From: a virus
Lineage: Duplodnaviria; Caudoviricetes
Direction: 5' to 3' (one strand)
Length of the DNA stretch: 45,600 bases
Virus record (IMG/VR): IMGVR_UViG_3300044724_000503
Location: 1 to 45,600 of that record
The translations under genes and the position numbers were made by a program. Under the pieces are notes generated by a model. The model searched no databases. It had not been told where the DNA came from and saw nothing but the letters and a program-made list of their open reading frames with translations. Within the stretch, counting starts at the first letter, position 1. Every line of letters begins with the position of its first letter. Positions 1-45,600 of this stretch are shown here, one piece after another.

Positions 1-94
1 GGGTAGATTTATTCACATGTTTTTCCATTGAGCCAAGGTTCAGGTTGCAAGATCCACAATTAAATTGTACAAAAACCGAAAGGAGTCCCGGGGC

Positions 95-505
95 GTGGAA
101 AAAATTTCAGTTGTAAATCCATTTGAGATGTTTGGACGTATGTGCGTGCTTCTTGATTCTGCGCCTCATTATCGTGAACAGAGCATCAAGAATCTTGGTT
201 TTAGGTTCATTCCTGCGATTGAGCATGGCAAGGTTCGTTATTACATGCGCGATGGTTCTTTGGTTGGGTTTTGCACATGGTGTTTTCTGACGGAGGAGGA
301 GGGACGCACTCAGAAATATAATGGCAGGGAGGTTTTTGCGCGGACGGATGGTGAACAGGCGTGGGTTATAGACATGGTAGCTACGGATAGTGTATCATAC
401 ATCGCAAAGGACATGCGCCGATTCATACCAGAGCATACTGGGCATCAGGTTGGACACTGGCGAAGACCAAGCGGTAGGAGATGTTATGCGCGGAATATTC
501 CCTGA
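95..505 (+). CDS. Toxin-activating lysine acyltransferase (HlyC/RtxC/TAAT family)-like protein
   Basis: Motif series SAPHY..IPAIEHGKVRYYMRDGSLVGFCTWCFLT..GEQAWVIDMVA parallels HlyC SSPLH..LPAI..YCSWA.LS..GDRKWFIDWIA. Start reassigned to GTG 95 (SD AAGGAG at 80-85). Confidence 0.8.
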   Translation: MEKISVVNPFEMFGRMCVLLDSAPHYREQSIKNLGFRFIPAIEHGKVRYYMRDGSLVGFCTWCFLTEEEGRTQKYNGREVFARTDGEQAWVIDMVATDSVSYIAKDMRRFIPEHTGHQVGHWRRPSGRRCYARNIP

Positions 506-2486
506 AACTAGGAAGCGTTGGACTGACGGTTTAGATTTTGGTGTTGAAGACACTCGCGATTATTATGAGCGCATGTATTGGTGTTTTGGTGGCGACAGTG
601 ACTCTGGTGGTAACACTGGTGGGTTTTCTGACGAGGATGTCGATCAGGACATGCAACAGGATATTGCTGCGGCATCTGTTGGTCTGGGGAAAGACGACTT
701 CGGATATTCTGCTGGTTTTGATCCTGGCAATTTGAGTGACGATCAACAAGCTGCTGTTGATGCATCGCGCTCTATTTCTGAGGCGGCGGCTCGTGGTCAG
801 GATGCGGTAAACGCGGCGCAGGCGGCGGCAAACGCTAGTCCGTCAGTATCACAGGCTCTTGCGAATTTATCTGGTATGACTGTCGGTGGATATGCGCCTG
901 GTCGAAGTCAAGCGGAAGCACGACAGCAGGCTATAGAACGGGCGTATGCAGTTGACAGGTACGGGAACCCCGTCACTACCAATCGAGGTAAAGGTAAACT
1001 TGGTAGGGGTTTTGACCCTGTTACTGGTCGCGCACCTACGGCGGCAGAGAAAACAGCGATACAGGCAGCGGCTGATATTGCGTTGGGTGAACAACAGGCT
1101 GCCACATCTAGTGCACCTAGTGACGCCAAAGCTGAAGAAACTTCTATTACTGGTATTCCAAGTCTTTCCGCTGTCCCTGATCAGTTTACTACTCCTGCTT
1201 TGAGCAATATTGGTCAGACAGTCTCTGAAGCTATAAACGCGGAGGATATATTAGGGTTCCCCGGTGAGTTGAGCACGCCTTCAAGTCCGGTTGCAGAGGC
1301 TCTGGCTGCGGACATCGCTCAACAAGCGGAACAACGCACTGCTGAACGAGCGGCTCAACAAGCGGACTTCATGGATACGCTTCAGTCCAACATATCCAAT
1401 GCCATTGCGGCTAAAGCTGGAACCCCGACACAGGCTTCTTCTTTACCTAGTTCTCCGTTTGGACAGGATGTAACTACTGAAAGTCTTCAAGCCGCTCAAG
1501 ACAATCTGAGTGCTAGAGCCGGACTAACAACGCAGGCAACAACTGATGCACCTGCTGATGTTGGTATAGCTTCATCTCCGTCAGTATCTGCGGCGGATGT
1601 TTTGGCCGGATCTCTTGACATAAGCAATCCTAATGAGATGGCAGCAGCAGAGAGAGCGGCTAGCGTCTCGGCTCCCGCATCTGCACCCGGTCAGCTTTCC
1701 GCCGCAGAAATGTCGGCTCTTGATGCATTGGCGGCTAGAGGTTTTGAGGATGAGACTGCTGCGATGGGTCTTCGTGCTGGTGACCTAACACCGGGTCAGA
1801 TCGCTGACAATGTTGCTGCAAACATAGGATATGATGACGTTGGTCTGCCTAGAGGTCTTGAGACTATCACAACCTCAAGGGGCGCAGATATCACAACGAA
1901 CCTAGCTGGCCTGACAAGAGAACAGGCAGAAAACCAACCACTTTCAATGGACATAGCACAGTTTATTGGATCTGACCCTTATGGTTATGAAGTTGATCCT
2001 GCGACAGGTCAGGTTGTTGGTCAGGTTGGAACCCCCGGTTTTGGTATATTAGGAGCTGCGACAGATTTTCTTCAGAACATGTTCCTAGGTCCACCGCAAA
2101 CTACTGAAGATCTTATTAATCGTGGAGTGTATACTGGAATGACGGGTGTAGGTGGTGACGGGATGATGGGTGACGGTCCTCCTGATGAGCCTGTTCAACA
2201 ACCTCCTACCACAGATCCATGTCCACCAGGGTACGCTCTAGTTGATGGTGTCTGTACACCTGTTAGTGCGGAAGAAGAAGCTGCGTTCAAGTTTGGTACG
2301 GACACAGAGGTCAGATACTTTGATCCATTTACACAGGCTACTCAGGTTGGTGGAGCAAATCCGTTTGTTCTTCAGCCATACAGACTCGGACAAAATCCAT
2401 TTGCGCAACCCACACAACAGGCTCCTGCTAGCACAGGTATTCAAGGCTTGTCACCTACTGGAGCGGCTCTAGGTAGAAGCATCTAA
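486..2486 (+). CDS. Large acidic Ala/Gln/Gly-rich low-complexity protein, putative virion/ejection-type protein and candidate acyltransferase substrate
   Basis: ATG 486 with AGGAG at 476-480, overlapping the acyltransferase end. Leader followed by YWCFGG, only 8 Lys, C-terminal CPPGYALVDGVC. TAATG-coupled to terL. Confidence 0.6.
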   Translation: MRGIFPETRKRWTDGLDFGVEDTRDYYERMYWCFGGDSDSGGNTGGFSDEDVDQDMQQDIAAASVGLGKDDFGYSAGFDPGNLSDDQQAAVDASRSISEAAARGQDAVNAAQAAANASPSVSQALANLSGMTVGGYAPGRSQAEARQQAIERAYAVDRYGNPVTTNRGKGKLGRGFDPVTGRAPTAAEKTAIQAAADIALGEQQAATSSAPSDAKAEETSITGIPSLSAVPDQFTTPALSNIGQTVSEAINAEDILGFPGELSTPSSPVAEALAADIAQQAEQRTAERAAQQADFMDTLQSNISNAIAAKAGTPTQASSLPSSPFGQDVTTESLQAAQDNLSARAGLTTQATTDAPADVGIASSPSVSAADVLAGSLDISNPNEMAAAERAASVSAPASAPGQLSAAEMSALDALAARGFEDETAAMGLRAGDLTPGQIADNVAANIGYDDVGLPRGLETITTSRGADITTNLAGLTREQAENQPLSMDIAQFIGSDPYGYEVDPATGQVVGQVGTPGFGILGAATDFLQNMFLGPPQTTEDLINRGVYTGMTGVGGDGMMGDGPPDEPVQQPPTTDPCPPGYALVDGVCTPVSAEEEAAFKFGTDTEVRYFDPFTQATQVGGANPFVLQPYRLGQNPFAQPTQQAPASTGIQGLSPTGAALGRSI

Positions 2487-3946
2487 TGAGTCTGGAGACA
2501 ATACCTGACGAAAAACTGAAAGAGATTTATGCTCTTCAGCAGGCAAAAGTTAGATTAGAGATACGCGAAAAGGCTCGCGATCACTTCATGCCGTTTGTGC
2601 ATCATGTGTATGACGGCTTTGTTGAGGGCAGGCATCATCGTATAATCGCGGAAAAGTTGGAGCGGGTAGCGAGGGGCGAGTTAAAACGTCTCATAGTTAA
2701 CATGCCTCCTCGACATAGTAAGTCGGAGTTTGCGTCATATTTGATGCCTTCGTGGTTCTTGGGGCGTAATCCCAAGTTAAAGATTATTCAAGCTACGCAT
2801 AATACTGAGCTTGCTGTGAGGTTTGGTCGTAAGGTTCGTGATTTGATTGACACACCGGATTACCGGATCGTGTTTCCCGATACCAGTCTCAAGGCAGATG
2901 ATAAAGCAGCAGGCCGCTGGGGTACTTCAGCAGGCGGGGAATATTTCGCGGCAGGGGTGGGAGCGGCGATGACTGGCCGTGGTGCGGACTTGTTGATCAT
3001 TGATGATCCGCACTCTGAGCAAGACGCCTTATCTTCTACTGCTTTCGACAATGCTTTTGAGTGGTATACGTCTGGTCCTCGCCAGCGTTTGCAGCCGGGT
3101 GGAGCGATTATCATCGTTATGACGCGGTGGGGCATGAAGGATCTGACGGGTCAGGTCTTGAAGATGCAGGGTTCTGACACTTTGGCGGATGAGTGGGAGG
3201 TTGTGGAGTTCCCAGCGATATTGCCGTCAGATAAGCCTTTATGGCCTGAGTTCTGGGATCACGACTCGCTGGTTAAGGTCAAGGCGTCTTTGCCTGTTGG
3301 CAAATGGAATGCACAGTGGCAGCAGAATCCGACAGCCGAAGAAGGGGCGATTGTCAAGAAGGAGTGGTGGAACACTTGGACGAAGGAGGAGATTCCATCG
3401 GTCAAGTACATCATTCAGTCTTATGACACTGCGTTCAGCAAGAAGGAGTCGGCTGACTACTCTGCGATTACAACGTGGGGTGTATTTGAGAACGAGGAGA
3501 CACGGGCTGACAATATTATACTTATGGATGCACGGCGTGGGCGTTGGAACTTTCCAGAGCTAAAAGCTGTGGCCAAGGAGGAGTATGAGTATTGGGAGCC
3601 GGACATGACGATCATTGAGGCGAAGGCGTCAGGTATGCCGTTGACTGATGAACTGCGTGCGACAGGCATTCCTGTTATGAACTATACACCAAGCAAAGGT
3701 CGTGATAAAGTGACTCGTATGCACACTGTGGCACCTTTGTTTGAGGCTGGTATGGTGTGGGCACCTGAAGAGAAGTTTTCGGATGAGGTGATTGAGGAGT
3801 GTCTAGCCTTCCCGCATGGGGAGCATGATGATTTTGTAGATAGCATGACCATGGCTCTGATACGTTTCCGGCAGGGTGGATTTATTACTTTGGACGGAGA
3901 AGATGAGGATCAGGACTGGTATCCTAAGAAGCGGGAGTATTACTAA
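2486..3946 (+). CDS. terL: Terminase large subunit
   Basis: Walker A-like NMPPRHSKS, Walker B LLIIDDPH, coupling motif VMTRW, nuclease SYDTA..ADYSA and HDDFVDS. Confidence 0.96.
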   Translation: MSLETIPDEKLKEIYALQQAKVRLEIREKARDHFMPFVHHVYDGFVEGRHHRIIAEKLERVARGELKRLIVNMPPRHSKSEFASYLMPSWFLGRNPKLKIIQATHNTELAVRFGRKVRDLIDTPDYRIVFPDTSLKADDKAAGRWGTSAGGEYFAAGVGAAMTGRGADLLIIDDPHSEQDALSSTAFDNAFEWYTSGPRQRLQPGGAIIIVMTRWGMKDLTGQVLKMQGSDTLADEWEVVEFPAILPSDKPLWPEFWDHDSLVKVKASLPVGKWNAQWQQNPTAEEGAIVKKEWWNTWTKEEIPSVKYIIQSYDTAFSKKESADYSAITTWGVFENEETRADNIILMDARRGRWNFPELKAVAKEEYEYWEPDMTIIEAKASGMPLTDELRATGIPVMNYTPSKGRDKVTRMHTVAPLFEAGMVWAPEEKFSDEVIEECLAFPHGEHDDFVDSMTMALIRFRQGGFITLDGEDEDQDWYPKKREYY

Positions 3947-4248
3947 TGACAGAAAAATTACCAAAAGGCACAGGTTATTCCGGCAGCACTGAAAAAGCCG
4001 CAAGGGCTGGTGATAAAGCCGCGATTAAACGTCTTCAAAAGGATCGTGACAAACTCAAGAGATCTGACGCTTTTGCCGAAAAGATTAGGAAGAGAGACGA
4101 TCTTACAGAAAAAGAAAAGATGCGTTTGATTCGTGAGGTAACGGAAAACATCAACACTGAGAACGAAGTAGCACTCAGTAAGGGTGGAACAGTAGAGTTT
4201 CGTAATGGCGGTAAAGTTTCACTAGGTAAATTTAAGGGTAATTTCTAA
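3946..4248 (+). CDS. Small basic protein with GGxV motifs and C-terminal FKGNF
   Basis: ORF coupled to both neighbours by TAATG; contains LSKGGTV and FRNGGKV. Confidence 0.7.
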   Translation: MTEKLPKGTGYSGSTEKAARAGDKAAIKRLQKDRDKLKRSDAFAEKIRKRDDLTEKEKMRLIREVTENINTENEVALSKGGTVEFRNGGKVSLGKFKGNF

Positions 4249-4409
4249 TGTCTAGTAAGAAAAAGCCCAAGGTTAAAAAGTTTGATCTTACGACTGCTTC
4301 TATTGAAGAGTTGGAACAGAAGATTGCGGAGCTTCGCGCAGAGAAAGAAGTCGTTACCAAATCTGGTGGTGGTTTAATCCGCAAGGGAACATTTAAAGGA
4401 ACATTCTAA
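4248..4409 (+). CDS. 53-aa protein missing from the ORF track (MSSKKKPKVKKFDL...GGGLIRKGTFKGTF)
   Basis: Fills the gap exactly with TAATG overlaps at both ends; C-terminus paralogous to the upstream gene. Confidence 0.8.
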   Translation: MSSKKKPKVKKFDLTTASIEELEQKIAELRAEKEVVTKSGGGLIRKGTFKGTF

Positions 4410-6883
4410 TGGCTATACCTCCACGCCCTATGGGTAGTTTAACGGATTCTGGTATTGAAGCCCCAGAAGGCATGAACATAGAAGTCCCACAGGTTGAGGA
4501 CTTTGCTGGTGGCGCGGAGGTCATGCAACAGCCGGACGGTAGTGCAATCATTCAGGCACTCATGGGCGGTGAAGCCGAGGGTATGGAAGTTCAAGCGGAG
4601 GCTTATGATCACGGAGCAAATTTAGCGGAGATTATTGATGAAGCAGTATTGGGTGAAATTTCAAGTGATTTGCGAGAAATGTATGAAGAAGACGTTGAGT
4701 CTCGCGAAGAGTGGAAAGAAGCATATACAAAAGGCCTTGACCTCTTGGGCATCCGATATCAAGAACGGACTCAGCCTTTTGAAGGAGCAAGTGGAGTCAC
4801 GCATCCGCTCATTGCTGAATCGGTAACACAGTTCCAAGCACAGTCCTATAAGGAACTTCTGCCTGCTGGCGGTCCTGTTCGTACACAGGTTATGGGACTC
4901 AAGAGTCCAGAAAAAGAAGCGCAGGCTGCTCGCGTCAAGAACTTCATGAATTACCAGATCACGGAAGTGATGGAAGAGTTTGATCCTGACACGGATCAGA
5001 TGCTGTTCTATTTACCGCTGTCTGGCTCTACTTTTAAGAAAGTTTATTTTGATCAGACTCGTGGTCGCGCTGTTTCTGCGTTTGTACCAGCCGAAGACTT
5101 GGTTGTTCCGTACTCGGCTACAGATCTGATGACATCTCCTCGTGTTACGCATGTTCTGCGTATGGATGAAAACAACTTGCGCAAAATGCAAGTAGCAGGG
5201 ATCTACCGCGATGTTGAGGTGTCCGCTGACAACGCAGACGATAACATTGTTAGAGACAAGGTTGATGAACTAGAGGGCATCAGTCGTAATTATTCAGAAG
5301 ATATTCACACCGTTCTTGAAATGCATGTTGATCTAGACCTCGAAGGTTTTGAAGACACAAACATGGAGGGTGTGCCTACTGGTATTAAGTTACCGTATAT
5401 TGTGGTCTTGGATCATGGGTCAGGTGAGATACTTTCAATCACTCGTAACTTTGATCAAGGCGATCAGCTAAAACGCAAGCGTCAATACTTTGTTCATTAC
5501 AAGTTTCTGCCGGGTCTAGGATTCTATGGCTTTGGTTTGATCCACATGATCGGCGGATTAGGTCGTGCAGCCACAAGTATATTGAGACAATTGATAGATG
5601 CTGGAACACTGGCCAATCTGCCATCTGGTTTCAAGGCTCGAGGTATTCGTGTCCGTAATGATGATGAACCTATCGCTCCTGGTGAGTTTAGAGATATTGA
5701 TGCACCGGGTGGTGACATTCGCAACTCAATTATACCTCTACCGTATAAAGAACCATCAGGCACGTTAGCACAATTGTTGGCGTCATTGATTGAAGGTGGT
5801 CGCCGTTTTGTATCCATCGCGGATCAGCAGATGGGTGAAAAGCAGAGTGGTGACATGCCTGTAGGCACAACTGTGGCACTGCTTGAGCGTGGTATGAAGG
5901 TTATGTCAGCCATCCATAAACGCTTGCATTACGCTCAGAAAACAGAGTTCCGGCTCCTCGCTAGAGTCTTTGCAGAAAATCTCCCTCCTGTGTATCCTTA
6001 CGAGGTAGCCGGAGCACCTTCTGAAGTGAAGGCACAGGATTTTGATGGTCGTGTGGATGTTATTCCTGTGTCCGACCCGAACATCTTCTCGATGTCACAG
6101 AGGGTTACTCTAGCGCAGACACAACTACAACTTGCGCAGTCTAACCCACAGATACATAACTTGTACGAAGCATATAAGCGTATGTATCAGGCTCTTGAAG
6201 TTCAAAACATTGACGAAATCTTGCCAGCCAAGAAGGAGCCGCAACCTACCAGTCCTAGTATTGAGAACGCAAAAGCCTTGCAGGGCGAGTTGATTACAGC
6301 CTTCCAAGAACAGGATCATGATGCGCATATTATGACGCATGTGACATTTATGAAACTACCATTGGTAGCGACTTCACCTAATATTTATGCTATATTTATG
6401 TCTCACCTTCAGGATCATATTTCTATGAAGGCACGTTTGACTGTTATGGCACAAGTACAGGAGCAACAGGCTCAAGCTCAACAGATGATGTTGGCGGCAC
6501 AAATGGGTGCTGTAGATCCTATGATGGCGCAACAGCAAATGCAGATGGCTGGTCAGATGTCGCCAGACGCAGTTGAAGCGGAAGTGGCCAGACTTGAGGC
6601 GCAGATTACACAAGAAGTTCTTGCGATGGTGGCACCACCGCAGGGTCAGCAAGATCCACTTGTAGCCATACGGCAACAGGAACTTGCTATCAAAGCAGCG
6701 GAATCTGAGCGCAGAGCGCAACAGGATGCCGCAGAGTTGGCTTTAGAACGTCAGAAACTCCAACAAAGAGCCATGACTGACGCAGCACGCATTGAACTCC
6801 AAGAGGAGATCGCTGAAGACAGAGCGGATGTAAACAGAGAGCGCATCCAGACTCAGAAGGAGCTAGCGTTACGAAATGGGTAA
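4409..6883 (+). CDS. Portal protein (P22-like, with Gln-rich C-terminal coiled-coil barrel)
   Basis: 824 aa after terL. Motifs GASGVTHPLIAE, LFYLPLSGSTFKKVY and PGLGFYGFGLIHMIG are typical of this portal group; long helical Q/M/A-rich tail. Confidence 0.9.
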   Translation: MAIPPRPMGSLTDSGIEAPEGMNIEVPQVEDFAGGAEVMQQPDGSAIIQALMGGEAEGMEVQAEAYDHGANLAEIIDEAVLGEISSDLREMYEEDVESREEWKEAYTKGLDLLGIRYQERTQPFEGASGVTHPLIAESVTQFQAQSYKELLPAGGPVRTQVMGLKSPEKEAQAARVKNFMNYQITEVMEEFDPDTDQMLFYLPLSGSTFKKVYFDQTRGRAVSAFVPAEDLVVPYSATDLMTSPRVTHVLRMDENNLRKMQVAGIYRDVEVSADNADDNIVRDKVDELEGISRNYSEDIHTVLEMHVDLDLEGFEDTNMEGVPTGIKLPYIVVLDHGSGEILSITRNFDQGDQLKRKRQYFVHYKFLPGLGFYGFGLIHMIGGLGRAATSILRQLIDAGTLANLPSGFKARGIRVRNDDEPIAPGEFRDIDAPGGDIRNSIIPLPYKEPSGTLAQLLASLIEGGRRFVSIADQQMGEKQSGDMPVGTTVALLERGMKVMSAIHKRLHYAQKTEFRLLARVFAENLPPVYPYEVAGAPSEVKAQDFDGRVDVIPVSDPNIFSMSQRVTLAQTQLQLAQSNPQIHNLYEAYKRMYQALEVQNIDEILPAKKEPQPTSPSIENAKALQGELITAFQEQDHDAHIMTHVTFMKLPLVATSPNIYAIFMSHLQDHISMKARLTVMAQVQEQQAQAQQMMLAAQMGAVDPMMAQQQMQMAGQMSPDAVEAEVARLEAQITQEVLAMVAPPQGQQDPLVAIRQQELAIKAAESERRAQQDAAELALERQKLQQRAMTDAARIELQEEIAEDRADVNRERIQTQKELALRNG

Positions 6884-6889
6884 TCTTGT

Positions 6890-7387
6890 ATGGTTGTTGC
6901 AGAGGTTCTGACTGGAATAGCATTAGTAAAGCAGGCGACTGATTTTATTAAGAGCAACATAAACACAGTCAAAGACATTTCAGAAATAGGACAGCAGATT
7001 GACGATCTCTTTCGCGGTGAGAAAGAGGCGCAACAAGCACGCAACCGTAAATCCGGTAAGGGTTTAGCGGATCAGTTTGGTGTGGAGAGTGTTGCTCGCG
7101 AAGTAATTGACGCCAAACTTGCACAAGAAAAGCTGCACGAAGTAGCGGTAATGGTTGACATGCGTTTTGGCCCGGGCACTTGGCGCGGTATTGTGGATGA
7201 ACGTGCACGCCGTATGCAAGAAGCTAAAGAAGCTGCGTTGAAGGCTAAAAAACAAAAACAGAAGGAATATGATGAGATGATAGAGTCAATAAAGACAGCT
7301 TTAATCATTAGTAGTGTTGTGGTGGTGGGAGCACTTGTCATAGTAGGGACAATGATGCTGGCCGCTGGAGCGGCAGGAATGCTATGA
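6890..7387 (+). CDS. Hypothetical protein with coiled coil and C-terminal transmembrane helix
   Basis: Hydrophobic ALIISSVVVVGALVIVGTMMLAAGA at the C-terminus. Confidence 0.7.
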   Translation: MVVAEVLTGIALVKQATDFIKSNINTVKDISEIGQQIDDLFRGEKEAQQARNRKSGKGLADQFGVESVAREVIDAKLAQEKLHEVAVMVDMRFGPGTWRGIVDERARRMQEAKEAALKAKKQKQKEYDEMIESIKTALIISSVVVVGALVIVGTMMLAAGAAGML

Positions 7388-7602
7388 CGGTAGATAAGTT
7401 TTTAGAATGGAAGATACTGCCACGGTTTATGATGCTTGTTAGCACCGCCATGTCTTGGCGTTGTGCAGAGTGGTTTATGTCTTTGGATTCTCCCACCGCT
7501 TCTCAGTCGGCCTTCGTTTCCGTGGTTATGGGGGTCATGACAGGCGTTTTTGGAATTTGGATGGGGCACGAGCATAAGCCAGCCCCTCAAAAAGATGTTT
7601 AA
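7384..7602 (+). CDS. Small 2-TM membrane protein (holin-like)
   Basis: Two hydrophobic segments; ATGA overlap with the upstream gene. Confidence 0.6.
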   Translation: MTVDKFLEWKILPRFMMLVSTAMSWRCAEWFMSLDSPTASQSAFVSVVMGVMTGVFGIWMGHEHKPAPQKDV

Positions 7603-7798
7603 GGTTATAGTTTTAGCTTGTAGTGTTGCTTTTCCATCCGATTGTTGGGAGTATCATGACACGAGAGGCCCGTATGAAAGTATGGAAAGATGTCAGAAGC
7701 GAGCGTATAAGATGGGTAATGACATAGCCGAGATACATAAAGGGCGTATTATGCCAAAGAAGTTTCGTTGCGTAGCTTTGAAAGGAACACAGCTATGA
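7595..7798 (+). CDS. Small Cys-containing protein with hydrophobic N-terminus
   Basis: Start reassigned to ATG 7595 (MFKVIVLAC); four Cys. Confidence 0.6.
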   Translation: MFKVIVLACSVAFPSDCWEYHDTRGPYESMERCQKRAYKMGNDIAEIHKGRIMPKKFRCVALKGTQL

Positions 7799-7899
7799 CA
7801 AAATGGCTAAAATGGCTAAAATGGTTACGGATGAACCAGTCTGTTGATTTATCACAGCACAGGCAACACACAACTAAATATGAAGATTTGTGTATGTAG
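7795..7899 (+). CDS. 34-aa protein missing from the ORF track (MTKWLKWLKWLRMNQSVDLSQHRQHTTKYEDLCM)
   Basis: ATGA overlap with the upstream stop; its TAG overlaps the holin SD (TAGGAG). Confidence 0.55.
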   Translation: MTKWLKWLKWLRMNQSVDLSQHRQHTTKYEDLCM

Positions 7900-7908
7900 G
7901 AGAAATAC

Positions 7909-8304
7909 ATGTTACAGGCTCTCATTGGCCCAGTTACTGGATTACTTGACAAGTTTATACCAGATGCAGATGAAAAGGCTCGGATCGCCCACGAGTTGGC
8001 CACGATGTCCGAAAAACATGCTCAACAACTCGCTCTCGCTCAAATTGAAGTGAACAAAGCAGAAGCCGCGTCAGGTTCTTTGTTTAAGGGCGGCTGGAGG
8101 CCAGCAGTTGGATGGGTCTGCGCAATTGCCTTCATGTATCACTTTATTTTGAAAGATCTAATTATATTTGGTGCATCATTTGCTGGGTATCAATTGCCTG
8201 AACTGCCTGATTTTGACATGGGGACGCTCTTAACTGTTCTCGGCGGAATGCTTGGAATCGGCTCCCTCAGAACCTACGAAAAGCAGAAAGGGCTTACCAA
8301 GTAG
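7909..8304 (+). CDS. Holin (3TM / GTA-type holin family)
   Basis: LLDKFIPD..QIEVNKAEAASGS.F.GGWRPAVGWVC..LLTVLGGMLGIG.LRTYEK pattern; strong SD. Confidence 0.85.
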   Translation: MLQALIGPVTGLLDKFIPDADEKARIAHELATMSEKHAQQLALAQIEVNKAEAASGSLFKGGWRPAVGWVCAIAFMYHFILKDLIIFGASFAGYQLPELPDFDMGTLLTVLGGMLGIGSLRTYEKQKGLTK

Positions 8305-8353
8305 TTAAAACTAAGCTATTATGAGTAACGATTTTTATTGACAGGGGGCTATC

Positions 8354-8761
8354 ATGCCGTTTGAAGACTATAGTTCTAAACAGAAAAAGCTTGCTCGTGT
8401 AGCCGAGCCACGCGATGCAATCACTGGTGCAGATTTTGAAGCTCTACGCAACAGTAAAATGGGGGGTGGCATGGTTAAATATGCCGAGGGCGGAGATGTA
8501 CGCCGTGAAATGTTGATGCAACTTCTAGATGACGCTCGTGAAAACAATGATAAGGATAAGATCATTGAAATTGAAGCAGAACTTTTTCAAATGGGTGACG
8601 CTGAAGGCATGATGGGTGGCGGCATGGTTAAAGGCCGTGGCTACAAGTATGGTGGCAAAGTCAAAGGCATGTATCGCGGTGGCAGTTTAGGATCAAACCC
8701 AATGAAGGGTCGAGGTTGTGGTGCCGCAATGTCTGGTAAAGGTTTTAGTGGTACATTCTAA
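8354..8761 (+). CDS. Protein with five GGx[VML] repeats and C-terminal GRGCGAA..GFSGTF
   Basis: KMGGGMV, YAEGGDV, MMGGGMV, YKYGGKV, MYRGGSL. Confidence 0.75.
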   Translation: MPFEDYSSKQKKLARVAEPRDAITGADFEALRNSKMGGGMVKYAEGGDVRREMLMQLLDDARENNDKDKIIEIEAELFQMGDAEGMMGGGMVKGRGYKYGGKVKGMYRGGSLGSNPMKGRGCGAAMSGKGFSGTF

Positions 8762-9144
8762 TGCCTGTTATCAACATTAGCATCTTGATGGACGATGCTC
8801 TTCCAGTTGATAAGATGATATCATCTGGAGATGAGGGCAATAATTGTCCTCTGCCAACTCAAGATGAAGAACTTAACGCTGAAAATCGACAAATTGCGAT
8901 AGAAGAAGCTAACTATCGTGAGCCTAATATAGGTGCCGCTTTTCGCGCAGATGATGTATGTGGATCTTGTTCTGCGTATAATCAGACGAATGAAATGCTT
9001 AAATGTATTGAAGATGACTCTGGTAATACTGGGTATTGTCAGATTTGGAAGTTCGTCTGTGAAAGCGACAATACTTGTGATAGCTGGGCAGAAGGTGGCC
9101 CTATTACAAGTGACAAACAAGCCACATACAAAGATATTATATAA
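8761..9144 (+). CDS. Cys-rich acidic protein, probable metal-binding
   Basis: CP..CGSC..C..GYC..C..CDSW; TAATG-coupled. Confidence 0.7.
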   Translation: MPVINISILMDDALPVDKMISSGDEGNNCPLPTQDEELNAENRQIAIEEANYREPNIGAAFRADDVCGSCSAYNQTNEMLKCIEDDSGNTGYCQIWKFVCESDNTCDSWAEGGPITSDKQATYKDII

Positions 9145-9356
9145 TGGATGTTGCAGACTTCTCAAAACATGTTTATAAATTATTGACACAGCGCGAGGAA
9201 CAGATCGCGCTGATGTTAACATCTGGTGGAGTTCAGAACTTTGAACAATACCAGCGGCTGGTTGGCGAGGTTCAGGGCCTTGTCTATGCCAAAGAAGAAA
9301 TTAAATCCCTGCTGGAGAAAAATGTAGACGATGTCGAAGACTTTATACGTTCCTGA
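9144..9356 (+). CDS. Hypothetical protein preceding GroES
   Basis: Coupled ORF, predicted helical (YQRLVGEVQGL). Confidence 0.75.
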   Translation: MDVADFSKHVYKLLTQREEQIALMLTSGGVQNFEQYQRLVGEVQGLVYAKEEIKSLLEKNVDDVEDFIRS

Positions 9357-9801
9357 CCATGTCGCAGCAAGAGTCAATAAGAAACCCGAAACATCTGTAG
9401 ATAGTGCATATGTTGAAGAGGGTAAACGAGTATTAGACCCTTCCCTTTTAGATAAATCATTAAAAGAGCGTCTCCCACAACCAACTGGTTGGAGGATTCT
9501 TGTCATGCCATATCAAGGCAAGGCAAAGACTGAAGGTGGAATTATTATTCCCAACGAAACTCGTGAACGAGAGGCTTTAGCGACAGTTGTTGCTTACGTC
9601 TTAAAATTAGGGCCTCTTGCGTATCAAGATCCAAATAAATTTGGAGATAATGCTGATCCTTGGTGTCAAGAAGGTCAGTGGGTTTGTATTGGTAGGTATG
9701 CAGGCTCCAGATTTAAGATAGATGGAGGAGAAGTTCGCATCATCAACGATGACGAAGTTATCGCCACTATTCTAGAACCTGATGACGTAAAACAAGTTTA
9801 G
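9331..9801 (+). CDS. groES: Co-chaperonin GroES (Cpn10)-like protein
   Basis: PTGWRILV..KTEGGIIIP mobile loop..GP..GRYAGS..IDGGEVRIINDDEVIA. Confidence 0.92.
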   Translation: MSKTLYVPDHVAARVNKKPETSVDSAYVEEGKRVLDPSLLDKSLKERLPQPTGWRILVMPYQGKAKTEGGIIIPNETREREALATVVAYVLKLGPLAYQDPNKFGDNADPWCQEGQWVCIGRYAGSRFKIDGGEVRIINDDEVIATILEPDDVKQV

Positions 9802-9811
9802 GAGCTACAGG

Positions 9812-10687
9812 ATGTCGGAAGCACAAGCCGCAGTTGAAGAGAACGTAGAAGTTACTCTTGAAGATGATAAAAAAGCTGTTCAGACGGAAGAAGCCGTTGA
9901 ACAGGAGCCACAGGCAAAAGAGTCATCAGATGATGAGCTAGATAATTATAGTCGTGGTGTTCAAAAACGTATTAAAAAATTAACTGAAAAATACCGTTAC
10001 GCAGAGCGAGACAAAGAAGAAGCTGCTCGTTTAGCGGAAACACTGAAGAATGAAAATGACCAGCTTAAACAAAAGCTGTCGAATCTTGATCAGGGTTATA
10101 TTTCAGAATATGGTACTCGTATTGAGTCTCAAGTAGCTATGGCCAAGCAGGCGTATAAAGATGCGCATGATAGAGGCGATGTTGACGCTATGTTTGAGGC
10201 TCAACAGGCTTTGTCGAAGATATCTATTGAACAAGAGAGATATCGTCTTGCAAAACAACGGCAAGAAGCACAACCCATCCAGTCTGCACCTAGTCAGGTA
10301 CAACCCGAACCTGCACAGCAAGTGCAAGCGGCGGCGGAGCCAGATCCGAAAGCGAAAAAGTGGGCTGAAACCAATGAATGGTTTGGCGAAGACGAAATAA
10401 TGACGCAGGCTGCGTTAATAATTGATAAGGATCTCCGTTCAGAAGGGTTTGACGGAACGGAAGATGAGTATTATGATGAACTGAACACCCGTATTCGGAA
10501 AAGATTTCCGAATGAGTTTGGTAAATCAAATAACGGGGGAGGTAATAGAGTCGCCTCGGCTAATACCTCCGCATCTCGCAGTGGACTACAGGGGCGCAGG
10601 ACCGTCAAGTTGACACATTCACAAGTGGCTATGGCTAAAAAACTTGGTGTTCCTCTTGAAGAATATGCCAAGTATGTAAAGGACTAG
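9812..10687 (+). CDS. Capsid scaffolding protein
   Basis: Acidic N-terminus, long coiled coil and C-terminal AMAKKLGVPLEEYAK; upstream of capsid genes. Confidence 0.75.
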   Translation: MSEAQAAVEENVEVTLEDDKKAVQTEEAVEQEPQAKESSDDELDNYSRGVQKRIKKLTEKYRYAERDKEEAARLAETLKNENDQLKQKLSNLDQGYISEYGTRIESQVAMAKQAYKDAHDRGDVDAMFEAQQALSKISIEQERYRLAKQRQEAQPIQSAPSQVQPEPAQQVQAAAEPDPKAKKWAETNEWFGEDEIMTQAALIIDKDLRSEGFDGTEDEYYDELNTRIRKRFPNEFGKSNNGGGNRVASANTSASRSGLQGRRTVKLTHSQVAMAKKLGVPLEEYAKYVKD

Positions 10688-10690
10688 GAC

Positions 10691-11152
10691 ATGAGTGACA
10701 CAAGACAACCACGGTCAACACAAACACGCGAAAAAACAACGCGCAGGAAACCTTGGGCACCGCCCAGCCGACTAGAGGCACCTGAAGCACCCGCCGGATA
10801 TAGGCATCGCTGGATCAGGACTGCTCTTAGAGGTGATGAAGACAAAATTAACGTCCATGCGAAACTTCGTGAAGGATGGGAACCAGTCAGAGCCGATGAG
10901 TACGCAGGTCATGATTTTGCAACTATTGATGAGGGAACGCATCAAGGTATCATTGGTAACGGTGGACTAATGCTAGCCCGTATACCTGAAGAGACAGCGC
11001 AGGAAAGAACCGAACACTACCGGGGACGGACCCGCGAACAGATGATCGCTGTTGACCAGGACTTGATGAAGGAACAACATCCTTCAATGCCTATTCAAAA
11101 TGATAGGCAAAGTCGTGTAACCTTCGGAGGTCGCACACGCGACTCCGAGTAG
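10691..11152 (+). CDS. Conserved head-module protein
   Basis: WAPPS.L..P..P.GY..RWIR..LREGWEPVRA; lies between scaffold and capsid. Confidence 0.7.
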   Translation: MSDTRQPRSTQTREKTTRRKPWAPPSRLEAPEAPAGYRHRWIRTALRGDEDKINVHAKLREGWEPVRADEYAGHDFATIDEGTHQGIIGNGGLMLARIPEETAQERTEHYRGRTREQMIAVDQDLMKEQHPSMPIQNDRQSRVTFGGRTRDSE

Positions 11153-11173
11153 ATATTGTAAGGAGCTAAATCC

Positions 11174-11818
11174 ATGGCAAACGCTAATGGTTCATTTGGC
11201 CTTCGCCCAATCTCAAAGTTGGGTCAGAACGCCAATTCAACTGGTGCGTCTGGATACACACTCTATGAAATTGCCGCAGGCAACAGCAATGCTATCTACC
11301 AAGGTTCCCCGGTCATTCCTCTGTCCACAGGATACATTGATATTGTGGGCGCGGCGGCTGGTGGCACTGTAGGTTTGCTTGGTGTTTTCTGGGGTTGTGA
11401 GTATGTATCTTCAACCACTGGCGAGAAGATTTTCTCAAATTACTGGCCAGGCTCTGGCGCGGATACAAATCATCCCGTCAAAGCTTTCGTATATGATGAT
11501 CCAATGCAGATGTATGCAATTGCATCTGATGCATCATTGACTAGCAAAGCGACTCTTCGTGGTCATGTCTTCGCTAATGCTAACTTCTCTAGCGGTACTT
11601 CAGGTTCTACCACCACAGGTATTTCCTCTGCTGCTTTGGCTGTTAGCACTATCAACACCACAAATACGCTGAATCTGCGTATTATGGGTTGGCAAGAAGA
11701 TCCTGAGAACGAAGACTTCACTGCTGCTGGTATTCCCGTAATCGTTCGTTTGAACAACCACTTCAACAGTGCCAATGGTGCTATTGCAGGTGGCACTGTT
11801 TCAACAACTGGCGTATAA
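11174..11818 (+). CDS. Putative capsid cement/decoration protein
   Basis: Gly/Ala/Thr-rich beta protein directly upstream of the MCP; strong SD AAGGAG. Confidence 0.6.
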   Translation: MANANGSFGLRPISKLGQNANSTGASGYTLYEIAAGNSNAIYQGSPVIPLSTGYIDIVGAAAGGTVGLLGVFWGCEYVSSTTGEKIFSNYWPGSGADTNHPVKAFVYDDPMQMYAIASDASLTSKATLRGHVFANANFSSGTSGSTTTGISSAALAVSTINTTNTLNLRIMGWQEDPENEDFTAAGIPVIVRLNNHFNSANGAIAGGTVSTTGV

Positions 11819-11830
11819 GGAGGTACAGTA

Positions 11831-12742
11831 ATGGCTATTTCTCGCGCACAACTGGCGAAAGAGCTGGAACCTGGCCTCAATGCCTTGTTTGGCATGGAGT
11901 ACAATCGGTACGAAAACCAGCACGCCGAAATCTTCACCACTGAGTCCTCAGATCGTGCATTTGAGGAAGAGGTTATGCTTTCCGGGTTTGGAGCTGCCCC
12001 GACTAAGTCGGAAGGTTCTGCCGTCAATTTTGACGATGCCAACGAAGCATATACCGCTCGGTATAACCATGAAACCATCGCACTGGCATTCTCAATCACT
12101 GAGGAAGCAGTTGAGGATAACCTGTATGACCGTCTGTCATCTCGTTATACTCGTGCTCTTGCCCGTTCAATGGCACACACAAAGCAGGTAAAAGCCGCTT
12201 CTATCCTGAATAACGGATTTAGCGGTGGTGCATTTGCAGGTGGTGATGGCCAGCCTTTGCTGGATACCGCTCACCCACTGACAAATGGCAGCACCTTTGC
12301 TAACGAGCCTTCAACAGCCGCGGATCTGAACGAAACTTCTTTGGAAGACGCTTTGATCAGCATTGCTGGGTTCGTTGATGAGCGTGGCCTGAAAGTTGCC
12401 CTGCGCGGTACAAAGCTGATTATCCCCCGTCAGCTTCAGTTCGTTGCAGAGCGTCTGATGGTGTCTAACCTTCGTGTTGGAACTGCTGACAACGATATCA
12501 ACGCTATCCGGTCTATGGGTATGTTGCCTGACGGCTACGCTGTCAACGACTTCCTCACAGATCCAGATGCGTTCTTTATCCTGACAGATGCTCCTCGTGG
12601 TTTCATCCACTTTGAGCGTGTCCCTCTGTCAACTCAGATGGAAGCAGACTTTGACACTGGCAACATGCGGTTTAAAGCTCGTGAGCGTTACAGCTTCGGC
12701 TTCTCAGACCCACGTTGCGTGTTTGGTTCACCAGGCGCATAA
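11831..12742 (+). CDS. Major capsid protein (HK97 fold)
   Basis: MAISRAQLAKELEPGLNALFG..ITEEAVEDNLY..DFDTGNMRFKARERYSFG. Strong SD AAGGAGG, biased codons, followed by a terminator. Confidence 0.9.
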   Translation: MAISRAQLAKELEPGLNALFGMEYNRYENQHAEIFTTESSDRAFEEEVMLSGFGAAPTKSEGSAVNFDDANEAYTARYNHETIALAFSITEEAVEDNLYDRLSSRYTRALARSMAHTKQVKAASILNNGFSGGAFAGGDGQPLLDTAHPLTNGSTFANEPSTAADLNETSLEDALISIAGFVDERGLKVALRGTKLIIPRQLQFVAERLMVSNLRVGTADNDINAIRSMGMLPDGYAVNDFLTDPDAFFILTDAPRGFIHFERVPLSTQMEADFDTGNMRFKARERYSFGFSDPRCVFGSPGA

Positions 12743-12761
12743 GTGTAAAACACAGACAATC

Positions 12762-12789
12762 AAGGGCGGCTTTCCAGTCGCCCTTTTTT
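12762..12789 (+). terminator. Rho-independent terminator after the MCP
   Basis: AAGGGCGGCT-TTCC-AGTCGCCCTT stem followed by a T run. Confidence 0.85.
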
Positions 12790-12820
12790 GTGTTAGATTT
12801 AGGTAATCCTCCCTAGACTC

Positions 12821-12852
12821 GGAGCCGTATTTATTGCGGCTCCACTCTTTTT
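12821..12852 (+). terminator. Second hairpin, possible terminator
   Basis: GGAGCCGTA-TTTAT-TGCGGCTCC followed by ACTCTTTTT. Confidence 0.5.
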
Positions 12853-12870
12853 AGTATATGCTATGTTTAT

Positions 12871-12920
12871 TCCTGACAGATCCATGGGGGATCTGACACT
12901 AGCCACGACAGGAGATTGAC
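12871..12920 (+). promoter_or_regulatory. Structured 5' leader able to sequester the SD
   Basis: TCCTG(12871-75) pairs with CAGGA(12909-13), enclosing a CAGATCC/GGATCTG hairpin. Confidence 0.5.
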
Positions 12921-13352
12921 ATGGCTACAACTACCTTTTCTGGTCCTATTAAGGCCGGAACTATCCGCGAAGGCGCATCTGCTAACGTGGGTTTTGTAAA
13001 AATGGCTCAAACAGCGACATGGACTCAGTCCACAACTGCCGCTGACACAGGAATCATCATTCCTGCAAACAGCCAAATCACTGAAATCATCATCAACATC
13101 ACAACCGCCACAACTGCGGCTAACATCAGCATGGGCACTACATCAGCTGCAGACGAACTGTTTACTGCTCTTGCCGCTGGCACCGCCGCTAATGCATTCA
13201 AGTATGGTTCTGACGGCACTAAAGCTGACACAGACACTTGGGCAAACATTGGTTCGTCTGATGCGTCAATCTTCATTGACTTCTCCGCTGGTACAGCTGG
13301 CGAAGGCTATGTGACTGTTGAGTATATCCAGAACATTAACAACACTATCTAA
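12921..13352 (+). CDS. Putative virion structural protein
   Basis: MATTTFSGP N-terminus; Thr/Ala-rich beta protein after the MCP. Confidence 0.7.
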   Translation: MATTTFSGPIKAGTIREGASANVGFVKMAQTATWTQSTTAADTGIIIPANSQITEIIINITTATTAANISMGTTSAADELFTALAAGTAANAFKYGSDGTKADTDTWANIGSSDASIFIDFSAGTAGEGYVTVEYIQNINNTI

Positions 13353-13364
13353 TAGGAGGTTGTA

Positions 13365-13646
13365 ATGGCTGGTCCGGTAACCGCGTATAATTGGGCGCAA
13401 GGAACAGCGGCAGGCGTTGTAGGTCCAGGTCGTTCTCGTATTCGTCAAATCGTCATATATGCCGCAGCGGCAGGCGCATTTACGATCAAAAACGGCTCGG
13501 CCTCTGGTGACACATTGATCACGCAAAAATTTCCGACAGGAATCCATCATCTGAACATTCCAGCAGATGGTATTCTAGCAACGGATGGTGCGTATGTTAG
13601 TGCATTCACAGGATCTAGCAATGAACTGACCGTCTTCCTTTCGTAG
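13365..13646 (+). CDS. Small putative structural protein
   Basis: Strong SD AGGAGG; beta-rich composition. Confidence 0.7.
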   Translation: MAGPVTAYNWAQGTAAGVVGPGRSRIRQIVIYAAAAGAFTIKNGSASGDTLITQKFPTGIHHLNIPADGILATDGAYVSAFTGSSNELTVFLS

Positions 13647-13655
13647 GAGACAAAA

Positions 13656-14456
13656 ATGTCTGTCCACGAGATAAGATCTATATCTCAAGTCGGCACAAGC
13701 GAACCGTTTGAGCTACAGGTCGCTCGTGGGCAGATTCCGGGTCATAAAACTGTCTTTAAGTTTGGCTACAACGCTTCTGTTGAAGACACTAAGGAAACCA
13801 TCTGGGAACAGGGCGGTTTATACGCTTATCCCGCATCAGCCACAGTAATGACTATATCAAGCAGTTCAGCTAATGACACTGCCGCAGGAACTGGTGCAAG
13901 AACGGTAGAAGTTTTTGGCCTAGACGCCGATTACAACGAAATAAACGAAGTTGTCACATTAAACGGGCAAACGGCTGTTAACACTACAAAATCTTACCTA
14001 CGGATAAATCGCGGCATTGTTCGCAGTGCAGGCAGTGGTGCCGCAAACGCTGGCACACTTTACGCAGGAACAGGTACGGTTACATCTGGGGTTCCAGCTA
14101 ATATTTACCTGACCATAAATGGGGATGGCGACAACCAAACATTGATGGGTCTTTGGACAGTCCCCGCAGGATATACGGCGTTTCTTACAAAGATGGCTTT
14201 ATCCACAGGTACAGCAACTCAGACACCTGCTATTCTGAATGCTGCTCTTGTTGCTAGGCCATACGGAGAAGTCTTCCAGATAAAAGAAAGATTTACCCTG
14301 ACAGATAGCGCACACGAACAGTTTTATACTTTTCCATTAAGGTTCACAGAAAAAACAGACTTGGAAATGAGGGCGTTTTCTTCTTCAGGGTCTGTTGACT
14401 TTAATGTGTCCGCGTCAATGGAATTTATTTACATACAAAATAACGGTAGGTTGTAA
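13656..14456 (+). CDS. Putative structural protein
   Basis: 266-aa beta-rich ORF with SD AGGAG. Confidence 0.65.
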   Translation: MSVHEIRSISQVGTSEPFELQVARGQIPGHKTVFKFGYNASVEDTKETIWEQGGLYAYPASATVMTISSSSANDTAAGTGARTVEVFGLDADYNEINEVVTLNGQTAVNTTKSYLRINRGIVRSAGSGAANAGTLYAGTGTVTSGVPANIYLTINGDGDNQTLMGLWTVPAGYTAFLTKMALSTGTATQTPAILNAALVARPYGEVFQIKERFTLTDSAHEQFYTFPLRFTEKTDLEMRAFSSSGSVDFNVSASMEFIYIQNNGRL

Positions 14457-14743
14457 TGGCTAGAGCACCAAAAAAGATGCCAAAGCGCAACAAGAAGAAC
14501 TTCCGATCTACAGAGTCTGGAGCGGGAATGACTAAAGCAGGCGTGAGGGCTTATCGCCGCGCTAACCCAGGTTCAAAGTTAAAGACTGCTGTTACAGGCA
14601 AGGTTAAGAAAGGTTCTAAAGCCGCAAAGCGGCGTGCATCATACTGTAGCCGTTCAAAAGGACAGATGAAGATGCACAACATTAACTGTAGCAAAACACC
14701 TAAAAAGCGTATCTGTGCAGCTCGGCGGAGATGGAAATGCTAA
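14456..14743 (+). CDS. Small highly basic Cys-containing protein
   Basis: K/R-rich; AKRRASYCSRS..RRRWKC; coupled start. Confidence 0.75.
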   Translation: MARAPKKMPKRNKKNFRSTESGAGMTKAGVRAYRRANPGSKLKTAVTGKVKKGSKAAKRRASYCSRSKGQMKMHNINCSKTPKKRICAARRRWKC

Positions 14744-14961
14744 ACAAGATTCTAATTGGTTTGGTCAGTTTCTTTTCCGTCCTGTCCGTTGGATTTATCG
14801 GTTGGGTTGGATTTAGTATTGTTGACTTGAAAGTAGAGGTTGCTGAAACACACGGTAAGGTTGCTGCGAACTATGAAATGATTAAGCCTATGTGGGAAGC
14901 GTTTTTATCGGAGAAGAATCTTGGCAATCTCGCGAAGCTCAATATCCAAACAGATAACTAA
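14731..14961 (+). CDS. Small membrane protein with N-terminal TM helix
   Basis: ILIGLVSFFSVLSVGFIGWVGFSIV. Confidence 0.6.
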   Translation: MEMLNKILIGLVSFFSVLSVGFIGWVGFSIVDLKVEVAETHGKVAANYEMIKPMWEAFLSEKNLGNLAKLNIQTDN

Positions 14962-15142
14962 AGGTGGCAGTATGGCAAAAGATGCATGTTATCGTAAAGT
15001 AAAGGCTCGTTATAAAGTCTTTCCTAGTGCCTACGCTAGTGGAGCCATTGCTAAATGTCGTAAAGTTGGTGCTAAGAACTGGGGCACAGGCGGTAAAAAG
15101 AAAAGGAAGTCTAGTGGCAAAAAACGAGGTAAAACCTTCTAA
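14921..15142 (+). CDS. Small basic protein (DACY..FPSAYASGAIAKCRK)
   Basis: TTG start with upstream GGAG; alternative ATG at 14972. Confidence 0.7.
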   Translation: MAISRSSISKQITKGGSMAKDACYRKVKARYKVFPSAYASGAIAKCRKVGAKNWGTGGKKKRKSSGKKRGKTF

Positions 15143-15257
15143 GCCAAAACGCAGGTTTCGTGGTAAGATTGTACCGGGTACAGCCGTTGCTCGAGGATGT
15201 GGTTGTGTATTGCCTAGACGCCGTAAAAGAACGAAGGGTTCTGTGGAGCAATCATAA
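15114..15257 (+). CDS. Small basic protein with ARGCG motif
   Basis: Start reassigned to GTG 15114 (AAGGA upstream); TAATG-coupled to the next gene. Confidence 0.6.
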   Translation: MAKNEVKPSKPKRRFRGKIVPGTAVARGCGCVLPRRRKRTKGSVEQS

Positions 15258-15535
15258 TGGCTGTTCGTAAAACAAAGAAGGGCGCGGCACTAAAGCGTTG
15301 GTTTAAGGAAGAATGGAAAGATGTTCGCACGGGTAAGCCATGTGGTCGCAAAAAAGGTGAAAAACGTGGTGTCCCTTATTGTCGCCCGTCTAAACGAGTT
15401 TCAAGCAAAACGCCCAAGACCGCTAGCGAATTGTCGTCTAGTGAAAAAAAGAGTAGGATATCTCAGAAAAGACGTTTGGGGCAACCTGCTGGCAAGCCTC
15501 GGCGTGTTAAATCGGTCAGGAGAAAGAAAAAATGA
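15257..15535 (+). CDS. Small highly basic protein (LKRWFKEEW..PCGR..PYCRP)
   Basis: K/R-rich coupled ORF. Confidence 0.75.
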   Translation: MAVRKTKKGAALKRWFKEEWKDVRTGKPCGRKKGEKRGVPYCRPSKRVSSKTPKTASELSSSEKKSRISQKRRLGQPAGKPRRVKSVRRKKK

Positions 15536-15723
15536 AAAATGGCAAAAAGAAGTTGATGAAAGGCTACAAAGATGGCGGTTCTGTCAGTCCTCGGAAGGCT
15601 ATGGCTATGGGCTACCAGATGGGTGGCGATGTAGATGTGAAGCGAGCGCAGCTATTTGCCGAAAATCTTGGAAATATGATGCAGGGTTCTGTTCCAACTC
15701 GTAAACCAAGAGGCAGAGTCTGA
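15532..15723 (+). CDS. Small protein with two YxxGGxV motifs
   Basis: YKDGGSV and YQMGGDV; ATGA/TGATG coupling. Confidence 0.7.
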   Translation: MKNGKKKLMKGYKDGGSVSPRKAMAMGYQMGGDVDVKRAQLFAENLGNMMQGSVPTRKPRGRV

Positions 15724-16388
15724 TGGCGACTTCTGGGTCAAGAGATTTTGCGCTAGACGTTTCTGATATTATCGAAGAAGCGTATGAGCGATGCGGATTA
15801 GAGGTTCGTACTGGATATGATGCCAGAACGGCTCGCCGTTCAATGAATCTTATGTTTGCAGACTGGGCGAACAGAGGGTTAAACCTTTGGACTGTTCGTC
15901 AAGCCACTGTGACGTTGACTCAGGGCACAGCAACTATTTCTTTAGCTTCTGACGTTGTTGATCTTTTGGAAGTGGTCTTACGCCGAGGTGGTACAGATTA
16001 CGATCTGCCAAAGATCAGCCGTGGGGACTTCTTATCTATCCCTAATAAAAGCACGCAAGGAAGACCTTCACAGTTTTACTTTGATCGTCAAATCACTCCA
16101 CAAATAAATGTTTGGCCTACGCCTGAGAATAGCACCGATCAAATCGTATATTATTATGTGCGTAGGATTGAGGATGCAGATGCTTTAGTAAATGACGTTG
16201 AATTGCCCTTCCGGTTCTTTCCTTGCGCGGTAGCTGGTATGGCGTATTACATTGCATTGAAAAGAGCACCAGAAAGAGTTCAATTGTTGAAAACAGTCTA
16301 TGAAGAGGAGTTTCAGCGAGCCGCAGACGAAGATGAGGATCGAGTTTCACTGAAGCTAACTCCTAGTATTGAGTATTTGAGGGTTTAA
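15723..16388 (+). CDS. Head-tail adaptor/connector protein
   Basis: IIEEAYERCG..ARRSMNL...WANRG..GRPSQFY..WPTP..LPFRF pattern; size and position fit. Confidence 0.7.
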   Translation: MATSGSRDFALDVSDIIEEAYERCGLEVRTGYDARTARRSMNLMFADWANRGLNLWTVRQATVTLTQGTATISLASDVVDLLEVVLRRGGTDYDLPKISRGDFLSIPNKSTQGRPSQFYFDRQITPQINVWPTPENSTDQIVYYYVRRIEDADALVNDVELPFRFFPCAVAGMAYYIALKRAPERVQLLKTVYEEEFQRAADEDEDRVSLKLTPSIEYLRV

Positions 16389-16777
16389 TGAGTAACTATG
16401 CGTCAGGCAAAGATGCTTATGGTATATCTGACCGTTCTGGTTTCAGATACCGCCTGCGCGACATGAAAACGGAATGGAATGGATTAAAAGTAGGACCAGA
16501 TGAGTATGAGCCTAAACATCCTCAACTTGAACCTGTGCGTAGAGTTATTGATCCACAGGCGTTAAAAGATCCTAGGCCAGACATAAAAAACCCTTTTCCC
16601 TCTGTAATAATTACTTTTCCTGTATTTAGTTTGAGCACATTAAAATATGAACACATTGTTCCTGCCAAAAGTTTTCTTGGTGATGTAAGTGTTTTTACCA
16701 GTGAAAATGTAACAGTATCAGTTACGGGTCTATCATCAACAAGTTCTCTTGGTTCTGTTACGGTGGCAATAACATGA
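16388..16777 (+). CDS. Virion-associated protein with appended VTG..LGSVTVAIT tail
   Basis: ISDRSGFRY..EWNG..YEPKHPQL..PQALKDPRP core followed by an S/T/V-rich extension. Confidence 0.65.
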   Translation: MSNYASGKDAYGISDRSGFRYRLRDMKTEWNGLKVGPDEYEPKHPQLEPVRRVIDPQALKDPRPDIKNPFPSVIITFPVFSLSTLKYEHIVPAKSFLGDVSVFTSENVTVSVTGLSSTSSLGSVTVAIT

Positions 16778-17418
16778 CATACACACTAACAACTCTAAAA
16801 CAAGCTATTCAAGACTATGTAGAAAATGATGAAACTACATTCGTCAACAACCTAGATAACTTCATACAGAACACAGAAGAACGTCTTCTGAAGCTGGTTG
16901 ATCTGGACTACTTCAGGAAAAATGTTTCTGCGAATATGACAGCAAGCAACAAGTTTCTTTCTTTGCCAAGTGATTATTTGGCTACATTTTCTTTGTCTTT
17001 TGTTAAGAACGGAGAAAACATCTTCTTGTTGCAAAAAGATGTTAACTTCTTGCAAGAGTACACTCCAGATCCTACCGTGACTGGAGAGCCAAAGTATTAC
17101 GGTATATTTGATGTAGACAACTTTATTTTGGCACCTACTCCAGATCAATCCTATAGTGCAGAGTTGCACTATTACTACAGGCCAGCTTCTATAACGTCCA
17201 CCGTCACAGGCACTTCGTGGTTTGGCGATAATGCTCCAGATGCTTTGTTGTATGGATGTTTAACAGAGGCATATACATTCATGAAAGGAGAGCCGACTGT
17301 CATACAGATGTATGAGAAAAGATTCGTAGAGGCTGTCACACGCCTCAAGATATACGCAGAAGGTGTCGAAAACACAGATGCCTACAGAATAGGGTTAACG
17401 AGGGTTCCTAAACAATGA
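16774..17418 (+). CDS. Second adaptor / tail tubular protein A-like protein
   Basis: LKQAIQDY..FIQNTEERL..G.PKYY..LAPTPD..ELHYY..PDALLYGCL pattern. Confidence 0.65.
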   Translation: MTYTLTTLKQAIQDYVENDETTFVNNLDNFIQNTEERLLKLVDLDYFRKNVSANMTASNKFLSLPSDYLATFSLSFVKNGENIFLLQKDVNFLQEYTPDPTVTGEPKYYGIFDVDNFILAPTPDQSYSAELHYYYRPASITSTVTGTSWFGDNAPDALLYGCLTEAYTFMKGEPTVIQMYEKRFVEAVTRLKIYAEGVENTDAYRIGLTRVPKQ

Positions 17419-18173
17419 TTGAAAACCTTGCAGGTAAGAATGTTGCCATTTTAGGGTTAGGTGGCAGCATCCATGACTATGTCATGAACAAAATTAACTC
17501 AGCCGAATTTGATGAAGTATGGGGGATAAACAGTATAGGTGGGGTCATGCATGTTGATCGCACCTTCATGATGGATCCAGCAAGTAGATTTTTAGACGAC
17601 ATAAAAGCTGGGACACAAACTGGTATTGCCAAAGAGTTTCTACTTAAAACACCTAACAAAGGCCCCATATATTCTTGTTGTTTGGATGACAGAGTACCGG
17701 AGATCGAACTGTATCCACTGGTTGATGTCATAACTGATTTAGGCTTTTCCTACTTCAACAACACGGTGGCTTATGCGTTGGGGTTTGCTATTCACAACAA
17801 AGTTGAGACAATCAACTTGTTTGGAATAGACTTCAGTTACAAGAAGAATATTAACTTTGCAGAAGCTGGAAGAGCTTGTTGCGAGTTCTGGTGCGCGATT
17901 GCATTAGCTCGAGGCATACGAATAGAAACCGCCAAAACATCAGGCTTTCTTGATACAAATATTCCTGCTAATGAAAAGCTTTACGGCTATCACAGACTGG
18001 AAGATCCTCTTGTTCAAACAATTGAAGATGGTCAAATAAAGATTGTTCCACAGTCTGAGTATGTGAGTCAAAAAGAAGAAGAACTGACTTCCCCAGAAGC
18101 ACTAGATGCTCGTGAACCTGTTGTAATTGGTCGTCATGATATACCGGGAGTAACATATAATGATAAGCGTTGA
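17415..18173 (+). CDS. GT42/GT29/Maf-like glycosyltransferase-fold protein (putative)
   Basis: VAILGLGGS..DEVWGIN..NNTVAYALGFAI....INLFGIDFSY resembles CstII VIIAGNGPS..DVFRCN..TSGVYMCAVAI..GYKEIYLSGIDFY. Confidence 0.55.
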   Translation: MIENLAGKNVAILGLGGSIHDYVMNKINSAEFDEVWGINSIGGVMHVDRTFMMDPASRFLDDIKAGTQTGIAKEFLLKTPNKGPIYSCCLDDRVPEIELYPLVDVITDLGFSYFNNTVAYALGFAIHNKVETINLFGIDFSYKKNINFAEAGRACCEFWCAIALARGIRIETAKTSGFLDTNIPANEKLYGYHRLEDPLVQTIEDGQIKIVPQSEYVSQKEEELTSPEALDAREPVVIGRHDIPGVTYNDKR

Positions 18174-18450
18174 TGTAGGGATGGACGTAGGAAAGATTGA
18201 CGTTATGACCTCTAACGAGGGCGGTCTTTCCTCTGATCAAATTGCTGAAATGGCTAGAAAAAAGATAATCTACATTGCTGACGATGCCCCGCCAGCAATC
18301 AAGGATCAGGCTCAAGTTTTTGCAGATCGTGTGGAAAATACATTGCGGTATTACATAGACTTGGCGAAACGTGAAGAGCGTGGTACTATAACCCAGACCT
18401 TGCGGAATGCGGGTCATACCGACATTGCTGAATATATTAGGAGACTATAA
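18160..18450 (+). CDS. Hypothetical protein
   Basis: Coupled ORF within the structural block. Confidence 0.7.
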   Translation: MISVDVGMDVGKIDVMTSNEGGLSSDQIAEMARKKIIYIADDAPPAIKDQAQVFADRVENTLRYYIDLAKREERGTITQTLRNAGHTDIAEYIRRL

Positions 18451-18902
18451 TGGCAATTACGCAAGCGATGTGTACCTCTTTTAAGACGCAACTCCTAACA
18501 GGTACACATAATTTTACAAATGGTGCAAACAGCATTAAGTTGGCTTTGTACGCTATTTCTTCTGGCGGAAAATCAAGCTCTACAGCTACTTTGGGTGCGA
18601 CCACTACAGCTTTCACCACAACTGGTGAAGTGGCAAGTAGCGGTTCATACTCAACTGGTGGCGGTGCCTTGACAAATGTAACACCGACTTCTTCCGGCAC
18701 TACGGCCTTTGCAGATTTTAATGATCTGAGCTTCACCACAGCTACAATTACTGCCCGTGGTGCTTTGATCTACAATAGCTCTGCTACAAATGCGGCGGTA
18801 GCTGTTTTGGATTTTGGTGCAGACAAGACCTCAACCTCTGGCACGTTTACCATTCAGTTCCCAACAGCAGACTCCACAAACGCAATTATCCGTATCGCTT
18901 AA
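18450..18902 (+). CDS. Putative tail structural protein
   Basis: MAITQAMCTSFK..GALIYN..VLDFGADKT...GTFTIQFP; Thr-rich. Confidence 0.7.
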   Translation: MAITQAMCTSFKTQLLTGTHNFTNGANSIKLALYAISSGGKSSSTATLGATTTAFTTTGEVASSGSYSTGGGALTNVTPTSSGTTAFADFNDLSFTTATITARGALIYNSSATNAAVAVLDFGADKTSTSGTFTIQFPTADSTNAIIRIA

Positions 18903-18913
18903 CGGAGTAAGCT

Positions 18914-19672
18914 GTGGCTAACATCACGGGATGGGGCAGAGGCACTTGGGGCGAAGGGCCTTGGAATGAGGCCATACCCGTTGAAGTCACTGGCGTTCAA
19001 GGAACAACAGGTCTAGGTGAAGAAACCGCAACAGGAACGGCTCTTGTTGCGGTCACAGGTGTTTCTGCTACAGGTGCTTTAGGAACCCCATCCTTTAAGC
19101 TGGACGGTAAATTCCTTGCACCAAGTGTTTCGGCTACGGGTGCGGTAGGTTCCGTAACAGTAGCCGCAGGAGCGAGTGTTTCTGGCACAGGTGTTTCTGG
19201 CACAGGTGCAGTAGGCTCCGTTGCGGTAACAGGCACCTCTGTACTTACTCTTACAGGCACTTCGGCTACTGGAGAGGTTGGCACCGCATTAGCAGCGGGT
19301 GGTGCCATTGTCGAGGAAGATGGCCTTGAAGGTGCTGTCGGCTTTGGTGATGAGCAAGTTGTTGGCACAGCCAATGTGTTCCCGACAGGCGTTTCTGGCA
19401 CTGGCGCGATAGGCACAGCTACCGCAGAAGGCATAGCGATTGCTACTGTAAGCGGCGTAAGAGGTCTTAGTCTTTTAGGCAGACCGCAAGTAGATGACAT
19501 GGCAATCGGCGTTACAGGATTGTCAGCAAGCGGAAATATTGGTATTGTCTTTATCTGGGGAGAAATAATTGCTGATCAGACTGCTAACTGGTCAGAAATC
19601 GCCCCCGCAGATGCGGACATTTGGAGTGATATAACGCCTAACCAAGTTTCTGACTGGAAAGAGGTTGCATAG
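18914..19672 (+). CDS. Repeat-containing Gly/Thr/Val-rich virion protein
   Basis: GWGRGTWG start followed by about nine ~21-22-aa repeats of VxVTGVSATGAVGxV; Trp-repeat C-terminus. Confidence 0.75.
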   Translation: MANITGWGRGTWGEGPWNEAIPVEVTGVQGTTGLGEETATGTALVAVTGVSATGALGTPSFKLDGKFLAPSVSATGAVGSVTVAAGASVSGTGVSGTGAVGSVAVTGTSVLTLTGTSATGEVGTALAAGGAIVEEDGLEGAVGFGDEQVVGTANVFPTGVSGTGAIGTATAEGIAIATVSGVRGLSLLGRPQVDDMAIGVTGLSASGNIGIVFIWGEIIADQTANWSEIAPADADIWSDITPNQVSDWKEVA

Positions 19673-19674
19673 AA

Positions 19675-20148
19675 ATGAGTACATATACCACCAGAACAGG
19701 TATTGAAAAGCCAGCGACTGGTACACAGTCGGGTACTTGGGGCGATACCACAAACACTAATTTTGACATTATTGACACAGCCCTAAATGGGATTGTGACA
19801 CTTACCTTGTCTGGCACAAGTTCAAACCTCACCACAACTGATGGTACTGTCACAGACGGTATGAATAAAATGATTATTTGTGGCGGTTCCCCGTCTGGGA
19901 CACATACCATAACGGTTGTTCCAAATGACGCAGAAAAGATTTATTTCGTTACCAACAATACTACAGAATCTGTTATATTCTCTCAGGGCAGTGGCGCAAA
20001 TGTTACTGTTGCGGTTGGCGAGTCTCGTATTATTCATTGTGACGGTGCAGGGTCTGGTGCGGCTGTAACCGATTACACATCAACCTTGGCATCAAGCACC
20101 ACTTTTATTGACGGTCAAGCCACGGCCTTGGCAATTGCACTAGGATAG
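19675..20148 (+). CDS. Tail fibre-related protein
   Basis: GIEKPATG.QSGTWGDTTNTNFDIID N-terminal motif; ends ATALAIALG. Confidence 0.65.
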   Translation: MSTYTTRTGIEKPATGTQSGTWGDTTNTNFDIIDTALNGIVTLTLSGTSSNLTTTDGTVTDGMNKMIICGGSPSGTHTITVVPNDAEKIYFVTNNTTESVIFSQGSGANVTVAVGESRIIHCDGAGSGAAVTDYTSTLASSTTFIDGQATALAIALG

Positions 20149-20152
20149 AAAA

Positions 20153-20503
20153 ATGGCAAACACTTTTAAGGTAAAAACTGACGCAGCGGCTCCCGCAGCC
20201 GCAGGTACGTTTGATACTGTCTATACAGTGCCATCCTCCACAACAGCTATTGTTTTGGGTCTGATGGTTTGTAACGTAAAGACTTCGCAGGTTACGGCAT
20301 CTGTTCGATTGAACACAAATACAGTAGATACTGAAACCAATCAAACAGTTCTGTTGGTTCAGGATGTTCCGATCCCTGTTGGATCTAGTGTCGAGCTTCT
20401 TGCGGGTAACAAAGTTGTGATGCAGACCACAGACTTTTTGGAAATTGATTGCGACACCACGGCTGGTGTTGATGTGACTTTGAGTATTATGGAGATCACC
20501 TGA
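20153..20503 (+). CDS. Tail-associated protein
   Basis: MANTFK..YTVPS.TT..VLGL..N..IPVGSS..GNKVV..LSIMEIT. Confidence 0.65.
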   Translation: MANTFKVKTDAAAPAAAGTFDTVYTVPSSTTAIVLGLMVCNVKTSQVTASVRLNTNTVDTETNQTVLLVQDVPIPVGSSVELLAGNKVVMQTTDFLEIDCDTTAGVDVTLSIMEIT

Positions 20504-21321
20504 TGCCATATCTGGGTAATGCGCCTGCCGAAGCATACAGCAATATATCCTATCAGGATTTAACTGGTGGTAGCGGAACTACTTTTACTTTGGACTTCCC
20601 TGCTGGCGCACCGGGGGAGCTAGAGGTATTTGTAAATAATGTCCGTCAGGAGCCAAGCGTTGCTTACACGGTTTCTGGCACTACCCTGACCATGACAAGC
20701 ACCATTGCAGCCACTGACGACTTCTATGTGGTGTTCCAAGGCAAAGCCCAGCAGACCGTGAGGCATCCCGCTAATACCGCCTTGGAAGCAACTACTGGCA
20801 CGTTTAGTGGTGCTTTATCTGCTACAACAGGTACGTTTAGCGGTGCAGTTTCAATGGGTGCAAATAACATTACATTTAGTAATGGTAATGGAATTGATTT
20901 TAGTGCGTCTGCTGGTGGTGGGGCTTCTTCAAGTATTCTTGATGATTATGAAGAGGGGACTTGGACGCCTGTTCTATCTGGTGCAACCACAACAACTTAC
21001 ACTTCACAGATTGGTCATTATACAAAAATCGGTAACTTAGTTTATCTACTTTTTGATATACAAATCAATTCAGTGGGTGATGGAAGCACCACCACTATTA
21101 CAGGTCTTCCGTTTTCACAATTCAACAACGATGCGTTGGCTGTTTCATATTGGTCAGGATTAGCTGTGTCTCCTTATTTTGTATCATTTCAAATAGGTGG
21201 TGGACCTCAGGCTCTGGCCGTGGGAATAGTGGGTGCTGGGCCGAATATTACAAATGGGTTGGGCATTTTTGGCAACAGTGCAAGAATAATAGCTAGTGGT
21301 TGTTATAGAACACCAGCATAA
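20503..21321 (+). CDS. Tail fibre / receptor-binding protein
   Basis: MPYLGN anchor with VFVNNVRQEP; ATTGTFSGA repeats; LDDYEEGTWTP..YTKIGNLV head domain. Confidence 0.75.
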   Translation: MPYLGNAPAEAYSNISYQDLTGGSGTTFTLDFPAGAPGELEVFVNNVRQEPSVAYTVSGTTLTMTSTIAATDDFYVVFQGKAQQTVRHPANTALEATTGTFSGALSATTGTFSGAVSMGANNITFSNGNGIDFSASAGGGASSSILDDYEEGTWTPVLSGATTTTYTSQIGHYTKIGNLVYLLFDIQINSVGDGSTTTITGLPFSQFNNDALAVSYWSGLAVSPYFVSFQIGGGPQALAVGIVGAGPNITNGLGIFGNSARIIASGCYRTPA

Positions 21322-21356
21322 CCTGATTGGATTATCAGGTCGGACAGGAGATAAAA

Positions 21357-21608
21357 ATGTCACTAACAGAAGAACAAGTACAAGACAAAATTGAGATAGT
21401 GGGTGAGCATAAATATGTTCAAGTGCGTACAGCTACTATTATTAAACGTGACGGCGTTGAAATTAGCCGTACCTTTCACAGACACACTGTAGCACCAGAC
21501 GCTGACATCACAGGCGAAAGCGCAGAGGTTCAAGCTATCTGTGCGGCTGTGCATACACAGGCTGTAAAGGATGCGTATGCTGCGCATTTAGCGGCACAAG
21601 ATATTTAA
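21357..21608 (+). CDS. Small fibre-associated protein (chaperone-like)
   Basis: Start reassigned to ATG 21357 after SD CAGGAG; DKIEIVG..VQVR..EISRTFHRH. Confidence 0.7.
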   Translation: MSLTEEQVQDKIEIVGEHKYVQVRTATIIKRDGVEISRTFHRHTVAPDADITGESAEVQAICAAVHTQAVKDAYAAHLAAQDI

Positions 21609-21620
21609 TAGGGGTAGCCG

Positions 21621-22118
21621 ATGGCACTTTCTAAGATAACAAATGATGGTGTAACTGGGCTGTCTATTGATAGCAGCGGTCGGATGCTGACGCCTGCTAG
21701 GCCAGCATTTAGGGTAAAATTTGATGCAGACACCTCCGCCATAAATATATCTACAATCCAAACATTAGACTTCAACACATATGGCTCTGTTGATTTTGAT
21801 ATTGGAAGCAACTTTGTTTTAGCAAGCAATAAGTTTGTAGCCCCGATTTCTGGTTTATATCAAATTGATTCACAAGTTGTAATTCAGAGTGCTGAAGCGT
21901 CTACTGGTGTTTATATTTATGTCAATATAAATGGAACAGATACTCGTGCAGGGGAAATAAACGACCCGCAAGGCGGTGGATATGCTTCAACAAGATATTC
22001 TGGGTTGTTTAATCTAACGGCAAATGATGAAATCCTGATAAGGGTTAGAACAATATCAGATACATCTGTCACTCTTAGGGGTGATGGCACAGATTTTAGC
22101 GGATATTTAGTAGGATAA
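21621..22118 (+). CDS. C1q/TNF-like domain fibre or spike protein
   Basis: PAFRV..F..V.FDIGSNF....KFVAPISGLYQ...FSGYLVG C1q pattern. Confidence 0.75.
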   Translation: MALSKITNDGVTGLSIDSSGRMLTPARPAFRVKFDADTSAINISTIQTLDFNTYGSVDFDIGSNFVLASNKFVAPISGLYQIDSQVVIQSAEASTGVYIYVNINGTDTRAGEINDPQGGGYASTRYSGLFNLTANDEILIRVRTISDTSVTLRGDGTDFSGYLVG

Positions 22119-22122
22119 CGAT

Positions 22123-22203
22123 ATGGCATACATAGGCAAATCCCCAACAGGAACTGGCGTAAGGTGCAGCCTAGATGATGTAGTCTGGCCGGAGAAACCA
22201 TAA
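22123..22203 (+). pseudogene. 26-aa fusion remnant (MAYIGKSPTGTGVR-CSLDDVVWPEKP) of a deleted fibre-plus-chaperone module
   Basis: First 14 aa match the start of 23500 (MPYIGKSPTGSGVR) at 12/14. The remainder resembles a chaperone C-terminus (WPxxP). TAATG-coupled to the next gene. Confidence 0.75.
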
Positions 22204-23315
22204 TGACACAAGCACGTGATTTAGCAGATTTGGCAGGGGCGGCAACCGCTGGCACGATTACAGGTCGCAACATGGTTATCAATGGGGCGATGACTGTGGC
22301 ACAGCGGGGAAGCTTAACAGGCCAAACAGGAACTGTTTACACGGCTTGTGACAGGTTTCTTAGTGCTGAAGTGGGTGATACTGTTACAACTTCAACACAA
22401 GATACTGATGTACCGTCTGGGCAAGGATTTGCAAATTCATTAAAAATTGATGTGACAACAGCAGATGCTAGTTTAGCGGCTTCTGATGTTTTCCTTGTTA
22501 TGACAAGACTAGAAGGGCAAGATTTACAGCATTTGCTTTATGGCACTAGCGGTGCAAAAGATTTGACTATTAGTTTTTGGGTAAAGTCGCCAAAGACGGG
22601 AACTCATATTCTTGAACTGCGCCATAATGATGCAACCTATTTTAATTCTCAAGCATACACTATTACATCTGCAAACACTTGGCAGAAAGTAGAACTTACA
22701 TTTAGTGGGTACACAGCTACAGCGTTTGACAATGACAATGCGTATAGTTTGGGTATTACTTGGTTTTTAGCGGCTGGTAGTGATTACACAAGTGGCACAT
22801 TATCTTCAAACACTTGGCACAATACAGGGGCTAATCGTGCAGTTGGTCAGGTTAATTGTGTTGATGATGCGGCTAATAACTTCTACCTCACAGGCGTTCA
22901 GCTTGAAGTAGGCTCAACTGCCACGCCGTTTGAACACGAGGATTACGGTACTACGCTTGCGAAGTGTCAGCGTTATTATTACAAGATAATAAAAAATGAC
23001 GGAACTGTAACTTACTTTGGTACAGGTTATCATAAAAACACTACTCAAAGTCGTATTGTTTGTGATTTGCCTGTACCCATGAGGATAAAACCTACTGCTC
23101 TTGAACAGACTGGTACGGCTGGAGAGTACGCAACTTTTGAAGGTGGTACACAAGTAACTTGTACAGTAGTCCCAACGTACACCACTTATGGCACTGAATT
23201 TCGTCAAATAGTGCAATTTACATCTAGTGGACTTGTTACTGGCGGTGCTGGTGATGGTAGAACAAAAGATGTATCGGACGGAACAGTGTATTTAGCTTGG
23301 AGTGCTGAACTATGA
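22203..23315 (+). CDS. Tail fibre / carbohydrate-binding-like protein (paralog of 24833)
   Basis: ARDLADL..RNMVINGAMTVAQRG..DRF..TGVQLEVG..FEHEDYGTTLAKCQRYY. Confidence 0.75.
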   Translation: MTQARDLADLAGAATAGTITGRNMVINGAMTVAQRGSLTGQTGTVYTACDRFLSAEVGDTVTTSTQDTDVPSGQGFANSLKIDVTTADASLAASDVFLVMTRLEGQDLQHLLYGTSGAKDLTISFWVKSPKTGTHILELRHNDATYFNSQAYTITSANTWQKVELTFSGYTATAFDNDNAYSLGITWFLAAGSDYTSGTLSSNTWHNTGANRAVGQVNCVDDAANNFYLTGVQLEVGSTATPFEHEDYGTTLAKCQRYYYKIIKNDGTVTYFGTGYHKNTTQSRIVCDLPVPMRIKPTALEQTGTAGEYATFEGGTQVTCTVVPTYTTYGTEFRQIVQFTSSGLVTGGAGDGRTKDVSDGTVYLAWSAEL

Positions 23316-23500
23316 GTTATTCGTTCATGTTTACAGATGATGATGGTTCTCACATTTACATTAGAGATGACCAGAAAAGAACTTGCATTGGGATTGATGC
23401 AGAGTTTCAACAATGGCTTCGTGACAATCAGGACAATCTGCCTGATGACATCCAAGCCAAGATTGATGCTGGCGACTTAACTATTGAGGATGCAAACTAA
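23312..23500 (+). CDS. Small fibre partner protein (ends AGDLTIEDAN)
   Basis: Coupled on both sides; C-terminus similar to 25850. Confidence 0.7.
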   Translation: MSYSFMFTDDDGSHIYIRDDQKRTCIGIDAEFQQWLRDNQDNLPDDIQAKIDAGDLTIEDAN

Positions 23501-24600
23501 TGCCATACATAGGTAAATCCCCAACAGGGTCTGGTGTACGCACTAGATATTACTTTACCGCTACTGGCGGCGAAACATCACTTTCTGGTGCAGATGATGG
23601 TGGCAAGACGCTCACCTTCTCTGATGGAGAGTATGTAGACGTATACCTAAACGGGATTGCCCTCGTAGCTGGCACTGACTATGGCACGGCTACAGCGAAC
23701 ACCATCAGCGGTCTTGCTGCACTATCTACTAACGACATTGTAGAGGTTGTTGTCTACGACATTTACAACGTAGCCAAGATTAACAGCGAAGCGGTTCGCA
23801 CACGCCATTACTATACAGCCACAGGTGGTGAGACATCTATTGGCACCGCGCAGATCCCCGGCCTGTCTTTTCCCGGCGGCACAGAGATTGAGGTTAGCCT
23901 CAACGGTATTTCACTTGTGGCTGGCACAGATTACAACACAACAGCCGCAAACACTGTAGGCGGTCTGTCCGCACTCTCTGCTGGCAACGTCATTGAGATT
24001 ATTATCTATGACAAGTTCCAGCTTGCTGACACCGTGAGCAAGGCTCAAGGCGGCACGTTTAGTGGTGCAATTACAGCTAATAGTGGTTTGAATGTAGGCA
24101 CAATCAAAGAGGCTACTGGCACGACTACGGCCATGACTATTGATAGTAGTGGTCAGGTACTTTTGTCTGCCATACCATATATAAGAATGAAATCTACAGG
24201 CACTGTAAGCGTAAATTTAAGTACTTCCTTGGCAGTTCCATTTAATAATGTAATTGCCTCAAGGGGTATAACACTAAATACCTCAACTTATAAATTTCAG
24301 GTTCCAGTTACGGGGTTGTATCATTTTTCTGGAGCGGTGCGTTGGAACAGAGCAGCAAGTACTTATGTTTGGTGGAGAGTGGATGACGGAACTGGCACTG
24401 CTGTTCAAGATTCGTCGTTAGTTTTGAATGGGATGCACAATGCTACTGGTAATACCTTTGTTACCTCCGCTGGTGCATTTCTCTGTCCACTGACTGCATC
24501 AACCGACTATCAAATAAGTCTTGGTGACGGTTCAACTAGCACAGCGGTCGTTGAATCTAACCAAACCTTTATGGCGATTTATTTAGTGGGGGCTAGTTAG
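23500..24600 (+). CDS. Tail fibre with duplicated anchor domain and C1q-like head
   Basis: Two copies of RxxYxxTATGGET..V.LNGI.LVAGTDY..GL.ALS; FQVPVTGLYHFS head. Confidence 0.75.
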   Translation: MPYIGKSPTGSGVRTRYYFTATGGETSLSGADDGGKTLTFSDGEYVDVYLNGIALVAGTDYGTATANTISGLAALSTNDIVEVVVYDIYNVAKINSEAVRTRHYYTATGGETSIGTAQIPGLSFPGGTEIEVSLNGISLVAGTDYNTTAANTVGGLSALSAGNVIEIIIYDKFQLADTVSKAQGGTFSGAITANSGLNVGTIKEATGTTTAMTIDSSGQVLLSAIPYIRMKSTGTVSVNLSTSLAVPFNNVIASRGITLNTSTYKFQVPVTGLYHFSGAVRWNRAASTYVWWRVDDGTGTAVQDSSLVLNGMHNATGNTFVTSAGAFLCPLTASTDYQISLGDGSTSTAVVESNQTFMAIYLVGAS

Positions 24601-24602
24601 AT

Positions 24603-24836
24603 ATGGCAAACTATAAAAATATTGAATATCGTCAACCTTTGGAAACTGATGTTGATGCAAAAACAACAGCCACGTTGATATTGCAAGCATCAGATTGGAC
24701 ACAGCTACCAGACAGCGGCCTTACATCAGACTGCGTTGCGGCGTTTGCCACCTATCGTGCAAGCATCCGCACCATCAGACAAACAAACCCTGATAATCCA
24801 ACTTGGCCTGATGCGCCTACGGAGGAGTGGTCATGA
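24603..24836 (+). CDS. Tail fibre assembly chaperone
   Basis: L.ASDWTQLPDS..FATYRASIR.I..PTWPDAP motif. Confidence 0.8.
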   Translation: MANYKNIEYRQPLETDVDAKTTATLILQASDWTQLPDSGLTSDCVAAFATYRASIRTIRQTNPDNPTWPDAPTEEWS

Positions 24837-25849
24837 GCAGAGCCAGAGACTTAGCAGACTTAGGTGGCAGCGCAGATGCGGGTGTACTGACAGGCCGCAA
24901 CCTCATCATCAATGGAGGCATGTCTGTCGCACAAAGAGGCACGTCAAGCACTTCAGCAGGAATAAACTCAGTAGATAGGTGGAATGCGGCTTTTGGCGGC
25001 TCTGGGGCTGCTGTCACACAATCGCAAGAAAGTCTGAGTTCAAGTGATGCCCCATATGCTTTAGGACTTAGAAACTATTTCAGGTCAACAGTTACAGGCA
25101 CTTCTACTGATACTGGTGCTTATCATCAAATTCTACAGTATGTAGAAGCACAAAATATGGCTCAAAGTGGTTGGAACTTTACTTCTACTAGTTCTTATAT
25201 AACGGTTTCATTTTGGGTTCGTTCAAGTCTTGCTGGTACCTATACAGTTTATTTTCAAAGCAAAGATGGTACTGAGCAAGTATATGCTCACGAATTTACC
25301 CTCAGTGCTAATACTTGGACAAAAGTAACTGAAACAATGCCGGGAAATTTAAATATTACCATAAACAATGATAATGGTCAGGGGCTACTTGTTGATGTAT
25401 TGGCACATTTTGGCACTGATTACACGACATCTGGAAGTACAACAAATGCTTGGAAGACAAACGATAGCGCAGATATCACCAAAGACTATGCTCAAAACTG
25501 GTTAAATACTTCTGGCGCAACTTTTGATTTGACTGGCTTTCAGCTTGAGGTAGGCACTACTGCAACAGACTTTGAACACGAGGACTACGGCACTACGCTT
25601 GCAAAGTGTCAGCGGTATTATTTTCAATACGATGGTATCATTTATGGACAAGATTACGGCGGTGTTTATACATTGGGTTCTGTTAATAACCCCGTAACAA
25701 TGAGGGCGCAACCCACTTACTCAGCAAGTGCAAACCCTAGTTCATTTACGCTAACCCCCAGTGGCAAATCTTTGGGTTGGATTATTCAGACTTCAGCACC
25801 CGACATATCAAACGGGGTTACTAATCTTGCAGGAACTGCGGAGTTATAA
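24833..25849 (+). CDS. Tail fibre / carbohydrate-binding-like protein (paralog of 22203)
   Basis: ATG 24833 (ATGA overlap); RNLIINGGMSVAQRG..DRW..QLEVG..FEHEDYGTTLAKCQRYY. Confidence 0.75.
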   Translation: MSRARDLADLGGSADAGVLTGRNLIINGGMSVAQRGTSSTSAGINSVDRWNAAFGGSGAAVTQSQESLSSSDAPYALGLRNYFRSTVTGTSTDTGAYHQILQYVEAQNMAQSGWNFTSTSSYITVSFWVRSSLAGTYTVYFQSKDGTEQVYAHEFTLSANTWTKVTETMPGNLNITINNDNGQGLLVDVLAHFGTDYTTSGSTTNAWKTNDSADITKDYAQNWLNTSGATFDLTGFQLEVGTTATDFEHEDYGTTLAKCQRYYFQYDGIIYGQDYGGVYTLGSVNNPVTMRAQPTYSASANPSSFTLTPSGKSLGWIIQTSAPDISNGVTNLAGTAEL

Positions 25850-26029
25850 ATGGACATAACGTCAGCACAATTTCTAAACAACCCGATTACAAACGAAGCT
25901 AACTCACTGATTATAGCTATCATTGATGGCACAGAAATGTTTGTACCACTTGACCCAGACAATACACACTACGCAGAAATCATGCGCCAAGTAGAAGCTG
26001 GCACCCTGACCATACAGGATGCAGACTAA
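25850..26029 (+). CDS. 59-aa fibre partner protein missing from the ORF track (MDITSAQF...VPLDPDNTHYAEIMRQVEAGTLTIQDAD)
   Basis: Fills the gap exactly; C-terminus paralogous to 23312. Confidence 0.8.
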   Translation: MDITSAQFLNNPITNEANSLIIAIIDGTEMFVPLDPDNTHYAEIMRQVEAGTLTIQDAD

Positions 26030-26391
26030 TGCCTTTAACCAAGCTGCAATTCAAGCCGGGGGTCGTAAAGGATACCACAGCGTATTCTAACGAAGGCGGC
26101 TGGGTTGACAGCGACAAGGTTAGATTTCGCTTTGGCTATCCAGAGAAGATTGGTGGTTGGCAGAACAGGACTCAAGATACTTTTCTTGGCACACCCAGAT
26201 CTTTACATGCGTGGCAGTCTCTTGGTGGGGTGCCATATGTAGGTATGGGAACCACTAAAAAATATTACATTGAGTCAGGTGAGATATTTAACAATATCAC
26301 CCCAATACGGTTTAGTGTTATGGTTCCAGCTAGGCCAACGTCTGTTTCTGCAATATCAGGGCTAGGGTCTGTAACTGTAGCAATATCATAG
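26029..26391 (+). CDS. N-terminal part of tail nozzle / stabilization protein (split gene)
   Basis: LQFKPG..NEGGW...DKVRFR.G.PEKIGGW..NITPIR, then an LGSVTVAIS tail and stop. Confidence 0.7.
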   Translation: MPLTKLQFKPGVVKDTTAYSNEGGWVDSDKVRFRFGYPEKIGGWQNRTQDTFLGTPRSLHAWQSLGGVPYVGMGTTKKYYIESGEIFNNITPIRFSVMVPARPTSVSAISGLGSVTVAIS

Positions 26392-26398
26392 GTGCAAT

Positions 26399-28294
26399 AT
26401 GACTAACGTAACTGTATCTGCATCTGGAGTTTCAGGAACCTCTTCAACTAACTCTGTTACAATCAGTTTGGTTCAACTGATATCCGCTACAGGTTTTGCT
26501 GTAACATCTGGTTTAGGCACTCCGACACTGCCCGGAGTTACCACGACATTAGCTGTAACTGGCACTGCTGGCACCTCGGCGGCTGGCACTGCTTCTGTTT
26601 TGCCAAGCCTTGCCGTTCCTGTCACATCCCCCGCTCTTACGGCTACCCTTCAAACCCTGCCACAAGGCGTAGTTGCGGGTGCAGCCGCCACAGGGGTAAT
26701 AGGAAATGCTGTCACACAAACACAGCTTCCTACGACTTCTCCTGTTACCTTTACAACGAGCAAAGGCAACACATTAGTTACTGTTACGCATCCCGATCAC
26801 GGAGCCTTGGATGGTGACACTGTAATCATTTCAAACGTAGCCTTTGATGCAGATTTGTACCCAGAACTAGCAGAACAGCTAGCGGGTGAGTTCGTTATTA
26901 CAAAAGTTAACGCAAGCCAGTATACATTTAACCTTTCTACAGGAGCTATTGACGGTGTGCTTCAAGCTGGAGAGGCGGATGTAGCTTATGAAATAAACAT
27001 TGGTCTGGATACTTCTACAGGCGGTGTTGGCTGGGGTGCGGGTACATGGGGCCGTGGTGCGTGGGGTAGTGCCGCCAATGTCACCGCTTCAGATGCAATA
27101 CGATTGTGGAAGCAAGATAACTTTGGCGAAGATCTTATCTTTAATGCCGTTGATAACGATATTTATTATTGGGATGCAACACAAGGTTTAGGCACTAGAG
27201 GCAAGTTACTGACCTTTTACTCAAGCAGTGCCCCGTCTAAAGCGCGACAGGTTGCGATATCCGACAGAGATAGACACGTTATAGCGTTTGGAACCACGCC
27301 TATTGGGTCTACAACTATTGACCCGCTACTTATTCGTTTTAGCGACCAAGAGAATGCTTTTGACTGGACGCCTACCGCCACAAACTCAGCGGGTGATTTA
27401 AGAGTTGGGAATGGTTCTAAGATCATACAGGCTGTTGAAACTCGGCGTGAGATAATTGTTATTACCGATAGCTCGGTTCATTCCATGCAATTTACGGGTG
27501 CACCGTTTACTTTTGGTATTACGCAATTGTCTAATCAGACAAGCATCGCAGGTATAAATTCAGCCGTTGCCGTTGGTGACGCCGTGTTTTGGATGGGCAA
27601 AAACCGTTTCTATGTATATGAGGGTCGTGTACAGCCACTACCATGTACGGTTCGTGATTATGTCTTTGATAACTTTGACATACAGCAAGAAGATAAAATA
27701 TTTGCTGGATCAAACGCAGCCTTTGGTGAGGTTTTCTGGTTTTACACCAGCGATGACAACTCTACAGCAAATGGCGGCACTGCCGAAAATGACAGATACG
27801 TTGTATACAACTATGAGCAAAAAATTTGGTATGTTGGCAATTTAGAAAGAACTGCTTGGATTGATCGTGGTATCAACGAGTATCCAATAGCTACCACCTC
27901 TGCTACAAATGTAGATACGCCACTTGTCATGTATGACCATGAGCGTGGTGTTGATGCGGACGGTCAGGCGTTTACAGCGTATATTGAGTCTGCACCCATT
28001 GATATACAGGATGGTGAAAGCTTCTTCTTTGTTCGCCGGATGATACCTGACATCAGCTTTGAAAAGTCAGAGGCCAGCGCAACTAAAGAAGCTACAGTTA
28101 CATTGAAGGCGCAAAGGTTCCCTGGCACTGGGTTCACAACTTCTAAGCCACTAACAGTTACGGATACGACTCAACAAAATCACACCAGACTAAGAGGTAG
28201 GTCTTTTGGTTTGCGGGTAGAGTCTGATAATCAAGGTGTTTTCTGGCGATTGGGTTCACCTCGATTGGAGATACAAGCGGATGGTAAGCGATGA
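26399..28294 (+). CDS. C-terminal part of tail nozzle (P22 gp10 / tubular B-like beta-propeller) with S/T-rich N-terminal extension
   Basis: W..DNFGEDL, LIRFSDQEN, FWMG, GEVFWFY, RTAW, RMIPD, R.RGR and WRLG motifs; own SD AGGTG. Confidence 0.75.
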   Translation: MTNVTVSASGVSGTSSTNSVTISLVQLISATGFAVTSGLGTPTLPGVTTTLAVTGTAGTSAAGTASVLPSLAVPVTSPALTATLQTLPQGVVAGAAATGVIGNAVTQTQLPTTSPVTFTTSKGNTLVTVTHPDHGALDGDTVIISNVAFDADLYPELAEQLAGEFVITKVNASQYTFNLSTGAIDGVLQAGEADVAYEINIGLDTSTGGVGWGAGTWGRGAWGSAANVTASDAIRLWKQDNFGEDLIFNAVDNDIYYWDATQGLGTRGKLLTFYSSSAPSKARQVAISDRDRHVIAFGTTPIGSTTIDPLLIRFSDQENAFDWTPTATNSAGDLRVGNGSKIIQAVETRREIIVITDSSVHSMQFTGAPFTFGITQLSNQTSIAGINSAVAVGDAVFWMGKNRFYVYEGRVQPLPCTVRDYVFDNFDIQQEDKIFAGSNAAFGEVFWFYTSDDNSTANGGTAENDRYVVYNYEQKIWYVGNLERTAWIDRGINEYPIATTSATNVDTPLVMYDHERGVDADGQAFTAYIESAPIDIQDGESFFFVRRMIPDISFEKSEASATKEATVTLKAQRFPGTGFTTSKPLTVTDTTQQNHTRLRGRSFGLRVESDNQGVFWRLGSPRLEIQADGKR

Positions 28295-28518
28295 GTAGAG
28301 AACTTGTACCTCCACGGTTTCCTTTAGCTCCTGAAGAGTATGATAGGCAATACTTTGATGAGATGGTTCGCTCATTAACGCAACTTGTGATACAATTACA
28401 AAACCCTGGTGAGTTGCGGGGCACAAAGATTACGCTTACCGACCTCCCGACCTCTGCAACTGGACTTGAGAGCGGAGCGTTGTATAATGACAGTGGAACT
28501 GTTAAGGTAGTGACATGA
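28291..28518 (+). CDS. Small tail protein
   Basis: PLAPEEYD..LPTSATGL..GALYND.GTVKV. Confidence 0.7.
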   Translation: MSRELVPPRFPLAPEEYDRQYFDEMVRSLTQLVIQLQNPGELRGTKITLTDLPTSATGLESGALYNDSGTVKVVT

Positions 28519-29336
28519 AGCTAAAAGATTTACTTCCTATCGCTGGTGCCGCTGCTGGGTATTTTCTCGGTGGTCCTGCTGGCAGTGCCGCCATCAATGC
28601 CGCACTTGGTTCTGGTATCGGTACACTTGTTGCTGGTGGTGACGCAAAGGACGCTATAAAAAACGCTATTCTAGCTGGTGGCGCAGGTGCGGGACTCGGT
28701 GCTCTTGGAGTACAAGGTGCTGGTGCTGCGCAAGCCGCTGGAGCCGCTGGAGCCGCTGGTGGTCAGGCTGTATACCAAGATGCTATTATGCGAGAAGCTA
28801 GTAAAAAAACTGCTGAAGAAGCGATTAAAAAACAAGCAATGCAGCAAGCGGCAAAGAGCGGGATTCTCGGCTCTGGCATCTCGGTTGGTGATGTGGTTGT
28901 TGGGAGTTCCTTACTCAGCCTAGCTGGTGTAGGTGATGAAGAGGTTAAAGACGAAGAATTTGATCCAAGAGATCTTGAGTCTGCACCAGACTATGAAGGT
29001 CAGCTTATTGGCGGTTTATTCGTGGATCCTGACACTGGAATTGCTTATGACACGATAGAAGAACTTGAGGAAGCTGTAAGCAAGAATAAGGAGTTCGCGG
29101 TTGGCGGGATTATAACTCTTAATCAGGGTGGTTTGATAGAAGGCCCAGGCACTGGAACATCGGATGATGTTAAGGCTGGCATTTATCAAAATGGAAGAAA
29201 AGTTCAGGAAGCAAGGCTTTCGGACGAAGAATTTGTTATGACCAAAAAGGCTGTCACAGGCGCAGGTAATGGCGATCCTAAATTAGGTGCCAAACGAATG
29301 TACGCCATGATGGACAAGTTTGAGAGGATGGCATAA
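28515..29336 (+). CDS. Putative ejection / DNA-transfer protein with Gly-zipper hydrophobic N-terminus
   Basis: GxxxG-rich helices; C-terminal GGLIEGPGTGTSD..RLSDEEFV. Confidence 0.6.
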   Translation: MKLKDLLPIAGAAAGYFLGGPAGSAAINAALGSGIGTLVAGGDAKDAIKNAILAGGAGAGLGALGVQGAGAAQAAGAAGAAGGQAVYQDAIMREASKKTAEEAIKKQAMQQAAKSGILGSGISVGDVVVGSSLLSLAGVGDEEVKDEEFDPRDLESAPDYEGQLIGGLFVDPDTGIAYDTIEELEEAVSKNKEFAVGGIITLNQGGLIEGPGTGTSDDVKAGIYQNGRKVQEARLSDEEFVMTKKAVTGAGNGDPKLGAKRMYAMMDKFERMA

Positions 29337-30223
29337 TGGCTGAAACAGTACGCAGCGAGTCACTTACCCTACTACCAGAATATCAGGAGAAGTTTCTTAA
29401 AGATCTCTTAGCCAGCACTCAAACGCTTGGTGGTCAAGCGACAACGATCCCAGCGTATCAAGTTGCGCCTATGACGGACGCTCAACAGGAAGCAATTGAG
29501 TTGGGTGTATCTGGCATTGGGGCATATCAGCCTATGATGCAGGCTGGGGCCTACACCTTGGGTCAGGGCGTAAGTCAATTGTTGCCCGGAGCCTACCAGC
29601 AATATATGTCTCCGTATACTTCTGAAGTCATTGATCAGAGCATGATGGATCTTCAGCGTCAGGCAGACATGGAGCGTAAGCGTATTGGTGATGCCGCCAT
29701 ACAGTCTGGTGCCTTTGGTGGATCACGCCAAGCCGTAGCTGAACAGGAGCTACAGCGCAACACAGCGGACGCTTTTGCCCGTCAATCAGCACAGCTTCGA
29801 GCACAGGCGTTTGAGTCGGCGCAAGACAGATCACAACAGGCTGGTGAGTTGTTTGGTAAGCTAGGTCTACAACAGGCGGCACTAGGTGAATCAGCCCAAG
29901 GCGCACAGGCCAGAGATGTACAGCTTCTGTCACAGTTGGGCGGTATGGAACAACAGCAACAACAAGCTGAGTTGGAAGCACAGAGAGCCACGGATCTTGA
30001 ACGCCAGTACGAGCCGTTTCAACGGATTGGTTTCATGTCTGACATCTTCCGTGGTGTGCCGTCTACTACAAGTACAATTCAATCAAGCACATCTCCGAGT
30101 CCTAGCACCCTGTCTCAGGTCGCAGGTTTGGGTATGGGTATTGCGGGTCTTAATCAAGCTGGAGCGTTTGGTCAGGGCGGTATCTTTGGTGGTATTGGGA
30201 ATATGCTTGGGTTTGGTAGCTAA
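29336..30223 (+). CDS. Putative ejection / DNA-transfer protein
   Basis: Gln/Ala-rich with YMSPY..V and GAFGGSR motifs; Gly-rich hydrophobic C-terminus. Confidence 0.65.
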   Translation: MAETVRSESLTLLPEYQEKFLKDLLASTQTLGGQATTIPAYQVAPMTDAQQEAIELGVSGIGAYQPMMQAGAYTLGQGVSQLLPGAYQQYMSPYTSEVIDQSMMDLQRQADMERKRIGDAAIQSGAFGGSRQAVAEQELQRNTADAFARQSAQLRAQAFESAQDRSQQAGELFGKLGLQQAALGESAQGAQARDVQLLSQLGGMEQQQQQAELEAQRATDLERQYEPFQRIGFMSDIFRGVPSTTSTIQSSTSPSPSTLSQVAGLGMGIAGLNQAGAFGQGGIFGGIGNMLGFGS

Positions 30224-32406
30224 TGAGCAACGTGTATAACAGAAAAATGTTTCGTCAGCGCAATGCGCGAAACGCTTTGAATCAATCGGCTGGTGTAGCT
30301 CCTGTTCAGAAGTTTAACACAGGTGGTCAGGTGTTTGCGCCTAGACCACGAAATGTATTTTCTTCTCCTTTAACAAATAAAAGTTTTAGAGGAACAATAC
30401 CAAGCGGTAGCGGTATCACAAGCTTACAGCCTCTAAATATTGCTCGTAGATTTATAACAAGTGGTCGTAATGTAGGATACGGTGACGGTGCAGGGATTAG
30501 CCCCGGTGAGTACGCTGTGTTGCAAGCAGCACAGAGCCGTTATCTAACGGGTCAAGCAATGAAAGACCCTACAGACACTAGGATCGGTGGAGCGATCACT
30601 GAAGCTTTGCGTGTTCCAGCAGAAGCGGCGGCTGGTAGTGGAGCGTTTATTGGTAGTTTAGCAAATCAAGGCATACAATCATTGCTGTCTTCGCCGAAAG
30701 GAGCAGGCACAGATAGCTTTGGACAACGCATGGCTGGTATGAAGCCGGGGGCACTTGATCCTAGCTTCTTGGCCAGCATGGGCATAAATGAAATTGATCC
30801 TACTGCCTACAGTGCTCCAATAGGACCTCAGCCAAAAGTGCCTACTCCTACAGGCGTAGCGGCAAAGTCTACAGGTATTTCACCTACAGGCGTACCGTCT
30901 GCACCAAATATTCCAGCAGATGAGCGTATGGCTCGTGATCAACAAATTCGTCAAGCGCAAGATATTACTGCACAAGGTGGCATGTATGTTACAGACGAAG
31001 AGACTGGAGCTTTCCCAGCAAGTGTAGATGCGCAAGAAGACGCCTTGAGAAACTTAACTGATAGTCTTGTGCCCGGTGCTGGAGGCGAGGGTGCAGACGC
31101 TGGTGACGATCTTGTGGAAACAAAACCAACCATTGATGATGCTGGCGAGGATGATGCCACACCAAGCACAGGTACAGGCACAGGTACGCAAGAAGGTTCT
31201 GGTGTTACGGGCGCAGCAGACACTAAAGAAGAAATTGATCGTGTCATAAACAGTGGCACCAAAGAAGAACAAGAGAAAACACTAGATTCGTTTATTAAAG
31301 AGTTTATGGACAAAGCTCCCGGTTACGAAGGTGCTGACAGTGGTCTTGTCCTTGCCAAGATTGGTTTTGCCATGGCCGCAGGTAAAAGTCCTCGCGCTAT
31401 TGAGAATATTTCAAAAGCGTTAAGTGATGGCGCAGACATGCTGATTAAGGACAAGAATAAAAAATCTGAATTTGATCGTCAGTTAAAGCTGTCTGCCTTG
31501 CAGTATGGATTGAGCGAAACTGGTAAGTTGAGAGCACAAGAAAGACTTGATGATCGTAATTTCTTAAATTTAGTAGATAAGAATGGGAAACCTGCCCGAA
31601 TAAGCATGACAGAACTGTTGGCAAATGATGGTAAAATCCCAGAGGGTTTACTAGATAAAGATGTGTTCTTAGCTCAAGAAAAAGCAGCTACAGAAAGAAT
31701 TAAAAATATCAATGCGCAAACTGCGGCATTAAGAAAAGAACTTGTGCTTTCAGACACAGCGGCAAAAGATATCCAAGAAAGTTATGGTAAAGCTGCAAAA
31801 CGATACATTGATGCTGAAGTCGGCATTGAGTTTACAGAAAAAGCACTATTGAATATAGCAGACGATGGATCAGTCACGGGTTTAAAAGGTTCAGTTAAAG
31901 ACTTAGCAAATAAACTTGCTAACGCTGGTGGTTTTGACCTTGGTACAAAATATCAAACTAAAGCTGATTTTGAAAAGAATGTTCGGATGGCTTTTCAAAA
32001 ACTAATTCCTGTTTCACTCGCGGGAGTTCAGTCAGCTAACTCTATCTCAAATAAAGATGTTCAATTCTTGGCAGATGCATATATTGATTCAGCGATATTA
32101 GAAGGCGGAGCGTTTAGCTTGGCCATGATTGATGAAGATGTTCTAGCCAGCAAGTTACAAGGTGTCGTTAGTGAGTTTAGAAGAAATCAAGCTACAGCAG
32201 CAGGTGATATGAGAGGCATCGAAGATCGTTTGACTGGTAGAATACTTCCGGGTCAAGGAGAAGGTTCTGCGGCGACACTTCTCGCTCAATCTAAAAAAGC
32301 ACTTGAACCGTTTGGTATTGGTCAAAGAACTTCTTTAGGTTTGGTTGATACTGGTCAGAAAAACGCTCAAGGCATGCCTATATTTAAACTACCATCGGCT
32401 GGATAG
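30223..32406 (+). CDS. Large internal virion (ejection) protein
   Basis: 727 aa; VYNRKMF..FNTGGQV N-terminus, low-complexity middle and helical C-terminal half. Confidence 0.6.
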   Translation: MSNVYNRKMFRQRNARNALNQSAGVAPVQKFNTGGQVFAPRPRNVFSSPLTNKSFRGTIPSGSGITSLQPLNIARRFITSGRNVGYGDGAGISPGEYAVLQAAQSRYLTGQAMKDPTDTRIGGAITEALRVPAEAAAGSGAFIGSLANQGIQSLLSSPKGAGTDSFGQRMAGMKPGALDPSFLASMGINEIDPTAYSAPIGPQPKVPTPTGVAAKSTGISPTGVPSAPNIPADERMARDQQIRQAQDITAQGGMYVTDEETGAFPASVDAQEDALRNLTDSLVPGAGGEGADAGDDLVETKPTIDDAGEDDATPSTGTGTGTQEGSGVTGAADTKEEIDRVINSGTKEEQEKTLDSFIKEFMDKAPGYEGADSGLVLAKIGFAMAAGKSPRAIENISKALSDGADMLIKDKNKKSEFDRQLKLSALQYGLSETGKLRAQERLDDRNFLNLVDKNGKPARISMTELLANDGKIPEGLLDKDVFLAQEKAATERIKNINAQTAALRKELVLSDTAAKDIQESYGKAAKRYIDAEVGIEFTEKALLNIADDGSVTGLKGSVKDLANKLANAGGFDLGTKYQTKADFEKNVRMAFQKLIPVSLAGVQSANSISNKDVQFLADAYIDSAILEGGAFSLAMIDEDVLASKLQGVVSEFRRNQATAAGDMRGIEDRLTGRILPGQGEGSAATLLAQSKKALEPFGIGQRTSLGLVDTGQKNAQGMPIFKLPSAG

Positions 32407-32415
32407 GAGAGCGTC

Positions 32416-35400
32416 ATGGGTTCAATTGTCGTTGAAACCGCTCAAGGACCAGTTCAGGTTGATATTGCTGGGGATGCGCCTACAGCCGAAGAACAGCAAG
32501 CAATCATCAATCAGTTTAGTGCGCCTCAACCATCACAAACTGAATTAGATTTTGCTACAGCGTCATTAGACGAAATTCGTGATTATGCTAGGCAGAAGAG
32601 ATTAGCTGGCATAGATCCAGCAACGGGTGCTCCGATCACCGAAGACGAATACGTCAGCAAGTATAAAGAACCCGGCGTGGATTATCGCACGGGTGTAGAC
32701 AGTGTTGGTGGCTTCTCTCGTTTACAGTTTGGTCGCATGGATACGGCTGGTGAGAAGTCTAACTATCTAAAAGGTATCGTTGGTGAAACAGGTTTCCGTG
32801 TAGATCCCTTGGGTAGACACATTCTTACGCAAGAAGGTCGTACCAAACTTGGTTTAGGTGAAGGGCGCGAGCTTGCGATTGATGAAGAAGGTTTCTCGTT
32901 TAACGATGTAAAAGAGTTTACCGGAGCCGCTGGCCTCCCGATTCTTGCTGCTACAGGCACAGCTATCGCCGCATCTGGAGTGGGGTTTGTTCCGGGTATG
33001 TTGTTGGTAGGATTAGCTGGTGCTGGAGGTAAACTTCTTGATGAGGGCATTGAAGCCGCAGAAGGTTTACAACAGCAAAGCATTGGCGATATTGCTCGTG
33101 ATGCGGCATATGAAGGTGCCTTTGCCGCTGGAGGCGAAGGCATCGGGCGAGGTATTTCTAAACTCTTTGGCCGTATCATCAAAGGTCCTGGTGGCGAGGC
33201 TAATGAAGCTTTGCGTGCGCAGGCTCGTGAAGTTATCAATCGTGGCTACCGTCCAACTGTAGCGGGGGCAACCAGTCCAGAGTTTCGTCCTATCCTAAAT
33301 CGTTTGCAGGCTGTGTATGAGGGAGTGTTCCCAAATCAAAAAGCCGCTACACAAAACCTAAATCAGGTTATCCAAGACATGAGAAGACTTGGATTAGCAG
33401 ACGATGCCGCTATCAACAACCTTGATGAAGTGGTTAAAAACGACATCAACAAATTCTATCGAGGTGCCGACCAGACTTTAGCGGATGCGCAAAAGAGCAT
33501 GGACGATGCTGTTCGTGGTGAGATCAGCACGATCATGCGTAACCTGAAAGATGGTAAAACCATACCAAAAGATCTTGATGACATGATCCGCCTGCGTAAG
33601 CGTGTGTTTGATGAGGATGTTGATCGCTTGTACACAATGGTTGGGGACAAGTTGCGTGGTCAAGCAATAATCCCCACAGGTGCCATTAAAAAAGAATTGA
33701 AGCGATTAAATAGAGAAACCATCGCTGATATTGAGGCAACTAAGTTTGCTAGAGAAGTTGAGGCTTTAGGTGATTTTGCTACACCTCAACAGTTGTCTAG
33801 GATCCGTACAGGTTTGACAGACGCTTCTCGCAACCCGGCTCTTCTAAACGATGTCAACGTAGGTGCACTAGGCGCACTAAAAGCATCTGTTAACCAAGCT
33901 TTTACTGATGCCGAAATAACACTGGCTCAAATGTCAAAGATGGGACTGGATGATGCAATAACCACAGTGGGAGGCCCAAGTATTCAAAGACCCCCAGGGT
34001 TCAAGATGAATATCACAACCGCTGAAGCATCTGATGCTTTGAACCTGTTAAGCCGCACTAACAATTTTTATCGGAACGGTATTGGGCGTTTTGACAATAT
34101 CGTTGTGCAAGACATTATCAAACAGACTCGTTCTGGTCAGATGAACATGAGGTTTATCTTCGACAAGATTATTCAAGAGGATAACCCCGAAGCGTTTGAT
34201 CAATTGATGAAGGCTATTCGTGGTGCGCCTACAGGAAAAGCTTTGGGGGCAGACACAGGTATCATTGATCTTGCAGAAGGAACTAGGATTCTCAAGACTC
34301 GCAAGATTGGTAATCGCACCGTAGAACAAGCTTTGCGGGATGTGCAAGGACTACCAGCAAACAATCGCACTCGTATGATGGTCGAAAAAGCGGCTCGTGA
34401 CATTGAAGCAGAAGCGGCTGAACTTGCTCGTATTCGTGGTAACGGTGCAGAGATGGCAGAAGAAGTACGCCAAGGTCTGTCTAGAATGTACATACAGGAA
34501 CAGGTTAAGCGTTCTCTTACAATTGATCCAGCTACGGGTGTAGAGGTTATTGATCCGATTAAACTGGTAGCAAACATACGTCAGAAGGGCACTACTGTTG
34601 ACAAAATGCTGGGCAAAGAACTCAAAGATGTGAATGACATTTTAACAGTTCTTGAGCGTGGTAAAGCAAACTTAGCCCCAGACGTTGTGAATCAATTGCG
34701 TAGTAAGCCGCTGGGGCAAGCGTTGCGTGATCTGCAAGCCGCTGAAGCACGCCGTGCAGCATTGGACAAAGACGTTATTATTAACACGTTGAGATCAACT
34801 AGCGATCCAGATGTCATTGCACAAACAGTTTTCAAAAGCCCTAGCTCTGTTCGTCAAGCGCAACGGTTCTTACCTGAAGAAACCATGAACAACGTCCGTG
34901 ATGCTTCTATGGGTAGAATATTGAAACAGATTGGTGCAACTGTAGACGAAGCTGGCCAAGTACGAATGACAGATGATTTCATTGAGTCTTTCAAATCTGG
35001 TAAGCTAGGAGGCAAACTACAATCAGTGCTTCGGTCTTACGGTCCTGACACCATCAATTCAATGTTTGGACGCAACGCATTTGATAGCTTGAACGCTATG
35101 GCAGAAACAATGGTCAAGGCATCAAACGCCGCAATTGCTGGTAAGGGCGGTCTTGCTGCTCCGAACATCGCACTTGGTCTTGGTGTTGTCAGTTTGATTA
35201 TGAATCCTCTGGCTACATTGCCTACAGCAGTGGCTTATGGCGTTATGTCAAAAGCATTACGCGATCCTCGAGTCTTGCGTATGATGATGGCATCACGCAA
35301 GCCAAACAGCGTAAAAGATTTTCTGTCTGGAAAGTTCAAAGCAAATGACCCAATCGCGCAGGGTTTTCAAGTTATGAATCAACTGGTCGCCGCCGCCGCT

Positions 35401-35634
35401 GTTCAAGGAACACGCATGAGCGTAGAACAAACAGCGGAAGAAGTAAGACCTGTAACTCAAGAGGCAATGCAACAAATTGCACCTACGATAAATCAAGCCG
35501 CTCAAACGGTTGCACAGCAGGCTCCACAAGTTATGCCTGGTACGGCTGGTAGCGCGGCACAAGTATCTCCAATTTTGTTACCTGATCCTGCGACAGCAGC
35601 ACTGGCGCAGCAGTTAGGAAGGACAACACCATGA
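32416..35634 (+). CDS. Very large internal virion (ejection) protein
   Basis: 1072-aa helical protein with hydrophobic segments; last gene of the structural block. Confidence 0.65.
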   Translation: MGSIVVETAQGPVQVDIAGDAPTAEEQQAIINQFSAPQPSQTELDFATASLDEIRDYARQKRLAGIDPATGAPITEDEYVSKYKEPGVDYRTGVDSVGGFSRLQFGRMDTAGEKSNYLKGIVGETGFRVDPLGRHILTQEGRTKLGLGEGRELAIDEEGFSFNDVKEFTGAAGLPILAATGTAIAASGVGFVPGMLLVGLAGAGGKLLDEGIEAAEGLQQQSIGDIARDAAYEGAFAAGGEGIGRGISKLFGRIIKGPGGEANEALRAQAREVINRGYRPTVAGATSPEFRPILNRLQAVYEGVFPNQKAATQNLNQVIQDMRRLGLADDAAINNLDEVVKNDINKFYRGADQTLADAQKSMDDAVRGEISTIMRNLKDGKTIPKDLDDMIRLRKRVFDEDVDRLYTMVGDKLRGQAIIPTGAIKKELKRLNRETIADIEATKFAREVEALGDFATPQQLSRIRTGLTDASRNPALLNDVNVGALGALKASVNQAFTDAEITLAQMSKMGLDDAITTVGGPSIQRPPGFKMNITTAEASDALNLLSRTNNFYRNGIGRFDNIVVQDIIKQTRSGQMNMRFIFDKIIQEDNPEAFDQLMKAIRGAPTGKALGADTGIIDLAEGTRILKTRKIGNRTVEQALRDVQGLPANNRTRMMVEKAARDIEAEAAELARIRGNGAEMAEEVRQGLSRMYIQEQVKRSLTIDPATGVEVIDPIKLVANIRQKGTTVDKMLGKELKDVNDILTVLERGKANLAPDVVNQLRSKPLGQALRDLQAAEARRAALDKDVIINTLRSTSDPDVIAQTVFKSPSSVRQAQRFLPEETMNNVRDASMGRILKQIGATVDEAGQVRMTDDFIESFKSGKLGGKLQSVLRSYGPDTINSMFGRNAFDSLNAMAETMVKASNAAIAGKGGLAAPNIALGLGVVSLIMNPLATLPTAVAYGVMSKALRDPRVLRMMMASRKPNSVKDFLSGKFKANDPIAQGFQVMNQLVAAAAVQGTRMSVEQTAEEVRPVTQEAMQQIAPTINQAAQTVAQQAPQVMPGTAGSAAQVSPILLPDPATAALAQQLGRTTP

Positions 35635-36092
35635 ATAAAGATAAACTTAGGGCTGAAATAGCTGAAGACGAAGGATGCAAGTACGAAATATACTTGGACC
35701 ATTTAGGCCTAGAAACGTGTGGAATCGGTCATTTAATCCGTGAGTCAGACGAAGAGTATGGTAAGCCCGTAGGCACAGTTGTAGAACAAGAACGTGTCAA
35801 GCAACTGTTCAATCTTGACATTGCTGTAACTCTTGAAGACTGCAAAAGACTGTATCCTGACTGGGGCGATTTACCACAAGAGTGTCAACATATTGTAGCA
35901 AACATGATGTTTAATCTTGGTTACCCTAGGCTAGCTAAATTTAAAAAGATGAAGGCTGCTGTTGATGACAGAGATTTTAATGAAGCCGCAAACCAGATGG
36001 TTTCTTCAAAGTGGTATACGCAAGTCCCCAATCGAGCCAGACGCTTGGTCGCTAGGATGCGAGCACTAGCCGATGACTCAAGTAGCAGTTGA
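35631..36092 (+). CDS. Endolysin, T4-type lysozyme (GH24)
   Basis: DEG......YLDHLGLETCGIGHL (E-x8-D-x5-T triad), NMMFNLG and SKWYTQVPNRARRL. Confidence 0.92.
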   Translation: MNKDKLRAEIAEDEGCKYEIYLDHLGLETCGIGHLIRESDEEYGKPVGTVVEQERVKQLFNLDIAVTLEDCKRLYPDWGDLPQECQHIVANMMFNLGYPRLAKFKKMKAAVDDRDFNEAANQMVSSKWYTQVPNRARRLVARMRALADDSSSS

Positions 36093-36483
36093 AACGGGAA
36101 CCATAGGCGAACATATATGCACTCTACGTTTATTAAAATCTGGTGTTGCTTGTTCCATCGTTAATCTTCAGACCGTTGATGTCATTGCTCATGACTATAG
36201 TAGAGTCTGGCGTATTCAGGTTAAGTCAAGCAGTCTTCGTGTAGAAAAGGGAAGAAAGGCTGGATACCATTTTAGCCTAGGTGTAGGCGGTAGGCGTAAA
36301 CGTCCTCTTACACCAATTGACTGTGATATTGTAGCTCTTGTTTCTATTGAACATGAACAAGTTGTGTTCTTTCCAGTTGCTAAGTTAGACAGTCAAAAAA
36401 CAAAACGTATGCTCACCAAAAGATTTTTAGACCCGCAGACAACAGTGAAAAGCTGGGAAAAATGTATGGACTACTTTGCTTAA
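36073..36483 (+). CDS. PD-(D/E)XK family endonuclease
   Basis: GTIGE..VDVIA..RIQVKS..DCDIVALV. Confidence 0.75.
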   Translation: MTQVAVETGTIGEHICTLRLLKSGVACSIVNLQTVDVIAHDYSRVWRIQVKSSSLRVEKGRKAGYHFSLGVGGRRKRPLTPIDCDIVALVSIEHEQVVFFPVAKLDSQKTKRMLTKRFLDPQTTVKSWEKCMDYFA

Positions 36484-38378
36484 CCCACTTCTCCCCAATT
36501 GTCTCCTAGCTCTTGGTCAACCTTGCTAGGCACCTTTAATTCCATACTGGTTTCCATAATCTCTGTGATCCTTGACGCTTGCTCCTCGGACTCGACATTG
36601 AAGCACAGTTCATCATGCACTGTTAACAAAGGCACCAACCCTTCTTTGTAACATTCGACCATAGCTTGTTTAGTTTGATCAGCCGCAGACCCTTGAATTA
36701 ATCTGTTCAAAGCTTTATAAGTAAATGCGCGGCGGATATTCAAACCATATTCAACTTCAGCTGCTTTCCTAGGCATAGGCTTGTTATAGCCAAATGTCGA
36801 GGGTTCCCACATATCGAAACGACATAATCGACCTAGGTAGGTACGAATCTGGCCATGTTTTTTCGCCGCGCCCGAAACCATGTCCGCTAGTCCTTTGACG
36901 AATGGCACCTTCTTGTGATACTCCGCCAGCAGTTCTTTAGCTTCATCTGTACTGATATCCATAGTGTGCGCTAACTTACCCACGCCCATACCGTACATAA
37001 TGCCAAGGTTTACAGTCTTTGCCTGCTTACGACTGATGCCTGCCATGTCTGCCACCATCTGATGGAAGTCAGCGTCACCTTTGTGATATTCTGCCACCAC
37101 ATCGTCAATAGATGCGTGACGATGTTTTTCACCAAGAGCAGCACAGTAATGAACCAAGAGCCTCGGCTCTTGACTTGAGTAGTCAAAGCTACCCCACTTG
37201 CAACCATCATCCGGTATAAACAAGCCACGGATCATTGCCTTAATCTCTGGATCTCGTGCAGGAATTTGCTGTAGGTTTGGATTGCTTGATGAGAACCGTC
37301 CTGTCACAGTTCCGCCATCATCCGACCGCAATTGATGGAACTCGCAGTGTATCCGTCCCTTGTGGGCAAACTTCAAAATGTTATCAATAAACGTGTTACT
37401 AGCCTTATCTAGTTCGCGAAGTCTAAGTATCTTTGCCGCAACTTCATGCGTACTGGCCTGCAAGAACGCTTTGGTAAAAGATGGTTGTCCGTTGTTCTCG
37501 GTCTTATTGTAATGCAGACCATAGTGGTCAAACACCTTGGCTACACTCTTCGCGACCCACGGCTCTATCTCTATACCTGTGCTATGCTTTATCTCCTTAA
37601 CTAGATCTTGCTTACGCTTGATCAATGTTTTCTTGGCTTGCTCTGCGTGATCAATGTTTACAGCTACACCCTTCTCCCGCATGTCAAGTAAGACTGGTAT
37701 CAGATCCGTCTCTAGCTTGAACACATCCATAAGACTTTGCTGTTCTAGTTGAACCTTAAATACATTCCACAGCTTCAGTGTGATCTCTGCATCCTTCTCG
37801 GCGTATGCCCCTACGAACCTAGAGTTCAAACGCCACATCTCTCCTTTAGGGTCAAAGCCGTAATCACTAGCGGCGGCACGCAGGGTCTTTTCATCCTTGC
37901 GCATGTTTAGATAGTCTCGACCCAAGTTGTTAAGGCTGTAACTGAACCTGTTCTCATCAAGCAAGGGAGCTGCTACCATGGTGTCGATTATCGTACCTTG
38001 AATCTTGACTCCTGCCCATCTTAGCCAGCCAGCATCATATGTAGCGTTATGCATGATCTTGGGGATGTTAGGCGTGTTAAGCTGATCCTGTAGCCATGTC
38101 ATGACTTTCTTTTGTGGGATGTTACCGCCACCTTCATGTGCGATAGGGTAGTAACCAACAAAGTCCCCAGCCGCTATAGCTACGCCAACTATGAACCCAT
38201 CACCTCGTGCCCATCCTGGGCCTAGTGTCATTAGGTTTGGATCACTTGTTTCAAGGTCAATAGCGATATACTCACTATTACGCAGATCAGGAAAACTGTC
38301 TGGTGGCACCCAATCTTTTTCTATTGTGTCAAGATCCATCCGGTGCAAGAAGCTGATCTGGCTCTTTTCCTTAGTCAT
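36480..38378 (-). CDS. polA: DNA polymerase family A with 3'-5' exonuclease
   Basis: ExoI DLET, ExoII HNATYD, ExoIII YAEKD; TGRFSSSNPNLQQIP; motif A DYSSQEPR, motif B KTVNLGIMYG, motif C VHDE. Start reassigned to ATG 38378. Confidence 0.96.
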   Translation of the reverse strand: MTKEKSQISFLHRMDLDTIEKDWVPPDSFPDLRNSEYIAIDLETSDPNLMTLGPGWARGDGFIVGVAIAAGDFVGYYPIAHEGGGNIPQKKVMTWLQDQLNTPNIPKIMHNATYDAGWLRWAGVKIQGTIIDTMVAAPLLDENRFSYSLNNLGRDYLNMRKDEKTLRAAASDYGFDPKGEMWRLNSRFVGAYAEKDAEITLKLWNVFKVQLEQQSLMDVFKLETDLIPVLLDMREKGVAVNIDHAEQAKKTLIKRKQDLVKEIKHSTGIEIEPWVAKSVAKVFDHYGLHYNKTENNGQPSFTKAFLQASTHEVAAKILRLRELDKASNTFIDNILKFAHKGRIHCEFHQLRSDDGGTVTGRFSSSNPNLQQIPARDPEIKAMIRGLFIPDDGCKWGSFDYSSQEPRLLVHYCAALGEKHRHASIDDVVAEYHKGDADFHQMVADMAGISRKQAKTVNLGIMYGMGVGKLAHTMDISTDEAKELLAEYHKKVPFVKGLADMVSGAAKKHGQIRTYLGRLCRFDMWEPSTFGYNKPMPRKAAEVEYGLNIRRAFTYKALNRLIQGSAADQTKQAMVECYKEGLVPLLTVHDELCFNVESEEQASRITEIMETSMELKVPSKVDQELGDNWGEVG

Positions 38379-38646
38379 CTGCAAGTTCTCCACCGCAGGC
38401 CATGTAACCACAAGCATCAACCCAGTTATCTTGATGATGTGGATTAGATGCAATCCGAGCAATCTTTAGCAAGGTCATCTTAACCGCACAATCCATTCCC
38501 ATGGGCAGGTCATCCGGCTTTATACTGTCCCACCAATACCAAGCAGTTTCAATGTTGGTAAAGTTGTTCTCCATTTCACCATGTTGAGATGCTCGGTCTT
38601 TGGTTACATAACCTTTTGCTGTATCTAATATTTCTGATCTTTTCAT
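38371..38646 (-). CDS. DUF6378-like phage protein
   Basis: IL..A...V..DR...HG....NF..I...W..M.LLKIAR......DNWVD..GY.ACGGE. Confidence 0.75.
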   Translation of the reverse strand: MKRSEILDTAKGYVTKDRASQHGEMENNFTNIETAWYWWDSIKPDDLPMGMDCAVKMTLLKIARIASNPHHQDNWVDACGYMACGGELADD

Positions 38647-38825
38647 TTTATCTTCCAGTCAACTCCGAGTTCGGTGGTTAAACAAAAGTGTGCTTCAGGA
38701 AACATCTTCCATGTTCTTTGCGTCATTGCTACATGGCACTCAGAGATAGATTCGTGCCGACTCAAAACATCAACTCTACCTTCGCTGGCTGAAGTCATTG
38801 TTACCATTATCAAAAGATACTTCAT
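38643..38825 (-). CDS. Small hypothetical protein with hydrophobic N-terminus
   Basis: ATGA coupling at both ends. Confidence 0.6.
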   Translation of the reverse strand: MKYLLIMVTMTSASEGRVDVLSRHESISECHVAMTQRTWKMFPEAHFCLTTELGVDWKIK

Positions 38826-40342
38826 ATGACATACCTATATTTTGCTTGTGAATCAATAATATGCAGGTTGTGCCGTGCTCGTGTTATACCTGTATAGAAG
38901 ACTCGATGTTCATCGTCTTGATCAGGGTTGCTGACGGCTGGATACGAAGAGTCTGTCAACAGCATAATGTTATCATCCTCGCCGCCCTTCATACGGTGGA
39001 TGGTTGACAGTTTTATACGAGGCTTATGAAGATCCTCTCCCCTACGTTTGATTGCTTTTACATACGTTATGTCTTCTTGTGACATGTTGACAACAAGTTC
39101 TGGTCGCGTGTCTTTGGGTGCGATAAGTCCATGATTTGCAACGAGTTCATCATAACCAAACAATCCTTCAGGATCTACTGCTTCAAAGGTTTTCTTTGCG
39201 CCACGCTTTAACAGAGCCTTGGCTCCTTGCTTTGGCATCAGATCATATAAGTCCTTCAAGCTACCCACGCTTACGCTTTTGCCGGATGCAATCGCGTTCC
39301 ATGTGTTGATGCCCTCCAAATATGCTGGGTTAAGACTAGGCCTGCCGTACCGTTCAAACAGGTATCCATCGTCTCGTAAACTATTGTGAATGTTGTTCAA
39401 GGATCTGTTGGTTCTAGCCATTATAGTCCACGAACCTTCATCAATGTTCACATCAAACCAGTTCATGTGAAAATCGGTGAAACCTTCATCGTCTCTCGGT
39501 TGCCAGTCCTTGTGCTGACGATACCCGATACGCTTCACTACATGATTGGCTAGATTGAACACGGATCTCGGCACTCGGTAGCTTTGATTTAGCACACGTT
39601 TATTGTCCGAGGCGTTCATGAAACTGCTTATGTCCACACCATTCCAGCGGTGTATGCATTGGTCATCATCTCCGGCGTACCATACTCTCGCCGCATTCTC
39701 CTTGAGTATGAGAACCTGCTTCCATTGTAGCGGTGTAAGATCTTGTGCCTCATCAACTATGAGGACTTCTAAACTCGGAGCCGTACCCTGCTTTACGAAT
39801 AGCTCAATCATGTCGGTGTAATCGAATTTACCGAGTTCACTTTTGTAAAGAGAATAGACTTCGTTAACTCTTTTCAACAAAGACCAATGTAAAGTGTAGT
39901 CGCCGCGATCACTGTATTCCTGTTCCATGGTTATACAACGGAGCTTGGCGCGACTGATAATTTCTAAATATCTATTGCCCTCTTTTTGTGACAGAGGAAC
40001 TAACCCTTCCTCCATAATTTCGGCAGTGTTGGTGTCAAAGGATAAACCGAGCACACCGCCCAGCTTCCTAAAATCTTCAGGCTGCATAGTGTCTCTTTTA
40101 TCCATGCCAAGCCAGTTGAAGCCAATGGAGTGTAATGTCTTGAACCAAGGTACATCTTTTTCTGTCAACCTTAATTCTTTACCGACCCTATGTCTGGCTT
40201 CTTCAATCGACTTTCTGGAGAAGGACACAAACCCTATACGATCTGGAGGCGTACCACGTTGCAGTTCTTCACGCACAATGTTGATCATCGTGTGTGTTTT
40301 ACCGCAACCAGGAGGCCCAAAGATCAGGGTTTCCTCACTCAT
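38822..40342 (-). CDS. Superfamily 1 (UvrD/Rep-like) helicase
   Basis: GPPGCGKT, TLHS, VDEAQD, AGDDDQ, QSYR, STIHRMKGGE and YTGITRA. Confidence 0.92.
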   Translation of the reverse strand: MSEETLIFGPPGCGKTHTMINIVREELQRGTPPDRIGFVSFSRKSIEEARHRVGKELRLTEKDVPWFKTLHSIGFNWLGMDKRDTMQPEDFRKLGGVLGLSFDTNTAEIMEEGLVPLSQKEGNRYLEIISRAKLRCITMEQEYSDRGDYTLHWSLLKRVNEVYSLYKSELGKFDYTDMIELFVKQGTAPSLEVLIVDEAQDLTPLQWKQVLILKENAARVWYAGDDDQCIHRWNGVDISSFMNASDNKRVLNQSYRVPRSVFNLANHVVKRIGYRQHKDWQPRDDEGFTDFHMNWFDVNIDEGSWTIMARTNRSLNNIHNSLRDDGYLFERYGRPSLNPAYLEGINTWNAIASGKSVSVGSLKDLYDLMPKQGAKALLKRGAKKTFEAVDPEGLFGYDELVANHGLIAPKDTRPELVVNMSQEDITYVKAIKRRGEDLHKPRIKLSTIHRMKGGEDDNIMLLTDSSYPAVSNPDQDDEHRVFYTGITRARHNLHIIDSQAKYRYVI

Positions 40343-40562
40343 CAGTCATCTCGCGAGGACGTTCAGCGATCCAGTTTTCTACTTCTTCTACATTCCAACG
40401 AGATACACTAACCCTGCCATCTGGTTTGTGAGATCCGAATACAAACGGCTTGGGGAAGTGCCCTTCCTCAACCCACTTATATATTGTGGATCTGGATACC
40501 CCCAACATATTAGCAAGATCACCGACCTTCATGTAGGACGGTAAATCAGAACGGGATGTCAT
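40335..40562 (-). CDS. AlpA / excisionase-like helix-turn-helix protein
   Basis: LANMLGVSRSTIYKWVEEGHFPKP..SRW...EVENW. Confidence 0.85.
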   Translation of the reverse strand: MTSRSDLPSYMKVGDLANMLGVSRSTIYKWVEEGHFPKPFVFGSHKPDGRVSVSRWNVEEVENWIAERPREMTDE

Positions 40563-42081
40563 TAAATTTCTCCTTTACTGGTAAATTAACTTCACTCGTA
40601 TCAAACTCTGGCACATGCCATACACGCAGGTTTTTCCACTGGCCAGTAACCTCATCCTTCAGCTTATAGATGCTGTTACACTCCTGCCCTCCATTCAAAT
40701 CCTTGAGTCTCTCCTGTATTTGAGGTCGCTTATATTCGTTGAATCCTCGATTACGCAGGAACTCCATAAGACCTTTTAACGTAAACAATGTAAGATCATT
40801 TTCAGTCCAAGGCTTACCCATGATCATTTCTTCTGGTGACCGCGCCCTAATACGGCTGGTGCAGAAGATTTCAAGCAGTTCTTCAAACTGACCCTTAAAC
40901 GTCAGTTCTTTCGGAACCTCGATAGCTGTTGCGTTTTGCAACATGTTGTTAACCACTACCTGCCAATCCTGTGACTTCAACAGTGGCGGCATGGTATCAA
41001 TCTGTTCCATACAGGCTCGTTGAAACTGAAGCGGCATCTGTAGTTGCTCTGTTGTCAACTCCAATCGTTTACCGTCAACGTCCATAAAATATAAACGTGG
41101 CTCAGACTTTAGGACAGTTAACCCGCCTATAACAGGCATAGAGTCACTACTACCTATGCCAAACTTAGCGGCACGACACGCTGCCTTGTCACAATGACTG
41201 GACATCGGTTCTTCTTTACACAGGTAACCATATTCTTTTTTGTCATGCTGATTTTGTATCGTAACAACTTCACTAGCTGGCAGTGAGGGTTTGCAATACT
41301 TCTGGTTCCACTTTTCCAAAGTGGACTTCCAATTGTCTGGATACATGAGCTTGGCTGTGACCGCCGCATGAAACATAACTTTGTTTCTGGTGCCGTCAGG
41401 TACAGATGTGGCAAACATAATCCGCAGACACGGCGGCATGTTCTTCAGTTCAGTGTCTTCGTCTATGAACTGTAGCTTACGCAATTTTTCTAGTGTGGTG
41501 CTTTGCTTCTCAACCATAGTCAAGAAGTCCTCAAAGCTGACCTCCTCGCCCTTTTCATCAATGGCGTAACGAAGTGTATTCTTCTGGTCAAAATATGGCA
41601 GGTTGATAAAGTTGCCAACGTCACCACGTTCAGCAAGGATCTTATCCTGCTTGGGAAATACTTCACAGCCACCAAAACCTAAAACCGCAGCGAACTCGGT
41701 CAGGTGGTCGCGCATATCTGTTGCACTAATCCAGTCCTTAGTAAACAAGAACAGGTGTGCGCCTCCAGATTTAGAGCGGCAAACAATCAAAGGAATTTTG
41801 AAACGGCGGCACTTCTTTAATATTTCAAGGTGGTCAATCGGATAGGTGTCAATGTCTAATGCACCAAACTTACACATGTTCTTATTGTTAATAGGTATTG
41901 ATCCGATACCATGCTCCCCATTCAGATGCCCCTGCACCAGTTCTTTAGTAAGGGGTTCCCGAACAATGAAACTTTTAGCCTCTGTCTTTCCGTTTCTTCT
42001 TGTGCTTCCTACTGTTGTCTGACCGTGTGCAACGCTTGATCCTTCAAACGCAGACATGAAGCGGTCAATGAAATCCATCAT
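40546..42081 (-). CDS. Archaeo-eukaryotic-type primase with PriCT-like domain
   Basis: FGALDID (DxD), RSKSGGAHLFLF, EVFPKQ..GNFINLPY; PPCL..GTRN..PSLP..EV. Confidence 0.8.
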   Translation of the reverse strand: MMDFIDRFMSAFEGSSVAHGQTTVGSTRRNGKTEAKSFIVREPLTKELVQGHLNGEHGIGSIPINNKNMCKFGALDIDTYPIDHLEILKKCRRFKIPLIVCRSKSGGAHLFLFTKDWISATDMRDHLTEFAAVLGFGGCEVFPKQDKILAERGDVGNFINLPYFDQKNTLRYAIDEKGEEVSFEDFLTMVEKQSTTLEKLRKLQFIDEDTELKNMPPCLRIMFATSVPDGTRNKVMFHAAVTAKLMYPDNWKSTLEKWNQKYCKPSLPASEVVTIQNQHDKKEYGYLCKEEPMSSHCDKAACRAAKFGIGSSDSMPVIGGLTVLKSEPRLYFMDVDGKRLELTTEQLQMPLQFQRACMEQIDTMPPLLKSQDWQVVVNNMLQNATAIEVPKELTFKGQFEELLEIFCTSRIRARSPEEMIMGKPWTENDLTLFTLKGLMEFLRNRGFNEYKRPQIQERLKDLNGGQECNSIYKLKDEVTGQWKNLRVWHVPEFDTSEVNLPVKEKFNDIPF

Positions 42082-42092
42082 ATACTCCGTGC

Positions 42093-42117
42093 AAGAAGGG
42101 GGAGGCGAACCTCCCCC
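42093..42117 (-). terminator. GC-rich hairpin with UUCG loop and weak U tract between ssb and primase
   Basis: Minus strand reads GGGGGAGG-TTCG-CCTCCCCC-TTCTT. Confidence 0.65.
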
Positions 42118-42124
42118 AAGTCAA

Positions 42125-42937
42125 CTAAAATGGAATGTCATCGTCCTGTGGTGGCGTAGATGAAGAATTAGTAGTCTTCATCTCATCGTCAGCCGCAGCC
42201 TTAACTTCACCTTTTGTTATTGACGCACGGAACTCTTTGGCTTCATCAAAGACAGCCTTGTCCTGCACAAAGCCAACCTTTTCGATTGACCAGTTATACC
42301 AAGACCGCAATGAACCATCGACAGTCTTAGACTCTTCAATTACAGACAACTTCCACATGGTCGCAAATAATGCCGGAGTACGCATGTTGCCTTGCGCATC
42401 CTTAACCTTCTGCATAGCAATCTGTGTTTTCCAACGGCGACTAACCTTCAAGCCTGTTGACTTAAAGTCAATGATAGCTTTCTGGGTCATGCCATCTTCA
42501 CCAAACACCAAGCAATAGTGCTGATCTGTCTTAATGACCTCGTTACCATTCGCAAGAAACTCTTTGGCACCTTGGCGAGTAGTTTGAGTCAGGCGCGGAT
42601 CGGATGGGTCGATAGGCCCTAGATACCCGCCCCCCTGATCTTCAGGGATAAACTCTGGGTACACAGTTGCCTGATAACAAGGAATCACCGTGATGCCCTT
42701 CTCACCGTCCCAAGTCTCCTTGGTCAGGGTGTTGAACACATCGCCTTGATTAAGACCAGCGATATACTTTGCATCGCTTTTCTTGAGTTGCGGTGATGTG
42801 CCTTGGGCGACACGAACAAATGGGATCTCCAGTTCTGACGCATCAAAGTCAATGCCTTCTCCGGCAGTTAACAGGATGTCATCCATAATTGTAGCTGGCA
42901 GTCCAGCTTCTTCTTTTTTCACTACATTATTAGCCAT
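42125..42937 (-). CDS. Putative single-stranded DNA-binding protein
   Basis: Located in the replication operon, has an acidic DDDIPF C-terminal tail and is followed by a hairpin. Confidence 0.65.
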   Translation of the reverse strand: MANNVVKKEEAGLPATIMDDILLTAGEGIDFDASELEIPFVRVAQGTSPQLKKSDAKYIAGLNQGDVFNTLTKETWDGEKGITVIPCYQATVYPEFIPEDQGGGYLGPIDPSDPRLTQTTRQGAKEFLANGNEVIKTDQHYCLVFGEDGMTQKAIIDFKSTGLKVSRRWKTQIAMQKVKDAQGNMRTPALFATMWKLSVIEESKTVDGSLRSWYNWSIEKVGFVQDKAVFDEAKEFRASITKGEVKAAADDEMKTTNSSSTPPQDDDIPF

Positions 42938-42939
42938 CT

Positions 42940-43509
42940 TTATTTCCTCTTCACATCAGCAGTTCTAGCTACATATGCTCCAAACATATCCAAGTCGATA
43001 GGCAAACCTTTCTCTACACGCTCTCTTACAAACGCTTTGAGTGTCATCGCATGAATATGAGTTTTTTGTTCAGGATGGAAACCCTTCTGCTCAAGGTCGT
43101 ACATAACGTCCCCAGCAGCGTTGTCCTGACCACGACCAAACGACACGATGATGTCGTTCTTTATGATGTCATCCAGACCATGTTCACGGAGCCAATTAAA
43201 TGCGTCCTGCTTCCGATCCGCAGGGATACTCGCTGATACAAACGGTTTTAGTTGAACGGTAGCTCCATCCACATCAACACGTTCAATGCCCATCTCATCC
43301 ATGAGCATTGGTATCTGTTCAAACGATATCCGCTGTTTGTCCTGCTTAAGTGCCTTCAGATGTTCTTCAGCCTCATCAATTTGCTGCTGAATACTATTTA
43401 ACTGACGCACCAGACTGGACAGTTGTTTGCCGCCATCCGCGTCTACACCACCTAGTGTATCTGCATCAGCGAACATTTCTTCATCAAAGATATTTTCACT
43501 CTGCTTCAT
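42940..43509 (-). CDS. Conserved phage replication-module protein
   Basis: Coiled coil, IP.LM.EMG, AFNWLREHGLDDIIKN and IHAMTLKAFVRE. Confidence 0.75.
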   Translation of the reverse strand: MKQSENIFDEEMFADADTLGGVDADGGKQLSSLVRQLNSIQQQIDEAEEHLKALKQDKQRISFEQIPMLMDEMGIERVDVDGATVQLKPFVSASIPADRKQDAFNWLREHGLDDIIKNDIIVSFGRGQDNAAGDVMYDLEQKGFHPEQKTHIHAMTLKAFVRERVEKGLPIDLDMFGAYVARTADVKRK

Positions 43510-43538
43510 AGCAAGTACATCCTCTTCAGGTTTATGGG

Positions 43539-43567
43539 TTGACGGACTCGTTCCGAACCCTTATGTT
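43539..43567 (+). promoter_or_regulatory. Sigma70-type promoter for the rightward SNF2 operon
   Basis: TTGACG-17 nt-TATGTT upstream of SD AGGAGG. Confidence 0.65.
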
Positions 43568-43570
43568 TGT

Positions 43571-43600
43571 ACCATATAGGAGGATATAGATGAAAGTCAA
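43571..43600 (-). promoter_or_regulatory. Sigma70-type promoter for the leftward replication operon
   Basis: Minus strand TTGACT-18 nt-TATGGT. Confidence 0.55.
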
Positions 43601-45059
43601 CTATAAATTAAAAACTGAACCATATGCGCATCAAATGGAGGCATTGTCTCGTAGTATAACGGAAGATAAGTTTGCCTTTTTCATGGAGATGGGCACTGGT
43701 AAGTCCAAAGTTCTTATTGATACTATTGCGACTATTGCAGGGCAAGACCGAATACGTTTTGCTTTTATCATTGCACCAAAGGGTGTATATCGCAATTGGG
43801 TCGAGAAAGAAATACCAGAGCACTTCTCAGATGAAGTGTTGTATCGAGTTTTTTATTGGCAGTCCAAAAAAACTAAAGCTTATGAAAAGGATCTTAAAGA
43901 GTTTTTCCGGAACGATGATCCTGGTGTCAGGATATTTGTAATGAACATTGAGGCGTTTAGTTCCTTGCGGGGTAAAAACATAGCTCAATGGATTACGGTT
44001 CGGTTCGGTTTCCAAGGTCTGATTGCCATAGATGAAAGCACTACAATCAAAAACTCAACAGCTAAACGCACTAAAGTCCTTACTAAACTAGCTCCTTTGT
44101 TTAAGTACCGTAGGCTTCTTACTGGCTCTCCTGTCACAAAAGCACCAATGGATTTGTTTTCTCAGTGCGAGTTTCTTGAACCTGGCCTCTTGGGTTACGA
44201 GTCGTATTACTCCTTCATGCATAGGTTCGCAGTTTTGCGTAAGATAGAGATGGGTGCGCATTCATTTCAAAAGGTGGTCGGTTACAGAAACATGGATGAG
44301 CTAACTCGTAAGATTGATGAGTTTAGTTATCGGGTCTTGAAGAAAGACTGCCTTGATCTGCCTGAAAAAACATACACTGTGCGTTATGTTCCCATGAGTC
44401 CAGAACAGCTAAGTATGTATATGGATCTACAAAAAGAAGCTGTCTTACTTCTTGATAACGGGGAACTAGTTACTGCCATGCAGGTCATGACACAGATGTT
44501 ACGAGTACAACAAATCCTGTCAGGCCACGTTAAAACAGACGATGGCGAAATGATCGAGGTTCCAACCAAACGTCTTGATGCATTATTAGAATGTATTGAA
44601 GAGTCAAGCGGAAAGATCTTGATATGGTCACGCTTCAGATATGATATAATAAAGATAACCGCCGCCCTCAACAAAGCATATGGTGAGGGGTCAGCGGCGG
44701 CATACTTCGGGGATACCCCAGACGATGAGCGTCAGCGAATTGTCAAGGACTTCCAATCTCCGTTGTCTGATCTGAGGTTCTTTGTCGGGAATCCAGCAAC
44801 AGCAGGATATGGCCTCACGCTAACAGAGGCTAATACGGTGATCTATTATGCTAATGACTTTAACCTTGAAACTCGGATCCAGTCAGAAGATCGTTGTCAC
44901 CGGATCGGACAAAAGAACCCCGTTACCTACATAGACTTGATTTCGGAGGGCACGATTGATGAAAAGATCGTGGGTTCTCTACGAAATAAAATTGATATTG
45001 GCGCAAAAGTATTAGGAGAAGAGGCAAGAAAATGGCTGACATTAAACCCCAAATCTTAG
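43590..45059 (+). CDS. SNF2-family (SF2) helicase/ATPase
   Basis: MEMGTGKS, IDES, LLTGSP, GYGLTLT and QSEDRCHRIGQ. Confidence 0.92.
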   Translation: MKVNYKLKTEPYAHQMEALSRSITEDKFAFFMEMGTGKSKVLIDTIATIAGQDRIRFAFIIAPKGVYRNWVEKEIPEHFSDEVLYRVFYWQSKKTKAYEKDLKEFFRNDDPGVRIFVMNIEAFSSLRGKNIAQWITVRFGFQGLIAIDESTTIKNSTAKRTKVLTKLAPLFKYRRLLTGSPVTKAPMDLFSQCEFLEPGLLGYESYYSFMHRFAVLRKIEMGAHSFQKVVGYRNMDELTRKIDEFSYRVLKKDCLDLPEKTYTVRYVPMSPEQLSMYMDLQKEAVLLLDNGELVTAMQVMTQMLRVQQILSGHVKTDDGEMIEVPTKRLDALLECIEESSGKILIWSRFRYDIIKITAALNKAYGEGSAAAYFGDTPDDERQRIVKDFQSPLSDLRFFVGNPATAGYGLTLTEANTVIYYANDFNLETRIQSEDRCHRIGQKNPVTYIDLISEGTIDEKIVGSLRNKIDIGAKVLGEEARKWLTLNPKS

Positions 45060-45256
45060 GAAGCATTGACGTTTTGGTAGACTACAAAAAGGGAAACCTC
45101 ACGTTGCCGCAAACAGTTGACAGGTTCCGCAAACTAACAGGCTTGACTGAAACTGTGGCTGAAAAATTTATAAGGGGGATGTCTCGTGACAATGTCGTGT
45201 CGCTACAGGCAAAGAGAAATGTCGTTGAGTCAGAGTCGGAGAAGATTAATGATTGA
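45032..45256 (+). CDS. Hypothetical protein
   Basis: ORF overlapping the helicase end with upstream GAGG. Confidence 0.6.
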   Translation: MADIKPQILGSIDVLVDYKKGNLTLPQTVDRFRKLTGLTETVAEKFIRGMSRDNVVSLQAKRNVVESESEKIND

Positions 45257-45437
45257 GAAAGGTGATGGCACTCTCTCTAAATTAATGAAGAATGGGTTAT
45301 GTCCTCGATGCCATAGTGGTCTACCACTCGTTGAAGTTCATGGTCATACACAATGTGCAACCTGTAAACTTGTGGTCGGGGAATGTTGCACAGGGGAAAC
45401 GGCTGATGACTGGCCTGTAGATCGGGCTGATGACTAA
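45249..45437 (+). CDS. Small zinc-ribbon protein
   Basis: CPRC..VHGHTQCATC....ECC.GE; start reassigned to ATG 45249. Confidence 0.7.
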   Translation: MIEKGDGTLSKLMKNGLCPRCHSGLPLVEVHGHTQCATCKLVVGECCTGETADDWPVDRADD

Positions 45438-45600
45438 GTTACAGGTCACACCACTTAGCCTTCGTGAAGCAAACGAGTTTGTTGGTAATTTTCATAGACA
45501 CAACAAACCTACCCAAGGCGGCAAGTTTGCAATCGGGGCGACATATGGTGATGAACTGGTAGGCGTGGCTATCGTAGGTAGACCCGTGTCTGCTACGTTA
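45430..45600 (+). CDS. XF1762 / Mom-like GNAT DNA-modification protein, truncated by window end
   Basis: MTKLQVTPLSLREANEFVGNFHRHNKPTQGGKFAIGATYGDELVGVAIVGRPVSATL; not in the ORF track. Confidence 0.7.
   Translation, partial: MTKLQVTPLSLREANEFVGNFHRHNKPTQGGKFAIGATYGDELVGVAIVGRPVSATL

Follow-up and report, generated by a model that had tools for sequence, protein, structure and literature searches.

A HlyC-family acyltransferase encoded next to a putative virion protein in a marine phage, and the N-terminal glycine of its neighbor as a candidate acceptor

We propose that a phage-encoded acyltransferase of the HlyC/TAAT family transfers a fatty acyl chain, probably from host acyl-ACP, to the α-amine of the first Gly of its neighboring gene product, a putative virion protein. 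Based on the comparison of related loci, we give this reading a probability of roughly 45%. As judged from the sequences, what is conserved in the partner protein is not a Lys but a Gly, located either at the N-terminus itself or behind a leader that masks it. The DNA under study, referred to here as the window, is the whole of a virus record of 45,600 bases with an estimated completeness of ~79%, found in estuary and marine metagenomes. The best cultured matches of its terminase large subunit (terL) are HTVC023P-type phages (55-61% identity), and a Pfam scan revealed that it encodes PolA, a helicase and GroES. By its terL affinity and gene content, the source may be an HTVC023P-like marine phage.

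The acyltransferase gene (95..505, + strand, as are all features described here) encodes 136 residues from a GTG start, which is preceded at 9 nt by a Shine-Dalgarno-like AGGAG (81..85) and is also the residue at which the homologues start. It overlaps by 20 nt the partner gene (486..2486), which encodes 666 residues from an ATG start and has its AGGAG ribosome-binding site (476..480) within the acyltransferase gene, as do related loci with similar sites. The partner stop overlaps the start of terL (2486..3946) at position 2486, within a TAATG. On the same strand, 3′ of terL, the morphogenesis operon continues with the portal (4409..6883), GroES, capsid, tail and ejection-type genes. The initial annotation, made from the sequence, had described a HlyC/TAAT-like gene overlapping the start of an acidic 666-aa protein that is itself joined to terL, and both junctions are as it described. 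The overlap is an observed feature, and translational coupling of the acyltransferase and its partner is likely.

This order of acyltransferase, partner and terL is retained in 13 close viral loci of sufficient length among the matches listed, in all five of the listed P0065-clade loci (of six), where the acyltransferase is 31% identical to that of the window, and in L110, the sole P0111-clade locus that reaches that far. Four cultured HTVC023P-type phages have no such pair before terL. The annotation had also reported the absence of RTX repeats and of a type I secretion system (T1SS), and this was confirmed: the nonapeptide pattern GGxGxDx[LIVF] has 0 matches in the six frames of the window, and no T1SS components were identified among the 47 window ORFs scanned against Pfam and PHROGs, in a record that is ~79% complete. 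An RTX operon is thereby ruled out. An artefact or a pseudogene is ruled out as well, by the homologues (42 close ones were found for the acyltransferase), by selection and by an independent contig from another public run, which spans positions 18-786 including the overlap with zero differences. The acyltransferase gene is under purifying selection, with dN values of 0.065-0.18 against dS values of 0.81-3.4 in 10/10 pairwise comparisons.

Family membership and fold, which the annotation had proposed to check, both came out in its favor. ORF 95-505 matches the Pfam HlyC family (PF02794) with an E-value of 1e-11 and 45.2 bits, over a cut-off of 25, and its sole sequence match in the PDB is ApxC (E 2e-8). 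The AF2 model (pLDDT 91) adopts the TAAT fold, and ApxC is its best Foldseek match (E 8e-8, TMq 0.75). The next best match has an E-value of 3.8e-3, and these next matches are GNAT acetyltransferases. In a viral structure library, the top matches are uncultured-phage proteins, one of them named HlyC. Searches of cultured phages by tblastn with the window TAAT, P0070 and P0054 returned no match, the bacterial genomes scanned yielded one weak 28-residue match, and P0070 was not found in viral contigs.

The acyltransferase has the profile, the fold and the Asp of PF02794, and the catalytic His of the His/Asp dyad is missing. Asp93 (371-373) aligns with the Asp of the ApxC WFIDW motif, and both Asp93 and Arg124 (464-466) are found in 44/44 distinct clade members. 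The column of the catalytic His of ApxC (SPLH) is occupied by Tyr26 (170-172), and the ApxC Asn column by Arg37 (203-205), each invariant in the 44 clade members. The annotation had cautioned that SPLH reads APHY in this protein while the Asp is kept. The Asp does hold, but the His of APHY is not the equivalent of the catalytic His, which aligns with Tyr26. A shifted catalytic role of this residue, His25, is ruled out, because the position is variable across the clade (W 15, F 13, H 6 and L 4 are among the commonest of the 44). A study of CdiC and ApxC proposed the Asp as the base and found mutants of the His to be still partly active (PMC8510554). Activity of the phage enzyme is plausible because the residue that it keeps is the proposed base and the one that it lacks is partly dispensable in these two enzymes. 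We consider it highly probable that the phage enzyme is active.

Among the phage clades sampled, an Asp or Glu is retained in the catalytic column in all except one. In this exceptional P0111 clade, Lys replaces the Asp in 6/6 members, and the gene and its partner are still kept. Another possibility would be that the protein transfers a short acyl group, such as acetyl, to the partner N-terminus, or acts as a non-catalytic chaperone, with a role in protection or assembly rather than in membrane anchoring. The Tyr and Arg in the His and Asn columns are consistent with such a role, as are the P0111 clade, the GNAT acetyltransferases that follow ApxC in the fold search, and the exchange of the TAAT slot with a GNAT gene in DSL-LC06 (described below). 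However, the protein is a TAAT by both fold and sequence and not a generic GNAT (E 8e-8 vs 3.8e-3), and the acidic residue is present in every other clade sampled. We therefore regard a short acyl group or a chaperone as unlikely, and a fatty acyltransferase as the preferred assignment.

The partner protein is acidic, rich in Ala, Gly, Asp, Ser and Thr, and predicted to be disordered. It has no strongly hydrophobic segment (the best 19-residue mean is 1.16) and no family match in Pfam, PHROGs or NCBIfam, and its Atlas model has a pLDDT of 0.40, with Atlas feature matches of at most 0.78. We found 15 homologues, and among the 13 sequences aligned the conservation lies mainly in the C-terminal third; a DPCPPG...C motif is located at about 2214-2255 and a SPTGAALG motif at the terminus. 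Two homologues, P0054 and P0058, are without the conserved N-terminus. A profile of the partner family, compared with 14 proteins near terL in the four cultured HTVC023P-type phages, yielded nothing convincing; its best match, with an E-value of 0.003, is composition-biased. The partner is likely a virion protein, and no virion proteomics was found in the literature for these proteins.

The annotation had proposed Gly-Lys dipeptides of the partner as the acylation sites. Its counts are correct, since the partner has eight Lys residues (1.2%, against an average of 5.1% for 48 genes of the window), three of them in Gly-Lys, with RGKGKLG at 984-1004. The proposed role of Gly-Lys as a conserved acceptor, however, is ruled out by the comparison of related partners. 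Our survey comprised 91 loci, including the window, 85 of which include the whole TAAT end and an ATG downstream of it, and contained 52 full-length partners, or 36 in a non-redundant set below 85% identity. Gly-Lys is absent from 12/36 of these representatives. The best Lys column of the alignments reaches 15/33 in the window clade and 15/30 in the CRP-235 clade, whereas the acceptor Lys of CdiA is conserved in 14/15 sequences (PMC8510554). Partners with one or two Lys residues carry them at unrelated positions (93 in L008, 26 in L004, 502 and 554 in L038). The mature part contains just one Lys in L004, L008 and L081, and L008 does not share its site with the other two. The CRP-235 protein gp29 has four Lys and no Gly-Lys, and one relative has 1 Lys in 424 aa.

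These observations bear on the reading closest to known TAATs, in which a Lys inside the partner, within Gly-Lys or free of context, receives the fatty acyl chain, as with HlyC and CdiC, and the Gly tract at the N-terminus is a packaging or processing signal. The characterized TAATs of the literature cited, as far as its accessible parts go, are all lysyl acyltransferases, and the Lys modified by CdiC lies outside Gly-Lys. None of the 36 representative partners is devoid of Lys, Gly-Lys shows a mild overall enrichment (50/239 Lys observed vs 30.6 expected, or ~1.6-fold), the L022-L029 partners repeat G[GD]KGG, and the scarcity of Lys could itself serve specificity. Against this, the partners without Gly-Lys, the unrelated sites of the Lys-poor partners and the poorly conserved Lys columns make an internal Lys acceptor, in our view, rather unlikely.

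The N-terminus of the partner displays a different picture. In the window, a conserved 34-aa leader ending in Cys-Phe (486..587), the removal of which is predicted, is followed by Gly35 and a Gly/Ser/Asp tract (588..635), the predicted mature N-terminus and proposed acyl acceptor. Among 82 downstream genes scored, from loci that are partly redundant and with L028, L089 and L090 set aside as exceptions, 41 start with Met-Gly, 38 have a leader ending in [LC][FI] before a Gly, two start with MSDKGGGG and one is cut by the contig end. The leaders are 17-36 aa long and conserved, with the Gly in the same register after the leader end, which in the window is Phe34. All window-clade partners of at least 60 aa could be classified, with 31 distinct types having a leader and 18 lacking one. 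When the two classes were aligned, the leader Phe was best matched to the initiator Met, with a mean score of 15.8 at offset 0 and 10.8 at +1. Offset 0 was the best for 18/31 leader types and the others ranged from +1 to +4, within the Gly tract; this register scan is partly circular, because the search pattern itself partly required a Gly after the leader. The leader is absent in the sister clade of the window group, where the partners start with Met-Gly (support 0.955 for this leaderless group). In the same FastTree phylogeny of 49 TAATs, the leader state changes twice, against a mean of 16.5 for shuffled states, clade members being kin and these two changes being the only ones on the tree. 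Thus, the two registers and the tree suggest that the leader is gained or lost without loss of the Gly start.

The linkage to a downstream partner, which the annotation had suggested surveying in related phages, is conserved across the loci surveyed, and overlap or abutment with the partner gene is kept for TAATs that are about 21-31% identical to that of the window. The next gene starts with Met-Gly in 6/6 members of the P0065 clade, 7/9 of the L022 clade, 31/35 of the CRP-235 clade (the other four with Met-Ser) and 80/80 of the HTVC112P clade, as compared to a background of 12/182 ORF starts and 1/48 window genes; these tallies represent four clades and not independent counts. The downstream proteins are mutually unrelated. 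In HTVC112P, HTVC026P and HTVC111P, the TAAT is located immediately 5′ of a J-like tail protein, and in CRP-235 it precedes gp29, which sits in the structural module; neither is related to the window's partner. In L029 and L103, the TAAT lies amid tail and ejection-type genes, by weak family matches. Gly is not universal at these starts. The first residue is Asn in three, Ser in two and Gly in one of the six P0105-clade partners, Asn in the P0062 pair, and Asp or Glu in the P0111 clade. The invariant feature in general may therefore be a Gly/Ser/Asp tract with a free N-terminus rather than Gly itself. Conversely, the J-like protein of HTVC202P starts with Met-Gly in a genome without a HlyC gene, which means that Met-Gly can occur independently of a TAAT.

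The lack of relationship among the downstream proteins could also mean that the target is a host protein or another phage protein, and that the linkage reflects co-expression in a late operon. The TAAT of HTVC103P is found among early/replication genes, and that of L028 follows a portal-like gene; neither of them has a Gly-tract partner, and L089 and L090 likewise lack one. Nevertheless, overlap or abutment persists at the low identities given above, and the unrelated downstream proteins have the N-terminal feature in common. We consider a target elsewhere to be quite improbable and the neighboring gene product to be very likely the substrate of the enzyme. Given an active enzyme and this substrate, the α-amine is probably the acceptor.

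The TAAT slot itself seems to be exchangeable. Orthologues of CRP-235 gp29 in CRP-738, CRP-3 and CRP-212 have a leader ending in Phe before a [GK]GGG tract, and these phages carry a non-HlyC gene in the slot. The slot gene of CRP-738 is a ‘putative acyltransferase’ in GenBank, and the slot-gene assignment stands on that one name and on unnamed PHROG matches. In DSL-LC06, the slot is occupied by a Pfam GNAT. Relatives of the TAAT locus thus appear to place other putative acyltransferases in the same position. If the slot is indeed exchangeable with GNAT-type genes, the small genes that lie ahead of the first ejection protein in P22- and T7-like phages may perform a related job. In P22, gene 14 precedes gene 7, and in T7, gene 13 precedes gene 14, so that, as in the window, a small gene lies directly before the protein in question, here the first ejection protein. 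P22 gp14 (DUF2824) and T7 gp13 (PF11090) are not of the HlyC family, and we take both to have the GNAT fold; no report of acylation by either was found.

There are also differences from these pairs. The window's partner has no match to the P22 gp7 or T7 gp14 families and is located before terL, far from the window's own ejection-type genes at 28515-35634; placement within an ejection-type cluster is seen in distant TAAT clades only. P22 gp7 has a 20-aa leader that is removed by the host OpdA, exposing a Lys/Gly-rich start; this leader is largely dispensable, since the burst remains at about 60% when it is deleted (PMC8402733). The mature N-terminus of gp7 was sequenceable in that account, and is therefore at least partly unblocked, which counts against a lipid-cap analogy.

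Based on these comparisons, the following mechanism can be proposed for acylation of the N-terminal Gly. The overlapping genes would be translated in a coupled fashion. The acceptor Gly would then be freed, either by host Met removal in the leaderless relatives or by leader cleavage after Phe34 in the window phage. For this cleavage, suggested by the two registers, the protease may be a host enzyme, as for P22 gp7. Asp93, the conservation of which is observed, would act as the base. An α-amine would need less activation than a Lys side chain, which could explain the acceptance of Tyr in the His column. Finally, once capped with the lipid, the disordered protein would be packaged, and its chain would anchor it in the host envelope at infection. 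Alternatively, the chain may guide the protein to the membrane or assembly site during morphogenesis. Packaging and a membrane role are the least supported step of the mechanism. A broader proposal is that tailed marine phages possess an N-myristoylation-like system, in which a TAAT that has shifted from Lys to α-amine chemistry uses host acyl-ACP to lipid-cap virion proteins of the tail or ejection type at their N-terminal Gly, once Met or the leader has been removed. This is more doubtful than N-terminal acylation of the partner, because it further requires that the donor be a long-chain acyl-ACP and that the product act at a membrane.

The window TAAT shares with the RTX enzymes HlyC, CyaC, RtxC and ApxC (PF02794; PDB 4WHN) the family, the fold, the catalytic Asp and a gene beside the presumed substrate. 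It differs from them by the Tyr in the His column, the Arg in the Asn column and its phage origin, and its system by the lack of RTX repeats, of a T1SS and of a conserved partner Lys, with the α-amine as the predicted acceptor. The fatty acylation of an exposed N-terminal amine for membrane engagement is familiar from eukaryotic viruses, whose entry proteins can be N-myristoylated, and from bacterial peptides that are acylated N-terminally in an ACP-dependent manner following leader removal, although the enzyme families of both differ from the TAATs. A related case is CdiC of the class IV CDI systems, a TAAT that lipidates a non-RTX neighbor for bacterial envelope engagement. Both dyad residues are present in CdiC, and its acceptor is an internal Lys that is conserved and does not form part of a Gly-Lys motif (PMC8510554). 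CdiC is bacterial and its substrate is secreted, whereas the window TAAT is phage-encoded.

With CdiC, there is already a TAAT known to act on a non-RTX protein. HlyC genes of phages have also been annotated before, in GenBank for CRP-235 gp30, HTVC112P, HTVC026P, HTVC111P, HTVC103P and HTVC104P, and as PHROG 20210; these belong to clades distant from that of the window, their partners are unrelated, and most of them precede a Met-Gly protein of a structural module. A phage HlyC is named once, in a figure legend, in the accessible part of a pelagiphage preprint (bioRxiv 2019.12.14.876532). In the literature searched, with most subscription papers and all supplements outside its scope, we found neither a functional account of these genes nor any description of virion proteins of tailed phages being fatty-acylated by an enzyme. 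If the proposed modification is true, TAATs would use a kind of acceptor new to the family, phages would have their own counterpart of N-myristoylation, and the small genes preceding ejection proteins would gain a testable role; it would also bear on the manner in which short-tailed phages anchor their ejected proteins in the host envelope. A phage group related to the window phage has been reported, in the same preprint, to exceed all other known groups in abundance in marine viromes (bioRxiv 2019.12.14.876532). Cultured systems make a direct test possible, namely CRP-235 and HTVC112P, the latter with HTVC202P as a natural control.

Close to its C-terminus, the acidic partner protein encoded beside the window's toxin-activating acyltransferase (TAAT) carries a conserved two-cysteine motif, DPCPPG-x-C (window 2214-2255), which is also found in the partners from the P0065 clade, a distant TAAT clade with 31% identity. 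This motif could possibly be a small disulfide hairpin. Another short motif, H/Y-[VI]-T-P-x-E...G, was observed by eye in the protein encoded 5' of the TAAT gene at viral locus L029 (L029:4013-5647), as well as within some partner homologues, namely the L036 partner and P0054 and P0058, two homologues lacking the partner-type N-terminus. Its presence in both the L029 upstream protein and the partner homologues suggests that putative internal virion proteins exchange domains by shuffling.

The TAAT-like genes of the P0111 clade (loci L110-L115) have the catalytic Asp replaced by Lys. The genes 3' of them encode very large acidic proteins, of 1550 to over 2000 aa, in which a leader is followed by a [DE][ST]NG start; in L110, terL comes after the large acidic protein gene. 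At L103:4884-7815, two small modifier-like genes occur in tandem, each followed by a gene for a short ejection-type protein. One is a phrog_308 gene, located 5' of an MCGGGG protein; the other is a TAAT with intact His/Asp, located 5' of an acidic protein. A T7 gp14-like gene (weak match) lies 3' of both pairs. In phage HTVC103P, the TAAT gp34 (L119:6923-7372) resides amid early and replication genes, with no neighbour bearing a Gly-tract, and is possibly aimed at a host protein.

Several late proteins of the window (3946-4409, 8354-8761, 28515-29336 and 30223-32406) share a repeated [FYML]xxGGx[IVA] motif. This pattern, picked post hoc, gave 17 matches across the 48 window genes, versus a shuffled mean of 4.1 and maximum of 11. 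It is also present in proteins encoded 3' of terL in HTVC027P, 023Pt_psg01 and DSL-LC04, and likewise in P0054 and P0058. The motif may represent a maturation-protease or packaging signal in this phage group.

The head module of the window also includes a GTA-type three-helix holin (7909-8304) and a GroES co-chaperonin (9331-9801), and at 21621-25849 two C1q/TNF-like proteins are interleaved with a pair of related tail-fibre proteins.
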